The position numbers were made by a program, and so were the translations under genes. Below, piece by piece: positions 1 to 64,000 of a stretch of DNA of 64,000 nt. The stretch is from Chloroflexota bacterium (GTDB lineage: Bacteria > Chloroflexota > Anaerolineae > UBA4142). The first letter of the stretch is position 1. Every line of letters begins with the position of its first letter. The notes below the pieces were generated by a model that saw nothing but the letters and a program-made list of their open reading frames with translations, made no database searches and had not been told where the DNA came from. The stretch covers positions 1,729 to 65,728 of the forward strand of contig JACRPR010000036.1 in NCBI GenBank assembly GCA_016223105.1. Direction: 5' to 3'.

Positions 1-1112
1 CACTTCCACGCCTTTGTCGCGAGTTTCGACAAGCGCGGATCAATCACCGCGTAGCGCAGTTTGCCTTCGACGAGACGATTCGTGATGCGCGGCACGCGAT
101 TGCTGGGTCCGTAATTTCCTTCAAACGGCGACGCGCCGACAAACAGGACGAATTCGGAATTTTCGGTGTCGGCTTGCCAGTAAAACTTTTCGCCGCCGGT
201 GAAACTGCCCGCCGCGAATTGTTCGCTCATCGCCTTGCCGGAAAAGTACAGCGAACCCTGGCACACGGTCGTGTGTCCGTGCGTGTTGGTCGAACCGAAC
301 CCGTCGCGCGTAAAGCGGTTGAAAAAGTCCGAGCGACCACCTTTGGCGCGCCCCCACGAGAAATCGAACTGATTGTTTTTGGGTCCGAGATCAGGATGAT
401 CGGGATCAATCAGTTTATCCAAGTCAGCGGCGAATTTCTTTTTGAAATCCTCGACGAGTTGCTTTTTCTTATCCTTGTCTTTTTCCGCGAGGATTTTCGG
501 CAGTTCGTCCGCCATTGCTTTTGCGACTTTCGGGTCTTTGAGCGCGTACAATTCTTTCAAGCCGGTAACGACGCGATTTTCTTCGCCCGGCACGTTCGCG
601 AACAGTTTGCCGCCTTCGACAATTTCGGTAATCGCTTTGTCGAATTCAACTGCTTGCCATTTGTTTTCGCCGCGCTTGCCGGCGCGTTTCAACACTTTGA
701 CGAGACGATACGGATCGTACGTCGTTTGAATCGCCGCGTGCGCTTTGGGACAGACCGCGCCATCAATCGTCGCGGCTTCTTGCATCGTCGTTTTATAACC
801 CAGATGCGGATTCAACGTGAACGGGTTGAACGGGTTGCCATCAATTTTCGAAACGACACCGTTCACCAATTTTACTTTGATGCCGCAGTTGGTGTTGCAC
901 TGCTGGCACACGCTGTAAATAATGTTTGCCGGGTTCGCAAGCGGATAACCCGGTTCGGTTGCCGCTTCCGCGCTACCCGACATCATATCCCACGCAACGT
1001 TCAACGTGCCCGCCATCGCCGCCGAGCCGCCGAGGAACGCGCTGATTTTTAGAAAATCGCGGCGCGTGAGGTCTGTAATTGGATTATCGAGTATTTTATT
1101 TTGGTCATCCAT
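1..1112 (-). CDS. Molybdopterin (Mo-bisPGD) oxidoreductase catalytic subunit, N-terminal part; gene runs off the window start
   Basis: Not in the ORF track because it is open at the window edge. My minus-strand translation from ATG 1112 gives [35 protein letters not shown] (twin-arginine signal), [11 protein letters not shown]...AVCPK (CX2CX3C..C FeS0 motif) and [10 protein letters not shown] (possible Mo-ligand Cys). AGGAG at 1121-1125. Alternative ATG at 1118. Confidence 0.8.
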
Positions 1113-1130
1113 TTTCATTTCTCCTGTCGT

Positions 1131-1176
1131 TGGTAAATTGGTAAATGGTAAATAGTAATTACCACTTACCATTTAC
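1131..1176. repeat. Inverted heptamer array (GGTAAAT)n / (ACCACTT, ACCATTT) between the NrfD and catalytic-subunit genes
   Basis: TGGTAAATTGGTAAATGGTAAATAGTAATTACCACTTACCATTTAC. Shares TAATTACCACTTACCA with 58185-58230. Confidence 0.85.
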
Positions 1177-2264
1177 TTGGCTTCGCCCAAGCCCTGCATT
1201 TCAGGAACCGCGAGACCTGGGATGACGATGTTGAGCCGGACGGTGAAGAACGTCACCGCGATCAGCAATCCCGCCATCGCGACCCAGAACGGCGACTTGG
1301 CTTGCCAGAACATTAACAAAATCGGAACGACGACGCCGAGTCCGATATGCACGCCCCAGAACACCCAGGCATAGGGTCCGAATAAAACCAGTTTCATACT
1401 CGCGACATCCGCGGGAATCGCGGAATATAATCCGATGGAATACTCCGCCCATTCGAGCATCACGTCGAACATCAGTAGACCGAGCGCGATCTTACCGAGA
1501 AACAACACGGTCTCTTTGTGTTCGCTCGAACCGTGATTGGGTCCGAACACGAATGTGACGAACGTGAGCAACGCGCCGCCACTGCACAATGCACCGACGA
1601 GAAACATAATCGGCGTGAGACCGGAATTCCAGTACGGGCGCGCGCCGACGACGCCGAACAACGCGCCAACGCCGCCGTGAAAAGCGATCGCGAGCGGAAC
1701 GCCAATCGTGCCAAGCACGCGCAAGAATTTTTTATCGCGCGCGAGCGCGTTCGCGGAAACATCTTTTTGCCCGAACGTCAAAAACCCGGTGAGTTTGCCG
1801 GCGAAATCTTTGCGATTGCTCCACGCGACGAAATCGCCGCGCAATGCGAACCACAATTCGGTGACGAGCAAAACAAAATACGCGGCGTAGAGCCAAATCA
1901 TCCAGCCCATCATCGAACCGAAATTCGTCGCAAACATCAAGCGCCACGCGCGTTCCGGGCGACCGAGATCGAGAAACACGCTAAACATCGCGATCGCGAG
2001 TGAAACGACTGCGGTAAAGAGCGCGAGCTTGCCGATTTTTTCAAGTCGCTTGACGCCGAACGCGTACACGAGCGCGGAGATGAGGAACGCGCCGGCGGAC
2101 ACGCCGACGAGATAAATATACGCGCCGATCCACAAACCCCACGGAATATAACTGCCGTAACTCACATTGAGGTGACCATTCGCAAAGCGGTCGTACAAAC
2201 CGTACGCGCCGGCGACGAATCCGACAATCGCGATGAGCCACAAGAGTTGTTCTAATTTTTTCAT
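1173..2264 (-). CDS. NrfD/PsrC/TtrC-type integral membrane (quinol-interacting) subunit
   Basis: 363-aa ORF made almost entirely of hydrophobic helices (LLWLIAIVGFVAGAYGLY, WGLWIGAYIYLVGVSAGAFLISALVYAF ...). It lies between the FeS and catalytic subunit genes. Confidence 0.8.
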   Translation of the reverse strand: MKKLEQLLWLIAIVGFVAGAYGLYDRFANGHLNVSYGSYIPWGLWIGAYIYLVGVSAGAFLISALVYAFGVKRLEKIGKLALFTAVVSLAIAMFSVFLDLGRPERAWRLMFATNFGSMMGWMIWLYAAYFVLLVTELWFALRGDFVAWSNRKDFAGKLTGFLTFGQKDVSANALARDKKFLRVLGTIGVPLAIAFHGGVGALFGVVGARPYWNSGLTPIMFLVGALCSGGALLTFVTFVFGPNHGSSEHKETVLFLGKIALGLLMFDVMLEWAEYSIGLYSAIPADVASMKLVLFGPYAWVFWGVHIGLGVVVPILLMFWQAKSPFWVAMAGLLIAVTFFTVRLNIVIPGLAVPEMQGLGEAK

Positions 2265-2340
2265 GGTTGGATTCCTTCAATCTCTCAATCGCTTAATCTC
2301 TGTTCAAGAGATTTAGAGATTCAGAGATAAAGAGATTGTC

Positions 2341-3132
2341 TCATACAAGGTAATAGACCTTGGGCTCGGTGCCCATCTCTTCTTTGAGTCGCATCACGTT
2401 GGGCGACGCGATCAATCCCGCGACGAGCGAATCGTGATCGCTGGCATCGCCAAAGTACGTCGCGCGACCGATGCAGGTCGTCGTGCACGCGGGCAACATT
2501 CCCGCGTTCAAACGATGCGTGCAGAATTGACATTTGCGCGCGTTGCCTTCGGGCGACGCGCCGGCTTTGCGTTCCCACGCGATGCCGTACTCGTACGCCG
2601 GCAATTTTTCGTACGATTCCACTTTCGGTCTGCCGGTGATCGCCGCGGGCGTGCCGGGCGTGCCGTCCAAATAATGCCGACCCGAATCGAACGTGCGCGC
2701 CGAGTACGGACACGCGGTCAAGCAATACCGACAACCGATGCAATCTTCATAGTTGATCGCGACGATCCCATCAGGACGTTTGTACGTCGCGTTGACCGGG
2801 CAAACATTCACGCACGGCGGATTGTCGCATTGCATACACGGACGTGGAACAAAGCGGCGCGTGACATTCGGATACGTGCCGATCTCTTCTTCGAGCACCG
2901 GGCGATACGCCACACCGGGCGGCAGTTTGTTTTCGACGATGCACGCAATCGTGCACGCGGAGCAACCGACGCATTTACGCAAATCGAGCGCCATCACCCA
3001 ATGGCGTTGATTTTCCGGTTTTTTGATCGCGCGTTTCAAATCTTCTTGCATTCGCACAAGTGGATCTTCCGGCGTTCCCACCGGCGCGTCAGCGACGATG
3101 AACTGAACGAGTTCTTGTGTCGTGACAGGCAT
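2341..3132 (-). CDS. 4x[4Fe-4S] ferredoxin-type electron-transfer subunit (DmsB/PsrB/TtrB family)
   Basis: Cys clusters [37 protein letters not shown] and CQFCTHRL..C. Start moved to ATG 3132 (MPVTTQELV) with GGAGG at 3140-3144; the track start at 3174 reads through a terminator-like hairpin. Confidence 0.88.
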
Positions 3133-3144
3133 AGCATTACCTCC

Positions 3145-3190
3145 TGAAAAATGAAAAACCAGAGACTGCTTCACCGCAGTTCTCTGGTTT
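3145..3190 (-). terminator. Strong terminator-like hairpin + U-tract abutting the RBS of the FeS-subunit gene
   Basis: On the minus strand: AAACCAGAGA-A-CTGC-GGTGAA-GCAG-TCTCTGGTTT followed by TTCATTTTT, then GGAGG (3144-3140) and ATG 3132. Confidence 0.55.
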
Positions 3191-3324
3191 CAATTTTAAG
3201 CGCAAGCGCGGTTGCGTTCTAGCGGGAAAACCCTGTGAATGATTTTACAATGCAAGGGAAATTCCTAGAGTTCCGCGAAATGCGTAGGGGAAATCCTGAC
3301 AAGATTATTGCGCCGCCCGGCGCG

Positions 3325-3804
3325 TTAACGCGGCAGAACGATCAATTCGCCGACCATCGAAGGTTGATGCGAGCCGCAGTTGATCTTGAACACCCCGGCT
3401 TTGTCCGCCTTGAATGTTACTTTGCTAACCTGACCGCGCTTGACGTTGAATGTAACATTGTACCCTTCGATGACACTGGGATGCTCCGCGCCGTTGATAC
3501 CCAGGATTTCGAGCGTTACTTCATCACCTTGATTCACAATGACCTGGTTCGGATCCCAGCGATACGCGGACACTTCCCAACGCCCATCCTTGTCGGGCGC
3601 TTTCAAAAGATAGCCGCCGCCTGCCGGCAACGCGTCCTTGGGAAATGCTTCTTGTGCCACCACCACGCCACCTTTCGGCTCGACCGCCGTCATCGTAATC
3701 GTGCGTTTGGTCGCCGGAATCGCATTTGCCGATTGCGCGCACGCGCCGAGCAACGCCGCGATCACTCCAAGCATCACCACAACTAGAGCAAGTTTCGTTT
3801 TCAT
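3325..3804 (-). CDS. Cupredoxin-fold (type-1 copper-like) lipoprotein
   Basis: Start set at ATG 3804 (MKTKLALVVVMLGVIAALLGAC, lipobox; GGAGG 3811-3815). AEHPS plus INCGSHQPSM gives a His..Cys-x2-His-x3-Met pattern. Confidence 0.65.
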   Translation of the reverse strand: MKTKLALVVVMLGVIAALLGACAQSANAIPATKRTITMTAVEPKGGVVVAQEAFPKDALPAGGGYLLKAPDKDGRWEVSAYRWDPNQVIVNQGDEVTLEILGINGAEHPSVIEGYNVTFNVKRGQVSKVTFKADKAGVFKINCGSHQPSMVGELIVLPR

Positions 3805-3964
3805 TCGATTCCTCCTTTTTGATTTGCCCCAATTATCGCACAGCGCATCCCGCGCGCCAATGGGCAATCGCCGCGATTTTCTGGAGACAATCCGCCCAGC
3901 CGATTTCGGACAAATGTCCAATGCCACGCGGGACAATCGGTGTTATAATTCCCTCGGGGGAACG

Positions 3965-5326
3965 ATGCTTGGAAAATTGCGCAACGTGACATTAGCGCGC
4001 CAATTCATGCTCGCAAGTTTTGTTGTCCTGCTTGCGGGAATGTTGATTATCGGCTGGTGGATCAGCGGACAAATCGAGCGCGGGGTGATCAATCAAACCG
4101 CCGGCGTTACCGCGCTCTATGTGGATAGTTTCATCACGCCCCATTTGCAAGACCTCGCGCGTGGCAACCTGCTTGATGCGGAGCATCGCAGTGCGCTCGA
4201 TAAATTGATGACGACCACACCGTTGGGCAAACGCATCGTCGCATTCAAGGTGTGGTCGCGTGACGGCGAAATTCTCTACAGCACCAGCGCCTCCCTCATC
4301 GGTCGCCGTTTTCCGATTGGCTTTGGACTGCAACACGCGCTCGATGGTCAGGTCGCGTCGCACATCAGCAATTTAAAGCAACCGGAAAACGAAGAAGAAA
4401 GCAAACGCTGGTTACAGCTTCTGGAAACGTACGCGCCGGTGCGTCTCGCCGGCACGGAACACATTTTTTTCGTATCCGAATTTTATCAGACGGTAGACGA
4501 TCTCAGCCGCGAAATCCAAATCGCGCAGATGACCAGTTGGATCGTCATCGGGGTTTGTACTACACTAATGTATCTCTTGCTTGCCGGGATGGTGGGACGC
4601 GGCAGTCGCACAATCGCGCGTCAGCAACGCGATTTGGCGGAAATGAACGAACGGGTCCGCCGCGCCGCCGCGCGCACAACGGCGCTCAATGAACAATTCC
4701 TCCGGCGCATTAGTGCGGACCTGCACGATGGGCCCGGTCAAGATTTGAGTTTCGCGCTCTTGCGTCTTTACACCATCGCAGAACATTGTCGGCAGTGCCT
4801 CAACCCGGCGAAACAACAATCGGTTAGCGCAGAACTGGACGCAATTCAAAACTCGTTGCAGAGTGGCTTGGGCGAACTACGCGACATTTCGGCGGGCTTG
4901 CGCCTGCCCGAACTCGACGCGCTTTCGCCAACAGAAACGGTCGCGCGCGCAATCCACGAACACGCGAGCAAAACGAACACCCACGTCGAATTCACCGCCG
5001 AGCGCGCGCCCGACCGCGCGCCGATGCCGGTGAAAATCACGCTGTTTCGCTTGACGCAAGAAGCGCTCGCGAATTCGTATCGGCATGCGCGCGGGGCGCG
5101 CCAAGCCGTACGCGTGTGGAGCGACGGCGCGGTGATTTGTCTGGAGGTCGCGGATACCGGGCGCGGGTTCGATCAGCAGAGCATTTCGCCCGGCACCCAA
5201 CATCTCGGCTTGGCGGGGATGCGCGAACGCGTGCAGGTTCTCGGCGGAACGTTCGAGGTCGAATCGGCACCGGGCGCGGGCACACGGATTCGCGCGCGCG
5301 TGCCGCAAGAGGTGTCTGATGAATGA
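3965..5326 (+). CDS. Membrane sensor histidine kinase, HisKA_3 (NarX/DegS-like) type
   Basis: Start at ATG 3965 (MLGKLRNVTLARQF). Two TM helices flank an extracytoplasmic segment. H-box LHDGPGQDL. Complete ATP lid MRERVQVLGGTFEVESAPGAGTRIRARVP. TGA 5324-5326 overlaps the next start (ATGAATGA). Confidence 0.85.
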   Translation: MLGKLRNVTLARQFMLASFVVLLAGMLIIGWWISGQIERGVINQTAGVTALYVDSFITPHLQDLARGNLLDAEHRSALDKLMTTTPLGKRIVAFKVWSRDGEILYSTSASLIGRRFPIGFGLQHALDGQVASHISNLKQPENEEESKRWLQLLETYAPVRLAGTEHIFFVSEFYQTVDDLSREIQIAQMTSWIVIGVCTTLMYLLLAGMVGRGSRTIARQQRDLAEMNERVRRAAARTTALNEQFLRRISADLHDGPGQDLSFALLRLYTIAEHCRQCLNPAKQQSVSAELDAIQNSLQSGLGELRDISAGLRLPELDALSPTETVARAIHEHASKTNTHVEFTAERAPDRAPMPVKITLFRLTQEALANSYRHARGARQAVRVWSDGAVICLEVADTGRGFDQQSISPGTQHLGLAGMRERVQVLGGTFEVESAPGAGTRIRARVPQEVSDE

Positions 5327-5966
5327 AACGATTCGCGTCGCGGTCGTGGACGATCATCCGATGTTTCGCGACGGCGTGATTTCGAGTTTACGCGCGGACG
5401 CGAACATTCAAGTGGTCGGGCAAGGCGCGAGCGCGGCAGACGCGCTTCACCTAGCGCAAGAACATTTGCCTGACATCCTTCTGCTCGATTTGACTATGCC
5501 CGGTGGAGGACTAGACGCGGCGCGCGCGATTGCCGCGTCCTGTCCGGTGACAAAAATCGTTATCCTGACGGTTTCCGAAAACGAGGATGACCTGCTCAAC
5601 GCGATCAAAGCCGGCGCGCGCGCGTACATTTTGAAGGGCGTCGCGGGAAACGAACTCGCGCGCCTGGTGCGCGCGGTGTATCAAGGCGAGGCGTACATCG
5701 CGCCGAAACTCGCGAATCGAATGTTGATCGAAATGACGCGCGCGCCGCGCGCCGAGAATCCGCTCGACCAACTCACCGAACGCGAACACCAGATTCTCGA
5801 ACTCGTCGCGTCGGGCGCGACGAATCGCGAAGCAGGCGCGCATTTGCACCTCGCGGAGAAAACTGTGCGCCACTATATGACGAACATTTTGCAAAAACTC
5901 CACGTCCGAAGTCGCGTCGAGGCGGCATTGCTCGCGCAAAAAGCCGGGCTGGGCGACGCGCGGTGA
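5319..5966 (+). CDS. NarL/FixJ-family response regulator (REC + LuxR-type HTH)
   Basis: VVDDHPMFRDG..LLLDLTMPG receiver domain; LTEREHQILELVASGATNREAGAHLHLAEKTVRHYMTNILQKL HTH. Confidence 0.9.
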   Translation: MNETIRVAVVDDHPMFRDGVISSLRADANIQVVGQGASAADALHLAQEHLPDILLLDLTMPGGGLDAARAIAASCPVTKIVILTVSENEDDLLNAIKAGARAYILKGVAGNELARLVRAVYQGEAYIAPKLANRMLIEMTRAPRAENPLDQLTEREHQILELVASGATNREAGAHLHLAEKTVRHYMTNILQKLHVRSRVEAALLAQKAGLGDAR

Positions 5967-5977
5967 GCGCAAAACAA

Positions 5978-6005
5978 GAATCGCGAACCTAAAGGTTCGC
6001 GATTC
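5978..6005. terminator. Perfect 12-bp hairpin between convergent genes
   Basis: GAATCGCGAACC-TAAA-GGTTCGCGATTC. The T-rich run lies only on the minus-strand side (rc of AAAACAA), so it is more convincing as the terminator of the small minus-strand ORF. Confidence 0.5.
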
Positions 6006-6029
6006 TCGTATCAAGCGAGACCGTGCCGC

Positions 6030-6194
6030 CTATGCCTTGTGTTCCGCCACACGCGGCGCTTCAGTCGGTGTGATTAGCGGCGTCTCGATCTCCATCTCGC
6101 CAGCCAAGCCCTTGACCGCCAACGCAAAACCGATAAAGATGAGCGTGCCAAGCAGAGTGTCGCCCACCAAAACCCAAATCGCCATGTTTTCCAT
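6030..6194 (-). CDS. Small hypothetical membrane protein (54 aa)
   Basis: ATG 6194 preceded by GGAGG (6200-6204). One hydrophobic helix, MAIWVLVGDTLLGTLIFIGFALAV. No recognisable family. Confidence 0.3.
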   Translation of the reverse strand: MENMAIWVLVGDTLLGTLIFIGFALAVKGLAGEMEIETPLITPTEAPRVAEHKA

Positions 6195-6321
6195 TTTTGC
6201 CTCCTTGAAATCAGAATCGAATTTCAATCTCTGATTGCACTATAATCGCGATGGGCATTGGCGACAATCGCTTTTTCGACCAAACGGCATACTCTGCGCG
6301 CAGTATTTTTTCCTACTGTAT

Positions 6322-6969
6322 TCAAAGTAACCCGTTCTCGATCGCGTATCGAATCAGCTCGGCGCGATTGTGCAAGTTTAGTTTTTCCATAATGTTCGCG
6401 CGATGCGTCGCGACAGTGAACGGACTGAGCACCAGCTTGTCCGCGATTTGCTGATTCGTCAAGCCGTCCGCGACGAGCGCGAGAATTTCGCGTTGGCGCG
6501 GCGTGAGTTCCTCGATTTGATTTTTCTCGACGCTATTCGCGCGTTTCAAATAATCGCCGACAAGTAATTTCGCGACGATGGGTTGCAAGTACACCTCGCC
6601 GCGCTGAATCGCTTGCAAGGCAATCAACAATTCCGTGACCTCCGCGCCTTTGAGAAGGTACCCCGATGCGCCCGCCGAGAGCGCGCGAAATAAATAATTC
6701 GCGTCATCGTGCACCGTGAGCAAAAGCACATTCACGCCGGGCATTTCGCGTTTGATGCGCGCGGTCGCGTCGAGTCCGTCGAGTTCGGGCATGCCAATGT
6801 CCATCAGCACGACATCCGGCGCGAGCGCGCGCGTTTTTTCAATCGCTTCAATACCCGTCGCCGCTTCGCCAACCACCGCGATGCCGCTTTGCGTTTCGAG
6901 TAGAGCGCGAATCCCGCGCCGCACGAGCGTGTGATCGTCCGCCAAAAGAATTTTGATTTTGTCTGCCAT
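6322..6969 (-). CDS. NarL-family response regulator (triad 1)
   Basis: LLADDHTLVRRG..VLMDIGMPELDG receiver domain; LTPRQREILALVADGLTNQQIADKLVLSPFTVATHRANIMEKL HTH. Confidence 0.9.
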   Translation of the reverse strand: MADKIKILLADDHTLVRRGIRALLETQSGIAVVGEAATGIEAIEKTRALAPDVVLMDIGMPELDGLDATARIKREMPGVNVLLLTVHDDANYLFRALSAGASGYLLKGAEVTELLIALQAIQRGEVYLQPIVAKLLVGDYLKRANSVEKNQIEELTPRQREILALVADGLTNQQIADKLVLSPFTVATHRANIMEKLNLHNRAELIRYAIENGLL

Positions 6970-6982
6970 CTTTACATTTTAC

Positions 6983-8806
6983 TCACACCGGAATTTCTAC
7001 CCGCACGCGCGTTCCGTTGCCAACCTGGCTCGCAATCTCCAACCGTCCGCCGAGCAATTCCGCGCGCTCGCGCATTCCCAGCAAACCGACGCCGCCCGCG
7101 CGCCACGCGTCCGCGACATTGAATCCCGCACCATCGTCTTCGATTGTCGCGTTCACGCGCGCGGATTCAAATTGCAAACCCAGCGCGATCTGTTTAGCGC
7201 GCGCGTGCTTGACGACATTGTTGATCGCTTCCTGCGCGATGCGAAAGAGCGCGGTCTCGATGTGCGGCGCGAGCCGCCGCCGCGCGCCGTGAATCTGAAA
7301 CTCAAACGCGATTTGCGCCGGCGCGCACGCGCGTTCGCCGAAACTGCGAATCGCCGGCGCGAGCCCCGCGTCGTCCAGCACCGTCGGACGCAAATCGAAA
7401 ATCAATCGCCGCGTCTGTTCGAGAATTTGCGCGGCGAGTGTGTGCGTGTCCACGAGCCGCGCGCGCGTCGCGTCATCGCGCGCGAGGGTTTGCTCGTGCG
7501 TTTGCAAACCGACGATCAGCGCGGTCAAACTCTGCGCGAATTCGTCGTGCAATTCACGCGCGATGCGTTTGCGTTCTTCCTCTTGCGCGTCAATCACGCG
7601 GTCGAGCAATTGCCGGCGAAACAATTCGCGTCTCTGCGCTTCAGCCAGTTCGAGATTTTCAATCGCCAAACCGATCTGCTGTCCCAGCGCGGTCAGCAAA
7701 CGCAAACGTTCGGCGGCAAAACAATCCGGTTCGGCGCACGCGAGATGCAACGCGCCCCAGACGCGTTCGTGCGCCGCCAACGGAACAATCGCGTGATGCG
7801 CGGCGAGCGTCGCGCATTTGTCGCCGTTATGTGTCAACCGCGCGTGATCGGTGATCTCACGCGCGCACTCACACGCGATAATTTCCGCCGCGCGCGCCGG
7901 TTCGATCGCGCGCGTAGCGACCACGCGCGCGGAATCGTTTTCGCGCAACGCGATCCAGCCGACCGCTAAATTCATCACTTGAAGCGTTTCATCGAGCGCG
8001 CTGTTCAGCAACGCATCGAGATTTGCGCTGTGGCTAATCGCGCCCGCGAGCGTATTGAGCGCGCGCAGTTGTTCGTTCGACGTTTGCAACGCGCCTTGCG
8101 ATTGCGCGAGCGCGCGCGTCATCGCGTTGAACGCATTGCCGAGTTGCGCGATTTCATCCTGCCCCGCGATCGGCGCGTGATGCGTGAAATCGCCGCGCGC
8201 GACGGCGCCGGTTGCCTCGACCAATTTTTCAAGTGGACGCACGAGCACGCGCGCGAGCAGGTACGCGGTGATAAAAACCGGGATCAGACTCAACGCGGTT
8301 TGCGCGAGCAAGTTGAACGTGTGGCGATCAATGTCCGCGTTCAACGCGCGCTCCGACATACCGACGCGCACGTTGCCCAATTTACCATCGAACAACGGCG
8401 CGGCAACATCGAGCACAAAACCTTCTTCGGTGTTGATCCGTTGCACATGAAAATGCTCGTCCGCGCGCACCCGATTCGCGTCGAGCAATCCTTTCGGAAT
8501 CCCGCGCCCGAACGATTGCGCCAGCACGCGGCTTTGCGCGTCCAACACCAGGATATAGCGCGCATCGGGATTGTTGAGGAGCGTATCGTTGATCAGTTCG
8601 TTGAGCCGAAAGAGATCATTCGTCAGCGCGGCATCGGTCGCGTACGCGGCGAACGCGGACACGGTCGCGACGCTCCGTTGTTCAAATTGCTCGCGCGCGA
8701 ATTGCTCAACTTCGGCGCGATTCAAGTACGTGCGAATCAAACCCAAGCCGAGCGTGAGCAAAAGCATCGCACTAACAAGTTGAAAGGAGAGTGAAGTCCA
8801 CCGCAT
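6983..8806 (-). CDS. Sensor histidine kinase: TM / extracytoplasmic domain / TM / HAMP / GAF-like / HisKA_3 / HATPase (triad 1)
   Basis: H-box ELHDEFAQSL. Intact C-terminus MRERAELLGGRLEIASQVGNGTRVRVEIPV. Paralogue of 10420-12438. Confidence 0.85.
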   Translation of the reverse strand: MRWTSLSFQLVSAMLLLTLGLGLIRTYLNRAEVEQFAREQFEQRSVATVSAFAAYATDAALTNDLFRLNELINDTLLNNPDARYILVLDAQSRVLAQSFGRGIPKGLLDANRVRADEHFHVQRINTEEGFVLDVAAPLFDGKLGNVRVGMSERALNADIDRHTFNLLAQTALSLIPVFITAYLLARVLVRPLEKLVEATGAVARGDFTHHAPIAGQDEIAQLGNAFNAMTRALAQSQGALQTSNEQLRALNTLAGAISHSANLDALLNSALDETLQVMNLAVGWIALRENDSARVVATRAIEPARAAEIIACECAREITDHARLTHNGDKCATLAAHHAIVPLAAHERVWGALHLACAEPDCFAAERLRLLTALGQQIGLAIENLELAEAQRRELFRRQLLDRVIDAQEEERKRIARELHDEFAQSLTALIVGLQTHEQTLARDDATRARLVDTHTLAAQILEQTRRLIFDLRPTVLDDAGLAPAIRSFGERACAPAQIAFEFQIHGARRRLAPHIETALFRIAQEAINNVVKHARAKQIALGLQFESARVNATIEDDGAGFNVADAWRAGGVGLLGMRERAELLGGRLEIASQVGNGTRVRVEIPV

Positions 8807-8826
8807 GATCGCTTTTCAATTCCGAA

Positions 8827-9741
8827 TTACTTTTTCGATTGCCCCGCGCGCACGCGCATCGCGCGCACCGAGTCGTACGCGCGGTCGTCGGGAATAACGA
8901 AACGATCAATCCCAATCCTGGCAAGAATCGCGCGCCCCGCGTCGTCTCCATTCATCAGCAACAACGCCTCGCGCAATTGCGTTTTGAGTTTCGCGTCGAG
9001 ATTCGGATTGATGACGAGCGGCGAACTACCGAACGGTCCGAACCGCGCGATAATCCGCGTCCGCGCGGGCAACGGCGAACCGGACGCGACGAGAAAGTCA
9101 AAGACCTGGTTGTCCACCGTCGCGCCGTCCACTAAATTTTCCGCGACCGCTTTGATCGAATTGTCGTGGCTGTATGTGAAAATCGTGCGCGCGAAAAACG
9201 CGTCGGGTGTCGTTTGCATTCGCAAAAGTTGATCCACCGCGACGAGCCGCCCCGTGTTCGAGAGCGGATCCGAAAACGCGAACGTCTTGCCGCGCAAATC
9301 CGCGAGTGATTTCGCCGCGCTGTCCAACGGTACGATCAGATACGCGTAATACACGGTCTCGCCTTTCACTTGCGGCACAACGAGCGCCTCCATTCCAAAT
9401 TGCTCTTGTCCTTCGAGGTACGCGTTCGTGCAAACAAGCGCGAGCGCGACCGTGCCTTCGCGCACCATCGCGTTGATTTCGTCGTACGTCTTACCCTGCA
9501 CGATTTGCGCGGGGCGATTGAGTTTTTGTCCGAGGTAATTCGCGAGGTCTTGATAAAGCGTAAGACTCGTGCGCGGGGAATAGACCGGTGCGATCGCGAT
9601 GCGGAGCGCGTCGGCATTGACCGGCGCGGCATCGCGCGCGGGCGCGTCCGTTTCCAAATCGGCGAGCCGCACGCGCGGCAAGTTCGCGTCGGCAGACGCG
9701 CACGCGGTTACGAAAATCAGCGCGAGCAAAAAAAATCTCAC
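8827..9741 (-). CDS. PhnD/PtxB-like (phosphonate-type, class II) periplasmic binding lipoprotein (triad 1)
   Basis: Signal and lipobox MRFFLLALIFVTAC. LRIAIAPVYSP, FAFSDPLSNTG and TYSHDNSIKAV are typical of this family. No ABC permease or ATPase is adjacent; a kinase and regulator follow instead. Confidence 0.75.
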   Translation of the reverse strand: MRFFLLALIFVTACASADANLPRVRLADLETDAPARDAAPVNADALRIAIAPVYSPRTSLTLYQDLANYLGQKLNRPAQIVQGKTYDEINAMVREGTVALALVCTNAYLEGQEQFGMEALVVPQVKGETVYYAYLIVPLDSAAKSLADLRGKTFAFSDPLSNTGRLVAVDQLLRMQTTPDAFFARTIFTYSHDNSIKAVAENLVDGATVDNQVFDFLVASGSPLPARTRIIARFGPFGSSPLVINPNLDAKLKTQLREALLLMNGDDAGRAILARIGIDRFVIPDDRAYDSVRAMRVRAGQSKK

Positions 9742-9742
9742 G

Positions 9743-10393
9743 TCATTCCTCCACCATCCACCCTTCCTGGATCGCGTACCGCACGAGCGCGGCGCGGCTG
9801 GTGAGTCCCAGTTTTTCCATTCCGCGCGCGCGATAACTTTCGACCGTTTTTACGCTGAGGGATAATTGATCCGCAATGTCCTGGTTCGTGTGTCCGAGCG
9901 CGACGAGTTTCAACACCGCGCGTTCGCGTTCGCTCAATTCGGCGGACGATGCGGACGATGCGTGCGCGGAGGGAATCATCTTGTCAATCAAAATTTTCGC
10001 GTGCGAGGGATGAATGTACACATTGCCGCGCATCACCGCGCGAATCGCGGAAATCAATTCCGCGTCCGCCGCGCTTTTGGGACAATAACCCGCCGCGCCG
10101 GCTTCGAGCGCGCGACGCAAGTACCCTTCTTCTTCGTGCATCGTCAACACCAGGACGCGCACGTTTGGATGCGCGCGTTTCACTTGGCGTAATACTTGCA
10201 AGCCGTCGGTCTTGGGCATTGTGATATCGAGAATGAGCAAATCGGGCGCGAGGTCGCGCGTCGCGGACAACGCTTCTTGTCCGTTCGTCGCTTCGCCGAC
10301 AACGCTCAAATCGTCTTGCGCGTTGAGCAACATTTTCAAGCCGGAACGCAAGACGGAATGATCGTCGGCAAGAAGGATGCGAGTTTTGGTCAT
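9743..10393 (-). CDS. NarL-family response regulator (triad 2)
   Basis: Start moved to ATG 10393 (MTKTRILLADD); the track start at 10408 is TTG. REC plus LuxR HTH (LSERERAVLKLVALGHTNQDIADQLSLSVKTVESYRARGMEKL). Confidence 0.9.
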   Translation of the reverse strand: MTKTRILLADDHSVLRSGLKMLLNAQDDLSVVGEATNGQEALSATRDLAPDLLILDITMPKTDGLQVLRQVKRAHPNVRVLVLTMHEEEGYLRRALEAGAAGYCPKSAADAELISAIRAVMRGNVYIHPSHAKILIDKMIPSAHASSASSAELSERERAVLKLVALGHTNQDIADQLSLSVKTVESYRARGMEKLGLTSRAALVRYAIQEGWMVEE

Positions 10394-10415
10394 TGGAATT
10401 GATCTCAAATCAAAT

Positions 10416-10564
10416 GTAACTACTCAGCCCATGTCATTGCGAGCGGTTTTCCCTGGCACTTGCGTTCCCGCCAGGGCAAGTGTGCGAAGCAATCCCCGAC
10501 CTGGTCGATCCGGATTTGCAACGCGGGGATTGCTTCGTCGGCAAAAACCGCCTCCTCGCAATGA
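10416..10564. mobile_element. Repeat family 1 (MITE-like, GTCATTGCGAGCGG...CTCGCAATGAC core with GTAACCGTTCAG outer ends), copy truncated at one end, inside the kinase 3' end
   Basis: Near-identical to 40931-41095. The right end stops at ..CGCAATGA, without the CACCTGAACGGTTAC terminus seen in the other copies. Confidence 0.8.
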
Positions 10565-12438
10565 AGTTCCGCGCGTTCGCGCATGCCATGCAAACCGAGT
10601 CCACTTTCTTCGGGCGAGAGATCAAGCACCGCGCGCGCGTCAAAGCCGCGCCCGTCGTCTTCGATGATCGCGATGACCGCGCGCGTTTTGCGCTCGACGA
10701 CGATGCTCACATTTTGCGCGCGCGCGTGTTTCGCAATGTTCGTCAACGCTTCTTGAATGATCCGATACAGCGCAAGTTCAACTTGCGGCGAGACGCGATC
10801 GCCATTGCGAAAGCCGGTCATTTGCAAATCGGTGTTCAAGCCAAAATTCGCGCGATAATTCGCGATGTAGCGTTCGAGCGCGGCGGACAATCCCAGGTCG
10901 TCGAGCAACGCGGGACGCAATTCGCGCGCGAGGCGTTTCACCGATTCGAGCGTTTGCGCGGCAATCTCGCGCAGATCGTTGAGCCGCGCACGCGATTCAG
11001 TTTCCCCGGCTTCGCCCGCGACGCGCAAGCCGACCATCAACGACGTGATCGCTTGCCCGGTGTCATCGTGCAATTCGCGCGCGATGCGTTTGCGTTCCTC
11101 TTCCTGCGCGCCGATCACTTTTTCGAGCAATTGCCCGCGCACGCGTTCCTTCTCGCGCAGATCGTCCCACAAACGCGCGTTCTCAATCGCGACACCGAGT
11201 TGTTGCCCGATCGCTTCGAGCAACTTCACTTCCGCCGCGCTGAACGCGTGCGCGTCCGCGCTCGCGATGCCCAACACACCCAACACGGTCGCGTGCGCGA
11301 GAATCGGCACGGTAACGTGCGATGCGATCGCGCTCGCGTTCGCAAGTGTACCATCGCGCAGAGGACATCGTTCCGGCAATGGCGCGACGACGATGGATTG
11401 TTTATCCGTGAGCGCGATTGTGCAAGGACAACCGTGCAACGCGGTCGCGACTTCGCGTTCGCCTAAATCGCGCGGCAAACCAAGCCAGGTCGTCATTTGA
11501 ATCTTTTCGCCATCCAGCAAAAAAATCCAACCCGCCGGAAGATCGAGCGTGTCGAGTAACGCGCGTAACGATCGTTCCAAGGTTTCCGCAAGCGGCGCGG
11601 GCGCGTTCACCGCGTTCGCGACCGCGTTCAACGCTTCGAGTTCGCGTTGCCGCCGCAACATCGCGCGTTGCGCCGCGTCGAGTTCGCTCGTCATGCGATT
11701 GAACGCAGTCGAGAGTTGTCCGATTTCATCGTCGCCCCAGGGCGGCATGCGTTGCATCAGATCGCCGCGCGCAACCGCGTGCGTAACATCCACGAGCGCG
11801 CGGATCGGGCGCGTGAGAATCAACGTGAGCAAGTACGCCGCGCCGACGCCGAGCAGTGACACCGCGAACGTTGTCAGCAACATCTGGCGCGTCAATTCGT
11901 CCACCGCCGCGCGCGCGCTGTGTTCGGTCAAGCCGACGCGCGCGAAACCGGCGCGTCCATCAAAAATCGGCACCGCGACATCGTGAATCGCGCCTTCATC
12001 ACTCGTGAGGACGACGACGTTCGCGCGCGCCGCGGTCGCGACTGGATTTTGTTCCGCGAGCCCGCGCGGAAATCCTTCATCGAACGAATGGACGAGGACG
12101 CGGCGATATGGATCGAGGATGAACGCGTAGCGGAGATCGGTATTGTTGCGAAGCGAATCGGTGAGGAGTTCGTGGAGCGCGTAGGTGTTGTTGATGAGAA
12201 TGTAATCGGTCGCGTGCGCGGCGAGATCGCGCGCGATTGAAATCGCGCGCTCGTCCAACCGCGCGAGCAAACTCGCGGTCATACTCGCGCGCGCTTCCCA
12301 GGTGATGACGAATCCCAGCAACAAAACGAGCGCGAGGACGATGCCCATAATTTTCGCGCGGACACTCGGACGCAGGATCCAATTGCGGATTGCCCTTTTG
12401 AAATCTGCAATCCGCAATCTGAAATTTGAAATGCTCAT
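10420..12438 (-). CDS. Sensor histidine kinase (triad 2) whose C-terminal ATP-lid is replaced by repeat-derived sequence; possibly non-functional
   Basis: Same architecture as 6983-8806, H-box ELHDDTGQAI. After MRERAEL the protein reads [47 protein letters not shown], which is the translation of the repeat at 10416-10564, instead of LGGxLEIxSxxGxGTxVxxxIP. ATGA overlap with the upstream gene. Alternative start ATG 12348 (MGIVLALV). Confidence 0.75.
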   Translation of the reverse strand: MSISNFRLRIADFKRAIRNWILRPSVRAKIMGIVLALVLLLGFVITWEARASMTASLLARLDERAISIARDLAAHATDYILINNTYALHELLTDSLRNNTDLRYAFILDPYRRVLVHSFDEGFPRGLAEQNPVATAARANVVVLTSDEGAIHDVAVPIFDGRAGFARVGLTEHSARAAVDELTRQMLLTTFAVSLLGVGAAYLLTLILTRPIRALVDVTHAVARGDLMQRMPPWGDDEIGQLSTAFNRMTSELDAAQRAMLRRQRELEALNAVANAVNAPAPLAETLERSLRALLDTLDLPAGWIFLLDGEKIQMTTWLGLPRDLGEREVATALHGCPCTIALTDKQSIVVAPLPERCPLRDGTLANASAIASHVTVPILAHATVLGVLGIASADAHAFSAAEVKLLEAIGQQLGVAIENARLWDDLREKERVRGQLLEKVIGAQEEERKRIARELHDDTGQAITSLMVGLRVAGEAGETESRARLNDLREIAAQTLESVKRLARELRPALLDDLGLSAALERYIANYRANFGLNTDLQMTGFRNGDRVSPQVELALYRIIQEALTNIAKHARAQNVSIVVERKTRAVIAIIEDDGRGFDARAVLDLSPEESGLGLHGMRERAELHCEEAVFADEAIPALQIRIDQVGDCFAHLPWRERKCQGKPLAMTWAE
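10451..10482 (+). repeat. 32-nt element CCCTGGCACTTGCGTTCCCGCCAGGGCAAGTG (nested in family 1)
   Basis: Identical 32-mer at 10451, 25247 and 40969, all in the same orientation. Confidence 0.9.
12398..12434. repeat. Heptamer-type array (GAAATCT / GCAATCC) encoding the putative N-terminus of kinase 2
   Basis: TTGAAATCTGCAATCCGCAATCTGAAATTTGAAATG. Translated as MSISNFRLRIADFK. Confidence 0.75.
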
Positions 12439-13373
12439 GGCGCGGTGTTGATTTCCAATTCCAGCGCGCGCGCGGAATCGTAAATGCCGTCGGGCGCTTG
12501 CACGAACCGATCAATCATCAACGTTTTCAAAATCGGCAACGCGCTGGGATCGTAATACATTTTGAGAAAAAGTTCGCGCAGAGTTTCTTTCGTCTGCGGA
12601 GATAATTTCGGATTGACGACGACTGGCGGAATCCCGAACGCGGGCGAGCGATGAATCACGCGCGTTTTCTGCGCGATGCCGGGATCGCGCGCGACGAAAA
12701 AATCGTACACGAGCGAATCCACGCTCGCGCCGTCGGCGATCTTGTTCGCGACCGCGCGGATCGCGTTATCGTGACTGTACGTGAAAAAGACGCGCGCGAA
12801 AAATGTTTCCGGCGTTGCCTCAAAATTTTTCACGAGCGCCGTTGGATACACGCGCCCGGTCAGCGACATTGGATCGGTGAACGCGAACACCTTGCCGCGC
12901 AAATCGCTCATCGCGCGCGCGGGGCTATCGGCAGGCACGATCAAGAGCGAATAGTACACTGTCGCGCCGGTCACTTCGGGCGCGACGAGCAATTCCATTC
13001 CAAAATCGCGTTGCCCGATCACATACGCGCTCGTGCAAACAAATCCAACATCCACGTAGCCGTTTTTGATCAGGTCGTTCACTTCGGCGTACGTTTGGCG
13101 TTGCACCAGTTCGACCGGGCGATTGAGTTTGTTCTGGATGTACTTGAGCAAATCGCCGTAACTTTCGACGTTGCCTTTCGGCGAAATCACCGCCGCGACG
13201 GCGACGCGCAGAGGACGCGTGTCGTTCGGGGAATACGCGACCGCAGACGCCGGTTCGACCTCACGAAAACGAATCGTCGGATTCGTCGTCGCGTTCGAAC
13301 ACGCGGTCAGCGTGAGTAGAAAAAAGAGCGCGGTAAAAATCAATCGGATAAAATAACGCAATGGGAACGGCAT
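12435..13373 (-). CDS. PhnD/PtxB-like periplasmic binding lipoprotein (triad 2)
   Basis: Lipobox LTLTAC. Clear paralogue of 8827-9741 (NKLNRPVELVQRQTYAEVNDLI.., FAFTDPMSLTG, TYSHDNAIRAV). Confidence 0.75.
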   Translation of the reverse strand: MPFPLRYFIRLIFTALFFLLTLTACSNATTNPTIRFREVEPASAVAYSPNDTRPLRVAVAAVISPKGNVESYGDLLKYIQNKLNRPVELVQRQTYAEVNDLIKNGYVDVGFVCTSAYVIGQRDFGMELLVAPEVTGATVYYSLLIVPADSPARAMSDLRGKVFAFTDPMSLTGRVYPTALVKNFEATPETFFARVFFTYSHDNAIRAVANKIADGASVDSLVYDFFVARDPGIAQKTRVIHRSPAFGIPPVVVNPKLSPQTKETLRELFLKMYYDPSALPILKTLMIDRFVQAPDGIYDSARALELEINTAP

Positions 13374-13508
13374 ATTGGTTCTTCCTTTTAATCTCCATCT
13401 ATTTTCGCATTATTCGCGCCAATCGTCAATAATTTATTTTCGCACGCGGCGGTCAAAGCATCGTCCGAATCCAGTTCCAAACCGGTTCGGCAAGCGCGTT
13501 GGTTATTT

Positions 13509-13537
13509 TTGACAAATCCGCGCCCGCAGAATATAAT
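13509..13537 (+). promoter_or_regulatory. Perfect sigma-70-type consensus promoter TTGACA-N17-TATAAT for the ars operon
   Basis: TTGACA 13509-13514, 17-nt spacer, TATAAT 13532-13537, read directly from the sequence. Confidence 0.75.
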
Positions 13538-13556
13538 TCAATAGAGATTGAATTAT
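13533..13556. promoter_or_regulatory. 10-4-10 perfect palindrome overlapping the -10 box; candidate ArsR operator
   Basis: ATAATTCAAT-AGAG-ATTGAATTAT. ArsR/SmtB repressors bind AT-rich inverted repeats that overlap their own promoters. Confidence 0.65.
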
Positions 13557-13563
13557 CTCCACC

Positions 13564-13630
13564 GTCATTTCGAGCGGAGCGAGAAATCTCAATTGCGCGG
13601 ACGGAGATTTCTCGCTCCGCTCGAAATGAC
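13564..13630. repeat. Family-1-related perfect palindrome (27-bp arms) in the arsR leader
   Basis: GTCATTTCGAGCGGAGCGAGAAATCTC-13 nt-GAGATTTCTCGCTCCGCTCGAAATGAC. Confidence 0.85.
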
Positions 13631-13650
13631 AATGTTGATGGTGATGTGAA

Positions 13651-14034
13651 ATGCCCAAACTTGCGCCGGTGACCGATCTAATCGAAACGTTGAAATTGCT
13701 TGCGGACCCAACGCGCCTGGCGATTTTCAATTTGCTGATGCAAGGGGTGCAGTGCAATTGCGAACTCGGCGATCAACTTGGGTTGCCGATGAATTTGATC
13801 TCGCATCATCTCAAGGCATTGCGCGATGCGGGATGGGTCAATGCCGAACGCGATGCGAATGACGCGCGCTGGGTTTATTACGCGATCAACCCGCGCGCGC
13901 TCAATCAACTGCGCGAGCAACTGTCCGCGTTCCTCGATCCGCAACGGATCAAACCACGACAGCCCAAGTGCGGTCCGCGCGTTGATGCGGCGGCAAGCAC
14001 GCGCGTCGCACAACGCGAACGCGTGGGTAAGTGA
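13651..14034 (+). CDS. arsR: ArsR/SmtB-family metalloregulator
   Basis: wHTH LLADPTRLAIFNLLMQGVQCNCELGDQLGLPMNLISHHLKALRDAGWV, with Cys-x-Cys in the ELCVCDL-equivalent position. Confidence 0.85.
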   Translation: MPKLAPVTDLIETLKLLADPTRLAIFNLLMQGVQCNCELGDQLGLPMNLISHHLKALRDAGWVNAERDANDARWVYYAINPRALNQLREQLSAFLDPQRIKPRQPKCGPRVDAAASTRVAQRERVGK

Positions 14035-14098
14035 AACAAGTCGCGCCGCGCATTTGGGCAACGAAGCGCGAGACGCCTCTGCGTTGAAAGGAGGCACG

Positions 14099-14311
14099 AT
14101 GCACGTTCAAGTTCTTGGACCGAGTTGCGCCAATTGTTTGAAACTCGAAATGCTCGTGATGCAAACGTTGACCGAACTCGACATTCGGGATGCGCGCGTT
14201 GAAAAAATTACAACGCCGCGCGAGATGGAACGCTTGATGGCGGGCGATCCACCTGGTCTGGTGATCAACGGACAATTGGTTAGGTCGGGCGGCAAAACCC
14301 TACCGACCTAA
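14099..14311 (+). CDS. Small thioredoxin-fold protein (redox-active disulfide protein 2 / Thioredoxin_3 type), copy 1
   Basis: ATG 14099 after AGGAGG 14089-14094. MHVQVLGPSCANCLKLE carries a CxxC motif. 70 aa. Confidence 0.7.
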   Translation: MHVQVLGPSCANCLKLEMLVMQTLTELDIRDARVEKITTPREMERLMAGDPPGLVINGQLVRSGGKTLPT

Positions 14312-14426
14312 ACGGAAATCGCGGAATGGCTTCGCGCGGCCACCGTCGCGCCGGTGCGAAATTGAAAATCTCGTGATGAACGCGGGATGCCGGCTAATCC
14401 CGCGTTCGTTTTTGTGGGGGCGCAAA

Positions 14427-14603
14427 ATGAAAATCGAAAAAACTGGCGTGATGCTTGAGGAAGCCGAAATGATGGAACTGGAATCCATCCTCCTCGATGA
14501 GGATGGCAAAGCCGCACTCGATTTTTTGAAGCGGCTCAAACGGCGCATCGAAATTCTGCAACGTTCGCATTGCGGAACAATGTTCGGTGAAAATCTAAAG
14601 TAA
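14427..14603 (+). CDS. Small hypothetical protein (58 aa)
   Basis: ATG 14427 (MKIEKTGVMLEEAEMMELESILLDEDGKAALDFLKRLKRRIEILQRSHCG). Acidic, helical composition. Lies between the two thioredoxin-fold genes. No family recognised. Confidence 0.35.
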   Translation: MKIEKTGVMLEEAEMMELESILLDEDGKAALDFLKRLKRRIEILQRSHCGTMFGENLK

Positions 14604-14614
14604 CGGAGGAAAAA

Positions 14615-14857
14615 ATGTTAAAGATTAAAGTGCTGGGGTCGGGTTGCGCCAACTGCCACAAGGTCGAAGCACTTGCCAAGCAAGCCATCGCACAATTGGG
14701 CGTGGAGGCGCAAGTCGAGTTGGTGACGGATCTGCAAACGATTCTGCGTTACGGCGTGATGAGCACGCCCGGCATCGTCATCAACGACCAGGTCGTTTCG
14801 ACCGGGCGCGTGCCCGCGCCCTCGCAAATTACGACGATGATTACGAACGCGCTCTGA
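14615..14857 (+). CDS. Small thioredoxin-fold protein (redox-active disulfide protein 2 type), copy 2
   Basis: GGAGGA 14605-14610. MLKIKVLGSGCANCHKVE carries a CxxC motif. Paralogue of 14099-14311. Confidence 0.75.
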   Translation: MLKIKVLGSGCANCHKVEALAKQAIAQLGVEAQVELVTDLQTILRYGVMSTPGIVINDQVVSTGRVPAPSQITTMITNAL

Positions 14858-14860
14858 CAT

Positions 14861-14907
14861 CAGTCAACAGTCAACAGTCAACAGTAAACAGTAAACAGTA
14901 AACAGTC
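14861..14907. repeat. Tandem heptamers (CAGTCAA)3(CAGTAAA)3 immediately upstream of the acr3 RBS
   Basis: Read directly from the sequence. Confidence 0.9.
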
Positions 14908-14918
14908 GAGGAAGAAAA

Positions 14919-15989
14919 ATGGCGAACACACTTGCGCGCCCAAAATCGGAAAATGTTTTTCAACAACTCGGTTTGCTCGACCGCTTTTTGCCGGTGTGGA
15001 TTTTTTTCGCGATGGCGCTCGGCGTTATTCTCGGCGCGGTTACACCTGGGATCAAAAATTTATTCAACGCGCTCTCCATCGGTACGGTATCGTTCCCCAT
15101 CGCGATTGGTTTGCTGTGGATGATGTATCCCGTCCTGGCAAAGGTCAAGTACGAAGAACTCGGCAAGGTCGCGCAAGCGTGGGAACAATTCAGCGTGTCG
15201 CTCATTCTGAATTGGCTAATCGGTCCCGTCGTAATGTTCGCGCTCGCGTGGATGTTCCTGCCCGACCTCGCGCAATTTCGCACCGGCTTGATCATCACCG
15301 GCTTGGCGCGCTGTATCGCGATGGTGTTGATTTGGAATATGCTCGCGGGCGGCGATAGCGAATACTGCGCGGCGCTCGTCGCGCTGAACAGTGTTTTTCA
15401 AATCGTGATGTACTCGCCGCTCGCGTATTTTTTCTTGATGATTGTGCCGGGCTGGTTTGGAATGAAAGGCACACTCGTCAACATTGAAATGTGGGACATT
15501 GCGAAAAGCGTTTTGATTTTTCTCGGCATCCCACTCGTCGCCGGGATCATCACGCGATTTTATTTTTTGCGAACGCGCGGCAAGGACTGGTACGAAACCG
15601 AATTGATGCCGCGTTTGGGTCCGACTGCGATGATCGGTTTGCTGTTCACGATTGTCGTAATGTTTTCGATGCAAGGCGACAAGATTCTCGCCGCGCCGCT
15701 CGACGTGGTGCGCGTCGCGGTGCCGCTCGGCGTGTACTTTATCGCGATGTTCTTTTTATCGTTCGCGCTTTCGCTGTGGCGCAAATTTTCGTACGAACTC
15801 GCGACGACGCAATCGTTCACCGCGGCGAGCAACAATTTTGAATTAGCAATTGCAGTCGCGGTCGGCACGTTTGGCATCGCGTCGCCCGAAGCATTGGCAA
15901 CCGTGATCGGTCCGTTGATCGAAGTGCCGGTGTTGATCGCGTTGGTGTACGTCGCGCTGTGGCTCAAGCGCGCGTGGTTCACGCGATAA
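14919..15989 (+). CDS. acr3: ACR3-family arsenite efflux permease
   Basis: LGLLDRFLPVWIFFAMALGV, LLWMMYPVLAKVKYEELG and 10-TM composition are typical of Acr3. GAGGAAG RBS. Confidence 0.9.
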   Translation: MANTLARPKSENVFQQLGLLDRFLPVWIFFAMALGVILGAVTPGIKNLFNALSIGTVSFPIAIGLLWMMYPVLAKVKYEELGKVAQAWEQFSVSLILNWLIGPVVMFALAWMFLPDLAQFRTGLIITGLARCIAMVLIWNMLAGGDSEYCAALVALNSVFQIVMYSPLAYFFLMIVPGWFGMKGTLVNIEMWDIAKSVLIFLGIPLVAGIITRFYFLRTRGKDWYETELMPRLGPTAMIGLLFTIVVMFSMQGDKILAAPLDVVRVAVPLGVYFIAMFFLSFALSLWRKFSYELATTQSFTAASNNFELAIAVAVGTFGIASPEALATVIGPLIEVPVLIALVYVALWLKRAWFTR

Positions 15990-16031
15990 TGGGTCGCACA
16001 CAAACACACATTGCGATTTTGCAAAAAACTC

Positions 16032-16090
16032 GGATTCGACGCTTTAGCGGGTACTTGGTCAGACAAATCACCGCGTAAACGCTCGATTCC
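16032..16090. repeat. Repeat family 3 (GGATTCGACGCTTTAGCGGGT ... ACCGCGTAAACGCTCGAATCC)
   Basis: Outer 8-bp stem. Each arm carries a self-complementary 10-mer (CGC-TTTA-GCG / GCG-TAAA-CGC). Same orientation as 49870. Confidence 0.8.
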
Positions 16091-16135
16091 AAAAACGCAA
16101 TCAGCGTCCGCGTCCCATTTTCAAAAGAGGAGTGA

Positions 16136-17182
16136 ATGGCGATCAATAAAATTTCCGCACCCCGCGCAACGCCGCGCGTGTACATCGCGCTCGCACTTGC
16201 GGCAATCGCGTGGTGGATCGCGTACACAATTCTGCAACCGCTTGCCGAGTTTGTCGCGTACAACATTCTCGCGCTCGAGCGCGGCTCGCATCTCGGCGAA
16301 GCGGTCGCGTTTTTTCTGTACGATGTGCCGAAAATTTTGTTGCTGTTGAGCGCGATGATTTTTTTCATCACGATCATTCGCACGTTCTTCAGTCCCGAAC
16401 GCACGCGCCAACTTTTGGGCGGCAGGCGCGTCGGCATCGGCAACGTCCTCGCGGCAATGCTCGGCATCGTTACGCCGTTTTGCTCGTGCAGTGCCGTGCC
16501 GCTCTTTATCGGCTTTGTCGAATCGGGCATTCCGCTCGGCGTCACGTTTTCGTTTTTGATCGCCGCGCCGGTGATTAACGAAGTCGCGGTTGTTTTACTT
16601 TTTGGATTATTCGGCTGGCGCGTCGCCGCGCTCTACATCGCGTCCGGTCTCACGATCGCGATCTTCGCGGGCATCGTCATCGGTCGCTTGAACCTGGAAC
16701 GGTACGTCGAAGATTTTGTGTGGCAACTGCAATTCACCGCCGCGCCGGATGAATCGGGGAAATTGACCTGGGATGAACGCATCACGCGCGCGATAAACGC
16801 GGTGCGCCAGATTGTTGGCAAGGTGTGGCTCTATGTCGTGATCGGCATCGCGGTCGGCGCGGGGATTCACGGTTACGTGCCGACGGACGCGCTCGCGGAG
16901 GTGATGGGCAAATCGGCGTGGTGGTCGGTGCCAATCGCGGTGCTGATCGGAATTCCACTTTATTCGAATGCGGCGGGCATCATTCCGATTGTGTCCGCGT
17001 TGATCGAAAAAGGCGCGTCGCTCGGCACCGCGCTCGCGTTTATGATGGCGGTCGTCGGTTTGAGTTTGCCGGAAATGATCATCTTGCGGCGCGTGCTCAA
17101 GCCGCAATTGATCGCGATTTTTATCGGCGTCGTTGGCATCGCGATCATTCTCACCGGCTATTTGTTCAACCTGGTGATGTAA
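16136..17182 (+). CDS. Permease of the ArsP / PF03773-like family (putative organoarsenical or metalloid permease)
   Basis: Polytopic membrane protein with the TPFCSCSAVPLFIGF vicinal-cysteine motif. In other genomes this family sits next to small CxxC thioredoxin-fold genes and ars genes. Confidence 0.75.
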   Translation: MAINKISAPRATPRVYIALALAAIAWWIAYTILQPLAEFVAYNILALERGSHLGEAVAFFLYDVPKILLLLSAMIFFITIIRTFFSPERTRQLLGGRRVGIGNVLAAMLGIVTPFCSCSAVPLFIGFVESGIPLGVTFSFLIAAPVINEVAVVLLFGLFGWRVAALYIASGLTIAIFAGIVIGRLNLERYVEDFVWQLQFTAAPDESGKLTWDERITRAINAVRQIVGKVWLYVVIGIAVGAGIHGYVPTDALAEVMGKSAWWSVPIAVLIGIPLYSNAAGIIPIVSALIEKGASLGTALAFMMAVVGLSLPEMIILRRVLKPQLIAIFIGVVGIAIILTGYLFNLVM

Positions 17183-17186
17183 ACTC

Positions 17187-17264
17187 AATATTTTTCCCAC
17201 GGATACAAAGGAACACGGATAAATAAAAATTATCCGTGTTCCTTTACATCCGTGGGAAAATATT
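17187..17264. repeat. Repeat family 2 palindrome (TTTTCCCACGGATACAAAGGAACACGGATAA / inverse)
   Basis: Near-perfect 35-bp arms between the convergent permease and thrC genes; probably also a bidirectional terminator. Confidence 0.85.
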
Positions 17265-17293
17265 TTGTTCGCGATAGATTTGGCAAAGCCGTC

Positions 17294-18517
17294 CTATTTG
17301 ATTTTTTGCGCCAGCTCCGGATCGCGCGGATCGAGAATCGGAAATTCACCGCGCACGAGTTCCGGCGTCAAGAGTCCCGACCCGGTGTTGAATAACACGA
17401 CGCGTTCCTCCGGTTTGAGAAATCCGCTCGCGATTAATTTTTTGTACCCCACGTACGTTGCCGCGCCTTCGGGCGCGCAAAAAATTCCTTCGACGCGCGC
17501 GACCTCGCGCAGTGCCTCCACAATTTCCGAATCTGAAACCAGGACGCCGGTGCCGCCGCTCGCGCGCATCGCGTCGAGCATCAAGTAATCCGCAATCGCG
17601 ATTGGGACGCGAATGCCGGGCGCGAGCGTGTGCGCGTTTTCCCACAACGGCGCGTGACGCGCGCCATCGTGAAATGCTTTGACGATGGGCGCGCATCCTT
17701 CGGCTTGGACGGAAATCATCTTCGGTCGTTGCGATCCGATCCACCCCAACGCTTCGAGTTCGTCAAACGCTTTCCACATTCCAACGATTCCCGTGCCGCC
17801 GCCGGTCGGATACAAAATCGCGTCCGGCAATGCCCAATCGAAATGCTCCGCGAGTTCCAGCCCCATCGTCTTTTTGCCTTCGGCGCGATACGGTTCTTTG
17901 AGCGTCGAGACATCGAACCAGCCGCGCGCGCCCGCGTTCTCGCGCACGATTTTGCCGGCGTCGTTGATGAGACCTTTGACGAGATACACATTCGCGCCAA
18001 ACACGCGTCCTTCGATCTTCATTATTTCCGGCGTGTCTTCCGGCATGAAAACGTAAATCGTCATTCCCGCGCGCGCGCCATACGCCGCGAGCGCCGCGCC
18101 CGCGTTTCCGGCGGAGGGCATTCCAATCGCGCGCACGCCCAACTCTTGTGCTTTCGATACCGCGGCGGACAAGCCGCGCGCTTTGAAACTGCCGGTCGGA
18201 TTCAACCCTTCTTCTTTGATGAACAACTGCGCCGCGCCAAATGGCGCGCCGAGTTTGCGCGCGTGCAACAACGGCGTCGCGCCTTCGCCAAGCGAAACGA
18301 CATTCCGCTCATCGCGCACCGGCATAATCTCGAACCAGCGCCACATATTGCCCGGACGTTTCAAAATCGTGTCGCGCGAAAAATGTTTGCGCGCCGAATC
18401 GAGATCGTACCGCGCGAAAAGAACTTTGCCGCAATCGGGACACGTCGTGTGAATTTCTGCGGCGGAAAAAATTTTGCCGCAATTCGTACACTCAAGATGT
18501 GAAAGATAACTTTGCAT
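17294..18517 (-). CDS. thrC: Threonine synthase (PLP-dependent), with N-terminal zinc ribbon
   Basis: CTNCG..CPDCG; FIKEEGLNPTGSFKARG (PLP-lysine motif); GNAGAALAAYGARAG. ATG 18517 has GGAG 6 nt upstream; the track start at 18529 is also ATG. Confidence 0.85.
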   Translation of the reverse strand: MQSYLSHLECTNCGKIFSAAEIHTTCPDCGKVLFARYDLDSARKHFSRDTILKRPGNMWRWFEIMPVRDERNVVSLGEGATPLLHARKLGAPFGAAQLFIKEEGLNPTGSFKARGLSAAVSKAQELGVRAIGMPSAGNAGAALAAYGARAGMTIYVFMPEDTPEIMKIEGRVFGANVYLVKGLINDAGKIVRENAGARGWFDVSTLKEPYRAEGKKTMGLELAEHFDWALPDAILYPTGGGTGIVGMWKAFDELEALGWIGSQRPKMISVQAEGCAPIVKAFHDGARHAPLWENAHTLAPGIRVPIAIADYLMLDAMRASGGTGVLVSDSEIVEALREVARVEGIFCAPEGAATYVGYKKLIASGFLKPEERVVLFNTGSGLLTPELVRGEFPILDPRDPELAQKIK

Positions 18518-18544
18518 TGGCGTCTCCATTCCTCAAAAATTTTG

Positions 18545-18682
18545 GTAACCGTTCAGCCCAACCTGTCATTGCGAGCGGTTTTTGCGAAGCAATCCCCAAC
18601 ATTGTCGTTCCGGAATTGTCGCGCGGACGCTTCGCGGCTTCGTCGCAAAAAACGCTCCTCGCAATGACACCTGAACGGTTAC
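18545..18682. mobile_element. Repeat family 1, full copy without the 32-nt nested insert
   Basis: GTAACCGTTCAGCCCAACCTGTCATTGCGAGCGGTTTTTGCGAAGCAATCCCC...CTCCTCGCAATGACACCTGAACGGTTAC. Confidence 0.85.
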
Positions 18683-18710
18683 AAATTTTGTTTCCTCAAG
18701 CCCGCGCGAA

Positions 18711-18784
18711 TTCTCCCACTGATGCAAAGGAACACGGATAAAGAAAAAATATCCGTGTTCACCTGTATCTGTGGGAAAAAATTT
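18711..18784. repeat. Repeat family 2 palindrome
   Basis: TTCTCCCACTGATGCAAAGGAACACGGATAA..ATATCCGTGTTCACCTGTATCTGTGGGAAAAAA. Confidence 0.8.
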
Positions 18785-18937
18785 GCTCGCGAAAAATCGC
18801 GCGCTCATTCATAGCCGATTTTGCGCGACGCGTCAACTCGCGGTTGACATTCTTTTTACAAACGCGTTGCCGCGAATTTACAGCACTCTCATTTTTTTCT
18901 CAGCACCCAGCGCGATAATCGAATCAAGAAATCAGAG

Positions 18938-18975
18938 CAATCCGAAATCTGAAATCTGAAATCCGAAATTCAAAC
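18938..18975. repeat. Tandem heptamers GAAATC(T/C) upstream of the lipoprotein gene
   Basis: CAATCCGAAATCTGAAATCTGAAATCCGAAATTCAAAC. Confidence 0.85.
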
Positions 18976-18987
18976 ACGGAGGCAACG

Positions 18988-20082
18988 ATGTTTAACTTTC
19001 GATTCGCAATCGCACTTGGCTTGGCTCTCGCATTGATTGGATGCGCGAACGCGAGCGTGCCCGCGCAAGCGCAATCGCCAACGAGCCAACCGTCCAACGA
19101 TTCAACCAAGCAACTATCCAACTATCCAACGCTCCTTTTCACGATTGGGATGCACATCGAACCACTCGGCGCGACACCGAGCGCGCTCGTCAAAGCGAAC
19201 GCGAACAATGCCGGGCAAAACGCATCGTACACAAACGGCGCGTTGTTCCAACGCCACGTTCAAGACATCAACACGGTCGCGTCCATCGTCGAAAAACATA
19301 ACGGGCGAATGACGATTCAAGCGCAGACGCCGTTCACGAGCGTTGCCGCAAAATCCGGCGACAAAATTCTCGCGAACCTCGAAGCGCGCGGGCACGAAAT
19401 CGCACTGCACTTTCACGAGGACGCACATCTCGGCAAAAACGGCTCCTCACTTTCGATTGAAACCTGGTGCGCGGTGATGCAAGAGGAAATCAATTTCATT
19501 CACCAAGCCGGCGCGAAAAATCCGATTCGCTATTGGAGCGGGGGAAATTTGTACGCGGGCACGTTGCAAGCCGCCGCGTGCGCGGGGCTCGATGTGAACA
19601 GCGATTGGAAAAATCCGCAGACGCAATCCACGCCGCTCGAATTGACCGGGCTAAATCCGTGGCGACCGGCGGGCGGCTCGACGGCGAGCGATGTGAGCGC
19701 GTTCGCGCGGCACGATGCGAACGGAAAAATTATTTTCCTGCCCGAAGGCGGATACAAGCGCGGCGATTTCGCGGCGATGCGTCGTTCGGAAAACGCGGGC
19801 GGCGATGAAGCGTACTTTGAATTTTTGAAAACGAGTTTTCTGCAATCGCTCGCGAGCGCGTCCGCCGATAAAGTAAATGTGTTTCACTTTACCGTGCATC
19901 CCGGCGAATTTCGCGGCGATCCGAAAAACGCATTCGCGGTGATTGATCGTTTCTTGAGCGAGGTCGTTGACCCGAATGTAAAAACCGGCAAGGTCAAGTG
20001 GGCGACGCTCGCGGAAATGGCGGACGCGTTCAAGGCGTGGGAGAAAACGCATCCTGGGATCGCGCCGCGCGAGGCGCAGTAA
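18988..20082 (+). CDS. Secreted lipoprotein, function unknown
   Basis: MFNFRFAIALGLALALIGC lipobox; GGAGG upstream. Conserved-looking His/Asp motifs (HFHEDAH, FHFTVHPGEF) hint at a metal-dependent hydrolase, but no family was recognised. Confidence 0.55.
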   Translation: MFNFRFAIALGLALALIGCANASVPAQAQSPTSQPSNDSTKQLSNYPTLLFTIGMHIEPLGATPSALVKANANNAGQNASYTNGALFQRHVQDINTVASIVEKHNGRMTIQAQTPFTSVAAKSGDKILANLEARGHEIALHFHEDAHLGKNGSSLSIETWCAVMQEEINFIHQAGAKNPIRYWSGGNLYAGTLQAAACAGLDVNSDWKNPQTQSTPLELTGLNPWRPAGGSTASDVSAFARHDANGKIIFLPEGGYKRGDFAAMRRSENAGGDEAYFEFLKTSFLQSLASASADKVNVFHFTVHPGEFRGDPKNAFAVIDRFLSEVVDPNVKTGKVKWATLAEMADAFKAWEKTHPGIAPREAQ

Positions 20083-20096
20083 AATTCTAATTGTTT

Positions 20097-20181
20097 GGAG
20101 TCGCGCGTTTACGCGGTTGTGCAGTTGACTAGCAATCCGCTAAAGCCAATTGCCCTGAGCGAAACCGAAGGGGTCGAATCC
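20097..20181. repeat. Repeat family 3, opposite orientation, with ~25-nt insertion in one arm
   Basis: GGAGTCGCGCGTTTACGCGGT...CCGCTAAAGC[CAATTGCCCTGAGCGAAACCGAAGG]GGTCGAATCC. Confidence 0.7.
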
Positions 20182-20190
20182 AAATAAGGC

Positions 20191-20232
20191 GAGACCTGGA
20201 AAGATTCTGAATCTTTCCAGGTCTCGTTTTTT
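20191..20232 (+). terminator. Rho-independent terminator (15-bp stem + T6)
   Basis: GAGACCTGGAAAGAT-TCTGA-ATCTTTCCAGGTCTC followed by GTTTTTT. Lies between convergent genes. Confidence 0.8.
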
Positions 20233-21379
20233 AATTTGCCGCGGGGAGTGAAAAATAAAACGTCGAACCCTGCCCTTCGATACTCGTAACCCAAATTTTT
20301 CCGCCGTGTCCTTCAACGATGTGTTTCGCAATCGCGAGCCCCAACCCAGTACTGCGCGTCGCGCCGGGCGTGCGCGCGCGATCCACTTTGTAAAAACGTT
20401 CAAAGATGCGCGGCACATCGCGCGCGGGAATGCCAATCCCGGTATCCGCGATTTGAATTTCGATATTGTCGTCCACGCGCCGCGCGTCAATCGCGATGCG
20501 TCCGCGCGGCGGCGTGAATTTGATCGCGTTGTGCAAAAGATTGCTCACCACTTTGCGAATGCCATCCGCGTCCGCGAGCACGCGCACATCCTGCGCCGCG
20601 CGATATTCTAACACGATCTCTTTGCGTTCGATTTGCGGTTGTAGCGCGGCAAGCGCAGGCGCGATCAGATCGGCGAGATTCGTGGCGAGCAAGCGAATCG
20701 GCATTTGTCCCGATTCGATCAGCGCGAGGTCCATCATCTCGCTCGTCAATTGATGGAGCAAATCAATCTGCCCGCGCAGTTTGACGAGATGCGCGGCGGC
20801 GGCGGTCGGATGTTCCGGCAATTCTTGTTCCATCGTTTCCGCGAGCAATTGCAGAGTTGTTACCGGCGTGCGTAATTCGTGCGAAATGTTCGCGACAAAA
20901 TCGCGGCGCATCCGCCCGAGTCTCTGCAGTTCGGTTACATCGCTCAACGTGATGATCGCGCCACACTCCGCTTCCGGCGCACCGGCGCGCACGCGGATAT
21001 GAAAGGCGCGATCATCGCGCACGACGGTTTGCGCGAGCGCGTCCGCGCGTTGCGCCAACACATCCGCGATCAACGGTTCAAGGTGCAAACTCCACGCGGC
21101 TTGATTGAACGCGCGTCCAACGCTCGCGCGCGCGTCGAGAAAATTTTCCGCCGCCGGATTGATGAATTGAATGTGCGCGTCCGCGTCAAGCAGAACAATG
21201 CCTTCGCTCACACTGCGCGTGGTTGCGTCCCAGCGCGCCAACGCGGTTCGCAAATCCGCGCGCGCGTCGCGCAGGTCGTTTTTTGTCTTGTGTAACTCAC
21301 GGCGCGCCGCGCGATTCTGCAGGAAAAAGAAAATCGCCGACGTTGCAACGATCAAGAAAAGAATCGCGGTTGGTTCCAT
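20231..21379 (-). CDS. phoR: PhoR-like sensor histidine kinase (TM / PAS-like / HisKA / HATPase)
   Basis: H-box ANISHELRTPVTTL; GLGLAIAKHIVEGHGGKIWVTSIEGQGSTFYFSLP. Lies in the pst/phoU neighbourhood. Confidence 0.75.
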   Translation of the reverse strand: MEPTAILFLIVATSAIFFFLQNRAARRELHKTKNDLRDARADLRTALARWDATTRSVSEGIVLLDADAHIQFINPAAENFLDARASVGRAFNQAAWSLHLEPLIADVLAQRADALAQTVVRDDRAFHIRVRAGAPEAECGAIITLSDVTELQRLGRMRRDFVANISHELRTPVTTLQLLAETMEQELPEHPTAAAAHLVKLRGQIDLLHQLTSEMMDLALIESGQMPIRLLATNLADLIAPALAALQPQIERKEIVLEYRAAQDVRVLADADGIRKVVSNLLHNAIKFTPPRGRIAIDARRVDDNIEIQIADTGIGIPARDVPRIFERFYKVDRARTPGATRSTGLGLAIAKHIVEGHGGKIWVTSIEGQGSTFYFSLPAAN

Positions 21380-21386
21380 TTATGCT

Positions 21387-22058
21387 TCACCCCTCGAACC
21401 GATACCCGATTCCGCGCACCGTCTCGATCCGTTTTGGCTTCGCCGGGTCGGTTTCGATTTTTTCGCGCAACCAGCGAATATGCACATCCACCGTGCGCGT
21501 GTCGCCGCCGAAATCGAAACCCCACACGCGTTGCAGTAACAAATCGCGCGTGAGCACCGCGCCCGTGTGCCGAATCAATTCCGCGAGCAAATCAAATTCT
21601 TTCGGCGTGAGGTTGAGCGTTTGATCGCCGCGCCACGCGCGATGCCCCACGATGTCGAGCGCGAGATCGCCCGATGCAAGTTTCGTGAGCCGTTCGCGTT
21701 TGCCGCGGCGCAGAACCGCGCGCAAGCGCGCCAACAATTCGCCGAGCGCGAACGGTTTGACGATGTAATCATCCGCGCCGCTGTCGAGTCCGACAATGCG
21801 ATCCACTTCGCCACTGCGCGCGGTGAGCAAAACGATCGGCACGTCGAACTCGTGGCGAAGCGCGCGGCACACGGTCAACCCATCAAGATCGGGGAGCATA
21901 ATGTCCAACACAACCAGGTCGGGTTTGTGGGCGCGCGCGCGATCGAGCGCGGTAACGCCGCTCCCGGTTTCAATGACCTGGTAATCTTCGCGCGCGAGGT
22001 TGTACGCGAGCGTTTCGCGCAATGTTTGATCGTCTTCGACGAGTAAAAGTTTAAGCAT
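21387..22058 (-). CDS. OmpR/PhoB-family response regulator
   Basis: REC domain (LLVEDDQTLRE..VVLDIMLPDLDG) plus winged helix (LTPKEFDLLAELI..VDVHIRWLREKIE..IETVRGIGYRF). Confidence 0.88.
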   Translation of the reverse strand: MLKLLLVEDDQTLRETLAYNLAREDYQVIETGSGVTALDRARAHKPDLVVLDIMLPDLDGLTVCRALRHEFDVPIVLLTARSGEVDRIVGLDSGADDYIVKPFALGELLARLRAVLRRGKRERLTKLASGDLALDIVGHRAWRGDQTLNLTPKEFDLLAELIRHTGAVLTRDLLLQRVWGFDFGGDTRTVDVHIRWLREKIETDPAKPKRIETVRGIGYRFEG

Positions 22059-22075
22059 TTGGATTTAATGGTGGT

Positions 22076-22131
22076 GCGGCTTTTCAAGCCGCCGAAGCGG
22101 GCTGGAAAGCCCGCCTCACGAATTTCAAAAC
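22076..22131. repeat. Repeat family 4 (two tandem GC hairpins + AATTTCAAAAC)
   Basis: GCGGCTTTTCAAGCCGC-CGAA-GCGGGCTGGAAAGCCCGC-CTCACGAATTTCAAAAC. The tail overlaps the arsC stop. Confidence 0.75.
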
Positions 22132-22526
22132 GCGCGAATGAACGCGATCACGCGCCGCTCAATCTCATCGCGCGTCGCGCGAAACGCGGCGAGCTGTTCA
22201 TCGGCATTTCTCGCGCCGGCGGATGGATCGGGCAAGCCCCAATGCACACGCGTCACCGTGCCCGGAAAATTCGGACACACCTCTTCCGCGCACAGCGTGA
22301 TGACACAATCAATTTGCTGATCGAGAAATTCGTTGACGCTTTTGGAATGATGCGCGGAAATGTCAATGCCGCGTTCTTGCATCACGCGAATCGCGAGCGG
22401 ATGCACGCGCGATGGCGCACTGCCCGCGCTGAACACCTCAAAGCGATCACCGCCGCGCGCGCGCAATAATCCTTCGGCGATTTGCGAACGCGCGGAATTG
22501 TGAACGCAGAGAAAAAGTACTCGCAT
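22125..22526 (-). CDS. arsC: Arsenate reductase, LMW-PTPase / thioredoxin-coupled type
   Basis: ATG 22526 (MRVLFLCVHNSARSQ = CX5R(S/T) P-loop) and LCAEEVCPNF (second Cys pair). The start overlaps the upstream stop by 1 nt (TAATG). Confidence 0.8.
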   Translation of the reverse strand: MRVLFLCVHNSARSQIAEGLLRARGGDRFEVFSAGSAPSRVHPLAIRVMQERGIDISAHHSKSVNEFLDQQIDCVITLCAEEVCPNFPGTVTRVHWGLPDPSAGARNADEQLAAFRATRDEIERRVIAFIRAF

Positions 22527-23509
22527 TAGCACCCCCATTCTTGCAAACGCGCGTCCGGCGTAATCCCAGGAATCCGTCCGCGTTTGGCAATCGGCTTGCC
22601 ATCAATTTCTTTGAGATCGCCGGTAAAATCAATCGGCGGCGCGCCGCTGATCGCGCTCCCCACGCCGAATCCATCCACCGGCGCGCCGGCGCGTTTGAAC
22701 AATTCGATGCGTTCCGCGTCCATTCCACCGCTCACAAAAATTTTGACGCGCGCGAAACCGGCTTGGTCGAGCCGCGCGCGAATTTCCTTGACCAGCTCCG
22801 GCGTTACGCGTCCGCGTTCGGACGGCGTATCGAGCCGCACGCCCCACAAGCGGTCGCCCAACGCGCGCGCGACGTTCAGCGTTTCTTCGGCTTCATCGCG
22901 AAATGTGTCCACGAGCGCGACGCGATTCATCTCCGGTGGCATCGCGCGGTCGAATGCCTCGACCGCGCGCACCGTGTCGCCGAAAATTAAAATCAACGCG
23001 TGCGGCATTGTGCCGCTCGGATTTTTTCCGGCGAGCCGCGCGCCGGCGGGAGTCGCCGCGGTCGCGCATCCGCCGATAATCGCGGCGTATTCCATTTGTG
23101 CGGCGACATTGGGATGAACGTGGCGCGCCCCGAATGAAATGACCTGAATCGGCGATGCCGCGTCCACGATTTTGCGCGCGGCGGTTGCCCAGCCGGTTTG
23201 CGATGCCAACATTCCCAACAGTGCGGTTTCGTACAATCCGAACGACGCGTACCGCGCGCGAATTCGCAACGCGATTTCTTTCGCTTGCAGTGCCGCGCCT
23301 TCTGCGCGCGACCACACTTGCGCGTCGCGCGGCAACACGGCGCGGAGAAGTTGCATCGCTTCGTCCAGCCCGCACAAAATTCCGGCGCGGTTCGGAAAAA
23401 TTTCCATCGTTACAACCGGGTCGAGCCCTTCGCGCGCCAGGATCGCGCGCGTGTGGTGAAAGTACACATCGGCAGTGTCGCCGTTCAAAATCGCGTCTTG
23501 GATTGGCAT
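22526..23509 (-). CDS. Nicotinate phosphoribosyltransferase-family protein (type II PRTase)
   Basis: N-terminal TADVYFHHTRAIL, GTMPHALI, VDTF.., SGG.. pattern recalled from short archaeal-type NAPRTases. Assignment is from memory only. Confidence 0.55.
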   Translation of the reverse strand: MPIQDAILNGDTADVYFHHTRAILAREGLDPVVTMEIFPNRAGILCGLDEAMQLLRAVLPRDAQVWSRAEGAALQAKEIALRIRARYASFGLYETALLGMLASQTGWATAARKIVDAASPIQVISFGARHVHPNVAAQMEYAAIIGGCATAATPAGARLAGKNPSGTMPHALILIFGDTVRAVEAFDRAMPPEMNRVALVDTFRDEAEETLNVARALGDRLWGVRLDTPSERGRVTPELVKEIRARLDQAGFARVKIFVSGGMDAERIELFKRAGAPVDGFGVGSAISGAPPIDFTGDLKEIDGKPIAKRGRIPGITPDARLQEWGC

Positions 23510-23518
23510 TTCAATTTC

Positions 23519-24187
23519 CTATTCCGGTCGCTCCGTGTTCAATTCTTCCAAGCGTCCGGTCACGGCATAAATCACGCGCTCACCGATGTTCGTTACGCGG
23601 TCGCCGATGCGTTCGAGATTGTGCGCGGCAAACAACAGATTGAGCGCGCGCGTTACCGTGCGCGAATCTTCCATGATGTACGTGAGCAATTCGCGAAAGA
23701 CTTGGGTATACAAATTATCAATTTCATCATCGCGATTGCACACCGCGCGCCCGGCATCGGCATCGCGCCGCGCGAACGCATCGAGCGATTGCGACAACAT
23801 CTCTTGGCAAATCGCCGCCATCCTGGGAATGTCCACTAACGGTTTGAGCAATGGCTCGTCGCCCATGTGAATCACAATCTCGCCCAAATTTTTCGAGTGA
23901 TCCGCGATACGTTCGAGTTCAATCGCGATCAACAAGATCGCGATAATCTCGCGCAGGTCGCTCGCCATCGGTTGTTGCGTCGCGATCATCCGATAACAAT
24001 TTTCTTCAATCGCGTAACGGATGCGATTCAACTCGGCGTCGCCGCGAATCAGCGCATGCGCCATCACACGGTCGCGCGTTTTCAGCGCGTCCACGCCGTC
24101 GGCTATCGTGCGATTCGCGCGTTCGCCCAACGTCAACAACTCGGCTTTGAGATCATTCAGGTTGTGAAAAAAAGTTTCGCGAGGCAT
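23519..24187 (-). CDS. phoU: Phosphate-transport regulator PhoU
   Basis: Start moved to ATG 24187 (MPRETFFHNLNDLK). Two PhoU repeats with LERIADHSKNLGE and LERIGDRVTNIGE. Confidence 0.85.
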   Translation of the reverse strand: MPRETFFHNLNDLKAELLTLGERANRTIADGVDALKTRDRVMAHALIRGDAELNRIRYAIEENCYRMIATQQPMASDLREIIAILLIAIELERIADHSKNLGEIVIHMGDEPLLKPLVDIPRMAAICQEMLSQSLDAFARRDADAGRAVCNRDDEIDNLYTQVFRELLTYIMEDSRTVTRALNLLFAAHNLERIGDRVTNIGERVIYAVTGRLEELNTERPE

Positions 24188-24199
24188 AGGATCCTTTCG

Positions 24200-24425
24200 A
24201 GACCCTAAGAGAGTGTTTTGAAATTCGGGCTCTTCAGGAATTAGTGGGGTAGCATAGCCCCTTGTGGGCGTTGAAATGGAAAAGTACGCGCACAAGGCGC
24301 TATGCTACGCGACTAACCCCACTAATTCCCGGAGAACCGAAATTCGTGACGCGGGCTTTCTAGCCCGCATATGCGGCTTGGAAAAGCCGCTCCACAGTCA
24401 ATTTCAAAACACTTTCTTAGGGTCT
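24200..24425. mobile_element. 226-bp MITE-like element with 26-nt terminal inverted repeats, containing a family-4 double hairpin
   Basis: AGACCCTAAGAGAGTGTTTTGAAATT (24200-24225) versus AATTTCAAAACACTTTCTTAGGGTCT (24400-24425), 1 mismatch. Inner inverted repeat TTAGTGGGGTAGCATAGC / GCTATGCTACG..CCCCACTAA. Fills the pstB-phoU spacer. Confidence 0.75.
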
Positions 24426-24428
24426 GCA

Positions 24429-25211
24429 TTAACCAAACCGTCCCGTAATATAATCCTCCGTCCGCTTGTCGCGCGGCAGAGTGAACATTTGGTGCGTCGC
24501 GCCAAATTCAATCACCGTGCCGGCGCGCGCGCTATCGGCGAGCATCATCATCGCGGCGTAATCCGAAACGCGCGCGGCTTGTTGCATATTGTGCGTTACG
24601 ATGACGATAGTGTACTCGCGCGCGAGGTCGCGCATTAGTTCTTCGATTTTCAACGTCGCGATCGGGTCGAGCGCGGAGCATGGCTCATCCATCAAAATCA
24701 CTTCGGGTTGCACCGCGAGCGCGCGCGCGATGCACAAGCGTTGTTGTTGCCCGCCCGATAGCGCGAGTCCGCTCTGATGCAATTTGTCTTTCACTTCGTC
24801 CCACAGCGCGGCGCGGCGCAAACAGGATTCGACCCAGTCGTCCATTTTGCCGCGATAGCCGTTAATGCGCGCGCCCCACGCGATATTTTCCGCAATTGAT
24901 TTTGGAAACGGATTTGGTTTTTGAAAAACCATGCCGACGCGTTTTCGCACCTCGACCGGATCCACGCCGGGCGCGTACAAATCTTGACCGGCGAAAAAAA
25001 GTTTGCCGTCAATTCGCACATTCGGAATCAATTCGTTCATCCGATTGAAACAACGCAAGAGCGTGCTTTTACCGCATCCCGACGGTCCGATGATCGCGGT
25101 AATTTTATTTTGCGGCACCGCGAGCGCGACCTCTTGCACCGCGCGCGCACTGCCGTACCACACACTCAAATTTTGCGCGTCGAGCGCAATCGGTTCACCA
25201 CTCATTTGCAA
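24429..25211 (-). CDS. pstB: Phosphate ABC transporter ATP-binding protein
   Basis: Walker [10 protein letters not shown], signature LSGGQQQRL, Walker B ILMDEP. Typical PstB length and termini. Confidence 0.93.
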
Positions 25212-25246
25212 TCTCCACCATCCAACGCTTTGGATACAACCACAGA

Positions 25247-25278
25247 CCCTGGCACTTGCGTTCCCGCCAGGGCAAGTG
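25247..25278 (+). repeat. 32-nt element, solo copy between pstB and pstA
   Basis: Identical 32-mer, here inserted in a CACAGATTT tandem repeat rather than in a family-1 element. Confidence 0.9.
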
Positions 25279-25320
25279 TTTCACAGATTTCACAGAAAAA
25301 ATCTGTGGTTTCAGTTGCAG

Positions 25321-26187
25321 TTACCAATTCGCCTTTTGTTGATACTTGTTCCGCAAAAAAATCGCGAGCGCGTTCATCGCGAGCAGAACGCCGAGCAGAA
25401 CGATGATGCCCGCCGCGGCATTTTCATGAAATGCTTTTTGCGGACGCGAGACCCAGTTGAAAATTTGAATCGGCAAAACCGTAAAGCCGGAAAATAATCC
25501 GTCGAGCGAAAATTCCGGCAGAAACGCGATGTAGGTCAGCGCGCCAATCGTGATCAGCGGCGCGGATTCGCCCATCGCGCGCGAGAGCGCGAGAATCGTG
25601 CCGGTGAGAATGCTGGGAAATGCGACCGGCAAAACTTGCGCCCAAATCGTTTGCCATTTCGTCGCACCGACTGCATACGCGGCTTGGCGCAGGGATGACG
25701 GCACCGCGCGCAATGCTTCGCGCGCGGTGATGATGACGATGGGCAAAACCAGGAGCGCGAGCGTGAGCGCGCCGGCAAGCACACTGCGTCCCAGCATCAT
25801 CCCGCGCACGAACACGCCCAAGCCGAGCAAACCGTAAATCACCGACGGCACGCCGGCAAGATTCGCGATGTTGATTTCGATAAGTCGCGTCAAACGATTT
25901 TTCGGCGCGTACTCTTCGAGATAAATCGCCGCGCCAACGCCGATAGGAAACGCGAACAACGCGGTGAGCGAAATAATCCACAGCGTGCCGACAAGCGCGG
26001 AAAGAATGCCCGCGCTCGCCGCGCGGCGCGATGGAAAGCTCGTGATGAATTCCCAATCGAGTCGCGCGAGTCCATCACCAAACACATCCGCGAGCAACAC
26101 AATCAACGCGAAAATGCCGACGAGCGTCGCGGCAAAACTCGCGATGAAAAAAATCGCGCCCGCGCGTTTGCGCGCGTGAAGGTTCAT
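25321..26187 (-). CDS. pstA: Phosphate ABC transporter permease PstA
   Basis: 6-TM permease, [12 protein letters not shown] motif. ATGA-type overlap with pstC. Confidence 0.88.
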
Positions 26188-27089
26188 TGATACTCCTCGC
26201 GAAACCGGCGCAGAACCCAGTTGCTCACCAGGTTGAGCGCGAACGTCATCACGAACAAGGTCATTCCAACCGCGAAAATCGTTTTAAATTCAAAACTCGT
26301 TTGCGGCGTGTCGCCCAAACTCACCTGCACGATGTACGCGGTCATCGTTTCGATGGATTGAAACGGATTGAGCGTGAGCACCGGTTGTTGCCCGGCGGCA
26401 ATCGCGACGATCATCGTTTCGCCAATCGCGCGCGAGATCGCGAGAATGAACGCGGCGAGAATCCCGGAGAGCGCGGCGGGCGCGACGATTTGGGTCGCGA
26501 CTTCGAACCGGGTCGCGCCCATCGCGTAACCGGCTTCGCGCAGTGAACGCGGCACGGCAGTCATTGCATCTTCGCTCAGCGACGAGACGAGCGGAATAAT
26601 CATAATGCCAATCGCGATGCCCGCGCTCGCGGCGTTGAACACTTGAGTTTCCGGGATGATGTTTTGCAGTAGCGGCGTGATGAAGAGGAGCGCGAAATAG
26701 CCGTAGACGACGGTCGGAATCCCGGCGAGAATTTCGAGCATGGGCTTGAGGATGCGCCGCACGCGGTCGGGCGCGTACTCGCTGAGAAAAATCGCGGAGA
26801 GCAAACCGACCGGCAGAGCGATGAGCATCGCGCCGCTCGCGACGATGAGCGTGCCGGTCAACAAAGGCAAAATGCCAAAGTGTTGATTCGTAAACAGCGG
26901 CGTCCATTGCGTATCGGTGAGAAAATCAATCAGCGAGACGACGCGAAAAAATTCAATCGTCTCGCCAATCAACACCGCGACGATGCCGAGCGTGGTGAAA
27001 ATCGAAAGGATGCCGCACGCGAATAAAAGCGCGTGAATCGCGCGTTCGCGCACAGCGCGCGCGCGGGACAAGGAATGTGAAATTTGCAT
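26184..27089 (-). CDS. pstC: Phosphate ABC transporter permease PstC
   Basis: 6-TM permease, [16 protein letters not shown] motif. Confidence 0.88.
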
Positions 27090-27154
27090 TGAGGTATTCT
27101 CACAGCGGCGCGGGCTGGCAGACCAACCTGTTCACGGTCTCTGCGTGTGTTTCT

Positions 27155-27214
27155 GGATTCGAGCGTTTACGCGGTTGATCAAATTGACCAGCAACCCGCT
27201 AAAGCGTCGAGTCC
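27155..27214. repeat. Repeat family 3, opposite orientation
   Basis: GGATTCGAGCGTTTACGCGGT...ACCCGCTAAAGCGTCGAGTCC, between pstC and pstS. Confidence 0.8.
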
Positions 27215-27343
27215 AGGTCTCGCGCAAACCGCAATTTGTAATCGTGTGCCGTATCGCAACCCCGCGCCACTATTGTTGTGCAAATGGGCGCGCGTGTCAA
27301 GTCGGAAAGAGCGGAGTGCCTCGCCCCTACAAAAATCCGCGCG

Positions 27344-28375
27344 TCATTTCTTTAACAACTCTTCGAGCGTCATTCCTGGTTCGGACGACTTGCCCGCGTA
27401 CATCGAACCGGTAACGCCTTTCGCAAAACGTTCCGCGACCAGTTTCGTCACGTTATCGGGAAGCGAAATGTAACCGACTTCTTGGACAAGTTTCGTCGCG
27501 TTCGCGATGTAAAAGTTGATGAACTCTTTCACTTCGACGCGCTCGGCAGATTTTTTGTTGACGTAGATGAACAGCGGGCGCGAGAGTGGATCGTACACAC
27601 CGGTTTTTACATTGTCAAAAGTTGGCAGATTGCATTTGCCGTCGCCCTTTTTATCCACCGCGACGAGTTTGAGTTTGTCCTTGTTCGCTTCGTAATACGC
27701 GACGCCAAAGTAACCCAGCCCGCCTTCGTTCCTGGTATCGCCGACGCCTTGCACAAGCACGTTGTCATCTTCGCTCGGCGTGAAATCGCCGCGACTCGCT
27801 TTTTCTTTGCCGTTGATCGCTTCGGTGAAATAATCGAACGTGCCGGAATCGGTGCCTGGTCCGTACAGTTTCAACGGCTTGTCCGGGAACGACGCACGAA
27901 TCTGATTCCAATTTGTGATTTTGCCCTGCGCGTCCGGCTCCCACATTTTTTTGAGTTCTGCGACGGTGAGACATTGCGCCCAAGTATTTTTCGGATTCGC
28001 GACAATCGCGAGACCATCGTACGCGACCGGCAATTCGATAAACTCGACGCCGACTTTTTTGCACTGATCAATTTCCGATTGTTTGATTGGGCGCGACGCG
28101 TCGGAAACATCTGTCCAATCACTGGGGCTGTCCGAGCAGAATTTTTTGAATCCGCCGCCGGTGCCGGAAATTCCAACCGGTACTTTGACCTTTGGAAATT
28201 TTTTGCCGAACTCTTCACCAACTGCTTCGGAAATCGGGAACACGGTACTGGAACCGTCAACTTTGATTTTACCGGTTAGCGCGCCGGTTTGCGGTGCAGA
28301 GCTCGCGCCGCCGCACGCCGCGCCAAACGCGGCGACGACAAGCAACGCGACAAGCGCAAACATTTTTTTGAACAT
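27344..28375 (-). CDS. pstS: Phosphate-binding lipoprotein PstS
   Basis: Lipobox AAFGAACGG; [36 protein letters not shown]. Confidence 0.88.
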
Positions 28376-28444
28376 GCGTTTTCCTCCTGAAATTAAAATT
28401 CCATCTCAATGGTCAATACCTTCGCCAATTCTTGCGCGAACGAA

Positions 28445-28531
28445 ATTTTTCCCCACGGATACAAGAGAACACGGATATTTCTAATCCTTTTTTCATTTAT
28501 CCGTGTTCCTTTGAATCAGTGGGAAGATTTT
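28445..28531. repeat. Repeat family 2 palindrome
   Basis: ATTTTTCCCCACGGATACAAGAGAACACGGATA..TATCCGTGTTCCTTTGAATCAGTGGGAAGATTTT, upstream of pstS. Confidence 0.8.
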
Positions 28532-28754
28532 GGCAAAGGTATTGAATGGTTCGAGATGAATTTTATCCGGATCATCTTAACCGCGCTTCAAGTTCAGTTA
28601 AAGCCAGCACAAAATTTTGGTTAAGGTTTCTTAAACTCGCGGTGTCCACGAATGTCGAACGAATAACGAACAATCCGTTCCACAAACTTTCAATGCGTTT
28701 GTCCAACTTGCAGTTTGCTCATTGCGCGCTTTCGGTATATGATTGCGCCTACTT

Positions 28755-31700
28755 ATGCAACCGTTTCAAGAACCCCAAGCCATCACGCGCCCGATTGCGT
28801 TCGCGACCTTGATTCTCCTCATCACCGGTTTTATCGGAATTCAGATTCTACCCATTCCACTGGCACAGCGCGTTCCGCTCAACACACTGCTTCTCCTCGC
28901 CGGCATCATTGCGCTCGTGAGTTTACGCTTTCTCGCGCCGCGCCTTCTGCGCGCGCCCAGCGTCGTGCTGGCAACCATTTGCGCGTACGCGCTGATCATC
29001 GCGTACGCGGATTACTTGCTCACCCTGCTCGATCTTTCGCCCTTGTATGTGATCATCATCATCGTCGCCGCGGCGATTACAACGCGCTGGATGGCGCTGG
29101 TGAGCGCGCTCATCGTCGGCGCGATCCAAATGTTTGCCGGGCTGATCGCCGGCGAATCCATCGAACTCGGCTTTGCCTTGCGTTTGATAATTTATCTGCT
29201 CGCGGCATTTCTGATCGCGACCCTTTCCGCCGCGCTGACCGAATATTGGCGGCAAGCCGCGACGCAAGCGGAACAGCAACGCCAAGCCGTGGAACGCCGG
29301 CACGCCGAACTCGAATCGCTCCATCAAATTTCGCAGGCATTTGGAAATTTACATGATGTCGAAGCGACATTTCGCGAGGTAACGGAACGCACGGCGCGTT
29401 TGCTCGGCGCGGAAATTTGTTACTTGCAGCGGTTCGATGAAGTGGGTTCCTATTTATACGGAATGTCGCCGGGTTATGGCTTGAGCGATCAGCAAATCGC
29501 CGAATTGCAATTTCCGGTGGACGCGACGCTCGTCGCAGTGTGGAATGTCGAGCGAGACGATTATTTATTATTGCACAACCTCGCCCTCTTGCCGCCCCAG
29601 GTCGCGGATGCCGCGCGCGCGTTGAACATTCGCGAGTTGGTCGCGGCGCGGCTCGTCATTCGCGGGCGCGCGATGGGTTTAATCGTCGCGGCGAATCGCA
29701 TCGGCGGCGGCGCGTTTGAAGAAAAGGACGGTCGCTTGCTCAGCATCCTCGCGAGTCAAGCCGCGATCGCGGTGGAGAACGCGCGGCTCTATCGCGAAAC
29801 GCAAAATAATTTGGACGATGTAACGCGGCTCTATGCGATCAGCGCGGAATTGTTGGCGCACCTCGATCCCGAAAAAATTCCACACCGCGTCATTCAAGCC
29901 GTCGCCGATGTGCTCCACGCGCCGATCACCACCATCGCGCTCGTGAACGAAACCACCGAGCAACTCGAATTTGCCGCGTCCATCGGCGTGCCCGACCAGG
30001 TTCTGCAAATGTCCTTCCGTCCGAACGGATTGGGCATGAGCGTCGTGCGCGCCGGGCAAGCGCGCTTTATCGAAGACATTCAATCCGAATCAAACGCCAG
30101 CCCCGCGTCGCGCGTGATGAATTATCGCGCGGTCGCGTGCTTGCCGATTCAACACGGCGGCAAACCGATGGGCGCGCTCTACGTCAACTATGCCGACCCG
30201 CACCCCTTTACGCCCATCGAAAAAAATATGCTCGCGACGTTTGCGAACCAAGCCGCCATCGCGTTGGAGAACGCGCGCCTTTGGCGCGCCGAGCAACGCA
30301 AAACAATGGAACTCGCCGCGCTCGCCGACATCAGTCACTCGCTTGCCAAGACCATGGATCCGGAAGAAATGTTCCGCGTGATCGAACACCAGGTGCGCGC
30401 GCATATTCCCGGCGCGGACGCGGGCGCGTTATTGGTGTACGATCCGCAAACCGATATGCTGATCCCACGCGCCGATTTCGGCTTCGACCGCGACCTGATT
30501 CGCCGCGTCGCCCTGCGCCCCGGCGAATCAATGTCGGGGCAGGCATTTCAGTTCAAGCGCGCCATGATTTTTCGCGGGCAGGACGCGATGCGCGCCGCGC
30601 GGCAAACGATGCAACCGGAAAATTTATCGCGCTTTGCGGCGGCATCGCACTATGCCGCGCATCCCCACAGCACGATCTGCGCGCCGTTGTATACCGGGGC
30701 TGAAGCCATCGGCGTCATCGCGCTGAATAATTTTAGATCGGCGGACGGTTTTTCGGATGACGATTTGAAATTGTTGGAGGCAATGGCGGATCGCGCCGCG
30801 GTCGCGATTCACAACGCGCGCTTGTACGCGGAGGAAACCCGCCGCAACGCGCAACTGTCCGTGGTGAACGATCTCGGGCATCGCATTACTTCGATTTTAG
30901 ATCTGAACGAACTCGCGTGGACGTTGACGCATTTAATTCGCACCACATTCGGTTTTCGGTACACGCATCTCTTTACGGTCGTTCCCGCCGCGCGCCAAGT
31001 CATCCTCCTCGCCGGCGCAAGCCCGCGCGCGAGCCGTCTCGCCATCACTGGATTCGCGTTGGAATTCGGGCGCGGGATGGTGGGCTGGGTCGCCGAACAT
31101 GGCGAGTCGCTTCTCGCGAATGATGTCACGCGCGAAGCGCGCTTTATGTTCAACCAGCACGTCGCCGACACGCGCGCGGAACTCGCGGTGCCGTTGAAAA
31201 TCGGCGCGCGCACGATTGGCGTGCTTGACGTGCAAAGCGAACAGCTCAACGCGTTCGATCCCAGTGATGTCGTAACGATGGAAACGCTCGCAAGCCAGAT
31301 CGCGATTGCGATGGAAAACGCGCGCTTGTACGGCGAACTCGAAGAACAGGCGCGGCGCGATAGTTTGACCCAGGTGTACAATCACGGTTATTTCGCGAAA
31401 CGTTTGGCGGAGGAAGTGAGTCACGCGCTCCGCACCGCAAGTTCGCTCGCGTTGATTATGCTCGACATTGATTATTTCAAACCGTACAATGATCGGTACG
31501 GTCATCTGATCGGGGATGCAGTCCTGTGGGAAACGGTGCAGGCGATTCGCGCGCACGTCAAGCAATCCGATTTTGTCGGACGCTGGGGCGGCGAGGAATT
31601 TGGGATCGCGTTGCCCGGCGCGGATCTTGATCAAGCGTGCGCCGTCGCCGAACGGATCCGCGCGACTCTGCGCGCCGCGCAATTGCCGCTCAAGGACGGC

Positions 31701-31874
31701 GCGCCCATCGAGCCGCCGTCGGTGAGTCAAGGGATCGCGATTTGTCCCGCGCACGCGCAAGACACCTGGCAATTGATCGGGCGCGCGGATGCCGCGCTCT
31801 ATCGCGCCAAGTCGCGCGGGCGCGACCAGGTTTGTGTTGCGGATGAAAACGCGCGTGGACATTCTACCGCGTAA
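28755..31874 (+). CDS. Membrane-anchored multi-GAF diguanylate cyclase (GGDEF)
   Basis: N-terminal ~6 TM helices, about four GAF-like repeats (recurring AAIA(L/V/M)ENARLY ends), and a C-terminal GGDEF domain (LDIDYFKPYNDRYGHLIGD, RWGGEEFGI). The ORF opens at TTG 28743; the first ATG is 28755. Confidence 0.85.
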   Translation: MQPFQEPQAITRPIAFATLILLITGFIGIQILPIPLAQRVPLNTLLLLAGIIALVSLRFLAPRLLRAPSVVLATICAYALIIAYADYLLTLLDLSPLYVIIIIVAAAITTRWMALVSALIVGAIQMFAGLIAGESIELGFALRLIIYLLAAFLIATLSAALTEYWRQAATQAEQQRQAVERRHAELESLHQISQAFGNLHDVEATFREVTERTARLLGAEICYLQRFDEVGSYLYGMSPGYGLSDQQIAELQFPVDATLVAVWNVERDDYLLLHNLALLPPQVADAARALNIRELVAARLVIRGRAMGLIVAANRIGGGAFEEKDGRLLSILASQAAIAVENARLYRETQNNLDDVTRLYAISAELLAHLDPEKIPHRVIQAVADVLHAPITTIALVNETTEQLEFAASIGVPDQVLQMSFRPNGLGMSVVRAGQARFIEDIQSESNASPASRVMNYRAVACLPIQHGGKPMGALYVNYADPHPFTPIEKNMLATFANQAAIALENARLWRAEQRKTMELAALADISHSLAKTMDPEEMFRVIEHQVRAHIPGADAGALLVYDPQTDMLIPRADFGFDRDLIRRVALRPGESMSGQAFQFKRAMIFRGQDAMRAARQTMQPENLSRFAAASHYAAHPHSTICAPLYTGAEAIGVIALNNFRSADGFSDDDLKLLEAMADRAAVAIHNARLYAEETRRNAQLSVVNDLGHRITSILDLNELAWTLTHLIRTTFGFRYTHLFTVVPAARQVILLAGASPRASRLAITGFALEFGRGMVGWVAEHGESLLANDVTREARFMFNQHVADTRAELAVPLKIGARTIGVLDVQSEQLNAFDPSDVVTMETLASQIAIAMENARLYGELEEQARRDSLTQVYNHGYFAKRLAEEVSHALRTASSLALIMLDIDYFKPYNDRYGHLIGDAVLWETVQAIRAHVKQSDFVGRWGGEEFGIALPGADLDQACAVAERIRATLRAAQLPLKDGAPIEPPSVSQGIAICPAHAQDTWQLIGRADAALYRAKSRGRDQVCVADENARGHSTA

Positions 31875-31921
31875 AAAATTAAACTCCCGTTTGCTCGAGC
31901 CGACGGGAGTTTCCATTCGCG

Positions 31922-33775
31922 CTACTGAATCTCGATTCGTGCAAGCACAATGCGATCCGCGTTGTTTGGTTGACCCAGGATCACAAGTCGTTGCATCGTG
32001 GCGAGATCATACACACCAATTTCCAATCTATAATCCTGGCTCGGTGCAACTGTCTCTTCAATTGGAATCACAAAATAATCCACGCTTGCTTCACCAGGAC
32101 GCCACGCACTCGTCGGCGCAGTACCATTGCGCGGTTGCTGGTCTACGCCGCCAACTATTTCGCCCTGGGCATTGACGAGATGGGCGAACACAGTGTAATC
32201 GCGATCCATTTTTCGATCCGCGCGCCAATACAATAAAAACACCAATGCTTGCCCGCGCTCGGCAGACGGCGTGAACAAATCATAGCCCTCTAACCGGATC
32301 GCGTCCTCAAAAATCGTCGGTAGCGGCGGCGCGTTCGCGATCCCGCGCGCGCGCTTGAATTGCGCCTCGCTCGATTTGCCCTGAGCATCGAAATAGTACA
32401 CCAATACGTTTTCGTATCGCTCCAGATTCACGCGCTGATTATAACGCGTGCCGGTGATGTGGAGCGCGTTGCCATACTGCAGGGTAAACATCCCCGATAA
32501 ATAATCTTCGCTCGTGGGCGGAGCAATAAAATAAAGAAGCGTGCCGGGTGGAAAGGTCGGATGGTTGCGCGAAATCTCGCGAAAGGGTCCGCGTTCAAAA
32601 CGCGCTTGCGCCGCATACTGATTCGCCGTGTTCGCCACGCCGGGAACATTGAATCCCAGGATCGCGGCGCAGGCGAGACCGGCAAATGCGCCGCGCGCCC
32701 AAGCGGATCGAAAAAATTCCGTGCCGCGTTCGACGATGAGCGCGAGCAAAACCGCCGGCACTACTCCAGCCAAATACAAATGGCGCGCATCAAAAACTTG
32801 CCATTGAAACGAAAGCACATGCAACATTCCGAGGATGGCTTCGATTCCAAAAAACGCGAGCACTCGATTTTTGGTGCGGAGGAGGATGAGCAGGTACGCG
32901 CCGCTCGCCAGCGCGACCCAGATTTGTGGATTCGGAATTTCGATGCGCCACGGCACGATGAGCCAGGACAGGTACGGAATCGCGTTGGTGATGACATGCC
33001 ATCCCAGCGCGGGGCGATACGTTTGATAAAGCGGATTCGCCGGCATAATCAAACGCACAAACGCGAGATAGACCCCGGCAATGAGCGCCAAGCCCAAATA
33101 ACGCCGCACCAGGTCTGTCCATTTGAGCGGCGCGCGCACGATTAGCCGATCCAACAAAAATAATGTCGCGGGCAAGGTGAGCGCGATTTCTTTGGTAAGT
33201 AATCCAAAACCAAATACGATCAGGGTGAGTCGCGCATCGCGCGCCTTGCCGTGGCGCAAATAGCGCGCCCACAACCAGGTCGCCAGCAAATAAAACGTCG
33301 TCGCCAAAACATCCGGCGCGTTGATGAGCATCACCGTGAGACTGTACGCGGGCAGACTCGCGTAGAACAAACCCGCGATCAATGCCAAGCGCGCATTGCG
33401 CGCGATCTGCCAGCAGATCATGCTCACGAGCAACGCGTTCACAAAATGCATCGCGAGATTGACCGCGTGAAACGCCACGGGGTTGAATCCAAATCCCCCA
33501 TAGGTCATCACGTACAGCAGACCCTGGAACGGGCGATACGAATTCAACAAATAGGGACCGAACGGATTCAGCACGGCGGTCAGATAATCTGTCGCGCCCA
33601 GCCGACTCAGCGTGCCAAAATAACTCCAATCATCCGAAATAAAAGTCAGGTTCAGCGCGGGCAAGTATGCCATGATCGTAACCGCCAAAATCGCGACGAT
33701 GCCGACGAGAACGATCGGCGCCGATGGTTTGAAATGGGGTTGCACAGAGTTGCTCATCAGATTCCTAACGCGCAA
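31922..33775 (-). CDS. Polytopic membrane protein, GT-C fold glycosyltransferase-like (ArnT/PMT_2-like) with soluble C-terminal domain
   Basis: More than 10 TM helices, acidic FISDDW in the first loop, ~200-aa non-membrane C-terminus. Family assignment is tentative. Confidence 0.5.
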   Translation of the reverse strand: MRVRNLMSNSVQPHFKPSAPIVLVGIVAILAVTIMAYLPALNLTFISDDWSYFGTLSRLGATDYLTAVLNPFGPYLLNSYRPFQGLLYVMTYGGFGFNPVAFHAVNLAMHFVNALLVSMICWQIARNARLALIAGLFYASLPAYSLTVMLINAPDVLATTFYLLATWLWARYLRHGKARDARLTLIVFGFGLLTKEIALTLPATLFLLDRLIVRAPLKWTDLVRRYLGLALIAGVYLAFVRLIMPANPLYQTYRPALGWHVITNAIPYLSWLIVPWRIEIPNPQIWVALASGAYLLILLRTKNRVLAFFGIEAILGMLHVLSFQWQVFDARHLYLAGVVPAVLLALIVERGTEFFRSAWARGAFAGLACAAILGFNVPGVANTANQYAAQARFERGPFREISRNHPTFPPGTLLYFIAPPTSEDYLSGMFTLQYGNALHITGTRYNQRVNLERYENVLVYYFDAQGKSSEAQFKRARGIANAPPLPTIFEDAIRLEGYDLFTPSAERGQALVFLLYWRADRKMDRDYTVFAHLVNAQGEIVGGVDQQPRNGTAPTSAWRPGEASVDYFVIPIEETVAPSQDYRLEIGVYDLATMQRLVILGQPNNADRIVLARIEIQ

Positions 33776-33805
33776 AATTTTGGTTCAGCGATTTACCGAA
33801 TCACT

Positions 33806-34213
33806 TTACTGTGTTCCGATCAATCGCCGGTGTAGTTTCATCATACACTTGTCCATCACCACTTTTAATCCTGCCGCCTCTGCTGTGCGCGCGGCATCCG
33901 CGTTCACGATCCCTTCTTGCATCCATACGACGCGCGCGCCAATTTGGATCGCCTGCTCCACAATCGGCGGCACATCTTCTGCGCGCCGGAAAATTTGCAC
34001 AACCTCCACTTTTTCCGGGATCGCGCGCAAATCGGGATACGATTTTTCGCCGTTGATTTCGGACACGGTCGGATTGACCGGGATCACGCGATAACCCTGG
34101 GTTGCCAAATACTCGGGCACATAGTACGCCGGTTTTTCAAAACTGGTCGAGTAGCCCACGGTCGCGATGGTGTGAATCGTTTCGAGAATGGTTCGAATTT
34201 CGTCGTCGGTCAT
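33806..34213 (-). CDS. CoA-binding domain protein (YccU/YneT-like)
   Basis: Start ATG 34213 (MTDDEIRTILETIHTIATVGYS); YRVIPVNP, VQIFRRAEDVPPIV, WMQEG. Confidence 0.75.
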   Translation of the reverse strand: MTDDEIRTILETIHTIATVGYSTSFEKPAYYVPEYLATQGYRVIPVNPTVSEINGEKSYPDLRAIPEKVEVVQIFRRAEDVPPIVEQAIQIGARVVWMQEGIVNADAARTAEAAGLKVVMDKCMMKLHRRLIGTQ

Positions 34214-34226
34214 TGTAATCCTTGTT

Positions 34227-34273
34227 GGGCAAATTTCCAATTTGCCGCCATTGGGCAAATTGGAAATTTGCCC
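34227..34273 (-). terminator. 20-bp perfect hairpin immediately after the kinase stop codon
   Basis: GGGCAAATTTCCAATTTGCC-GCCATT-GGGCAAATTGGAAATTTGCCC. No clear U-tract, so it may be a stabiliser or partial terminator. Confidence 0.5.
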
Positions 34274-35664
34274 TACGCGCTCAATTGGATCGGCAGTTCG
34301 ATGTGAAACGTCGTCTCCCCCGGCATCGAGGCGATGCGAATTTGTCCGCGATGTTTTTGAATAATGTTGTACGTGATGTTCAAGCCAAGTCCCGTGCCGA
34401 CGCCTGGCGCTTTCGTCGTAAAAAACGGATCGAAAATGCGCGATTGAATTTCCGGCGGAATGCCCGGACCGTTATCCGTGATTTCGACGACGATACATTT
34501 TTCGTCCTTGCGAAACGTTTTGATTTTGATTTCGCCCGCGCCTTGCATCGCGTCAATCGCATTATCCAAAATGTTCGTCCAGACCTGGTTGAGTTCGCTC
34601 CCATACGCTTCGATGTGTGGCAGATCGGTCGCGTACGCGCGCGTAACCGTAACACCCTGCTTGAGTTTACTGCGTAAAATGACAAGCGTGTTTTCCAAAC
34701 CCTCGTGGATGTCCACCTGTTGAATCGGCGCTTGATCGAGAAACGCGTACGATTTTACCGCCTTGACGATTTCGGAAATCCGCTCCGCGCCCATATTTAC
34801 TTCGGCGAGCAACGCGTAAATGTTGCACCCCACGCACAACCAGCGCGCGACAATCGCAAACTGCGGCGCGGAAAATTCCGCGCGCAATTTTTCGAGATCG
34901 TTCGCATCCCAACCGAACGCGACCAACACCGGCGCAATGTCCCACGCGTCCTCAATCGCGCGATCTTCGAGCCAGGTTTGCATTTCACTTTCGCGATCAC
35001 TGCGCGCGAGCGGCGCGATTTGCGGCGGCGCGGACACGCGCCGGGTCATTTCATCGCGCAACGCGGTAACACGTTCGTTCTGCCGCGCGTCCAAACCGAG
35101 CGCGCCGAGTGTGATCGTGAGCGACTGCCATTCCGCGAGCGCGTCGCGCAGTTGCGCGCTCGAACGGCGCGCCGCCGCCGCTGGGTTATTCAACTCGTGC
35201 GCGAGCCCAGCGGAGAGCGTGCCGAGCGATGCCATCTTTTCATTTTGCCGGATCATTTGCTCAGTGTTCCGCAAACGATTCATCACCGTTCGCAAAATCG
35301 AAAGCGTTGCCGCCGGACGCGTCATCACCAATTCTTCGAAAACTTGTTTGCTGACTTTGAACAACAAACTGTCCACGCGCGCGTGCACCGACGCCGTGCG
35401 CGGGCGATTTTCCAGCACGGACATTTCGCCGAACATTTCGCCGACGCCGCGGATCGCGATCACGATCTCGGTGTTGCCCGCGCGTTTCGTCACTTCAAAC
35501 TCGCCGTCGAGGACGAGAAAAATCGCGTCGCCCGGCGTGCCTTCTTCCATCAAGACCGCGCCTTTGGGGACGGTGATCGTTTCCGCCATTTGCGCGAGCC
35601 AGTCTACATCTTTTTCGGACAAGCCGGCAAAGAGGAGTTGTTGTCGAATCAGTTCTTGGTTCAT
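34273..35664 (-). CDS. Soluble cyclic-nucleotide-binding histidine kinase (cNMP-binding / HisKA / HATPase)
   Basis: Start ATG 35664 (MNQELIRQQLLFAGL). Phosphate-binding cassette FGEMSVLENRPRTASVHA, H-box GLAHELNNPAAA, DNGPGIPPEIQSRIFDPFFTTK..GTGLGL. No TM segment and no adjacent regulator. Confidence 0.82.
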   Translation of the reverse strand: MNQELIRQQLLFAGLSEKDVDWLAQMAETITVPKGAVLMEEGTPGDAIFLVLDGEFEVTKRAGNTEIVIAIRGVGEMFGEMSVLENRPRTASVHARVDSLLFKVSKQVFEELVMTRPAATLSILRTVMNRLRNTEQMIRQNEKMASLGTLSAGLAHELNNPAAAARRSSAQLRDALAEWQSLTITLGALGLDARQNERVTALRDEMTRRVSAPPQIAPLARSDRESEMQTWLEDRAIEDAWDIAPVLVAFGWDANDLEKLRAEFSAPQFAIVARWLCVGCNIYALLAEVNMGAERISEIVKAVKSYAFLDQAPIQQVDIHEGLENTLVILRSKLKQGVTVTRAYATDLPHIEAYGSELNQVWTNILDNAIDAMQGAGEIKIKTFRKDEKCIVVEITDNGPGIPPEIQSRIFDPFFTTKAPGVGTGLGLNITYNIIQKHRGQIRIASMPGETTFHIELPIQLSA

Positions 35665-35724
35665 TTTAGTATGTGGTATTCGGTTTGAGATCGGGTGATT
35701 GTTGCGCCAACGCGTCAAACTGCG

Positions 35725-35795
35725 GCACGGGCTTTCCTGCCCGCATCAGCGGCTTGGATAAGCCGTCCCACAGTTAATTTCAAAACGCTTTCTTA
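35725..35795. repeat. Repeat family 4
   Basis: GCACGGGCTTTCCTGCCCGC-ATCA-GCGGCTTGGATAAGCCG-TCCCACAGTTAATTTCAAAACGCTTTCTTAG. Closely matches 24351-24420. Confidence 0.8.
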
Positions 35796-37538
35796 GCGCA
35801 TGATGAGCGGTAAAAACAGATACCCTGTGTCAGCACCCGGCACGTACTCAACTGCGCCGATCTCGCAGGCAAGTCCGGCAAGTCGTGCCACGCCACGCTG
35901 GTCGGTCGTGATACCGCCGATGCACTGTCCATTGTCAATCGCCTGGCTTGGTGGGAAGAGCATGTGCGTTTGGGTTGCCCCGCCGTTATTCGCCAGTGGG
36001 AGAAGTAGCGGATCGGTGCTGTTCCAATCGCTGGGCTGATTGAAATACGCGGCGCATGAATTGTCACTGGAAAGATTGTATCCGAGTGATGTAACCGTGC
36101 CATTGCAATTGCCATTCGATGAATGGCTAACAATCGTATTTTTCAGGTTGATCGTTCCACCGTTTTTCCAAATGCCGCCGCCCTGAAACGCCGAGTTGCC
36201 CTCGAGCGTTACATGCCGCAGTGTTACGGTCGCGGCACCGACTGGACTCAACCAGATTCCGCCACCGAACCCTCCCGAATTTCCGCTGAACGTTACATTC
36301 GTCATCGTCAGCGTTCCGCCACTCATCCCGACGCCTCCGCCGTGATCGCTGTAATTGTTCATGAACGTAACTCGATCCACAGTGACCGCGCCCGGCGCAA
36401 CTACATCCAGCGCGCCGCCGTAGGTGGCAGAATTTCGGGCGAACGTGCTGTCGGCGATGGTGGTGGGACCTTTCGCAAAGATGCCGCCTCCACCATTGAT
36501 GCCATCGTTATCATCAAAACTGCTATTCGCGACGTTCAGCGTTCCTTCGCTGTAGATAGCGCCACCGAAACCAGAACAGGGTCCGAACGTCGTTCTATTC
36601 TGTGCAAAGACGCTACCAATAACCGTTGCGCTACCGCTCGCCGCGTTGTGAATGGTGTTGCCACAATCGCCGCGACTATTGGCAAGTGTGGCGGACGAGA
36701 GTTCGAGCACTCCATCGCTGTAAATGCTACCGCCGACGCCATTCAGCGAGCGATTGCCAAGCAGGGTGCTATTCTGAATGACCATGCGGACATTGTTGTA
36801 GAGTCCGCCCCCGTCAAGGTTTGCCGTGTTGCTAAAGATCCGGGAATTGGTGATCGTTACCACGCCGGCACTGCCGACACCGCCCACGTCCAGAGTTATG
36901 GCTGTGTTGCTATAAACGAGCGTGTCCGTTAGGATCAGATATTGTCCAAAGTCGCAGATGCCACCACAAGTACGATTGGCGGAGTTGTAGCGGATCGTAC
37001 TGCTTGTAAGCGTCGCGCGACCGGCTGTGTTATTGACGATCGCGCCACCGTCAAGCCCAGAATAACACTTTTCGACGATGGTGTTGTACAAATTGAGCAC
37101 GCCGCCATCATTCAGGATACAACCGCCAATTTCACTGCCGCCCACCGTTCCGTTGCTCAGAGTAATGTTCTGGAGCGTCAGATTGCCGAGGAAATTCCCC
37201 GCCGAAAACACATAGAAGATGCGCGTGTTGTTCGCGCCGCTGAGTGTAATCTTATTTGCGCCGTCAATGATTACACTCTCTCCACCCCCCACCGTCAAAC
37301 CGCCTGGTGTAGTGATGATGATGATCGCGGGGGCGGCACCGCAATTGAACGTGACCAGTCCGCCGCCTGACATCGCGTTAGCAAGCGCCTGCGACGTGCA
37401 AGATTGCGGCGTACCGTTGCCAACGATACCGCCCGCTTGAGTTGGCGATACATTCGTGAGTCCAGACCAAAAGATCAATGCAAATCCAAGCATGAAGGTG
37501 CAACAACGCAGGAGCCAAAGGTAAGGTGTTGCACACAT
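35793..37538 (-). CDS. Secreted right-handed parallel beta-helix repeat protein (Pmp-like GGxI repeats)
   Basis: N-terminal hydrophobic signal; many repeats of GG(A/G)I(Y/W/F)..G.L.(L/I).N(S/T).. ; C-terminal DQRGVAR...CEIGAVEY. Confidence 0.7.
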   Translation of the reverse strand: MCATPYLWLLRCCTFMLGFALIFWSGLTNVSPTQAGGIVGNGTPQSCTSQALANAMSGGGLVTFNCGAAPAIIIITTPGGLTVGGGESVIIDGANKITLSGANNTRIFYVFSAGNFLGNLTLQNITLSNGTVGGSEIGGCILNDGGVLNLYNTIVEKCYSGLDGGAIVNNTAGRATLTSSTIRYNSANRTCGGICDFGQYLILTDTLVYSNTAITLDVGGVGSAGVVTITNSRIFSNTANLDGGGLYNNVRMVIQNSTLLGNRSLNGVGGSIYSDGVLELSSATLANSRGDCGNTIHNAASGSATVIGSVFAQNRTTFGPCSGFGGAIYSEGTLNVANSSFDDNDGINGGGGIFAKGPTTIADSTFARNSATYGGALDVVAPGAVTVDRVTFMNNYSDHGGGVGMSGGTLTMTNVTFSGNSGGFGGGIWLSPVGAATVTLRHVTLEGNSAFQGGGIWKNGGTINLKNTIVSHSSNGNCNGTVTSLGYNLSSDNSCAAYFNQPSDWNSTDPLLLPLANNGGATQTHMLFPPSQAIDNGQCIGGITTDQRGVARLAGLACEIGAVEYVPGADTGYLFLPLIMR

Positions 37539-37568
37539 AGCGATTCCACTTCCAGTTCTAGTACCCGA

Positions 37569-39215
37569 CTACAACGTACTCAGGTATTGCTGAATCGCCG
37601 CGATCGCGACACCGCCTTCGCCGGTCGCGTGCGCGACGCGATTGTTCGTGCCAAAGCGCACATCGCCCGCGGCGAAAATTCCCGGACAACTTGTTTCGAG
37701 AATGTACGGATCGCGATCCAACATCCATCCTTTCGGACGTTTGCCGCCGCGCACCAGGTCGGGACCGGTGATGATGAATCCCTTGTCCGTCGTCTCGACC
37801 AGGTCGCGCACGAGTTCGCTGTTCGGCATCGCGCCGATGAAAATAAACATCGCCGCCGCGGGAACCGTTTGCGTTTCGCCGGTCTTGCTATTCTTGATCG
37901 TCAACGCTTCGAGTTTTCCCGGCGTGCCGTGAAGCGCGATCACCTCGGTATTAAACAGCCGCTCGATTTTTGGATTCGCTTCTTCCGCGTCGCGCAGATA
38001 TTTCGACGACCATTGCGAATCGCGGCGAATCAACATCGTGACCTGGCTCGCGAATCGCGACAAGAACATCGCGCCCTGCCCCGCCGAATTCGCGCCGCCG
38101 ATTACAAAGACCGGTTGATCGCGATAGTACGTCGCTTCGGTGAATGCCGCGCCGTAATACACGCCCGCGCCGGTCATTGCATCAATACCCGGCACATCGA
38201 GTCGGCGAAACGTCGCGCCGCTCGCCATCAACAACGTTTTGCCGACGATCTCGGATCCGTCCGCAAGTGTAACGATCCGATACTTGTCTTCGACGCGCAC
38301 GCGCACCGCTTCAGTCGCTTCGAGAATTTCCGCACCAAAGCGTTTGGCTTGCGTGATCGCGCGCCGCGCGAGATCCATTCCCGATACGCCGGAAGGAAAG
38401 CCGAGATAATTTTCGATCTTGGGACTGTTCCCGGCTTGACCGCCTGGGACGCCGCGCTCCAACACGACGACGCTCTGCCCCTCCGACCCGGCATACACCG
38501 CCGCCGACAAGCCGGCGGGACCCGCGCCAATCGCGATGATGTCGTACAATTTTGTTTCCGCGCGCGTTTGCATTCCAACTTTCGCGGCGAGTTCTTGCAG
38601 TGATGGCTCAACTAAAATCGCGCCATCGGGAAACACAACGACCGGCAATTTTTTGTGCGTGTCCGCGAGCGCGCGCGCGGTTTCGTCCTTGTCCACATCG
38701 AGCCACTGGTACGAAATCAAATGGCGCGCGAGAAAATCCTTGACTGTGTGCGAGTGCGGCGACCACAACGCGCCCGCGACGCGAATCCCTTCGAACGGCA
38801 ATTTCACATTCGCTTTCCACTCGTCGAGCAAATCGTCCAACACGGGATACAAATTTTCTTGCGGCGGATCCCAGGGCTTCATCAAATAATAATCGAGTCC
38901 GATCTGATTGATGGATTGGATCGCGGCTTGTGTGTCCGCGTACGCGGTGAGCAAAACTTTTTTCGCGTCCGGGAAAAGCGCGCGCGCCTGATCGAGAAAA
39001 TCGGTGCCGCTCATTTGCGGCATCCGTTGATCCACGAGCAACAGCGCAACGGTTTCCGCGCGCGCTTGCAATTGTTTGAGCGCGTCGAGCGCGACCGATC
39101 CGGCGTCGGCTTTGAGGATGCGATAATCGCGTCCATATTTTTGCCGCAGATCGCGTTCGACCGCGTTCAACACGGCGGGTTCGTCGTCGAGCGTGAGTAT
39201 AACTGGCTTGGGCAT
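37569..39215 (-). CDS. Receiver domain / Grx-like fold / thioredoxin-reductase-like flavoprotein fusion lacking both redox CxxC motifs
   Basis: ATG 39215 after AAGGAGAGGAA. REC VILTLDDEPAVL..LLLVDQRMPQMSG. Middle domain has WSPHS where W-C-x-x-C is expected. FAD IIAIGAGPAGLSAAVYA; NAD(P)H VIGGANSAGQGA; GIFAAGDVR. The TrxR C-A-T-C position reads AAFT. Confidence 0.85.
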   Translation of the reverse strand: MPKPVILTLDDEPAVLNAVERDLRQKYGRDYRILKADAGSVALDALKQLQARAETVALLLVDQRMPQMSGTDFLDQARALFPDAKKVLLTAYADTQAAIQSINQIGLDYYLMKPWDPPQENLYPVLDDLLDEWKANVKLPFEGIRVAGALWSPHSHTVKDFLARHLISYQWLDVDKDETARALADTHKKLPVVVFPDGAILVEPSLQELAAKVGMQTRAETKLYDIIAIGAGPAGLSAAVYAGSEGQSVVVLERGVPGGQAGNSPKIENYLGFPSGVSGMDLARRAITQAKRFGAEILEATEAVRVRVEDKYRIVTLADGSEIVGKTLLMASGATFRRLDVPGIDAMTGAGVYYGAAFTEATYYRDQPVFVIGGANSAGQGAMFLSRFASQVTMLIRRDSQWSSKYLRDAEEANPKIERLFNTEVIALHGTPGKLEALTIKNSKTGETQTVPAAAMFIFIGAMPNSELVRDLVETTDKGFIITGPDLVRGGKRPKGWMLDRDPYILETSCPGIFAAGDVRFGTNNRVAHATGEGGVAIAAIQQYLSTL

Positions 39216-39288
39216 TGCGTTCCTCTCCTTCAAAAAATACTGATGGGCGCGGATACTACATCAAAATTTCCGCTTTGCCAATCCCCTC

Positions 39289-40899
39289 TCATCCCAAATC
39301 GCGCGCTTGAGAAATTCCGCGCGCAAACGCTTGCGCGAGTTCCGCGTTTTGCAAACGCGCGCGCGCATCGGCGACGAGTTGATCGAGATCGGGCGCGGGT
39401 TTGCCGATGCGCGTCAACGCGCGCCGCGCGTGAATCCGCGCGGGTAAATAACCCAGCGCGTCCGCAAGCTCGCGCGCGGTGATCAAACAATTTTCCGCCG
39501 CGATTGTTTCGCCACGCGCGCGATGCACATCGGCTTGGAGAATCAATCCACGCGCGCGATATTTCGCGGATCGCGTGCGCGCGGTCAACGCGAACAATGT
39601 GGCGATTTGTTTTTCCGCGTCGTCCACGCGTCCGCGCGCGAATTCGAGGCGCGCGCTCGCATCCGCGAGCCGGGTTTGCCAACGCCACGCGTGAAAACCA
39701 AATTCGGGACGATCCATCCACTGCGCCAATTCCGCGCGATGCGCGTCCGCCTCATCGAGTTTGCCGAGCATCGTACAGTCGTTGACCAGGTTGATCAGCA
39801 CGCTGATTTCCGGCGGACGCACCGGCGCGCGTTTCGCAATGTCCAATCCAACCAGGTCGCGCGCGTACGCGGATTCCCAATCGCCGAGTTCCGCGTCGAG
39901 CCACGCGCGCGTGTTGGGGTATTGCGCCAAGCCGAACGGATTGCGCGTCTCTTCCGAAACCACACGCCCGGCTTCGAGCGCATCGAGCGCGGCGTCGTAG
40001 TTGCCGCGTCCGGCTTCCGCGCGCGCGAGCAAATACAGCGACACGATTTCGCCGACGCGATCGCTCAATCCTTTTTTGATGTCGTATGCTTTGCGCGCGC
40101 ACGCCGCCGCGCGACCAAAGCGTCCCATAAAATTATTTTGGATGCCGAGATAAAACAACGCTTCACCTTCGAGCGGCTTTTCATCGCGCGCGCGGGATGC
40201 GAACAACGCGCGGCGCAAACGTGGATACGCGTACGCGAGATCGCCGTCGGCTTGCGCGACCATTCCTTGCACGAGGTACGCACGCAGAGCGACCGACTCG
40301 TCTTGCAATGCGCGCGCGCGCGTTTCGGATTCGGACGCCATCGCGACCGCGTCCGCGCCGCGCCCGCTCAACGAGTAGAGCCAAGCAATGCGCGACATTA
40401 TTCTACACTCGTCAATTTCCAATTTCGCTGAACGCGCGAGCGGAAGCGCGGCTTGATAATCTTCAATCGCGCGATCGTACTGGCTGAGAAATTCGTACAC
40501 CTGCGCGCGCGATTCGCGCAGTGCCATCACCTCGTCCGGCTTGGCATCCGCGCTGAGCGCGAGCGCGCGTTCGAGCAGAGCAAGCGCTTCTTGGTTCGCG
40601 TATTGACGCAGAGCGTTTTGCGCCGCGCGAAACAGATACCGTCGCGCGCGATCGGGCACGTCGGCTTGCTCCCAATGAAAACCCAGCACGTCGCTCAACT
40701 TGCCTTTGCGTTCGGGAAATGTTTTTTCAATCGCTTCGGCGACCGCGCGATGAAGCGCGCGCCTCTGCGATTTCAAGAGCGAACGATAAACCGTCTCTTG
40801 CGTAAGCGCGTGCTTGAACGTGTACTCGTCGCCGTGATCGCGCGACGCGTGCACCAGTTGTTCGGTTACGAGTTGTCCGAGCTGTGGGTCGAGATTCAT
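39289..40899 (-). CDS. Stand-alone winged-helix-like + TPR module (paralogue E of the cyclase-STAND family C-terminal half)
   Basis: MNLDPQLGQLVTEQLVHAS...YTFKHALTQETVYRSLLKSQRRALHRAV aligns to internal residues of 51950-55567. The rest is TPR-like helical repeats. No SD sequence upstream. Confidence 0.7.
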   Translation of the reverse strand: MNLDPQLGQLVTEQLVHASRDHGDEYTFKHALTQETVYRSLLKSQRRALHRAVAEAIEKTFPERKGKLSDVLGFHWEQADVPDRARRYLFRAAQNALRQYANQEALALLERALALSADAKPDEVMALRESRAQVYEFLSQYDRAIEDYQAALPLARSAKLEIDECRIMSRIAWLYSLSGRGADAVAMASESETRARALQDESVALRAYLVQGMVAQADGDLAYAYPRLRRALFASRARDEKPLEGEALFYLGIQNNFMGRFGRAAACARKAYDIKKGLSDRVGEIVSLYLLARAEAGRGNYDAALDALEAGRVVSEETRNPFGLAQYPNTRAWLDAELGDWESAYARDLVGLDIAKRAPVRPPEISVLINLVNDCTMLGKLDEADAHRAELAQWMDRPEFGFHAWRWQTRLADASARLEFARGRVDDAEKQIATLFALTARTRSAKYRARGLILQADVHRARGETIAAENCLITARELADALGYLPARIHARRALTRIGKPAPDLDQLVADARARLQNAELAQAFARGISQARDLG

Positions 40900-40930
40900 T
40901 CAGGATTTTTTATCCGCGAATTTTTTTCTT

Positions 40931-41095
40931 GTAAGCGTTCAGCCCCATCCGTCATTGCGAGCGGTTTTCCCTGGCACTTGCGTTCCCGCCAGGGCAAGTG
41001 TGCGAAGCAATCCCCGACTTGGTCGATCCGGACTTGCAACGCGGAGATTGCTTCGTCGCAAAAACCGCTCCTCGCAATGACACCTGAACGGTTAC
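40931..41095. mobile_element. Repeat family 1, full copy with the 32-nt nested insert
   Basis: GTAAGCGTTCAG...GTCATTGCGAGCGGTTTT[32 nt]TGCGAAGCAATCCCC...CGCAATGACACCTGAACGGTTAC. Confidence 0.85.
40969..41000 (+). repeat. 32-nt element (nested in family 1)
   Basis: Identical 32-mer. Confidence 0.9.
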
Positions 41096-41173
41096 TTTTT
41101 CTTTTTCACATTCGCGTTATTCGCGTTACACCTGCCCTTGCGGGCGGTGCAAGGGTTCGCGGATAACTCAGTT

Positions 41174-41941
41174 TTAGTCGGTCGAATGGGCGTTGATGAA
41201 ATTGATGACGCGCGTCCACGCGTCGGCGGATTCGTTCGCAAACTCAACAAACTTGCGATCAAAAAAACTGTGCGGCGCGCCGGGATACGAAACGATTTCG
41301 TGCGCGACGCCGGCACGCGCGAGTTGCGCGTCGAGTTGTTGTACATCGCTTGCCGGAATTCCTGGGTCTGCGCCCCCGAACAAGCCCAGCACCGGGTAAC
41401 GATTTTTCCCGGCTTGTTCGAGCGTCGTCCCTTTTGCGCCGGCGACCGCGCGACTCAACCCGGCGTAAAACGCGATGATGCCCGCGAGATCGAATGTCTC
41501 CGCGCCGGTGTGCAAGCCGAGCGTGCCGCCGCGACAAAAGCCGACGATGAACGTCGCGCGCGGCGATTGGCTCAACAAACGCAAATGCGCGAGCGCGGCA
41601 TTCACATCAGCGAGAAAAGTTGGCACCGTCATTTTTTCGACGTGCGGTTGCCACTCGAAGGATTCATCGCGCGCGGTGAGACCGGCGGTGCGTCCGAAAT
41701 AATCAATCGCGAGCGCGCGGATTCCGATTTCGGCAAAGCGCAACGCGAGTTCTTTGTAAAATTGATGCAAGCCGCGAATGTCCGGGTAAATCAACACTTG
41801 CGCGCCGCTCGGTTGCGCCGAGTACGCGATGTACGCGGAAAACCGGTTTCCGTCCGGCGCGGTCAAGACCAGGTCGTTCCCATCCGCCGCGCCGCCGGAA
41901 ATCGGCGGATACGGCGGGCGCGCGGTATCATCGTAACACAT
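41174..41941 (-). CDS. Dienelactone hydrolase-family alpha/beta hydrolase
   Basis: GFCRGG nucleophile motif, LGLFGGADPGIP, APHSFFD. AGGAG 9 nt upstream. Only 13 nt after the upstream gene. Confidence 0.8.
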   Translation of the reverse strand: MCYDDTARPPYPPISGGAADGNDLVLTAPDGNRFSAYIAYSAQPSGAQVLIYPDIRGLHQFYKELALRFAEIGIRALAIDYFGRTAGLTARDESFEWQPHVEKMTVPTFLADVNAALAHLRLLSQSPRATFIVGFCRGGTLGLHTGAETFDLAGIIAFYAGLSRAVAGAKGTTLEQAGKNRYPVLGLFGGADPGIPASDVQQLDAQLARAGVAHEIVSYPGAPHSFFDRKFVEFANESADAWTRVINFINAHSTD

Positions 41942-41954
41942 TGTTTGTTGCTCC

Positions 41955-43697
41955 TTATTTCAAAACAGATTTCACATCCGGCACATTCAAAAACGATGCG
42001 CGCAAATCCTGGGGAGTGTGATCGGCGATGTATTCGATGATTGCGCGCGCGTGCGTTCGCAACGCGCGCGCGCGCGTCGAATCAGTTTCCATTTCCGCGA
42101 GCGCGGCAAGGATGCGCCACCAAATCCATCGCGCATTTGTGTCTTCGGCTTCGACGCGCGCCGCGTTTAGTATCATCATCGCTTCGTTCGTGTTGCCACT
42201 CTTGCACAAGGCGATTCCTTTGATGTACAACGCGTTAGGCAAATCCTGACGCAAGCGATGCGAGTGCTTGTATTCGATGAACCGATCACACGCGGCAATC
42301 GCGCGCGGGTAATCATTTTGCGCGAGCATCAATTCGGCTTCGGCTAAAATGTTTGCCGCGCCAAAGAGCGATTCGTGATCGGTCGGGGTGATCGTTTCAG
42401 TCGCTTCAGCGATGTACGTAGCCGCGCGCGCGATCTGCCCATCGCGCAAATACAAATGCCCGAGTTGCGCCGCCGTCCAAATGACCATCACTTGCGCTTG
42501 ATTCCTCCCGGCGCGATACGCGAGTTCCGCAAGCTCGATGCCACGCGCGATCATTCCCAGGTCGCCGTACAACGCGCCCAGGTCGGCGCGCGTAAACGCG
42601 AGCGGCGCTTGAAAACCGCTCACGGCTGTACGAATCGCGTCCTCCATCGAAGTAATCGCTTGCGCGACATGTCCGATGGCGCGATATGCTTCACCCACCC
42701 AACTTTGACTGAACGCTTGACCCCACACATTGCCGATGCTCAAACTGAGCGCATACGCTTCTTCCGCCGCCGCAATCGCGTCTTGATACCGGGCGAGCGC
42801 GATATAAATCATCGCGGCATAACTCAAATTGTCCGCGATCATCGGCGCGATGTTCATCTCACGCCACATTTGCCGCGCTTGCAAATTCAGTTCGATGCCG
42901 CGTTCGGGATCAATGGCATACGCGTACGGCAAACTGAGATCGTTGAGCAAGTACGCGATTTGTTCGCGCAATTCGAGTTTGCGCGCGATCGCGAGCGCTT
43001 GTTCGCCATACCCGATCGCGTGGCGATAATTCGTTCGCAAACGCGTATTGAGCAGTAAAAGATTCCACAGAATTTTTGCTTCCGCCGGTTGATCGCCAAT
43101 CGCGCGCGCGAGTTCCAACGCTTGATCGCACAACGTTTGCGCGAGTTGGCGATCCGATTGTTTGCTGGGAATCGAATAGATCGTCGCGCGCGCCATCAAT
43201 GCCGCGAGTTCCATCGCGCGGTCGCCACATTCGCGCGCGCGCGTTTCCATTTCGGCATAGAGCGTCAGCGCGCGGTCGTGCTGATCACTCAATTCGTACA
43301 GTCGTCCCAGTTTGAGTTGCAAATCTTGCGGATGCGCGCCGGCACGTTGCGCGCGATCGAGCGCGCGCGTGTAATGCGCGATCGCTTCGACATTCGCGTT
43401 CACGCGCGCGGCGACATCGCCGGCGCGCATCAAGTACTCGCGCGTTTTCGCGTCGTCGCCGGATTCGGCGTAATGTTGCGCGAGCAATGCGGCGTGCTCG
43501 TCCAAATTCTCCGCGTACAGTTGTTCGTACGCGTGCGCGACGCAGAGATGAATTTCGCGGCGTTGTTTTTGCAGTAACGAGTTGCGCGCGTTTTCCTGCG
43601 TGAGCGCGTGCTTGAAAATGTACGCCATCTCTTCTTCGGGGAGACGGCGCACGAGTTGCGCGTGTTCGAGTTGATTGAGCGGTGAAACCAGATTCAT
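41955..43697 (-). CDS. Stand-alone winged-helix-like + TPR module (paralogue D)
   Basis: Start ATG 43697 (MNLVSPLNQLEHAQLVRRL..YIFKHALTQENARNSLLQKQRREIHL). Very similar to 47982-49784 (AALLAQHY.E.GDDAKT...RAGDVAARV). Confidence 0.7.
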   Translation of the reverse strand: MNLVSPLNQLEHAQLVRRLPEEEMAYIFKHALTQENARNSLLQKQRREIHLCVAHAYEQLYAENLDEHAALLAQHYAESGDDAKTREYLMRAGDVAARVNANVEAIAHYTRALDRAQRAGAHPQDLQLKLGRLYELSDQHDRALTLYAEMETRARECGDRAMELAALMARATIYSIPSKQSDRQLAQTLCDQALELARAIGDQPAEAKILWNLLLLNTRLRTNYRHAIGYGEQALAIARKLELREQIAYLLNDLSLPYAYAIDPERGIELNLQARQMWREMNIAPMIADNLSYAAMIYIALARYQDAIAAAEEAYALSLSIGNVWGQAFSQSWVGEAYRAIGHVAQAITSMEDAIRTAVSGFQAPLAFTRADLGALYGDLGMIARGIELAELAYRAGRNQAQVMVIWTAAQLGHLYLRDGQIARAATYIAEATETITPTDHESLFGAANILAEAELMLAQNDYPRAIAACDRFIEYKHSHRLRQDLPNALYIKGIALCKSGNTNEAMMILNAARVEAEDTNARWIWWRILAALAEMETDSTRARALRTHARAIIEYIADHTPQDLRASFLNVPDVKSVLK

Positions 43698-43705
43698 TGC
43701 ACGAC

Positions 43706-44026
43706 CTAGAAAATTTTTTTGAGCCAGTACGTGATCGCCACGTTCGCCGTGATGAAAACGCAAAAGACGATGCCCGACGCGACCGCGCTGTACAACAATT
43801 CGCGCGTCGTGTCCCAAACGGTGCCGGGCAAATCACCGCGATAATAATTGAACAGATTAAACACGAAAATATACGCGGCGACGCCGAGCGGCGGAATCGG
43901 CAAAAAGAAGCGAATGTTTTCGGAAACGGAATTTCGAAACAGATAGAGCAAGACGCCGGTCAACAACATCAAGAATCCCGCCACGGTAATCGTCAAAATG
44001 TTGACCTTGAGCATTTCGTCGTCCAT
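43706..44026 (-). CDS. Small 3-TM membrane protein (106 aa), unknown function
   Basis: ATG 44026 (MDDEMLKVNILTITVAGFLMLLTGVLLYLF) with AGAGGA 5 nt upstream. Its stop lies 8 nt before the start of paralogue D. Confidence 0.5.
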   Translation of the reverse strand: MDDEMLKVNILTITVAGFLMLLTGVLLYLFRNSVSENIRFFLPIPPLGVAAYIFVFNLFNYYRGDLPGTVWDTTRELLYSAVASGIVFCVFITANVAITYWLKKIF

Positions 44027-44052
44027 AGATTCCTCTGTTTTGAAGACTGCGC

Positions 44053-44158
44053 GCATCCTTCGACTCCGCTCAGGATGCGGAAGGTAGCGAATCCTGAAGC
44101 GAAGTCGAAGGATGCGGCTCGCGGAATATACCGCACCCTACGACTCCGCTCAGGATGC
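44053..44158. repeat. Repeat family 5 (GCATCCTTCGACTCCGCTCAGGATGC units, direct and inverted)
   Basis: Units at 44053-44078, 44096-44115 (inverted) and 44138-44158. Confidence 0.75.
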
Positions 44159-44812
44159 TTGGTCTTTACTCAACATCGCGATTGCCGCGCGCGTGCGCTC
44201 GGCGTCCGGCTGGGCGCGCAGTGCTTCAAAGATCGCGAGCGCGTGCGCGAACAAATCGCGCGCGGCGTCGCGCGTAGCGCGCGCGCGCGCCAGGTGCGCC
44301 AACTCGACGAGCGTGCGTCCGATCTGCCAACGCGTGCCCAGGTCGCGAAAAATTTCGAGCGCGCAATTCAAACGCGTTTCCGCTTCGCCGTGCTCGCCGG
44401 ACAACCGATGCGCGACGCCCCACGCGCGATGCGCGATCGCGAGGTAAAGTTTGTGTCCGTCGCGTTCCGCCAATTCTTCTAGCCGCGCGGCATACGCGCG
44501 GCACGCGGTGGCATCCTGGGTTTGCGCCGCCGCATCCGCGAGCATCATATACATATCGTGATCGTGCGCCATCGAACCGCGCTTGACCGGTTGCCCGGCT
44601 AACTTGAACGCTTGCTCAATTGTTTCAGTCACGAGAGCGAACTCGCCCTTTGCCTTTAACGGCAACGATCTTCAATAGTGTTGATTTCTCTGCCACTGAT
44701 CCGGTTGCCCGGACATTCCGATCATATAATCGTACGATTCCTGGGCATACGCCCGGGCTTGCTCTCGCTCGCCACGCAACGCGTGGACGGTCGCGCTGAG
44801 CGCGACAAAAAA
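44150..44812 (-). pseudogene. In-frame continuation (C-terminal TPR tail) of paralogue C, cut off by TGA 44813-44815 and a second TGA 44672-44674
   Basis: Same reading frame as 44813-47974. 46 sense codons (FFVALSATVHALRGEREQARAYAQESYDYMIGMSGQPDQWQRNQHY), then TGA, then the track ORF 44150-44665, whose end resembles the C-termini of the sister modules. Confidence 0.7.
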
Positions 44813-47800
44813 TCAGGTCTCGCCTACGCGCTCGCGCGTGTAACGGCGTTCCAGATCGCGCCACCGTGCTTCCGTCGTCAGCACTTCGTCCCAGCGATCC
44901 AAACGAAACAAGCAATGACTCTGAATCCCAATCGCATTCACCTGTTGATCAGTCGCTTGAATCCGCGCGGCGAGCGTTTCCGCTTCGGTCAAGTACGGCA
45001 GGGCTTGATCGTATTCGCCGAAATACATCAACGCGACGCCGACCCCGCGCAACGCGTCAATGCTTTCACGCGCGTCGTCAAAATTTCCGGCGCGACAGAG
45101 TTCCAAGCGCCGCGTCGCGACTTGCAAATGTTCGCGCAGTAAACTCCGCCCGTCGAACACATTCGCGAGCGCGCCCAATGCTTTCGACAACGCGACGCCG
45201 TCGTCGAGTTGCTCCGCCATTTGCACCGCGCGTTGCGCCAAGCGATGCGCGCTGTCCCAATCCGGCGGCGTTTGATTGCGCCACGCGTCCATCGAAAGCG
45301 CGACGAGCAATTGCACCGTTTCCGTGTGCGGCGGTTCGTTGCCATTCGTTACGATGTTTTCTTCGAGCCACGCGCGCGACTCATTGCGGATTTCGCTGAC
45401 CTGTTGATACGCCGTCGCGTCCACCGACCATTTCGCGTCGGTCGCGATTTGAACGATTTTGCGATGCAAACGCACCGCGATAATTTTATCGCTCGCGCCA
45501 TCGCGCGCGCGCGCGAGCGCTTGTTGATACAACGCGAGCGCTTGCGCGAAATCGCGCACGAGCCGATACACATCGCCCAGGTCTTCGAGCAAACCCAGTT
45601 GCAATTCAATTGCCGTTTCCGGCGCGATCAACGCGAGCGCCTTGCGTAAATTTTGAATCGCGTCGTCATACGCATACACCGCGACCGCTTGTTGCGCCGC
45701 GTGCCGCGCATACGTGATCGCCTTGTCGCGTTCGCCCGCTTGCGCGAAATGGTACGCCAGCAAACCGGCGAGTCCCTCCAAGCGATTCGGAAAAAGCATT
45801 TCCATCGCTTGACCGACGCGGCGATGAAACGCGCGGCGGCGTTTCAACAAAATCGTTTTGTAAACCGCTTCCTGGGTCAGCGGATTGCGAAACGCGTATT
45901 CGAGTTCCGGCACGCGCGCCGATTCGCGAATCATATCCAACCGAATCAACGTGCCGATGTGCTTGTCCAAATCCTGGCTCGCCTCATCCACAAGTTGCAG
46001 AACGCGCCGATAAAACGAGCGACCAATCACCGACGCGATTTGCAGTGTCGCGCGCGTTGATTCTTCGAGCCGATCCATACGCGCCGCGAGAAGCGATTGC
46101 AAATTATCTGGGATTTCAAAATCCGCGCCCGCGTTCGTCGCGCGCCAATAGCGGCGCGTGGTTCCATTCACGACGCGATCTTCGGACACGACCGCGCCGC
46201 TATCAATTAACGTTCGCACCACTTCTTCGATGAAAAATGGATTGCCGCCGGATTTTTCGAGAATGTTCGCGCGCAAACGATCCGGCAATTCGGCAACCGC
46301 GAGCAAGCGATTCAACAGTTCGTTGCTCTCCGCTTCCGAAAGCGGACGCAATGCGACTTCGGTATACCGATGCTGATACTCTTCGTCGGCAATGATTTTG
46401 ATTTGCCACGCGGGGGCTTGGCGTTCGGTTCGCAGAGCGCACAAAACGACGAGCGGAATTTCTTCGGTCAACGCGACCAGTTGCCGAAGCATCTCGACCG
46501 ACGCGGCATCGCACCAGTGCAGATCATCAAAAACCAGGACGGTCGGTTGATTCGCAAAGCGCGCGCGCATCCAATCGCGCACCGCTTCGCACAATTCGCG
46601 TTTGAACATTTCGCCGTCGAGCGGCGCATTTCCGTTTTGGCTCTCCAAGCCGAACAACGATTCGAAAAGTTGCAACGCGCGCGCGCGCCGATCCTCCGCT
46701 AAACATTCGACGAGCGCGCCGAGTTTCGCGCGCATCGCTTCGGGCGCGTCCTCCGCGCCGATGCCATTCACGCGCCGAATCAAACGCTGAATCAATCCGT
46801 ACGCCTGATTGGATTCGTACGAGAGTGTGAGCGTTTCGTGCCATTGCGCGTTCAGCCCTTCGAGACTTTTGAAAACCAGGAAGGTTTCGTGCAGTAATCG
46901 CGTCTTGCCCAAACCGGCTTCGCCCAACACACAAACGATTCGCCCCACCCCTTGTTTGAGATCGGTGATGACGCCGCGCAACGTAATCAATTCCGCATCC
47001 CGCCCCACCATCTCCGCGTGCAAACCTTCGATCCCGCGCATGCGGCTCGCGCTTTCTTTGCGCCCCAGGACGCGATACGCCGGCACAGGTTCGGTCTTGC
47101 CCTTGACCTCGATGCCGCCAAGATTTTCAAATTCAAAAAATGATTTGACCTGTTTGTGCGTATCGTGCGCGATTTGCACCGTGCCAGGCGCCGCGGTATG
47201 TTCCATCCGCGCGGCGAGATTGATCGCGTCGCCAAGCGCGAGATATTCCATGTGCATATCACTGCCGATGTTGCCAACAACGACAAGCCCGGTGTTGAGT
47301 CCGATTCGCATTTGAAAATCGGGAACGCGATTCTTGGCGCGCAGTTCGTTGCGATATTCGCCAATCTGTTTGAGGATGTCGAGCGCGGCGTTCACCGCGC
47401 GCACCGGGTCGTCCTCGTGCGTGATCGGCGCGCCGAAAAATGCAAGCACGCCGTCGCCAAGCAGTTGCGCGATCGTGCCTTCGTACCGATAGATCGCTTC
47501 GCTCACGCGGCGATGCGCGCCCGAAACAATTTCGCCCCACTCTTCGGGATCGAGTTTTTCCGCGAGCGCGGTCGAGCCAACAATGTCGCTGAACAACACG
47601 GTAACTTGTTTGCGCTCGCCGACCATATCGCCGCTCGCGCGCGCGGCGTCGAGTTTCGCGCGCAATTCTTCGGGAATGTACTGTTGCAGTTTCGATTCGG
47701 CTAAAACCGGAATCGGCGCGATCGCGATCGGCGCGCGCGGTTCGACACTGGGTTTGGGTGGCGGCGCGATCTCAACGCGCGGTAGCGCGCTGGGCGCGGT

Positions 47801-47974
47801 TTGCCAATACGCGCCGACCGAATCCACGAGACGCAGTCCGCAGTGATCGCAAAAAATCGCGGCGTCGGGTAACGCGACGTTGCAACGCGGACAGGTGTGG
47901 GCAAGCACAGCGCCACACTGTTTGCACACATTTGCTTGCTCGCGATTCGTCGTATTGCAATTTGAACAGATCAT
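44813..47974 (-). CDS. Double zinc ribbon / class III nucleotide cyclase / STAND (AAA_16-like) ATPase / TPR protein, paralogue C
   Basis: MICSNCNTTN..CKQCG..CPRCN..CDHCG; VTVLFSDIVGSTALAE, GTIAQLLGDGVLAFFG, GDAINLAARME; Walker A GEAGLGKTRL, Walker B VLVFDDLHWCD; FRNPLTQEAVY; TPR repeats. Confidence 0.88.
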   Translation of the reverse strand: MICSNCNTTNREQANVCKQCGAVLAHTCPRCNVALPDAAIFCDHCGLRLVDSVGAYWQTAPSALPRVEIAPPPKPSVEPRAPIAIAPIPVLAESKLQQYIPEELRAKLDAARASGDMVGERKQVTVLFSDIVGSTALAEKLDPEEWGEIVSGAHRRVSEAIYRYEGTIAQLLGDGVLAFFGAPITHEDDPVRAVNAALDILKQIGEYRNELRAKNRVPDFQMRIGLNTGLVVVGNIGSDMHMEYLALGDAINLAARMEHTAAPGTVQIAHDTHKQVKSFFEFENLGGIEVKGKTEPVPAYRVLGRKESASRMRGIEGLHAEMVGRDAELITLRGVITDLKQGVGRIVCVLGEAGLGKTRLLHETFLVFKSLEGLNAQWHETLTLSYESNQAYGLIQRLIRRVNGIGAEDAPEAMRAKLGALVECLAEDRRARALQLFESLFGLESQNGNAPLDGEMFKRELCEAVRDWMRARFANQPTVLVFDDLHWCDAASVEMLRQLVALTEEIPLVVLCALRTERQAPAWQIKIIADEEYQHRYTEVALRPLSEAESNELLNRLLAVAELPDRLRANILEKSGGNPFFIEEVVRTLIDSGAVVSEDRVVNGTTRRYWRATNAGADFEIPDNLQSLLAARMDRLEESTRATLQIASVIGRSFYRRVLQLVDEASQDLDKHIGTLIRLDMIRESARVPELEYAFRNPLTQEAVYKTILLKRRRAFHRRVGQAMEMLFPNRLEGLAGLLAYHFAQAGERDKAITYARHAAQQAVAVYAYDDAIQNLRKALALIAPETAIELQLGLLEDLGDVYRLVRDFAQALALYQQALARARDGASDKIIAVRLHRKIVQIATDAKWSVDATAYQQVSEIRNESRAWLEENIVTNGNEPPHTETVQLLVALSMDAWRNQTPPDWDSAHRLAQRAVQMAEQLDDGVALSKALGALANVFDGRSLLREHLQVATRRLELCRAGNFDDARESIDALRGVGVALMYFGEYDQALPYLTEAETLAARIQATDQQVNAIGIQSHCLFRLDRWDEVLTTEARWRDLERRYTRERVGET

Positions 47975-47981
47975 TCAAAAC

Positions 47982-49784
47982 TCAATTCGCATCTGCTAAA
48001 ATCATTCGGACCGCCGATTGTCCCAGGAAAGCGTCGCGCAATTCCGGCGGCGCGTGCGCCGCGATGTGCGCGACAATTTCGCGCGCTTGGTCACGCGCGG
48101 CGCGCGCGGACACAGCATCACCGCGCGCGGTTTCAACCGCGCTCAACACGGCGAGGATTTCCCACAACGAACGCCGCACACCCAGGTCGCGCGCGTCCTC
48201 GCGCGCCGCGATCAAACACGCGCGCGCGGCATCGAGATCATTCAGCGCGCGTAGCGCTTTGCCTTTGAGTAACAACACATCGAAAACAAACGGGCGCATT
48301 TTCAATTCGCGAATCCGCGCGAGGAGTCGGTCGGCAAGCGCGATGGCGCGCGCCGGCTCGCCGCGCGTGATCGCGATTTCGCCGTCCGCGAGCATCACAA
48401 AAATCGGCGAGAACCAGGTCAGGTCGTTCAGATCCAAACCGATGTACGCGCGCGCGACAATCGTTTCGGCTTGCGCGAGTTCGCCATTCAACAAATGCAA
48501 TTGCGCGAGCACACCCAAATGCCAGGATCGAAATCCAATGCTAATCGTTTGCTCGTGTGGAATGGCTTGAACAATCGCAATGCCTTGTTGGAGATCGCCG
48601 AGCAAACCAATCGCCCAACCCAACATTCCTTGCGCGACGTACATCGCGGCAATAAAACCGGATTGCTTGCCCACCTCCACGGCGTCGCGCAACGCGCGGA
48701 TGCCTTCGGTGATTTCGCCGGTTTCGAGCGCGAGATAACCCAGCGTCCAACGACTGTACGCTTGATTCCACAAATTGCCGATGGTGATGCTGATCTGATA
48801 CGCCTCGTCCGCGAACGCGCGCGCCGCCGAAAACTCGCCGAGGAAAAAACATCCTTCCGCCGAGGTCGCCAGGTTGTCGGCGAGCATCGGCAAGTTGTCG
48901 AGTTCGCGCCACAGCGCGCGCGCTTGCGTGATCGCCGCGCGACCTTCGTCCGCGCGTCCACGCGCGATATAATTGCGCGATAAATCGTGGAGCGCGTACG
49001 CCATTTGCTCGCGCGCATCAAGTTGGCGCGCGAGTGCGAGCGATTGTTCACCCAACGCGATGGCTTGATCAAAATTGCTTTGAAAATAATTGACGAGCAT
49101 CAGCGACCACAGCGTTTTCGCTTCGGCGGCCGGATCGTCCAACTCACGCGCCAACGCGAGCGCGCGCCCCAAAAGTTCTTGCGCCAATCCCAGGTCGTAG
49201 CGCGCGGTCGGCGTCGCGTGGAGTGTCGCGCGCGCCAGCAACGCGGCGAGTTCCAGCGCGCGCTGATTTTGCGCGCGCCCGCGCGTTTCCAGCTCCAGAT
49301 AATTCACGTCCGCGTCATCATAGCGCGCGCTCAACTCCAACACGCGCCCGCGTTTGAGATACACATTTTTTAACTGCGTCGCATCCTTCGACTCCGCTTC
49401 CTTCGACTTGCGCTCAGGACTCCGCTCAGGATGCGACCCGCTTTCAATCGCGCGCGCATAGTGCATTTCGGCTTCGGCGTGCGCGTACACGCGCGCCGCG
49501 ACATCGCCCGCGCGCAGAGCGTGCTCGAACGTTTTCGCGTCGTCGCCGGCTTCGCCATAATGTTGCGCGAGCAACGCGGCAAATTCGTCGAGGTGGTCGG
49601 CGACAAGTATTTCGAGCGATTGCGCGACGCGCAAATGAATCTCGCGCCGCGTCGTCCGCAAGAGCGATTGATAAATCGTCTCCTGCGTCAACGTGTGGCG
49701 AAATTGGTACGTCGCTTCAACGTCATTCAGTTGCCGTACCAGTTGCGCGCGTTCGAGTTGGGTCAATGTGGAATCGAGATACAT
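47982..49784 (-). CDS. Winged-helix-like + TPR module = C-terminal half of split paralogue B
   Basis: MYLDSTLTQLERAQLVRQL..YQFRHTLTQETIYQSLL continues exactly where 50007-51635 stops, relative to the intact paralogue. Stop lies 7 nt before the start of paralogue C. Confidence 0.75.
   Translation of the reverse strand: MYLDSTLTQLERAQLVRQLNDVEATYQFRHTLTQETIYQSLLRTTRREIHLRVAQSLEILVADHLDEFAALLAQHYGEAGDDAKTFEHALRAGDVAARVYAHAEAEMHYARAIESGSHPERSPERKSKEAESKDATQLKNVYLKRGRVLELSARYDDADVNYLELETRGRAQNQRALELAALLARATLHATPTARYDLGLAQELLGRALALARELDDPAAEAKTLWSLMLVNYFQSNFDQAIALGEQSLALARQLDAREQMAYALHDLSRNYIARGRADEGRAAITQARALWRELDNLPMLADNLATSAEGCFFLGEFSAARAFADEAYQISITIGNLWNQAYSRWTLGYLALETGEITEGIRALRDAVEVGKQSGFIAAMYVAQGMLGWAIGLLGDLQQGIAIVQAIPHEQTISIGFRSWHLGVLAQLHLLNGELAQAETIVARAYIGLDLNDLTWFSPIFVMLADGEIAITRGEPARAIALADRLLARIRELKMRPFVFDVLLLKGKALRALNDLDAARACLIAAREDARDLGVRRSLWEILAVLSAVETARGDAVSARAARDQAREIVAHIAAHAPPELRDAFLGQSAVRMILADAN
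49381..49434. repeat. Repeat family 5 inside the coding sequence of 47982-49784
   Basis: GCATCCTTCGACTCCGCTTCCTTCGACTTGCGCTCAGGACTCCGCTCAGGATGC. Encodes ..ERSPERKSKEAESKDAT.., a segment absent from paralogue D. Confidence 0.8.
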
Positions 49785-49795
49785 TTCAGATCATT

Positions 49796-49823
49796 GGTAA
49801 ATGGTAATTGCGAATTGCGAATG
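49796..49823. repeat. Heptamers GGTAAAT GGTAATT GCGAATT GCGAATG just upstream of the B C-terminal-half start
   Basis: Read directly from the sequence. Confidence 0.8.
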
Positions 49824-49869
49824 ACCGATTTTACTTCGCACAGTCACAAACTGCGGATTTGCCAGACTT

Positions 49870-49929
49870 GGATTCGACGCTTTAGCGGGTTGCTTGCCCC
49901 AGCCATCAACCGCGTAAACGCTCGACTCC
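49870..49929. repeat. Repeat family 3, inside the cassette that splits paralogue B
   Basis: GGATTCGACGCTTTAGCGGGT...ACCGCGTAAACGCTCGACTCC. Confidence 0.8.
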
Positions 49930-49958
49930 AAAAATTCCGCCCCCTGATTTTATTTCTT

Positions 49959-50010
49959 CACGCATCACGCATCACGCATCACGTTTTACGTTTTACGTTT
50001 TACGTTTCAC
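49959..50010. repeat. Tandem heptamers (CACGCAT)3 (CACGTTT)(TACGTTT)3, containing the stop of the B N-terminal half
   Basis: Read directly from the sequence. Confidence 0.9.
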
Positions 50011-51635
50011 CCCATCTGCTCCAACACTCGTTCGAGAACCTTCACTTGAAACTTGCGCCCGATCACCGCGGCGATTTGCAAAACGCGTTTCGCATCGTCC
50101 GGCAAACGATCAATGCGCGCGGTCAACACACCTTGCAAAGTGTCCGGGATTTCAATGTTTTGAATTTCGCGCGTAACGATCCACTCGCCGTTATCCGCGT
50201 GGCGCGCGATGCCGCCGCGATCAATCAACATTCGCAAAACTTCTTCGACGAAAAACGGATTGCCCTCGGCTTTGGCGAGAATCATCTTGCGTAAATTTTC
50301 CGGGAGCGCGTCAATCTCCAACAAATTGTTCACGAGTTGTTTGCTGTCCGAATCGGACAAGGGCGCGAGATGCAATTCGAGCGCGCCGACGCCGGTGATT
50401 TCGTGCGACTGCGCGATCAGTTTCCAGCCGGCGGCGTCTTTATCCGGGCGCGTGACAAACACAATCACCATCGGAACTTCGGACGCGATGGACAACACTT
50501 GCGCGCCCAGCTCGACCGAGGACGGATCCGCCCAATGCACATCTTCGCAAACAATGACGGTCGGTTGCGCGTGCGCGATAGCTTGCAAAAATTTTTTGTA
50601 GGCGGCGATGTATTTCGCTTGCAGAGCCGGACCGTCGAGATATTTGACGCGCGCCGCCATTTCCTCTTCGAGTTTCAAACCGAGCAAGTGTCCCAGGTAC
50701 GGATACACCTCTTTCATATCGCCGTCGAGTAATGCGTGCGTCGTTTGCGCGAGCGCGCGATGCGTTTCTTCTTCGGACGAACCGGCGGGCGCGTTAATCA
50801 GCGCGCGCAAAATATCGGTGCTGAGATGGTGCGCCATCGAAGACCCGTACGACAAACAGCGACCCTCGACCCAGCGAATCGGGCGTTCCGCATCCGCGAG
50901 CGCGGCTTTACGCCATTCCGCGACCAAACGCGATTTGCCCAACCCGGCTTCGCCGATAATCGCGGCAATCGAGCCGCGTCCCGCGCGCACATCCGCGATG
51001 ATTTGCAGGAGCGTCGCAAACTCGCGCGAGCGACCGACCATCGGCGAGGTCAAGCCCGCGATGCCGCGCGCGCGCACCGCGCCTTTACGTTCGCCGATCA
51101 CGCGATAAACCTGGATCGGTTCTGCTTTGCCCTTGACCGCGATTTTGCCCTTGTCTTCAAAATCAAATAAATTCGCGGCGAGCCGATGCGTGCTTTCGGA
51201 AATCAAAATCGTGTTCGCTTCCGCCGCGCTTTGCATACGCGCCGCAAGATTCACCGTGTCGCCAATCGCGAGATATTCCATATGCAAATCACTGCCGATA
51301 TTACCGACGACGACCAAGCCGGTATTCAACCCGATTCGCAGTTGAAAATTTTCGACGCGCTTTTTCGCGCGCAACTCGGATGCGTACGTTTCAATCGAAT
51401 CGAGAATCTCGCACGCCACACGAATCGCGCGTTCGGCGTCATCCTCGTGCGCGATCGGCGCGCCGAAAAACGCAAGCACGCCATCGCCAAGCAATTGCGC
51501 GATGGTGCCCTCATAGCGATAGACCGCTTCGCTCACGCACCGATGCGCGCCCGACACAATTTCGCGCCAATCTTCCGGGTCCATCTGTTCCGCGAGCGCG
51601 GTCGAGCCAACAATGTCGGTGAAGAGCGCGGTCAC
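50007..51635 (-). CDS. Class III cyclase + STAND ATPase module = N-terminal half of split paralogue B (track start is GTG inside the ancestral gene)
   Basis: ALFTDIVGSTALAE, GTIAQLLGDGVLAFFG, GDTVNLAARMQS; Walker A GEAGLGKSRL; VIVCEDVHWAD. Ends ..KVLERVLEQMG with its stop inside a heptamer array. Confidence 0.75.
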   Translation of the reverse strand: MTALFTDIVGSTALAEQMDPEDWREIVSGAHRCVSEAVYRYEGTIAQLLGDGVLAFFGAPIAHEDDAERAIRVACEILDSIETYASELRAKKRVENFQLRIGLNTGLVVVGNIGSDLHMEYLAIGDTVNLAARMQSAAEANTILISESTHRLAANLFDFEDKGKIAVKGKAEPIQVYRVIGERKGAVRARGIAGLTSPMVGRSREFATLLQIIADVRAGRGSIAAIIGEAGLGKSRLVAEWRKAALADAERPIRWVEGRCLSYGSSMAHHLSTDILRALINAPAGSSEEETHRALAQTTHALLDGDMKEVYPYLGHLLGLKLEEEMAARVKYLDGPALQAKYIAAYKKFLQAIAHAQPTVIVCEDVHWADPSSVELGAQVLSIASEVPMVIVFVTRPDKDAAGWKLIAQSHEITGVGALELHLAPLSDSDSKQLVNNLLEIDALPENLRKMILAKAEGNPFFVEEVLRMLIDRGGIARHADNGEWIVTREIQNIEIPDTLQGVLTARIDRLPDDAKRVLQIAAVIGRKFQVKVLERVLEQMG

Positions 51636-51908
51636 GAGTTTGCGTTCGCCTTCCGCGCGTTCGCGCGCCGCAAGAATTTTGTTCGCGACATTTTGCGGCG
51701 CGGTCTTGCGAAGCGCGTCGAGCGAATCGCTCCGCGTCGCCGCGCTCGGCGCGCCGCCCGCAAGATTGAATCCACAGTTCTTGCAAAATTTCGCGTTCGC
51801 CGAAATCGCGTTGCCGCAATTCGGACACGCGCGCGCAAACGCTTGACCGCAGTTCTCGCAGAATTTTGCGTCGGCGGAATTTTCAAAGGCGCAATTCGGA
51901 CACTACAT
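51636..51908 (-). pseudogene. Double zinc-ribbon coding segment of paralogue B, in frame with the cyclase but with TAG as codon 2
   Basis: Minus strand: GGAG-N7-ATG TAG TGT CCG AAT TGC..., i.e. M*CPNCAFENSADAKFCENCGQAFARACPNCGNAISANAKFCKNCGFNL.... About 90 codons with no further stop and no ATG/GTG/TTG before 51635. Confidence 0.75.
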
Positions 51909-51920
51909 TGAATACTCCAA

Positions 51921-51959
51921 ATTACGTAATACGTGTTGTGTATTGCGTATTACGTTTTA
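51921..51959. repeat. Heptamer-type array TACGTAA TACGTGT TGTGTAT TGCGTAT TACGTTT between paralogues A and B
   Basis: Read directly from the sequence. Includes the stop of A. Confidence 0.75.
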
Positions 51960-59555: not shown

Positions 59556-62258
59556 ATGAACCTCTCAGCCACAATCAATCTCATCGGCAACCTGCTCGGC
59601 GCAACAATTCGCGAACAGGAATCGCCCCAACTTTTTCACCTGGTCGAACAGATTCGCCAACTTGCCAAAGCGCGCCGCGCGGATTCAGATCGCGCGCCGG
59701 ATCAACTCGCGATGCAAGTCGCCGCGCTCACGCCGGACGTTGCGCGTGTGATCGCGTCCGCGTTCACGGTGTATTTTGATCTCGTGAATCTGATCGAAGA
59801 AACGTATCGCGTGCACACTTTGCGCGAACGCGAACGCGAACGGCATCCCGAGCCAGCACCCGAATCCATCGCGGACGCGATTGCGATGCTCGCGGCGCGC
59901 GGCATCACGCGCGCGCAAATGCAAAATTTGCTCGCCGCGCTCAACGTCGAACTCGTGCTGACCGCGCATCCGACCGAAGCGAAACGGCGCACTGTGTTGT
60001 CGAAACTCGAACGGATCGCGCACATCACGCGCGTTTTGGACGACGGCGATCTCTTGCCCCGCGAACGCGCGGAACTCGAAATGAATTTGCGCGCCGAGAT
60101 CGCCGCGCTGTGGTTGACCGAACGCACGCGCACGACGCGCCCCAAAGTCGAGGACGAAGTTCGCACCGGGTTGTACGTCGTCGAAAATGTTTTTTGGGAT
60201 ACCCTGCCGCGCGTGTATGCCGAACTCGATGCCGCACTCGCAAAACATTTTCCGGGATTGTCCGCGTCGCCGCGTTGGTTGACGCTCGCATCCTGGGTCG
60301 GCGGCGACCGCGACGGCAATCCAAACGTAACGATGACCGTTACCGCCGAGACGTTGCGGTTGCATCGCGGTCTCGCGATTGAACATCATCGCCGCGCGCT
60401 GCAAGACCTGGCGCGGCGATTGAGTATGAGCGCGCACCTGGTGCCGATGCCGCGCGATTTGCAATCCTGGCTCGAGGCGCGGCATCCCTTGCCGCCGCAC
60501 GCCGCGTACTTGGAAGCGCGTTACACGAGCGAACCGTACCGCTTGATTGCGTCAATCTTGTCCGCCGATCTCGCGCACGCGTCGCGCGATGATATGACCG
60601 CGCGATTGTTGGAAACGACGCCGCACACCGCGCGCATCACGCTCGAGCAACTGACTACGCCGCTCGAAATGATCGAGCGCGCTCTGCCGCCGCGCATCGC
60701 GCGTGATCATTTGCAAACGCTCGCGCGGCAATTGCACATTTTTGGTTTGCACGCGGCGCGGCTCGATTTGCGCGAAGACGCGTCGCGCCTGGTGTCCGCG
60801 CTTGCGGAAGTGTTGCGCGCGCTCGGCACCGATCTCACGTTCGCGCAAAAAGATGAAACCGCGCGACTCGCCACGTTGGCGCGTTTGTTCGCGCAAGCGC
60901 GTCCCGCGCTCGCGCGCCATCCTGGGATCACCGTCGAAACCGCAGAGACCTGGGCGTTGTTTCAATTGATCGCACGCGTGCAAGCGGTGTACGGACGCGC
61001 GTTGCTCGGACCATTTATTATTTCGATGGCGCACAGTCCCGCCGATGTGTTGACTGTGTTACTGCTCGCGCGTTGGGCGGAGTGCGATGCGGGCTTGTCC
61101 ATTGTGCCGCTCTTTGAAACGCTCGCCGATTTGCAAGCCGCGCCGCAAATTCTTTCCGATTTGTTCGCGCTCGATGTGTATCGCGATCATCTCACGTCCT
61201 GTGGAAACGCGCAAATGGTGATGATCGGTTATTCGGACGGCAACAAGGATGGTGGGTATCTCGCGGCGAATTGGGAATTGTATCGCGCGCAAGACCAGGT
61301 CGCGCGCGTGTGCGCGGCGCACAACACCAAGTTGACAATTTTTCACGGTCGCGGCGGCACGGTCGCGCGCGGCGGCGGTCCGGCAAATCGCGCGATTCGC
61401 GCGCAACCGCCCGGCACCGTGCAGGGACGTTTGCGCGTGACGCAACAGGGCGAAACGATCGCATCGAATTACGCGAGTCCCGATCTCGCGCATCGGCACA
61501 TCGAACAAATCGTCCATGCGGTTTTGCTCGCGAGCGCGCCGGAGCGCGATGCGACCGCGCAACACGAGTGGTCTGCGGCAATGGCGATAATGTCCGCGGC
61601 GGCGCGCGATGAATATCGCGCGCTCGTGCACGCGACGCCGGGGTTTGCGGAATTCTGGCGAAGCGCGACGCCGATTGACGAGATCAATCGTTTGCGGATC
61701 GGTTCGCGTCCAACGTCGCGGCGCGGCGGCGGATTGCGAATCGAAAATGTGCGCGCGATTCCCTGGGTTTTTTCATGGATGCAAAGCCGATTCAATCTGC
61801 CGGGCTGGTACGGACTGGGCAGTGGACTCGCGCGCGCGGATAAAAATTTGATGGGCGCGATGTATCGCGACTGGGCTTTTTTTCGCGCGCTGATTGACAA
61901 CGCGGAAATGTCACTGCTCAAAGCGGATATGGAGATCGCCGCGCGCTATGTTGACCTGGTTTCGGATCGCGCGTTGGCGCAAAAAATTTTCGCGCAGATT
62001 CAAAACGAGTACGCGTGCGCGCGCGACGCGATCCTCGCGATCACCGGGCACGCCGAATTGATGGACGCCGACCCGGTGATTCAACGTTCGATCAAAACGC
62101 GCAATCCGTACGTTGACCCGCTCAATTATTTGCAAGTCGAAACATTGCGCCGCTTGCGCGCGTTGCCCGATCCCGAAAGCGCGCCCGCCGAAGAACTGCG
62201 CGAGGTGATCGTGTTGACGATCAATGGCATTGCCGCGGGGTTGCGAAATACCGGCTAG
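59556..62258 (+). CDS. ppc: Phosphoenolpyruvate carboxylase
   Basis: VLTAHPTEAKRRT, GYSDGNKDGG, FHGRGGTVARGGGP, C-terminal INGIAAGLRNTG. Confidence 0.95.
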   Translation: MNLSATINLIGNLLGATIREQESPQLFHLVEQIRQLAKARRADSDRAPDQLAMQVAALTPDVARVIASAFTVYFDLVNLIEETYRVHTLRERERERHPEPAPESIADAIAMLAARGITRAQMQNLLAALNVELVLTAHPTEAKRRTVLSKLERIAHITRVLDDGDLLPRERAELEMNLRAEIAALWLTERTRTTRPKVEDEVRTGLYVVENVFWDTLPRVYAELDAALAKHFPGLSASPRWLTLASWVGGDRDGNPNVTMTVTAETLRLHRGLAIEHHRRALQDLARRLSMSAHLVPMPRDLQSWLEARHPLPPHAAYLEARYTSEPYRLIASILSADLAHASRDDMTARLLETTPHTARITLEQLTTPLEMIERALPPRIARDHLQTLARQLHIFGLHAARLDLREDASRLVSALAEVLRALGTDLTFAQKDETARLATLARLFAQARPALARHPGITVETAETWALFQLIARVQAVYGRALLGPFIISMAHSPADVLTVLLLARWAECDAGLSIVPLFETLADLQAAPQILSDLFALDVYRDHLTSCGNAQMVMIGYSDGNKDGGYLAANWELYRAQDQVARVCAAHNTKLTIFHGRGGTVARGGGPANRAIRAQPPGTVQGRLRVTQQGETIASNYASPDLAHRHIEQIVHAVLLASAPERDATAQHEWSAAMAIMSAAARDEYRALVHATPGFAEFWRSATPIDEINRLRIGSRPTSRRGGGLRIENVRAIPWVFSWMQSRFNLPGWYGLGSGLARADKNLMGAMYRDWAFFRALIDNAEMSLLKADMEIAARYVDLVSDRALAQKIFAQIQNEYACARDAILAITGHAELMDADPVIQRSIKTRNPYVDPLNYLQVETLRRLRALPDPESAPAEELREVIVLTINGIAAGLRNTG

Positions 62259-62262
62259 ACCC

Positions 62263-62332
62263 GTCATTGCGCGCGAAGCGAAGCAATCTCCGAATAACTG
62301 ATTGGGAATTGCTTCGCTACACGCGCAATGAC
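62263..62332. repeat. Repeat family 1, short variant
   Basis: GTCATTGCGCGCGAAGCGAAGCAATCTCC...GGGAATTGCTTCGCTACACGCGCAATGAC, between ppc and spoVR. Confidence 0.8.
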
Positions 62333-62347
62333 AGTGACGAGGTTTGT

Positions 62348-63724
62348 ATGTTCGAAGATCGAATGATCGATTTGGAAAAACTCGCGCGCGATGCGGGACT
62401 GTTTCCGTTCGACACCCACTTTGAAGTGATCCCGCTCGACATTATGCACGAGATTGCGGCGTACGGTTTGCCGACGCGCGCGCAACATTGGAGTTACGGC
62501 AAAGTTTATAATCATCACAAAATTCACGGCGCGATGGGTTTGTCGAAAATTTACGAGATCGTGTTGAACAATGATCCGTGCTACGCGTTCCTGCTCGACA
62601 CGAACGACGAAATCGAAAACCTGCTCGTCGCCGCGCACGTTTTCGCGCACAGCGATTTTTTTCGCGTGAACGCGTATTTCGACGGATCGAATCGGAATAT
62701 GGTAAACGAAGCGGTCGAGCACGCGCGGCGGATTGACGAGTACATTGACAAGCACGGTTTGGAACGCGTCGAGCGCGTGATGGACATTGGCTTTGCGCTC
62801 GACCGGCACATTGATCCGCACAAGGGCTTGGCGCGCAAAAAATATCCGGCGCGCCAGGTGATTGAAAAAGAATTGCGCCAAGCGCCGTTCGCGGATTTGT
62901 TCGGCGAAGCGCACCTCGCGCTCACAAGCCAGGTCATCGGTGATAAAATTCCGCCGCACCCGGAACGCGACCTGGTATGGTTTCTCGCGAATTACGCGCC
63001 GCTGGAATCCTGGGAAAAGGATGTGCTTGAAATTATTCGCGAAGAAGCGTACTATTTCTATCCGCAGTTTGAAACCAAAGTGTTGAACGAGGGCTGGGCA
63101 TCATTTTGGCATGCGGAAATTTTGAATCGGTACGCGAACCTCTCGCCGCGCGAGACGATTGATTTCGCGTCGCTCCATTCGTCCGTCGTGCAACCCGGCG
63201 GACGCGCGCAGTTGAATCCGTACTATCTCGGTTACAAAATTCTCGTGGACGTGAAGGAACGCTGGGACAAACTGTATGGCGCGGGCGAATCCACGTTGGA
63301 TGGATTCGGCAAATTGTTCGAAGTGCGCGCGACCGAAAATGATATTTCGTTTCTCTCGAATTATCTCACGCCCGATCTCGCGATCAAACTAAAATTGTTC
63401 AGTTACGGTTACGCGAACGAAAAAGACGAGCACGACGGCGACATTGAAATTACCAGCCGCGCGTACGACGAGGTGATGCGCGCGATGCTCGCGCCGCGTT
63501 ACAATTACGGCGCGCCCAAAATTTTTGTGACGGAAATCGCGCGCGGCGAATTGCGTCTGCGCCACGACAAGGGTTCGCTCGGCGATTTGGACTTGCGCTA
63601 TGCGGAAAAAACGCTCGGCTATATTTTTGAGTTGTGGAAGAGTCCGGTTATAATGGACGCGACCCATGACGACAAACCGATCCGGTTGATCTATGCGTCG
63701 AGTGGATTCAAGGTGGAAAAATAA
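62348..63724 (+). CDS. spoVR: SpoVR-family protein
   Basis: Start moved to ATG 62348 (MFEDRMIDLEK; GAGG upstream); the track N-terminus is translated repeat. HWSYGK, VFAHSDFF, NEGWASFWH motifs. Confidence 0.9.
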   Translation: MFEDRMIDLEKLARDAGLFPFDTHFEVIPLDIMHEIAAYGLPTRAQHWSYGKVYNHHKIHGAMGLSKIYEIVLNNDPCYAFLLDTNDEIENLLVAAHVFAHSDFFRVNAYFDGSNRNMVNEAVEHARRIDEYIDKHGLERVERVMDIGFALDRHIDPHKGLARKKYPARQVIEKELRQAPFADLFGEAHLALTSQVIGDKIPPHPERDLVWFLANYAPLESWEKDVLEIIREEAYYFYPQFETKVLNEGWASFWHAEILNRYANLSPRETIDFASLHSSVVQPGGRAQLNPYYLGYKILVDVKERWDKLYGAGESTLDGFGKLFEVRATENDISFLSNYLTPDLAIKLKLFSYGYANEKDEHDGDIEITSRAYDEVMRAMLAPRYNYGAPKIFVTEIARGELRLRHDKGSLGDLDLRYAEKTLGYIFELWKSPVIMDATHDDKPIRLIYASSGFKVEK

Positions 63725-63753
63725 TCGCCCTCGGCAAACCCCGCATCGCGCTT

Positions 63754-64000
63754 TTGCACTATGCCGCGCCGCCGACCATCGGCGGCGTCGAAGCAACGCT
63801 CGCCGCGCACGCGCGTTTGTTCGCGCGCCACGCTTATCCAGTAAAAATTATCGCGGGATGCGGCGCGCCATTCGATCCGCACATTCCGCTTGAAATCATC
63901 CCCGATGCCGATTCCCAATCGCCGCGCGTCCTGCAAGTCAATACCGAACTCGCGCGCGGCGAGGTCAGTCCCGCGTTTCACGCGCTCGCGCGCGATTTAA
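63754..64000 (+). CDS. Probable GT4-type glycosyltransferase, N-terminal fragment (runs off window end)
   Basis: My translation gives ..IIALGKPRIALLHYAAPPTIGGVEATLAAHARLFARHAYPVKIIAG... The GT-B-like N-terminus appears to begin near 63721, but the first canonical start in frame is TTG 63754, so the start is unresolved. Confidence 0.4.
   Translation, partial: MHYAAPPTIGGVEATLAAHARLFARHAYPVKIIAGCGAPFDPHIPLEIIPDADSQSPRVLQVNTELARGEVSPAFHALARDL

Follow-up and report, generated by a model that had tools for sequence, protein, structure and literature searches.

The window, a 64-kb stretch of Chloroflexota DNA, carries on its minus strand two tandem paralogous gene triads, each encoding a binding lipoprotein (X), a membrane kinase (S), and a response regulator (R). 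All six open reading frames lie where a preliminary description had placed them. In the first triad, X1 (12435-13373) encodes an ArrX-like oxyanion-binding lipoprotein of 312 aa, S1 (10420-12438) encodes a kinase of the architecture sCache_3_2-HAMP-GAF-HisKA_3-HATPase_c, and R1 (9743-10393) encodes an ArrR-like regulator of the NarL/FixJ type. In the second, X2 (8827-9741) specifies a diverged ArrX-like lipoprotein of 304 aa, S2 (6983-8806) an intact 607-aa kinase with the same domains as S1, and R2 (6322-6969) another NarL/FixJ-type regulator. Sequence identity is 47% between X1 and X2 (E 2e-92), 40% between S1 and S2 (E 3e-115), and 49% between R1 and R2 (E 6e-68), a degree of paralogy that, as judged from the alignments, is far beyond chance. 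As had been claimed, X1 and S1 overlap in an ATGA (12435-12438) and a 20-nt gap (8807-8826) separates X2 from S2. The R1/X2 and S2/R2 junctions are likewise tight. The six genes thus have the appearance of a single operon.

The triads had been described as wedged between a molybdoenzyme operon, here called B-C-A, and the ars genes. Both flanks are as described, with the correction that further genes separate R2 from the B promoter, specifically, a small peptide gene, a third histidine kinase/response regulator pair, and a cupredoxin gene. On the other side, a divergent ars cluster (13651-17182, plus strand; HTH_5, SBF, ArsP_1, and MTH895/ArsE family matches) comprises arsR (13651-14034), two thioredoxin-like genes (14099-14311 and 14615-14857), acr3 (14919-15989; 427 bits against an equivalog cut-off of 283), and a gene for an ArsP-family permease (16136-17182). 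A perfect sigma-70 consensus is present at 13509-13537.

X1 and X2 are PhnD-like binding lipoproteins, as first proposed: both match PF12974 (Phosphonate-bd; E 1.8e-59 and 7.8e-62, respectively), and their translations contain lipoboxes (LTAC in X1, VTAC in X2). The best PDB match of X1 is ArrX (6x6b; E 8.6e-63), followed by AioX (3e-33) and PhnD/PtxB (1e-18 or weaker). X2 matches ArrX with E 6.4e-51 (177 bits) and AioX with E 2e-38 (136 bits). AioX therefore scores 41 bits below ArrX for X2, and for X1 the difference is 100 bits. Identity to ArrX is 41% for X1 and 34% for X2, and X2 is 31% identical to AioX. X1 retains the pocket residues Y95, C113, Y140, S170, H201, and D219, and X2 has the same ones; six of the seven residues of the AioX/ArrX pocket are identical, with S163 replaced by T. 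The conserved set contains a Cys that PhnD lacks. The central proposal of the preliminary description is supported: the triads encode binding-protein-dependent kinases of AioX/ArxX/ArrX descent, associated with ars genes and a Mo-bisPGD enzyme.

Every named homologue of X1 and X2 is labeled a phosphonate/phosphite ABC binding protein, and both score above the 112-bit cut-off of the broad TIGR01098 subfamily (134 and 129 bits, respectively). On that annotation, they would be ordinary PhnD/PtxB transport proteins working with an ABC importer whose genes lie elsewhere. We consider this highly improbable, and it is effectively refuted. X1 and X2 miss the PhnD equivalog cut-off (131 versus 261); the phylogeny separates PhnD plus PtxB from the rest with 88% neighbor-joining bootstrap support; and the Cys of the sensing subfamily is present. 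Our sample of 80 Chloroflexota loci with an X gene, 51 of them 12 kb or longer, contains a NarL regulator downstream of X in 59 of 61 testable loci, and no adjacent ABC transporter genes were seen in the 80. An ABC-ATPase signature occurs anywhere in just four of these loci; in L030, the single one inspected, it is some 6 kb away from X. No phnCE was found near the triads, in keeping with the earlier remark that they lack a permease or ATPase. The window contains just one ABC system, a complete pstSCAB-phoU that includes a PstS of its own and whose members all exceed their equivalog cut-offs.

The kinases had been characterized as HAMP-GAF membrane proteins. Pfam confirms these domains and reveals an extracytoplasmic sCache_3_2 domain that had been overlooked. 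The HATPase_c match reaches profile position 108 of 111 in S2, whereas in S1 it stops at position 88. S1 orthologues terminate in ...GMRERAELVGGxLxIESxxGxGSSVFVEIPIQ, a segment absent from S1. A palindromic MITE of ~132 nt (approximately 10432-10565) replaces the last ~24 codons: the native part of S1 spans 10564-12438, and its tail (10420-10563) is MITE-derived. A second MITE copy, 96% identical, lies at 40951-41080 within an intergenic spacer, and partial copies lie at 25247-25279 and 18564-18582. With the final two strands of the ATPase domain gone, a truncation missed in the preliminary description, S1 is probably kinase-dead, and thus triad 2 would be the intact module in this genome. The only Cys residues in the native part of S1 (C337, C339, and C358) all fall within the GAF domain, and the S2 GAF carries C312, C314, C331, and H338. 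This GAF insert, with its conserved Cys3-His motif, is the sole unusual feature of the kinases relative to those of arr loci.

R1 and R2 each consist of Response_reg and GerE domains. The R1 reading frame spans 9743-10408, and translation more likely begins at ATG 10393; counted from there, the 215-aa protein is 78% identical to the regulator of the related locus L002. Against a TtrR equivalog cut-off of 290 bits, R1 scores 76 and R2 scores 83. The preliminary description regarded both the NarL-type output and the GAF-containing kinases as departures from the AioXSR paradigm. The GAF insert is indeed unusual. The NarL output is normal for ArrXSR, because bona fide arr loci also carry NarL-type regulators and published ArrR is of the LuxR/FixJ type (PMC5908839). 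In genuine arr loci of Desulfurispirillum and Desulfuribacillus, X is partnered by a kinase of the sCache_3_2-HAMP-HisKA_3 type together with a NarL-type regulator. Specifically, D. indicum arrAB is accompanied by X, by such a kinase and regulator, and by ars genes, and D. stibiiarsenatis and a Bacillota MAG possess the same set.

The B-C-A operon lies on the minus strand. B (2341-3132) is a TtrB-like, four-cluster Fe-S subunit (Fer4_11) that scores 179.5 bits for TtrB and 155 bits for ArrB, neither reaching the cut-off; it is 73% identical to L002 B in an alignment beginning at ATG 3132. C (1173-2264) is an NrfD-type, quinol-oxidizing membrane subunit (PF03916, E 1.6e-40), 77% identical to L002 C. 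A (1-1112) is represented by the N-terminal 370 aa of a Ttr-like Mo-bisPGD catalytic subunit that continues beyond the window, and it bears a twin-arginine signal (Tat-exported) and a CxxCxxxC motif. A is not ArrA: the ArrA cut-off is 1600 bits, and A scores 42. It fits TtrA best (116.8 bits), likewise well under the cut-off, and scoring against the TtrA equivalog reaches about one-quarter of the required value. WGRAK in A aligns with the (R/K)GRY motif of ArrA, as does the Mo-ligand Cys, and the Gly-Arg motif, which is reported to distinguish arsenic enzymes from true Ttr, occurs in A of the window, as it does in over 30 A subunits related to it. [quoted passage not shown] B-C-A shares with them a TtrA-clade subunit, the Gly-Arg motif (as in Arr and Arx), an Fe-S subunit, and an NrfD-type anchor. 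As points of difference, the A subunits of the Chloroflexota enzyme, a candidate arsenate reductase, fall into two subtypes among relatives, and in most loci the gene after A is FmdE-like. Chloroflexota ttrA transcripts have been reported from arsenic-rich paddy soil. Together, these features suggest that B-C-A, a tetrathionate-reductase-like enzyme, probably respires arsenate.

The same architecture could instead respond to another S, Se, Sb, or P oxyanion (tetrathionate, thiosulfate, selenate, antimonate, phosphite, or phosphate), with B-C-A acting as a tetrathionate- or selenate-type reductase. The TtrA/SrdA clade, to which the best family of A belongs, contains both kinds of enzyme. The pocket residues do not set specificity: as published, those of AioX/ArrX do not separate arsenate from arsenite or phosphate, and ArrX itself is reported to bind phosphate (150 uM). 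Likewise counting against arsenate, X2 shares only 34% identity with ArrX, the split between AioX and ArrX-like proteins has just 40% bootstrap support, and X-S-R modules lie beside SreABC in Methanoperedens elements and, in a Planctomycetota MAG, beside Hdr-like genes accompanied by a sigma-54 regulator. We nonetheless judge a different ligand unlikely, given the Gly-Arg motif, the low TtrA score of A, and the company of ars genes, which lie within 10 kb in 16 of the 51 longer loci and are directly adjacent here and in L007. Moreover, ArrX reportedly does not bind selenate, tetrathionate, thiosulfate, sulfate, molybdate, or phosphonate.

Upstream of B, three AGG-N5-CCC boxes (3287-3297, 3256-3266, and 3224-3234, minus strand), spaced 31-32 bp, constitute putative regulator-binding sites. 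Matches to AGGNNTTNCCC in the window are these three boxes only, and a position weight matrix built from other loci alone ranks them first, second, and fourth in the window. In relatives, the density of the motif ahead of B is raised 21x, and the three-box layout aligns across six loci. The matrix finds no good box upstream of X1 or arsR, and the box was not found in the arr intergenic regions of D. indicum or D. stibiiarsenatis. A predicted -10 element (TAAAAT, 3193-3198) is followed by a leader hairpin, a U-run, and the B Shine-Dalgarno sequence (together 3140-3198, minus strand). The -10 column is conserved as TAGAAT/TAAAAT among aligned loci, and the hairpin, with a dG of -22.6 kcal/mol (z -4.3) here, ranges from -16 to -25 kcal/mol in five relatives despite different sequences.

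Of the 51 loci that are at least 12 kb long, 40 contain B of the same enzyme, and the order X-S-R-B-C-A is uninterrupted in L002-L004. X1 is 76% identical to the single X beside B-C-A in L002. Most relatives have a single module, to which triad 1 is orthologous, and triad 2 is an old paralogue kept alongside triad 1 in several species. X2 groups with L007, L008, and L015 in a separate "Xb" clade (100% in one tree, 177/200 in another). Diverged specificities, as originally suggested, are plausible given that the triads are old, co-retained paralogues. One version of this idea is that triad 1, like ArrX, would sense arsenate and that triad 2, behaving like AioX/ArxX, would respond to arsenite or a related species, placing the enzyme under substrate and product control or making it bidirectional. 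The Xa and Xb clades are both well supported and co-retained in the window and the same three loci, X2 is almost equidistant from ArrX and AioX, and R1 and R2, read from their sequences, differ at several putative recognition-helix positions. We judge such a division quite unlikely: X2 still scores higher with ArrX than with AioX, and single-triad and double-triad loci have the same three-box promoter, so no separate R2 site is evident.

The reading we favor, and consider fairly likely, is that the triads encode two paralogous ArrXSR-type ("ArrTSR") sensors of an arsenic oxyanion, most likely arsenate, that control an arsenate-reducing B-C-A. They are tandem copies of an already known three-protein arsenic-oxyanion sensor, not a new kind. 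The notion is that lipid-anchored X would catch the oxyanion outside the membrane of the monoderm Chloroflexota cell, and loaded X would dock onto S at the sCache_3_2 domain. The signal would run via HAMP and the cytoplasmic GAF domain to the HisKA_3 core, which would phosphorylate R. Phosphorylated R would occupy the three boxes, centered near -43, -75, and -106 of the B-C-A promoter, and turn on the Tat-exported, quinol-linked enzyme. The arsenite produced by arsenate reduction would be removed by the divergent ars operon.

ArrXSR of Chrysiogenes arsenatis/Desulfurispirillum indicum (PMC5908839) belongs to the same sensing subfamily of periplasmic binding proteins (AioX/ArrX) and has the same pocket, a kinase likewise built of an sCache_3_2 periplasmic domain, HAMP, and a HisKA_3 core, a LuxR/FixJ-type regulator, and a common X-S-R order adjoining an ars operon and a Mo-bisPGD arsenic enzyme. 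The window differs in its tandem duplication, the extra GAF domain, the lipoprotein nature of X, and a Ttr-like B-C-A partner rather than ArrAB. In Melioribacter roseus, for which ArrTSR, a ttr-like locus, and arsRPCB have been described and a ttrA-like gene responds to arsenate (PMC5492636), a PhnD-like binding protein, kinase, and regulator also lie directly upstream of a Ttr-clade molybdoenzyme, beside ars. Compared by description, that module is single and from another phylum. An Ignavibacterium MAG carries ars genes, then X and an sCache_3_2 kinase, whose core is HisKA rather than HisKA_3; no GAF domain was observed. The arsenite sensors AioXSR and ArxXSR share the binding-protein subfamily and three-component logic; AioR and ArxR, however, are sigma-54-dependent AAA+ activators. 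In TtrSR (tetrathionate) and TorT-TorS, as here, a PhnD-like or other periplasmic binding protein provides input to a kinase controlling a Mo-bisPGD reductase, and TtrR is LuxR-type like R1 and R2. In TtrS, the PhnD-like domain is fused to the kinase, unlike the separate lipoproteins of the window.

Finally, the small gene between R2 and the B promoter (6030-6194, minus strand) encodes a 54-aa peptide with a single transmembrane segment, has a strong Shine-Dalgarno sequence, and is conserved in relatives. Searches with tblastn recover it in L007 (74%), L008 (61%), and L015 (35%), and as two pieces in L009 (58% and 71%), in every case at the equivalent site, with the regulator gene on one side and the B promoter on the other.

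Judged by its sequence, the sensory locus is a member of the ArrXSR (or "ArrTSR") kind, and its partner is B–C–A, a candidate arsenate reductase of the Ttr-like type; we infer both the ligand of the binding proteins and the substrate of the enzyme. The system is a variant of its kind in three respects: a tandem, anciently diverged duplicate module, a Cys3–His insert in the kinase GAF domains, and a kinase truncated by a MITE. Specifically, two sets of sensory genes occupy 6322–13373 on the minus strand. The first consists of X1 (12435–13373), encoding a lipoprotein with the lipobox LTAC and PF12974 as its single domain; S1 (10420–12438), encoding a membrane kinase with the architecture sCache_3_2–HAMP–GAF–HisKA_3–HATPase_c; and R1 (9743–10393), encoding a NarL-type regulator composed of Response_reg and GerE domains. 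The second set has the same Pfam assignments in X2 (8827–9741, lipobox VTAC), S2 (6983–8806), and R2 (6322–6969). The preliminary description had reported six open reading frames forming a double triad, and all six are present and densely packed: X1 and S1 share the ATGA overlap that it had noted at 12435–12438, X2 and S2 are separated by its 20-nt gap at 8807–8826, a single base lies between R1 and X2, and 13 bases lie between S2 and R2. Given this packing, the six genes look like a single operon. Counterparts in the two triads are 47% (X, E 2e-92), 40% (S, 3e-115), and 49% (R, 6e-68) identical.

When all PDB sequences are searched, the best match to both binding proteins is ArrX, the arsenate-sensing protein of Chrysiogenes arsenatis (E 8.6e-63 for X1 and 6.4e-51 for X2). 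The arsenite-sensing protein AioX is matched at 3e-33 by X1 and 2e-38 by X2, and the transport proteins PhnD, PtxB, and HtxB are matched at 1e-18 or weaker by both. Identity to ArrX is 41% for X1 and 34% for X2, and X2 shares 31% with AioX. The ligand pocket of the AioX/ArxX/ArrX sensing subfamily comprises, in AioX numbering, Y88, C106, Y131, S161, S163, H192, and D210 (Badilla et al., PMC5908839). Six of these seven residues (Y95, C113, Y140, S170, H201, and D219 in X1) are invariant in X1, X2, ArrX, and AioX, and the seventh, S163, is Thr in both X1 and X2, a conservative change. The pocket Cys, kept in X1 and X2, is lacking in PhnD. In a neighbor-joining tree (200 bootstraps) of the X proteins and verified PhnD, PtxB, AioX, and ArrX sequences, PhnD and PtxB split from all others, X1 and X2 included, in 176 of 200 bootstraps (88%); the split between AioX and ArrX-like proteins is weak (40%). 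The lineage to which the preliminary description had assigned the lipoproteins is right.

Public naming would have X1 and X2 act in transport. Both score above the cut-off of the broad subfamily model TIGR01098 and so receive the name "phosphonate ABC transporter substrate-binding protein." Against the transport PhnD equivalog, TIGR03431, they reach 131.4 and 131.7 bits, with a cut-off of 261.1. No phnCE is present, and the only ABC system in the window is a complete pstSCAB–phoU, which has its own PstS; the grouping with transport PhnD served by an orphan phnCE, by which the preliminary description would have been refuted, is not seen. X1 and X2 are sensing components, and the "phosphonate ABC transporter" naming of them and of their so-named relatives is misleading. 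A public protein search finds 3252 proteins that match at E <= 1e-10.

We used ArrX as a search query and examined the gene neighborhoods of the proteins related to it. In Desulfurispirillum indicum, arrAB is divergent from genes for an X protein, a sCache_3_2–HAMP–HisKA_3 kinase, and a Response_reg–GerE regulator, followed by an ars operon. X–S–R sets of this type precede arrCAB in Desulfuribacillus stibiiarsenatis and arrABDC in a Bacillota MAG. The ArrS-type domains sCache_3_2, HAMP, HisKA_3, and HATPase_c are common to these three kinases and to S1 and S2, which differ by an additional GAF domain; most Chloroflexota relatives have a kinase of ~480 aa without GAF. ArrR of Chrysiogenetes and Firmicutes is of the LuxR/FixJ type and has no AAA+ domain (PMC5908839). 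From this published type and the partners at the arr loci, NarL output is normal for the arsenate branch. Earlier, NarL output and a GAF-containing kinase had both been viewed as departures from the paradigm; the former is the ArrR norm, and the latter holds as the sole architectural addition. In this branch, X would bind arsenate selectively (the Kd of ArrX is about 1 uM), and arsenate-induced expression would depend on the system.

Two other assignments were considered. Membership in the arsenite branch, AioXSR or ArxXSR, would entail a sigma-54 AAA+ regulator of the AtoC type, and R1 and R2 consist of Response_reg and GerE with no Sigma54_activat domain. TtrSR, which we reject, would entail a PhnD-like domain fused to the kinase. 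Here, X has a gene of its own, and sCache_3_2 forms the ectodomain of the kinase; in addition, R1 and R2 score 76.4 and 82.6 bits against the TtrR equivalog, with a cut-off of 290. In a Planctomycetota MAG (L088), an ArrX-like protein occurs with a sCache_3_2–HAMP–PAS–HisKA kinase and a sigma-54 activator, and the neighbors of this module are heterodisulfide-reductase-like and NADH-dehydrogenase-like genes. The X and sCache_3_2 module is reused with other outputs and targets.

The partner enzyme has the gene order B–C–A (Fe–S subunit, NrfD-type subunit, and Mo-bisPGD catalytic subunit), a Tat signal (RRDFLK), and a CxxCxxxC motif. A is a fragment in the window, and full-length scores come from its orthologue in L002, a related Chloroflexota locus. 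The best family for A is TtrA, at 117 bits for the fragment and 466 bits for the full-length orthologue, with a cut-off of 1750; B scores 179.5 bits as TtrB, with a cut-off of 416. A bona fide tetrathionate reductase TtrBCA would miss neither equivalog cut-off, and both are missed here. Canonical ArrAB, the other obvious partner for an ArrX-like sensor, is likewise rejected: A reaches 42 bits (fragment) and 108 bits (full-length L002) against the ArrA equivalog, with a cut-off of 1600, leaving a Ttr-like enzyme as the partner. By these scores, A is not a canonical ArrA, and it is not a true TtrA either.

A Gly–Arg pair (R165 of Shewanella sp. ANA-3 ArrA) has been proposed as a marker shared by Arr, Arx, and the Ttr-like arsenate reductases that would be lacking in true Ttr (PMC12949373). 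We aligned three ArrA from arr loci with the window A fragment and with over 30 A subunits from Chloroflexota. The RGRY of ArrA aligns with WGRxK of the Chloroflexota subunits (SWGRAK in the window, MRGRYS in D. indicum), and the Mo-ligand Cys column is shared (HTTVCQG in the window, HSAICAE in D. indicum ArrA). The enzyme has the sequence features of Ttr-like arsenate reductases: placement in the TtrA clade, the Gly–Arg pair, a Cys Mo-ligand, a Tat signal, and Fe–S and NrfD partners. Respiratory arsenate reductases of this Ttr-like kind have been reported from Anaeromyxobacter PSR-1 and Pyrobaculum (PMC12949373, PMC11462812). The combination of ArrTSR with a Ttr-like enzyme has one earlier description, from Ignavibacteriota: Melioribacter roseus has a locus of ArrTSR, ttr-like, and ars genes, and its ttrA is induced by arsenate (PMC5492636).

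Two subtypes are seen among the A subunits associated with X in related loci. The commoner one, which includes the window A, has HTTVCQG...SLYF around the Mo-ligand Cys, and the rarer one (L002, L045, L077, L078, and L082) has HTTICEQ...SHHIAY. Because their A subtypes differ, identity between the window fragment and L002 is just 48%, compared with 73–77% for B and C.

The same association of genes recurs in relatives. One genome per species was scanned, yielding 529 relatives, and the best 80 of the 529 were taken; all 80 are Chloroflexota, mostly Anaerolineae, with many from groundwater. A NarL regulator lies on the same strand within 4.5 kb downstream of X in 59 of the 61 loci with enough downstream DNA. 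Loci of at least 12 kb (n = 51) carry B in 40 cases, A in 31, and ars-type genes in 16, and the usual gene orders are X–S–R–B–C–A–FmdE and B–C–A–FmdE–X–S–R. An ABC-ATPase signature occurs anywhere in only 4 of the 80 loci; in L030, the sole one position-checked, it is ~6 kb from X. With X–S–R compact in the window and the regulator downstream in relatives, the claim that the lipoproteins have no ABC permease or ATPase holds. In most Chloroflexota loci (at 19697–20326 in L002), A is followed by a gene of the FmdE family that has a zf-dskA_traR-like motif and may encode an accessory protein for maturation or zinc binding; in this genome, the equivalent region is beyond the window.

In dozens of Chloroflexota species, many of them represented by groundwater or subsurface MAGs, an ArrX-like sensor consistently accompanies a Ttr-like B–C–A. 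This link provides independent genomic support for Chloroflexota "ttrA" encoding respiratory arsenate reductases. In arsenic-rich paddy soil, Chloroflexota account for 19–44% of ttrA transcripts, and the metatranscriptomic work left open whether these genes have an arsenate-reductase role (PMC11462812). If they do, arrA-based surveys undercount arsenic-mobilising capacity.

The tandem double triad is also present in L007 and L008, whose X2 orthologues are 80–82% identical to that of the window, and in L015; L007 carries divergent ars genes as well. Triad 1 is orthologous to the single module of other loci (74–78% identical to L002), and triad 2 falls in a clade of its own with good support. 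The duplication is old, with both copies co-retained.

Only the duplicated modules and the GAF Cys3–His motif go past the known paradigm. All 14 recovered kinases that possess a GAF domain, drawn from both paralogue lineages, keep the motif, C–x–C...C...H, in that domain; L015 alone has C–C in place of C–x–C. Its residues are C337, C339, C358, and H374 in S1 (window ~11317–11430) and C312, C314, C331, and H338 in S2 (~7793–7873), and the motif cysteines are the only ones in the native part of S1. This pattern suggests a site for a metal, a metalloid, or a redox group. Searching for homologues of the S1 GAF segment gave one unrelated fragment. Matches to a profile of the S1 and S2 GAF alignment are dominated by giant multi-GAF proteins, which mask any signal on the Cys motif. 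An AlphaFold2 model from the two-sequence GAF alignment has a mean pLDDT of 72, falling to ~50 over residues 60–110, where the motif sits. One speculation, which we consider improbable, is that the GAF domain, whose motif is similar to the As(III) sites with three thiolates in ArsR and ArsD, supplies a second, cytoplasmic input, either arsenite or an Fe–S/redox cofactor. The kinase would combine external arsenate, detected via X, with internal arsenite or redox state, and the two triads would have distinct external ligands. The notion is of a two-channel logic gate for non-canonical arsenate respiration widespread in groundwater Anaerolineae.

A concrete regulatory target is offered by a conserved three-box promoter upstream of B: box 1, AGGATTTCCCC (3287–3297); box 2, AGGAATTTCCC (3256–3266); and box 3, AGGGTTTTCCC (3224–3234). 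The pattern AGGNNTTNCCC matches these three boxes only in the 64-kb window, with 0.55 matches expected, a comparison that is circular since the pattern was derived here. With a PWM built from other loci only, the window boxes rank first, second, and fourth over both strands. In relatives, the 400 bp 5' of B hold the pattern at 21 times its density across the whole loci, and the boxes are usually in the orientation of B, in pairs 30–32 or 64–65 bp apart. Extended, the consensus reads tGTCAGG-TTT-CCCCGACA, a putative regulator site whose imperfect inverted-repeat form is what a NarL/FixJ dimer would be expected to bind. Six loci align as three boxes, ~25 nt, TAGAAT/TAAAAT, a hairpin with a U-run, a Shine–Dalgarno sequence, and ATG. 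This layout puts box 3 at about -43, which would be an activator-type position. Single- and double-triad loci have the same promoter, which gives no sign of a separate site for R2, and the PWM scan of the window found no comparable site before X1 or arsR. The box resembles a published C. arsenatis site, tcaggtttttccctga, which we take as a lead only; AGG-N5-CCC was not found in the arr intergenic regions of the two arr loci read, those of D. indicum and D. stibiiarsenatis.

The terminator-like hairpin and U-run lie between the inferred -10 and the B Shine–Dalgarno sequence (3140–3192, minus strand). In six loci (the window, L006, L007, L008, L009, and L012), the hairpin folds at -16 to -25 kcal/mol (z -2.7 to -6.2), with structure kept and sequence varying. 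These energies come from single-sequence folds; RNAalifold found five weak pairs in the B leader, the MAFFT alignment being out of register. The hairpin could act as a 5' stabiliser or an attenuator. Rfam, at the gathering threshold, gave zero matches in window positions 1–16000.

A palindromic MITE of ~132 nt (10432–10565) takes the place of the 3' end of S1. A second copy, 96% identical, lies at 40951–41080, and partial copies lie at 25247–25279 and 18564–18582. S1 ends ...GMRERAEL and then enters the MITE, which adds a foreign tail of 47 aa; all S1 orthologues continue VGGxLxIESxxGxGSSVFVEIPIQ after GMRERAEL, and the HATPase_c Pfam match of S1 stops at position 88 of 111. The junction is possibly an assembly artefact at a repeat. 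Our reading is that loss of the last two strands of the ATPase domain has probably inactivated the S1 kinase.

After R2 comes a gene with a strong Shine–Dalgarno sequence for a 54-aa, single-TM peptide (6030–6194, minus strand). A peptide gene occupies the same place, between the last regulator and the B promoter, in L007 (74%), L008 (61%), L009, and L015, and it may specify a seventh component of the system. The sensor operon and this gene are separated from the B promoter by 3325–5966, which carries a cupredoxin-like lipoprotein gene (3325–3807, minus strand) divergent from HK3, a gene for a HisKA_3 kinase with an unassigned ectodomain (about 3965–5326, plus strand), and RR3, a NarL regulator gene (5319–5966, plus strand). 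As members of the sensory system they were rejected: none of the three occurs in any of the 80 related loci, a pattern that suggests an insertion.

On the other side of the sensor operon, a perfect sigma-70 consensus, TTGACA-17-TATAAT (13509–13537), lies upstream of the arsR start at 13651. The arsR leader contains a second palindrome of ~90 nt (13540–13630), unrelated to the MITE, that translates as a "SFRAERSEKSL"-type repeat. Finally, a phosphate-regulon block at 20231–28375 (minus strand) includes pstS, pstC, pstA, and pstB, all above equivalog cut-offs, and phoU, scanned against Pfam only. It also includes genes for a nicotinate phosphoribosyltransferase, an OmpR-type regulator and HisKA kinase pair, and an LMW-PTP/ArsC-like protein (118 bits, with a cut-off of 174). 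With this block near the ars genes, arsenate and phosphate handling are clustered within 15 kb.

Follow-up and report, generated by a model that had tools for sequence, protein, structure and literature searches.

A soluble histidine kinase and a response regulator with a flavoprotein output, encoded in a Chloroflexota bacterium (Anaerolineae; UBA4142), appear to form a cognate, adjacent two-gene signalling pair that is split here by one inserted gene, an assignment strongly supported by comparison of gene neighbourhoods. The fuller reading, in which the two proteins are a cognate two-component pair and the neighbouring nucleotide cyclases are probably its feed, stands in our judgment at about an even chance. 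The window, meaning the whole stretch of DNA that was analysed, comprises 64,000 nt (GCA_016223105.1, contig JACRPR010000036.1, positions 1,729-65,728), and its relevant features are as follows.

51950..55612, minus strand: cyclase paralogue A, 1220 aa, with a zinc ribbon, class III cyclase, AAA_16 STAND ATPase and TPR (open reading frame and translation)
50007..51635, minus strand: cyclase paralogue B, N-terminal half, cyclase and STAND ATPase (open reading frame)
47982..49784, minus strand: stand-alone TPR sensor module, the C-terminal half of paralogue B (open reading frame)
44813..47974, minus strand: cyclase paralogue C, with a zinc ribbon, class III cyclase, STAND ATPase and TPR (alignment to 3r5g and 2w01)
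41955..43817, minus strand: stand-alone TPR protein (Pfam TPR_12 and other TPR families)
41174..41941, minus strand: dienelactone hydrolase (DLH) family protein (Pfam DLH, 4.8e-32)
39289..40899, minus strand: separate TPR protein of the MalT type, its gene directly preceding that of the regulator (Pfam TPR_MalT, TPR_12)
37569..39215, minus strand: response regulator, 548 aa, receiver, Grx-like and TrxR-like (Pfam, NCBIfam, alignments, AF2, Foldseek)
39030..39032, minus strand: D62 codon, predicted receiver phospho-acceptor (invariance in 18 family members)
35793..37538, minus strand: secreted beta-helix protein, inserted passenger gene (NCBIfam NF041518, 3.4e-21)
34273..35664, minus strand: soluble histidine kinase, 463 aa (Pfam, CckA 5idj alignment, family alignments, AF2)
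35380..35433, minus strand: phosphate-binding cassette FGEMSVLENRPRTASVHA, kinase residues 78-95 (read from the sequence)
35197..35199, minus strand: H156 codon in H-box AHELNNP, predicted site of autophosphorylation (invariant across 61 family sequences)
34834..35169, minus strand: helical insert particular to the family, at the hairpin of the DHp, kinase residues 166-277 (alignments, AF2)
33806..34258, minus strand: small CoA_binding_2 (YccU-like) protein, 15 nt downstream of the kinase (Pfam PF13380, 1.8e-39)

An earlier note on this DNA had placed the kinase and regulator at these positions, 1.9 kb apart with only a secreted beta-helix gene between them, on the strand of the cyclase array and just after it. 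The open reading frame map and the NF041518 match bear this out, except that the regulator precedes the kinase on the coding strand, where the order is cyclase/STAND/TPR array, TPR gene, regulator, beta-helix gene, kinase and CoA-binding gene. The last of these was absent from the first reading and belongs to the cluster as a further member; it also follows the kinase in L004, L007, L008, L013, L014, L016, and L165. Other parts of the neighbourhood recur as well. The closest relative, L164, keeps the order DLH, TPR, regulator, kinase, and orthologues of the MalT-type TPR protein (58-63% identity) occupy the equivalent position in L004, L005, and L164. In L003, L004, L005, and L016 the gene directly before the regulator is a stand-alone TPR gene like that at 47982..49784. 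Homologues of the paralogue A family adjoin the pair in other Chloroflexota loci, and paralogue B, when used as the cyclase query, recovers cyclases adjoining the pair.

The two genes had been described as an orphan kinase lacking an adjacent cognate regulator and an orphan receiver, a description that does not hold. A family kinase is adjacent in 66 of 73 evaluable regulator-seeded loci; in 65 of these the two genes share a strand, and often they overlap or have a gap of under 30 nt. A search from the kinase side gave an adjoining REC-Grx-TrxR protein at about 25 of 27 loci with a full-length kinase, and such a protein was never found next to kinases that share the H-box and lack the insert. 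Adjacency is kept in both search directions across at least eight phyla, the pair occurring in Chloroflexota, Cyanobacteria, Actinomycetota (including Streptomyces, Nocardia, and Actinoplanes), Bacteroidota, Gemmatimonadota, Proteobacteria, and other phyla, and the remaining receivers in the window each have an adjacent kinase of their own. The link from kinase to receiver that the earlier note had proposed, along with its expectation that the two genes are co-conserved in relatives, is thus well borne out by conserved gene neighbourhoods. The pair is already catalogued by annotation, one regulator homologue (P0041) having the NCBI name 'Fused response regulator/thioredoxin-disulfide reductase'; no functional study of the pair was found in the literature searched.

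The intervening gene encodes a beta-helix protein with a signal peptide, a choice-of-anchor Q domain and PMP repeats. In L164 the regulator and kinase are 74 nt apart with no such gene between them, and none of the 80 regulator-seeded loci has one in that position. Both insertion junctions are spanned by unitigs from three groundwater metagenome runs. Judged from these comparisons, the beta-helix gene is a recent insertion unrelated to the pair. The insertion may have altered co-transcription of the two genes; the sequencing runs that hold the locus are DNA runs only. The 1.9 kb and the unrelated gene could also be taken to mean that kinase, receiver, and cyclases are neighbours by coincidence, or that the pair has been decaying since the insertion. 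We consider this barely credible, and the comparative data largely refute it: the two genes stay adjacent across phyla whichever of them seeds the search, neither reading frame is disrupted, the regulator shares 96% identity with that of the uninterrupted L164 pair, and the nearest kinase homologues retrieved share 91-92%.

The kinase consists of a CNB domain (about residues 28-135), a long signalling helix leading into DHp helix 1, the insert (166-277), DHp helix 2, and a CA domain (315-458). Pfam matches to cNMP_binding (2.2e-19) and HATPase_c (1e-25), together with the canonical cassette, uphold the earlier description of a kinase with a CNB domain and an intact phosphate-binding cassette. 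Within FGEMSVLENRPRTAS the Gly-Glu and Arg-Thr-Ala elements of a CNB receptor are intact, and ligand binding is predicted on this motif. The best PDB matches to residues 4-135 are PKG, PKA-R, and CRP-family proteins. The H-box aligns with that of CckA (5idj), with H156 invariant in the 61 sequences, and the CA boxes are conserved (N364/N368, DNGPGI, FFTTK, GTGLGL). The ATG start at 35664 agrees with the start of the L164 orthologue.

By alignment and model, the DHp is atypical. It is not a compact two-helix domain; helices 1 and 2 are separated by some 110 residues of conserved helical insert, and the Pfam HisKA model gave no score on the kinase. This insert is common to the CNB-type and REC-PAS-type kinases that accompany the regulator, is all-helical in the AF2 model (pLDDT 90-96), and is located, by the CckA alignment and AF2, at the regulator-docking end of the DHp. 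None of the top 50 Foldseek PDB matches, which are ordinary DHp-CA or CNB chains, seems to cover the insert, because all are shorter than the model, except for a 611-residue integrative WalK model, and whole-model TM-scores are low. The helical cap is confined to regulator-partnered kinases, where it probably adds partner specificity.

The regulator begins with a receiver (1-136), followed by a Cys-less glutaredoxin-like domain (about 144-212) and a Cys-less TrxR-like FAD/NAD(P)H domain (223-548). The receiver is by its residues a competent one, with D10, D11, D62, T90, and K113 invariant in 18 family members. Pfam matches to Response_reg (4.6e-14) and Pyr_redox_2 (7e-32) agree with the earlier description of an N-terminal receiver fused to a flavoprotein, and the NCBIfam model TRX_reduct gave 232 bits, under its cutoff of 343. 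The sole glutaredoxin/mycoredoxin match, TIGR02200, is weak and below cutoff, and its mycoredoxin-like segment spans residues 151-219 in the 554-aa ORF that was scanned (∼145-213 in the 548-aa numbering). The top Foldseek and phmmer matches are low-Mr thioredoxin reductases, and the AF2 model (pLDDT 94.8, pTM 0.86) superposes on TrxRs in the FR conformation, with a TM-score of 0.95 to 5mh4.

The earlier note had called this output a redox enzyme. The flavoprotein fold stands, and the label is too simple because both CxxC centres are missing: GVSYCAVCDG of 7aaw aligns with GVYYGAAFTEA in the regulator, and the glutaredoxin CPxC/CxxS site is replaced by WSPHSH (family consensus WSPxSH). There is no invariant Cys in the regulator family alignment. 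A thioredoxin or glutaredoxin reductase output is therefore excluded, every catalytic cysteine being absent. One could propose from these losses that the module is a non-catalytic flavin/NAD(P)H-binding sensor or scaffold acting through protein-protein interaction, so that the pair combines kinase signal and redox state, perhaps by a contact of the flavoprotein with the insert. The position of the insert at the docking end of the DHp would suit such a contact, and no conserved candidate substrate gene adjoins the pair across the compared loci. The Grx-TrxR module is also joined to several sensor domains (REC, CNB, EF-hand). We nevertheless regard a non-catalytic module as improbable. Mean column identity is 81% across the whole flavoprotein, in which the FAD and NAD(P)H motifs (G230/G232/G235, G373/N376/A378, and G517/D518) and many surface loops do not vary, a pattern typical of an active enzyme; the glycine motifs for both cofactors stay invariant when diverse relatives are added (107 members aligned). 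Dithiol-free catalysts of the TrxR fold are known, for example the TrxR-type ferredoxin-NADP reductases, which are the weaker PDB matches (3ab1, 3lzw, and 5ygq at 1e-13 to 1e-15, versus 1e-55 for TrxRs).

On the input side, the cyclases retain their two metal-binding Asp residues and transition-state Asn/Arg, the segments FSDIVGST, LLGDG, and AINLAARME aligning with the references P. aeruginosa CyaB (3r5g, Lys/Thr) and Synechocystis Cya2 (2w01, Glu/Gly). Canonical substrate-selecting pairs are Lys/Asp-Thr for ATP and Glu/Cys-Gly for GTP. Neither is present in paralogue C; its product is not predictable because the pair is Gln/Leu. Within Chloroflexota, the pair has flanking cyclases in 14 of 51 loci, against 0 of 26 control loci (p = 0.002), and the 363 kb of control sequence, from a set richer in Dehalococcoidia than the pair set, contained none. 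The flanking cyclases have three architectures (Zn-ribbon-cyclase-AAA_16-TPR, cyclase-NB-ARC-TPR, and Pkinase-cyclase-AAA_16), lie upstream, downstream, or convergent, and require at least nine gains or losses on the regulator tree. A link to cyclic nucleotides is also suggested by the Grx-TrxR module itself, which is fused directly to CNB domains in 32 of 85 long representatives, and by P0245, a REC-Grx-TrxR-CNB protein with a canonical cassette. Among 71 family kinases compared, the canonical cassette (Gly-Glu ... Pro-Arg-Ser/Thr-Ala) occurs in the window and at 29 loci, nearly all Chloroflexota, mainly of the Anaerolineae type, plus one other Chloroflexota and one Actinomycetota locus. A cyclase lies within the locus in 12 of 29 cases where the kinase has the cassette Arg and in 3 of 41 where it lacks this residue (Fisher p = 9e-4), an association confounded by phylogeny, with an underpowered independent-pairs test giving a median p of 0.6. 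The proposed step from cyclase to kinase therefore survives as a lineage-specific association, in the pair loci and the cassette clade, that does not carry through the phylogenetically corrected test; of the expected co-occurrence of all three families, that of kinase and regulator extends across phyla and the cyclase link is confined to Chloroflexota.

The kinase and regulator might also be cognate with the cyclases not serving as input, in which case the ligand of the CNB-fold domain would be a different small molecule or a cyclic nucleotide from some other source, and the adjacency would reflect how abundant and mobile STAND-cyclase genes are in large Chloroflexota genomes. We find this somewhat doubtful, with evidence on either side. 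Most family kinases outside the cassette clade lack the cassette Arg, among them the cyanobacterial, Ktedonobacteria, actinomycete, Bacteroidota, and Gemmatimonadota orthologues, and so do most proteins in which CNB is fused directly to Grx-TrxR; the ancestral ligand of the sensor may therefore be something other than cAMP or cGMP. A cyclase is found near only about a quarter of the pair loci in Chloroflexota, the corrected test is non-significant, and STAND neighbours in other phyla have protein-kinase or LuxR effectors in place of cyclases, so the association could be with STAND proteins generally. Against this, the window cassette is fully canonical, three unrelated cyclase architectures have been recruited in differing positions, and the control sequence yielded no cyclase at all. 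Since the pair repeatedly adjoins cyclases in this Chloroflexota lineage, a cyclase-kinase-flavoenzyme relay is plausible.

In such a relay, engaged TPR sensors would cause the zinc-ribbon/cyclase/STAND/TPR proteins to make a cyclic nucleotide, its identity uncertain, which would bind the canonical cassette of the kinase. Binding would shift the balance between H156 autophosphorylation and phosphatase activity, because the C-terminal helix of the CNB domain is continuous with the signalling helix and DHp helix 1; the AF2 model has a single unbroken helix over residues 117-188, from the CNB end through H156. The phosphoryl group would pass from H156 to D62 of the regulator, and receiver phosphorylation would switch the Cys-less FAD/NAD(P)H flavoprotein of TrxR fold, probably by dimerisation or by rotation between its FAD and NADPH domains, so that electrons move from NAD(P)H to a non-disulfide acceptor. 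A bolder version, which we think unlikely, is a three-tier chain in which STAND-gated cyclases make a nucleotide, possibly a non-canonical one, that gates the kinase directly, and the kinase has as its sole output a phospho-switched, thiol-free flavoenzyme passing NAD(P)H electrons to a new class of acceptor, the kinase cap contacting the flavoprotein and reading its redox or NAD(P)H state. If true, this chain would be a feedback-coupled second-messenger/redox switch of a kind undescribed in bacteria.

Bacterial cyclic-nucleotide and two-component signalling are usually seen as separate systems ending at transcription factors. Here a canonical cNMP sensor appears to be joined directly to a His-Asp relay with a flavoenzyme as its output. 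The Chloroflexota loci, this one included, offer the clearest hypothesis on the input of the pair, and the system is consequently directly testable with three purified proteins. The flavoprotein acceptor, once found, would assign a function to a family mis-annotated as thioredoxin reductase.

Among known systems, the proteins named 'Fused response regulator/thioredoxin-disulfide reductase' by NCBI, called 'TrxB-type' response regulators in domain censuses, share architecture and family with the window regulator. The name implies a disulfide reductase activity that the missing CxxC rules out here, and no functional study of these fused proteins was found in the literature searched. The low-Mr TrxRs (TrxB; B. 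cereus 7aaw, S. aureus 4gcm, L. lactis 5mh4) share the fold and 30-40% identity with the regulator, and the FAD GxGxxG, NAD(P)H GGxNSA, and GD motifs are retained. The regulator differs in having GAAFTEA in place of the redox-active Cys-x-x-Cys, an additional loop of ∼19 residues (483-509), an HRRxxxR NADPH motif that is only partly retained, and the N-terminal receiver and Grx-like fusion. The window kinase has the canonical CNB cassette in common with the PKA/PKG regulatory domains, CRP/GlxR, and the cAMP-binding EAL protein Bd1971; unlike in those proteins, the effector is a His-Asp kinase, and no study of a cNMP-gated histidine kinase was found in the literature searched. The mycobacterial Rv0386-type cyclases likewise combine a class III cyclase with a STAND ATPase and TPR/LuxR domains and have the substrate-selecting Lys replaced by Gln, as in the window. 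The window cyclases differ in their Gln/Leu pair, N-terminal zinc ribbon, and lack of an HTH, in that some are naturally split into ATPase and TPR genes, and in being linked to a CNB-domain kinase rather than a transcription factor. Finally, in CheB, PleD/WspR, RpfG, and REC-PP2C proteins a receiver gates a fused catalytic domain instead of a DNA-binding domain; their outputs are a methylesterase, nucleotide cyclase, phosphodiesterase, and phosphatase, respectively, whereas that of the window regulator is a flavoprotein oxidoreductase fold.

Every gene at issue is carried on the minus strand of the window, and the genes are listed below in the direction of transcription. L numbers designate homologous loci from other genomes, and P numbers homologous proteins.

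Genes of the locus, in order of transcription
55612-41955, minus strand: three zinc-ribbon/class III cyclase/STAND-ATPase/TPR paralogues and stand-alone TPR modules
41941-41174, minus strand: dienelactone hydrolase (DLH) gene
40899-39289, minus strand: MalT-type TPR gene
39215-37569, minus strand: receiver-flavoprotein, the regulator (Pfam Response_reg and Pyr_redox_2)
37538-35793, minus strand: secreted beta-helix/choice-of-anchor Q protein, between the regulator and the kinase
35664-34273, minus strand: histidine kinase with a cyclic-nucleotide-binding (CNB) domain (Pfam cNMP_binding, 2.2e-19, and HATPase_c, 1e-25)
34258-33806, minus strand: CoA_binding_2 (YccU-like) gene, 15 nt 3' of the kinase

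ORF and Pfam analysis confirmed the coordinates and domain calls that the earlier note had assigned to the kinase and the regulator, and the kinase start, an ATG at 35664, was confirmed by the orthologue in L164. The CoA_binding_2 gene was not in that note's list. It is also found 3' of the kinase in at least seven further Chloroflexota loci (L004, L007, L008, L013, L014, L016, and L165) and may be an additional operon member in that clade. Both junctions of the beta-helix gene are covered by unitigs from three groundwater metagenome runs, showing that the gene arrangement is no assembly artefact. At the kinase/CoA-binding junction (window 34222-34277), a variant differing by 11 letters is seen in the X1 and X4 contigs, probably because more than one strain coexisted in the groundwater sampled. 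A promoter and terminator scan of the locus gave only signals within background, and no RNA runs containing window sequence were found. Downstream of the cluster, a PMT_2 glycosyltransferase gene (31922-33775) separates the CoA-binding gene from an oppositely oriented gene (28743-31874, plus strand) for a membrane protein that combines four GAF domains with one GGDEF domain. The same kind of GAF-GGDEF gene is placed likewise in L165 (regulator identity, 86%).

The kinase and the receiver had been described as orphans, but they are not, since their adjacency is conserved whichever of the two seeds the search. A search with the regulator alignment gave 80 loci from one-genome-per-species contigs, 73 of them with enough flanking sequence to be evaluated. 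A kinase of the same family, including its characteristic insert, adjoined the regulator in 66 of these 73, on the same strand in 65, and often overlapping it or lying less than 30 nt away. Two layouts were observed. In Chloroflexota, Cyanobacteria, and Ktedonobacteria, the regulator is followed by a CNB-type kinase; in Gammaproteobacteria, Gemmatimonadota, Desulfuromonadales, Nitrospirota, and others, the gene directly 5' of the regulator encodes a REC-PAS-PAS kinase that shares the same core. Conversely, a REC-Grx-TrxR protein adjoined the kinase in about 25 of 27 full-length kinase-seeded loci, these being from Actinomycetota (including Nocardia, Streptomyces, and Actinoplanes), Bacteroidota, Verrucomicrobiota, and Caballeronia, and none of the insert-less kinases with the same H-box in that search stood beside one. 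For the kinase and the regulator, the co-occurrence across genomes that the earlier note had proposed examining is found in both directions, and comparative genomics strongly supports its kinase-to-receiver link. Each other receiver in the window adjoins its own kinase. On this comparative evidence, the kinase and the regulator very probably form a conserved functional unit, a cognate pair, and judging by sequence, the catalytic signalling residues of both are all intact.

The window abounds in signalling genes with partners of their own, as its three ordinary two-component pairs show. Two of these lie within 6325-12438, where sCache-HAMP-GAF-HisKA_3 kinases (6983-8806 and 10420-12438) each stand beside a receiver ORF; the third kinase/regulator pair is at 20231-22058 (minus strand).

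Among the loci compared, a beta-helix gene in this position is peculiar to the window. L164, the closest relative (regulator identity, 96%), has DLH, TPR, regulator, and kinase in that order, with a regulator-kinase gap of 74 nt. The uninterrupted order marks the gene as a strain-specific insertion, and its absence from between the two genes in L164 and every other locus examined rules it out as a system component. The intergenic sequences flanking it show no relation to the 74-nt spacer of L164, in which there is an inverted repeat. Small insertions of a similar kind occur in cyanobacterial loci, such as a PIN toxin gene in L065.

The CNB domain of the kinase contains a textbook phosphate-binding cassette, FGEMSVLENRPRTAS, whose Arg is R89. 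In the AF2 model (pLDDT, 84.6), a single unbroken helix (residues 117 to 188) starts where the CNB domain ends and takes in the H-box AHELNNP, which carries H156. Relative to CckA (5idj), the kinase has a conserved, all-helical insert of about 110 residues (166 to 277; pLDDT, 90 to 96) between helices 1 and 2 of the DHp, the dimerisation domain that bears the phospho-acceptor histidine. The top 50 Foldseek matches of the model in the PDB were chains of the ordinary DHp-CA or CNB type with low whole-model TM-scores, all shorter than the kinase model except for a 611-residue integrative WalK model. Given those scores and lengths, the insert is apparently uncovered by any of the 50. This DHp cap probably serves partner specificity or contacts the flavoprotein.

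In the regulator, receiver residues D10, D11, D62, T90, and K113 are invariant among 18 aligned family members, and the receiver is predicted to be catalytically competent. Behind it come a glutaredoxin-like fold (residues ∼144 to 212) with a Cys-free active site, WSPHSH, and a low-Mr thioredoxin-reductase fold (residues 223 to 548) that is ∼40% identical to the Bacillus cereus and Staphylococcus aureus TrxB proteins (E, 1e-55). The AF2 model is of high confidence (pLDDT, 94.8; pTM, 0.86), and its flavoprotein part superposes best on thioredoxin reductases in the FR conformation (5mh4; TM, 0.95). Both the FAD and the NAD(P)H glycine motif are preserved, and invariant even across 107 aligned diverse relatives. 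GAAFTEA occupies the position of the thioredoxin reductase C-A-x-C motif, and the family alignment contains no invariant cysteine anywhere. The missing CxxC and glutaredoxin active-site cysteines rule out a thioredoxin or glutaredoxin reductase role, leaving a flavoprotein of the thioredoxin-reductase fold that is unable to act as either. To call the protein a redox enzyme, as had been done, was too simple. The kinase has a CxxC of its own, WLCVGC (residues 274 to 279; window 34834-34845, minus strand), where DHp helix 2 begins. As the missing dithiol of the Cys-less flavoprotein it is ruled out, because the CVGC motif (residues 276 to 279) is not family-wide: the window shares it with the closest relatives alone (P0122, P0126, P0140, and P0141).

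When the Grx-TrxR part alone was searched against representatives clustered at 50% identity, it was found behind receivers, CNB domains, an EF-hand pair, or SnoaL domains, or with no N-terminal domain (proteins of ∼410 aa). With so many N-termini, the module behaves as an effector switched by many sensors. Pfam detected a CNB domain in 32 of 85 long Grx-TrxR representatives. A simple "Rosetta stone" argument from these fusions is weakened, as most CNB domains fused directly to Grx-TrxR lack the cassette Arg. P0245 (714 aa), however, has REC, Grx-like, TrxR-like, and CNB domains in one polypeptide, with a canonical PRTAS cassette, joining phospho-control and cNMP-control on one flavoprotein.

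The cyclase step of the earlier proposal draws moderate support, and only within this Chloroflexota clade. Cyclase-STAND-TPR genes from the window's own paralogue family immediately precede the pair, in the same orientation, in L003, L004, L005, L015, L016, L033, L041, and L055; they lie downstream of it in L007 and L037 and converge on it in L083; a cyclase-NB-ARC-TPR architecture adjoins the pair in L058 and L084, and a Pkinase-cyclase-AAA_16 architecture in L023. An iterative profile search of 51 Chloroflexota pair loci (836 kb) detected 16 cyclase ORFs, distributed over 14 of the loci, versus 0 in 26 Chloroflexota control loci over 363 kb (Fisher P = 0.002), a contrast confounded by phylogeny; the controls were centred on a housekeeping PLP enzyme and had a larger share of Dehalococcoidia than the pair set. 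Loci with an adjacent cyclase fall into several separate Chloroflexota subclades of the regulator tree, a distribution that takes at least nine gains or losses. Of the 29 loci with the canonical cassette Arg, 27 belong to Chloroflexota, with the Anaerolineae type in the majority, and one is an Actinomycetota MAG; the cassette is degenerate in cyanobacterial, Ktedonobacteria, most actinomycete, Bacteroidota, and Gemmatimonadota kinases. Cyclases occur at 12 of the 29 loci with the Arg and at 3 of the 41 that lack it (P = 9e-4), a comparison likewise confounded by phylogeny, and an independent-pairs test of cassette against cyclase adjacency, which was underpowered, was not significant. The window cyclases have intact catalytic residues, but their substrate-selecting pair is Gln/Leu, so the product is not predictable from sequence. 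Taken together, cyclase input to the kinase seems slightly favoured. Outside this clade, STAND neighbours carry other effectors. Pair-adjacent STAND (AAA_16-TPR) proteins in other lineages have Ser/Thr protein-kinase or LuxR domains instead of or beside the cyclase (L049:3214-6798, L104:12810-16289, L099:9532-12663, and L023:5506-7401), suggesting that STAND proteins are more widely linked to the two-component pair.

No conserved substrate gene beside the pair emerged when 795 neighbouring ORFs, drawn from 91 loci, were clustered. The only recurrent neighbours were STAND/cyclase (15 loci), zf-UBP (7), CoA_binding_2 (6, or 8 once the window and L165 are added), and glyoxalase genes (7, confined to cyanobacteria). 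The zf-UBP zinc-finger proteins (84 to 124 aa; L054, L055, L064, L068, L072, L101, and L107) span cyanobacteria, Chloroflexota, and Streptomyces; no zf-UBP gene adjoins the pair in the window.

We propose that the STAND cyclases would make a cyclic nucleotide that binds the CNB domain of the kinase, and that the unbroken helix would carry the ligand-induced change to H156. The phosphoryl group would then pass to D62 of the regulator, which would switch the flavoprotein's NAD(P)H-dependent transfer of electrons to a non-disulfide acceptor. We give the whole chain, from cyclase to flavoprotein, about an even chance, and a thiol-free catalytic output by the flavoprotein is just as finely balanced. 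We found no functional study of the pair in the literature searched. Systems of this kind are catalogued, though uncharacterised, and NCBI names the regulator family "fused response regulator/thioredoxin-disulfide reductase". The window offers a natural, testable hypothesis for the pair's input. Despite its name, the regulator fails the defining tests of both thioredoxin reductase and glutaredoxin; in its working, the proposed system would resemble both the cNMP-gated kinases of eukaryotes and other response regulators whose output is an enzyme.

Follow-up and report, generated by a model that had tools for sequence, protein, structure and literature searches.

The gene analyzed here lies on the minus strand of a window of 64,000 nt (the whole stretch of Chloroflexota DNA that was analyzed, class Anaerolineae). 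Read from 47974 to 44150, its frame is sense throughout save for a TGA at 44813-44815 and another at 44672-44674 (Table 1). A first-pass annotation made from the sequence had described one ~3.8-kb frame broken by just two in-frame TGAs, with no frameshift, and our translation agrees. The first segment is an open reading frame (ORF) of 1053 aa (44813..47974 (-)) that stops at the first TGA. The two TGAs are separated by 46 sense codons (FFVALSATVHALRGEREQARAYAQESYDYMIGMSGQPDQWQRNQHY), and 173 sense codons follow the second before 44150-44152 is reached. Homologues cover the protein from residue 1 through the end of its 1274 residues; the alignment with a full-length homologue carrying Cys at both sites (P0004, 1267 aa) spans query residues 1-1273. 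The earlier claim of a protein reaching 44150 is thus borne out by orthologues that align to its end. It is these orthologues that support the frame, and not, as first proposed, a likeness between the tail and the C-terminus of its sister, module 47982-49784, which amounts to generic TPR similarity (24% identity). The window paralogues A, B, D and E gave no alignment at either of the sites at which we predict selenocysteine (Sec) and find Cys in homologues.

The domains follow the order Guanylate_cyc, AAA_16 and TPR, with all Pfam matches above their gathering scores and the TPR assignment taken from the structural model. The AlphaFold2 model of residues 855-1274 is an entirely alpha-helical TPR superhelix (pLDDT 91.3, pTM 0.89), and Foldseek matched this modelled sensor to TPR proteins, among them MalT domain III (PDB 1hz4). 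Both predicted Sec sites fall within the sensor domain, past the point at which the cyclase and ATPase modules are complete. In the model each lies at or within the opening helix of a helix pair, the two pairs being consecutive in the C-terminal superhelix. No partner was found among the gene neighbours; the downstream genes are common to one close clade only.

Table 1. Features of the predicted selenoprotein gene, in window coordinates.
Feature	Coordinates	Strand	Evidence or remark
Complete gene (predicted)	44150..47974	(-)	start ATG 47974, true stop TGA 44150-44152; 1274-residue protein with U1054 and U1101
Double zinc-ribbon, aa 3-46	47837..47968	(-)	Pfam DZR and Zn_Ribbon_1
Class III adenylate/guanylate cyclase catalytic domain, aa 121-295	47090..47614	(-)	Pfam PF00211, E = 6.8e-27
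AAA_16 (STAND-type) P-loop ATPase, aa 322-510	46445..47011	(-)	Pfam PF13191, E = 3.8e-19
C-terminal TPR superhelix, aa 855-1274, containing both predicted Sec residues	44153..45412	(-)	AlphaFold2 and Foldseek
Predicted Sec codon 1, residue 1054, motif RERVGET-U-FFVALSA	44813..44815	(-)	Cys in homologues
Proximal hairpin 1, GUCGCGC-UCA-GCGCGAC	44790..44806	(-)	fold
Predicted SECIS 1, core CCACGC-GUU-GCGUGG at 44772-44786	44770..44789	(-)	fold, -9.3 kcal/mol
Predicted Sec codon 2, residue 1101, motif WQRNQ[FH]Y-U	44672..44674	(-)	TGA in 21/21 species
Proximal hairpin 2, UUGCC-GUUAAA-GGCAA	44650..44665	(-)	fold
Predicted SECIS 2, AGGGCG-AGUU-CGCUCU	44634..44649	(-)	fold, -7.6 kcal/mol

Among 119 homologous database proteins, 28 end exactly at query residue 1053 and 88 exactly at residue 1100, which makes 116 that are cut at one or the other of these positions. 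Homologues that read through carry Cys at site 1 in 90 of 91 cases and at site 2 in two of three, both of the latter being full-length orthologues, and in the Cys forms the segments are fused into a single ORF. The lone non-Cys residue at site 2 is a Trp in a distant SARP-type relative (P0046, 34% identity). Each predicted Sec codon is preceded by a strongly conserved motif (RERVGET-U at site 1, WQRNQFY-U at site 2). The predicted Sec peptides in the window are VGET-U-FFVALSATVHALR (site 1) and NQHY-U-R (site 2), and GEFALVTETIEQAFK is an example of a peptide from the tail.

Orthologous DNA was compared from 21 other Chloroflexota species (protein identity 53-68%), represented by independent assemblies from different studies. 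At site 2 all 21 have TGA; at site 1, 14 have TGA and the other seven TGT or TGC; neither TAA nor TAG occurs at either site in these species. The first-pass annotation had put forward Trp as a possible original residue, through TGG-to-TGA changes, and had suggested looking for TGG in orthologues. There is none at either site, the alternative codon always being TGT or TGC, so Trp is rejected as the ancestral residue, with Cys found in orthologues at both positions. On the tree, the Sec/Cys state of site 1 has switched at least twice (best estimate 5 changes), the usual dynamic of Sec/Cys exchange. No frameshifts or additional stops were found across the 21 species. The tail is uninterrupted in all 20 loci whose contig spans it (165-181 codons), and 309-320 residues of a 320-residue query were matched in 18/21 loci, the remaining three loci being cut short. 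Values of dN/dS range from 0.0 to 0.5 in the inter-TGA segment and the tail, and the tail is under purifying selection. Because the same two codons are TGA or Cys in 21 species and 116 homologues are cut there, the pattern lies far beyond chance. The true terminal stops of the orthologues are a mixture of TGA (9/20), TAG and TAA. Stop-codon reassignment (codes 4 and 25, UGA as Trp or Gly) was considered and rejected, given that this gene and those nine orthologues terminate at TGA and that selA and selB contain no internal TGA.

Each TGA is followed by two predicted hairpins, one proximal and one distal. The bSECIS model (Zhang & Gladyshev, summarised in PMC13188914) specifies an apical loop of 3-9 nt, a stem of 4-16 bp, a G within the first two loop positions, a UGA-to-loop distance of 16-37 nt and an MFE <= -7.5 kcal/mol. 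The distal hairpin of site 1 agrees with this model on every count, with its loop GUU 32 nt past the UGA and a stem of 6(+2) bp. Its core is invariant in all 15 TGA-bearing sequences. Among the eight sequences that code for Cys at site 1 (seven loci and L035), it is degraded to 4-5/6 pairs in seven (six of those loci and L035), and six of these seven have also lost the loop G. The Cys form that retains the hairpin (L028) is sister to a Sec form on the tree.

At site 2 the distal hairpin takes the form GGGCG-AGUU-CGCCC, with the apical loop AGUU 28 nt past the UGA. Its core GCGAGUUCGC is invariant in 22/22 sequences, its closing pair covaries (GC in 8, CG in 6), and third-codon-position entropy drops there to 0.38 bits vs a mean of 1.39. 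The version in the window is weaker, with 6 bp including one G-U vs 7 bp in most orthologues; it falls within the bSECIS model as a borderline case, its -7.6 kcal/mol barely clearing the -7.5 threshold. In the sole DNA compared that codes for Cys at site 2 (L035), 6/7 pairs are kept. The cores of both distal hairpins are unvarying even at synonymous positions, the hairpins are 94-98% paired, and compensatory changes occur at flanking pairs.

The stem-loops to which the first-pass annotation had drawn attention are the proximal ones (44790-44806 and 44650-44665). They stand as predicted folds, but it is the second hairpin after each TGA (44772-44786 and 44634-44649) that conforms to the SECIS model. 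Proximal hairpin 1 alone is unfit for the model because it lies too near the UGA (13 nt) and its loop lacks a G; one of its pairs shows a compensatory GC<->CG change (7 vs 6 sequences), reached via synonymous changes. The stem of proximal hairpin 2 is 93% paired over 21 distinct sequences and overlaps conserved Leu-Pro and Ala codons. A search of 44500-44900 against Rfam gave no match at E <= 10; Rfam is not known to hold a general bacterial SECIS model, and this null is thus uninformative.

A search of the genome for selA, selB and selC, also proposed in the first-pass annotation, was positive. ARAGORN identified a tRNA-SeC with anticodon TCA on contig C191 of this 250-contig draft, and selA (585 bits), selB (341.8 bits) and selD (362.6 bits) all exceed their curated NCBIfam cut-offs. 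The selD gene itself contains an in-frame TGA; the selA and selB frames are open, with no internal TGA. Co-occurrence of selB with the gene (above cut-off in 20/25 carrier genomes) is not discriminating, because selB is found in 258/301 sampled genomes of the class (86%).

We propose that both in-frame TGAs are, very probably, Sec codons, and that the gene encodes a zinc-ribbon/class III cyclase/AAA_16/TPR protein whose TPR sensor contains Sec1054 and Sec1101. We favour this reading because Sec/Cys pairs, TGA-specific conservation, hairpins that fit the SECIS model, selection on the downstream sequence and a complete Sec machinery point the same way. A SECIS hairpin within the coding sequence, 28-32 nt past each UGA, would recruit SelB with Sec-tRNA(Sec), and the ribosome would then yield a single 1274-residue protein with Sec at positions 1054 and 1101. 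The two Sec residues may form a redox- or metal/ligand-sensing site, which would control STAND oligomerisation and hence cyclase output.

The first-pass annotation had offered a very recent double nonsense mutation, a sequencing or consensus error, or UGA read-through. That the TGAs are conserved across other species, in 21 independent assemblies, excludes such a recent mutation, and error along with it. The draft state of the genome is the one point that could be counted in favour of consensus errors; the identical codons also recur in >100 metagenome-derived proteins, and the chance of this explanation is negligible. Scarcely more credible is a split gene in the broader sense, either a pseudogene or two genuine stops with the 171-aa ORF at 44150..44665 as a separate gene. 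Gene callers do annotate the locus in this way, dozens of tail clusters of ~160 aa stand alone in the databases and 116 proteins are cut at either site, yet the same TGAs occupy the same codons in 21 species at 53-68% protein identity with dN/dS < 1 downstream. The Cys forms, moreover, make one ORF of the segments, and the 46-codon middle piece has no start of its own. The suggestion of UGA read-through was closer, in that the TGAs appear to be decoded and not terminal; the mechanism would be SECIS-directed Sec insertion and not generic read-through. If a suppressor or near-cognate tRNA decoded UGA independently of selenium, as Trp for instance, this would account for the conserved downstream frame and for the Trp that P0046 aligns at site 2. 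We consider such decoding highly improbable, since orthologues have TGT or TGC and never TGG at these sites, the invariant hairpins have SECIS spacing and the loop G (with decay of the site-1 hairpin in Cys forms), and a dedicated tRNA-Sec with anticodon TCA is encoded in the genome alongside selA, selB and selD.

Sec insertion could also be real but deliberately partial, with putative isoforms of 1053 and 1100 aa that lack the last TPR repeats and whose ratio would gauge the supply of selenium and feed this into cyclic-nucleotide signalling. Two serial UGAs compound whatever inefficiency bacterial Sec insertion has, and such a design would suit the position of both UGAs in the sensor domain, after complete cyclase and ATPase modules, as well as the near fixation of Sec at site 2 (TGA in 21/21) though Cys is one mutation away. 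The identical pattern is, however, expected of any selenoprotein that chemically requires Sec, and the conserved motifs ahead of the Sec residues (RERVGET-U, WQRNQFY-U) suggest that these positions serve a function once the protein has folded and are not a mere gate; we therefore regard partial insertion as unlikely. It is likewise doubtful, if conceivable, that the serial Sec codons act as a selenium-gated signalling switch. When selenium suffices, a Sec-Sec or Sec-Cys1021 redox/metal site would form; when it is scarce, translation would stop at UGA1054 or UGA1101 and leave a sensor-truncated cyclase-ATPase with different activity. If true, cyclic-nucleotide signalling in these Chloroflexota would be wired directly to selenium/redox status, and the family would found a class of regulatory, non-enzymatic selenoproteins within the STAND proteins.

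With both TGAs read as Sec codons, >100 database entries truncated at residue 1053 or 1100 would be repaired, and dozens of 'hypothetical proteins' of ~160 aa would turn out to be the C-terminal tail of this gene family. Small redox enzymes make up the overwhelming majority of known prokaryotic selenoproteins. With a large cyclase/STAND/TPR signalling selenoprotein whose sensor has two near-fixed Sec residues, the use of selenium would reach into the perception of signals. Anaerolineae, a class abundant in sludge, sediments and soils, would thereby gain a candidate second-messenger pathway that responds to redox state, metals or selenium. More generally, the truncation of many homologues at one exact position offers a cheap flag for undiscovered selenoproteins.

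E. coli fdhF is the archetype of bacterial selenoprotein genes in which a UGA lies in frame and the SECIS within the coding region. Like such genes, the one described here has UGA vs Cys in homologues, selA, selB, selC and selD in the genome, and a truncated database annotation. The likeness extends to the hairpins, with their apical loops of 3-4 nt, GU in the first loop positions and spacing of 28-32 nt. Unlike those genes, it encodes a signalling protein of ~1270 aa and not a small redox enzyme, it has two predicted Sec residues at a spacing of 47 positions, with one predicted SECIS apiece, and there is no UxxC/CxxU redox motif. A 2026 catalogue comprises 119 prokaryotic selenoprotein families, including the multi-Sec MbdU (metal-binding double selenoprotein) and an FmdB-family UxxU protein (PMC13188914, Table 1). 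The present family shares with these multi-Sec entries the presence of more than one predicted Sec per polypeptide and a function predicted from Sec/Cys pairs and SECIS. No cyclase, AAA_16 or TPR domain, and neither of the present Sec motifs, occurs in any of the 119 catalogued families (PMC13188914, Table 1), and the Chloroflexota cyclase/AAA_16/TPR family is absent from this catalogue. The terms cyclase, TPR, tetratricopeptide and AAA are unmentioned in the text of PMC13188914, of the BSepDB paper and of the deep-Sep paper, and full-text searching of the literature turned up no cyclase, AAA or TPR protein described as containing Sec. None of the selenoprotein families compared offers a precedent for two Sec residues paired in a TPR sensor, and the function we assign to this pair is purely putative. 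Bacterial multidomain proteins of the class III cyclase/AAA_16/TPR type are named 'adenylate/guanylate cyclase domain-containing protein' in databases. The order of effector, P-loop NOD and TPR sensor is shared with MalT and with these STAND proteins. Unlike the known STAND/TPR signalling ATPases, which are without selenocysteine, the family described here has a conserved, predicted Sec/Sec or Cys/Sec pair in its sensor.

The minus-strand reading frame of paralogue C opens at ATG 47974 and runs for 1053 codons to an in-frame TGA (44813-44815, site 1), then for 46 sense codons to a second TGA (44672-44674, site 2) and for a further 173 codons to TGA 44150-44152. Translation bore out the single frame with two in-frame TGA codons described in the first-pass annotation, and no frameshift occurs along 47974-44150. 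The gene encodes a double zinc ribbon, a class III adenylate/guanylate cyclase, an AAA_16 ATPase, and TPR repeats (Pfam). REP-like palindromic repeats occupy window positions 44052-44158 (two direct copies of CGCATCCTTCGACTCCGCTCAGGATGC and a 19-nt inverted pair), and the true stop falls within the copy at 44132-44158. From comparative sequence evidence, we predict that both in-frame TGA are very probably selenocysteine (Sec) codons, the whole being one frame decoded by Sec insertion. One decoded frame stands from the earlier interpretation; the probable means of decoding is Sec insertion, and Trp read-through, error, and decay were each dismissed.

The read-through C-terminal part was searched against 5.8 billion proteins and the matches were re-aligned, which revealed two shared cut points: 28 homologues (60-84% identity) end exactly at residue 1053 (…RERVGET) and 88 at residue 1100 (…WQRNQFY). 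One homologue truncated at the first TGA is named "AAA family ATPase" at NCBI. Only P0004 (1267 aa) and P0005 were full length. A tail-only search (1.84 billion cluster representatives, E ≤ 1e-10) recovered 189 relatives, most of them stand-alone "proteins" of 120-210 aa starting 2-7 residues past a TGA, which indicates that public gene calls routinely break the gene into pieces. Sec/Cys pairing is the classical signature used by SECIS-independent selenoprotein searches. Trp had been proposed at both sites; instead, site 1 is Cys in 90/91 read-through homologues (GET-C-FFVALSA), with TGT/TGC at the DNA level, and both full-length orthologues carry Cys at site 2 (QFY-C-SSLPL). The lone exception, P0046, is a distant SARP/AAA_16/TPR relative (1217 aa, JGI metagenome) in which Leu occupies site 1 and Trp occupies site 2. 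It has the entire C-terminal sensor in common with the gene (34% identity) without the Sec/Cys pair, suggesting that the sensor module is reused with other output domains.

The DNA of 21 related loci, from 21 Chloroflexota/Anaerolineales genomes, was compared at both sites. Site 2 is TGA in 21/21 loci; at site 1, 14 loci have TGA and 7 have TGT/TGC. TAA or TAG never occurs at either site among them, whereas the codons that truly end these genes vary (9 TGA, 7 TAG, 4 TAA). Each of the 20 loci extending to the end of the frame has 165-181 open codons past site 2, and dN/dS in the inter-TGA segment and tail (0.0-0.5) is similar to that of the upstream part. Given the shared cut points, conserved TGA, open tails, and dN/dS, the gene is not a pseudogene, nor can its TGA be sequencing errors or a recent pair of nonsense mutations; the latter two had been offered in the first-pass annotation, and the truncation pattern and TGA in other species rule them out. 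Separately, a same-family orthologue in another genome (G281:C80:51105-52055) shows two TGA and one TAA in its extended frame, and in locus L020:2201-3445 a TAA lies ~185 codons before site 2. Either case may reflect pseudogenisation, a local frameshift, or an assembly error.

In the model of bacterial SECIS (bSECIS) elements given in PMC13188914, the apical loop has 3-9 nt and the stem 4-16 bp, G stands among the first two loop positions, the UGA-to-loop distance is 16-37 nt, and MFE is ≤ -7.5 kcal/mol. The two small stem-loops noted earlier are predicted local folds, and a more distal hairpin follows each UGA.

Predicted hairpins downstream of the two in-frame UGA codons
Feature	Position	Strand	Properties
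Proximal hairpin after UGA-1 (first-pass annotation)	44790-44806	minus	fold; loop UCA, too near UGA
Distal hairpin after UGA-1, CCACGC-GUU-GCGUGG	44772-44786	minus	spacing 32 nt, -9.3 kcal/mol
Distal hairpin after UGA-2, (G)AGGGCG-AGUU-CGCCCU(C)	44634-44649	minus	spacing 28 nt, -7.6 kcal/mol in window

The distal UGA-1 hairpin agrees with the model in every respect. It is invariant in 15/15 TGA-bearing sequences (98.8% paired) and decayed to 4-5 of 6 pairs in 7/8 Cys-coding sequences, 6/7 of which also lack the loop G. The sole Cys form with an intact hairpin, L028 (TGT), is the well-supported sister of L029 (TGA), which suggests a recent switch, Sec-to-Cys or Cys-to-Sec. Across the tree, site 1 has switched between Sec and Cys at least twice (best estimate 5 changes), and site 2 is nearly always Sec. 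A GC<->CG compensatory change (7 versus 6 sequences), composed of two synonymous substitutions, occurs in the proximal UGA-1 helix. The distal hairpin after UGA-2 lies barely under the MFE threshold in this window because one pair is G-U; its core is identical in 22/22 sequences, with covariation at the closing pair (GC 8, CG 6). Third-codon-position entropy collapses over its codons (0.38 bits versus a mean of 1.39), which shows selection on the RNA itself. The hairpin region had no Rfam match, a result of little weight.

The check for selA, selB, and selC proposed earlier was positive: the genome encodes tRNA-SeC (anticodon TCA), selA (585 bits), selB (341.8 bits), and selD (362.6 bits), the three proteins each above the curated cut-off. 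Its selD (C213:15470-16405) is, judging by an in-frame TGA (…AACAG-U-ASKL, UxxK motif), itself a predicted selenoprotein. Two tandem hairpins follow that TGA (+11 to +29 and +30 to +46), resembling the layout after both cyclase-gene Sec codons. selB exceeded its cut-off in 258/301 sampled genomes of the class and 20/25 carrier genomes, a co-occurrence consistent with the Sec reading but non-discriminating. Sec use thus seems nearly universal in these Chloroflexota, and more unannotated selenoproteins may be hidden there. The subfamily is sparse (5/301 sampled class genomes, all five with internal TGA), and comparison of related loci found no conserved neighbour gene. The window's other four paralogues do not share these two Sec/Cys sites. 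Paralogue B (47982-51635, minus) is one frame broken by a ~222-nt insert (about 49785-50006) holding several stops of TGA, TAA, and TAG types. This insert, a repeat cassette, truly disrupts the frame, in contrast to the predicted Sec codons of paralogue C.

Residues 855-1274, with Cys substituted for Sec (AlphaFold2, 19 aligned sequences), were modelled with confidence as an all-helical TPR superhelix (pLDDT 91.3, pTM 0.89). In model numbering, Sec1054 begins helix 200-212, and Sec1101 falls within helix 242-254, which opens the next helix pair. The Foldseek matches were all generic TPR proteins; one of them was domain III of MalT, a STAND regulator. Strongly conserved motifs precede both Sec (RERVGET-U and WQRNQ[FH]Y-U). 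Cys1021 and His1064 are almost fully conserved, and His1174 does not vary. We infer that the sensor may contain a site that senses redox state or a metal/ligand. STAND sensors govern ATP-dependent oligomerisation, so this one would govern cyclase output, with the putative Sec site acting through such oligomerisation.

The family is absent from the 2026 catalogue of 119 prokaryotic selenoprotein families (PMC13188914); neither that catalogue, BSepDB, nor the deep-Sep paper mentions a cyclase, TPR, or AAA selenoprotein, and a full-text literature search found no report of such a Sec-containing protein. Since the predicted mechanism is canonical bacterial Sec insertion, it adds no novel type of recoding; the apparent novelty lies in the protein family as a predicted selenoprotein.
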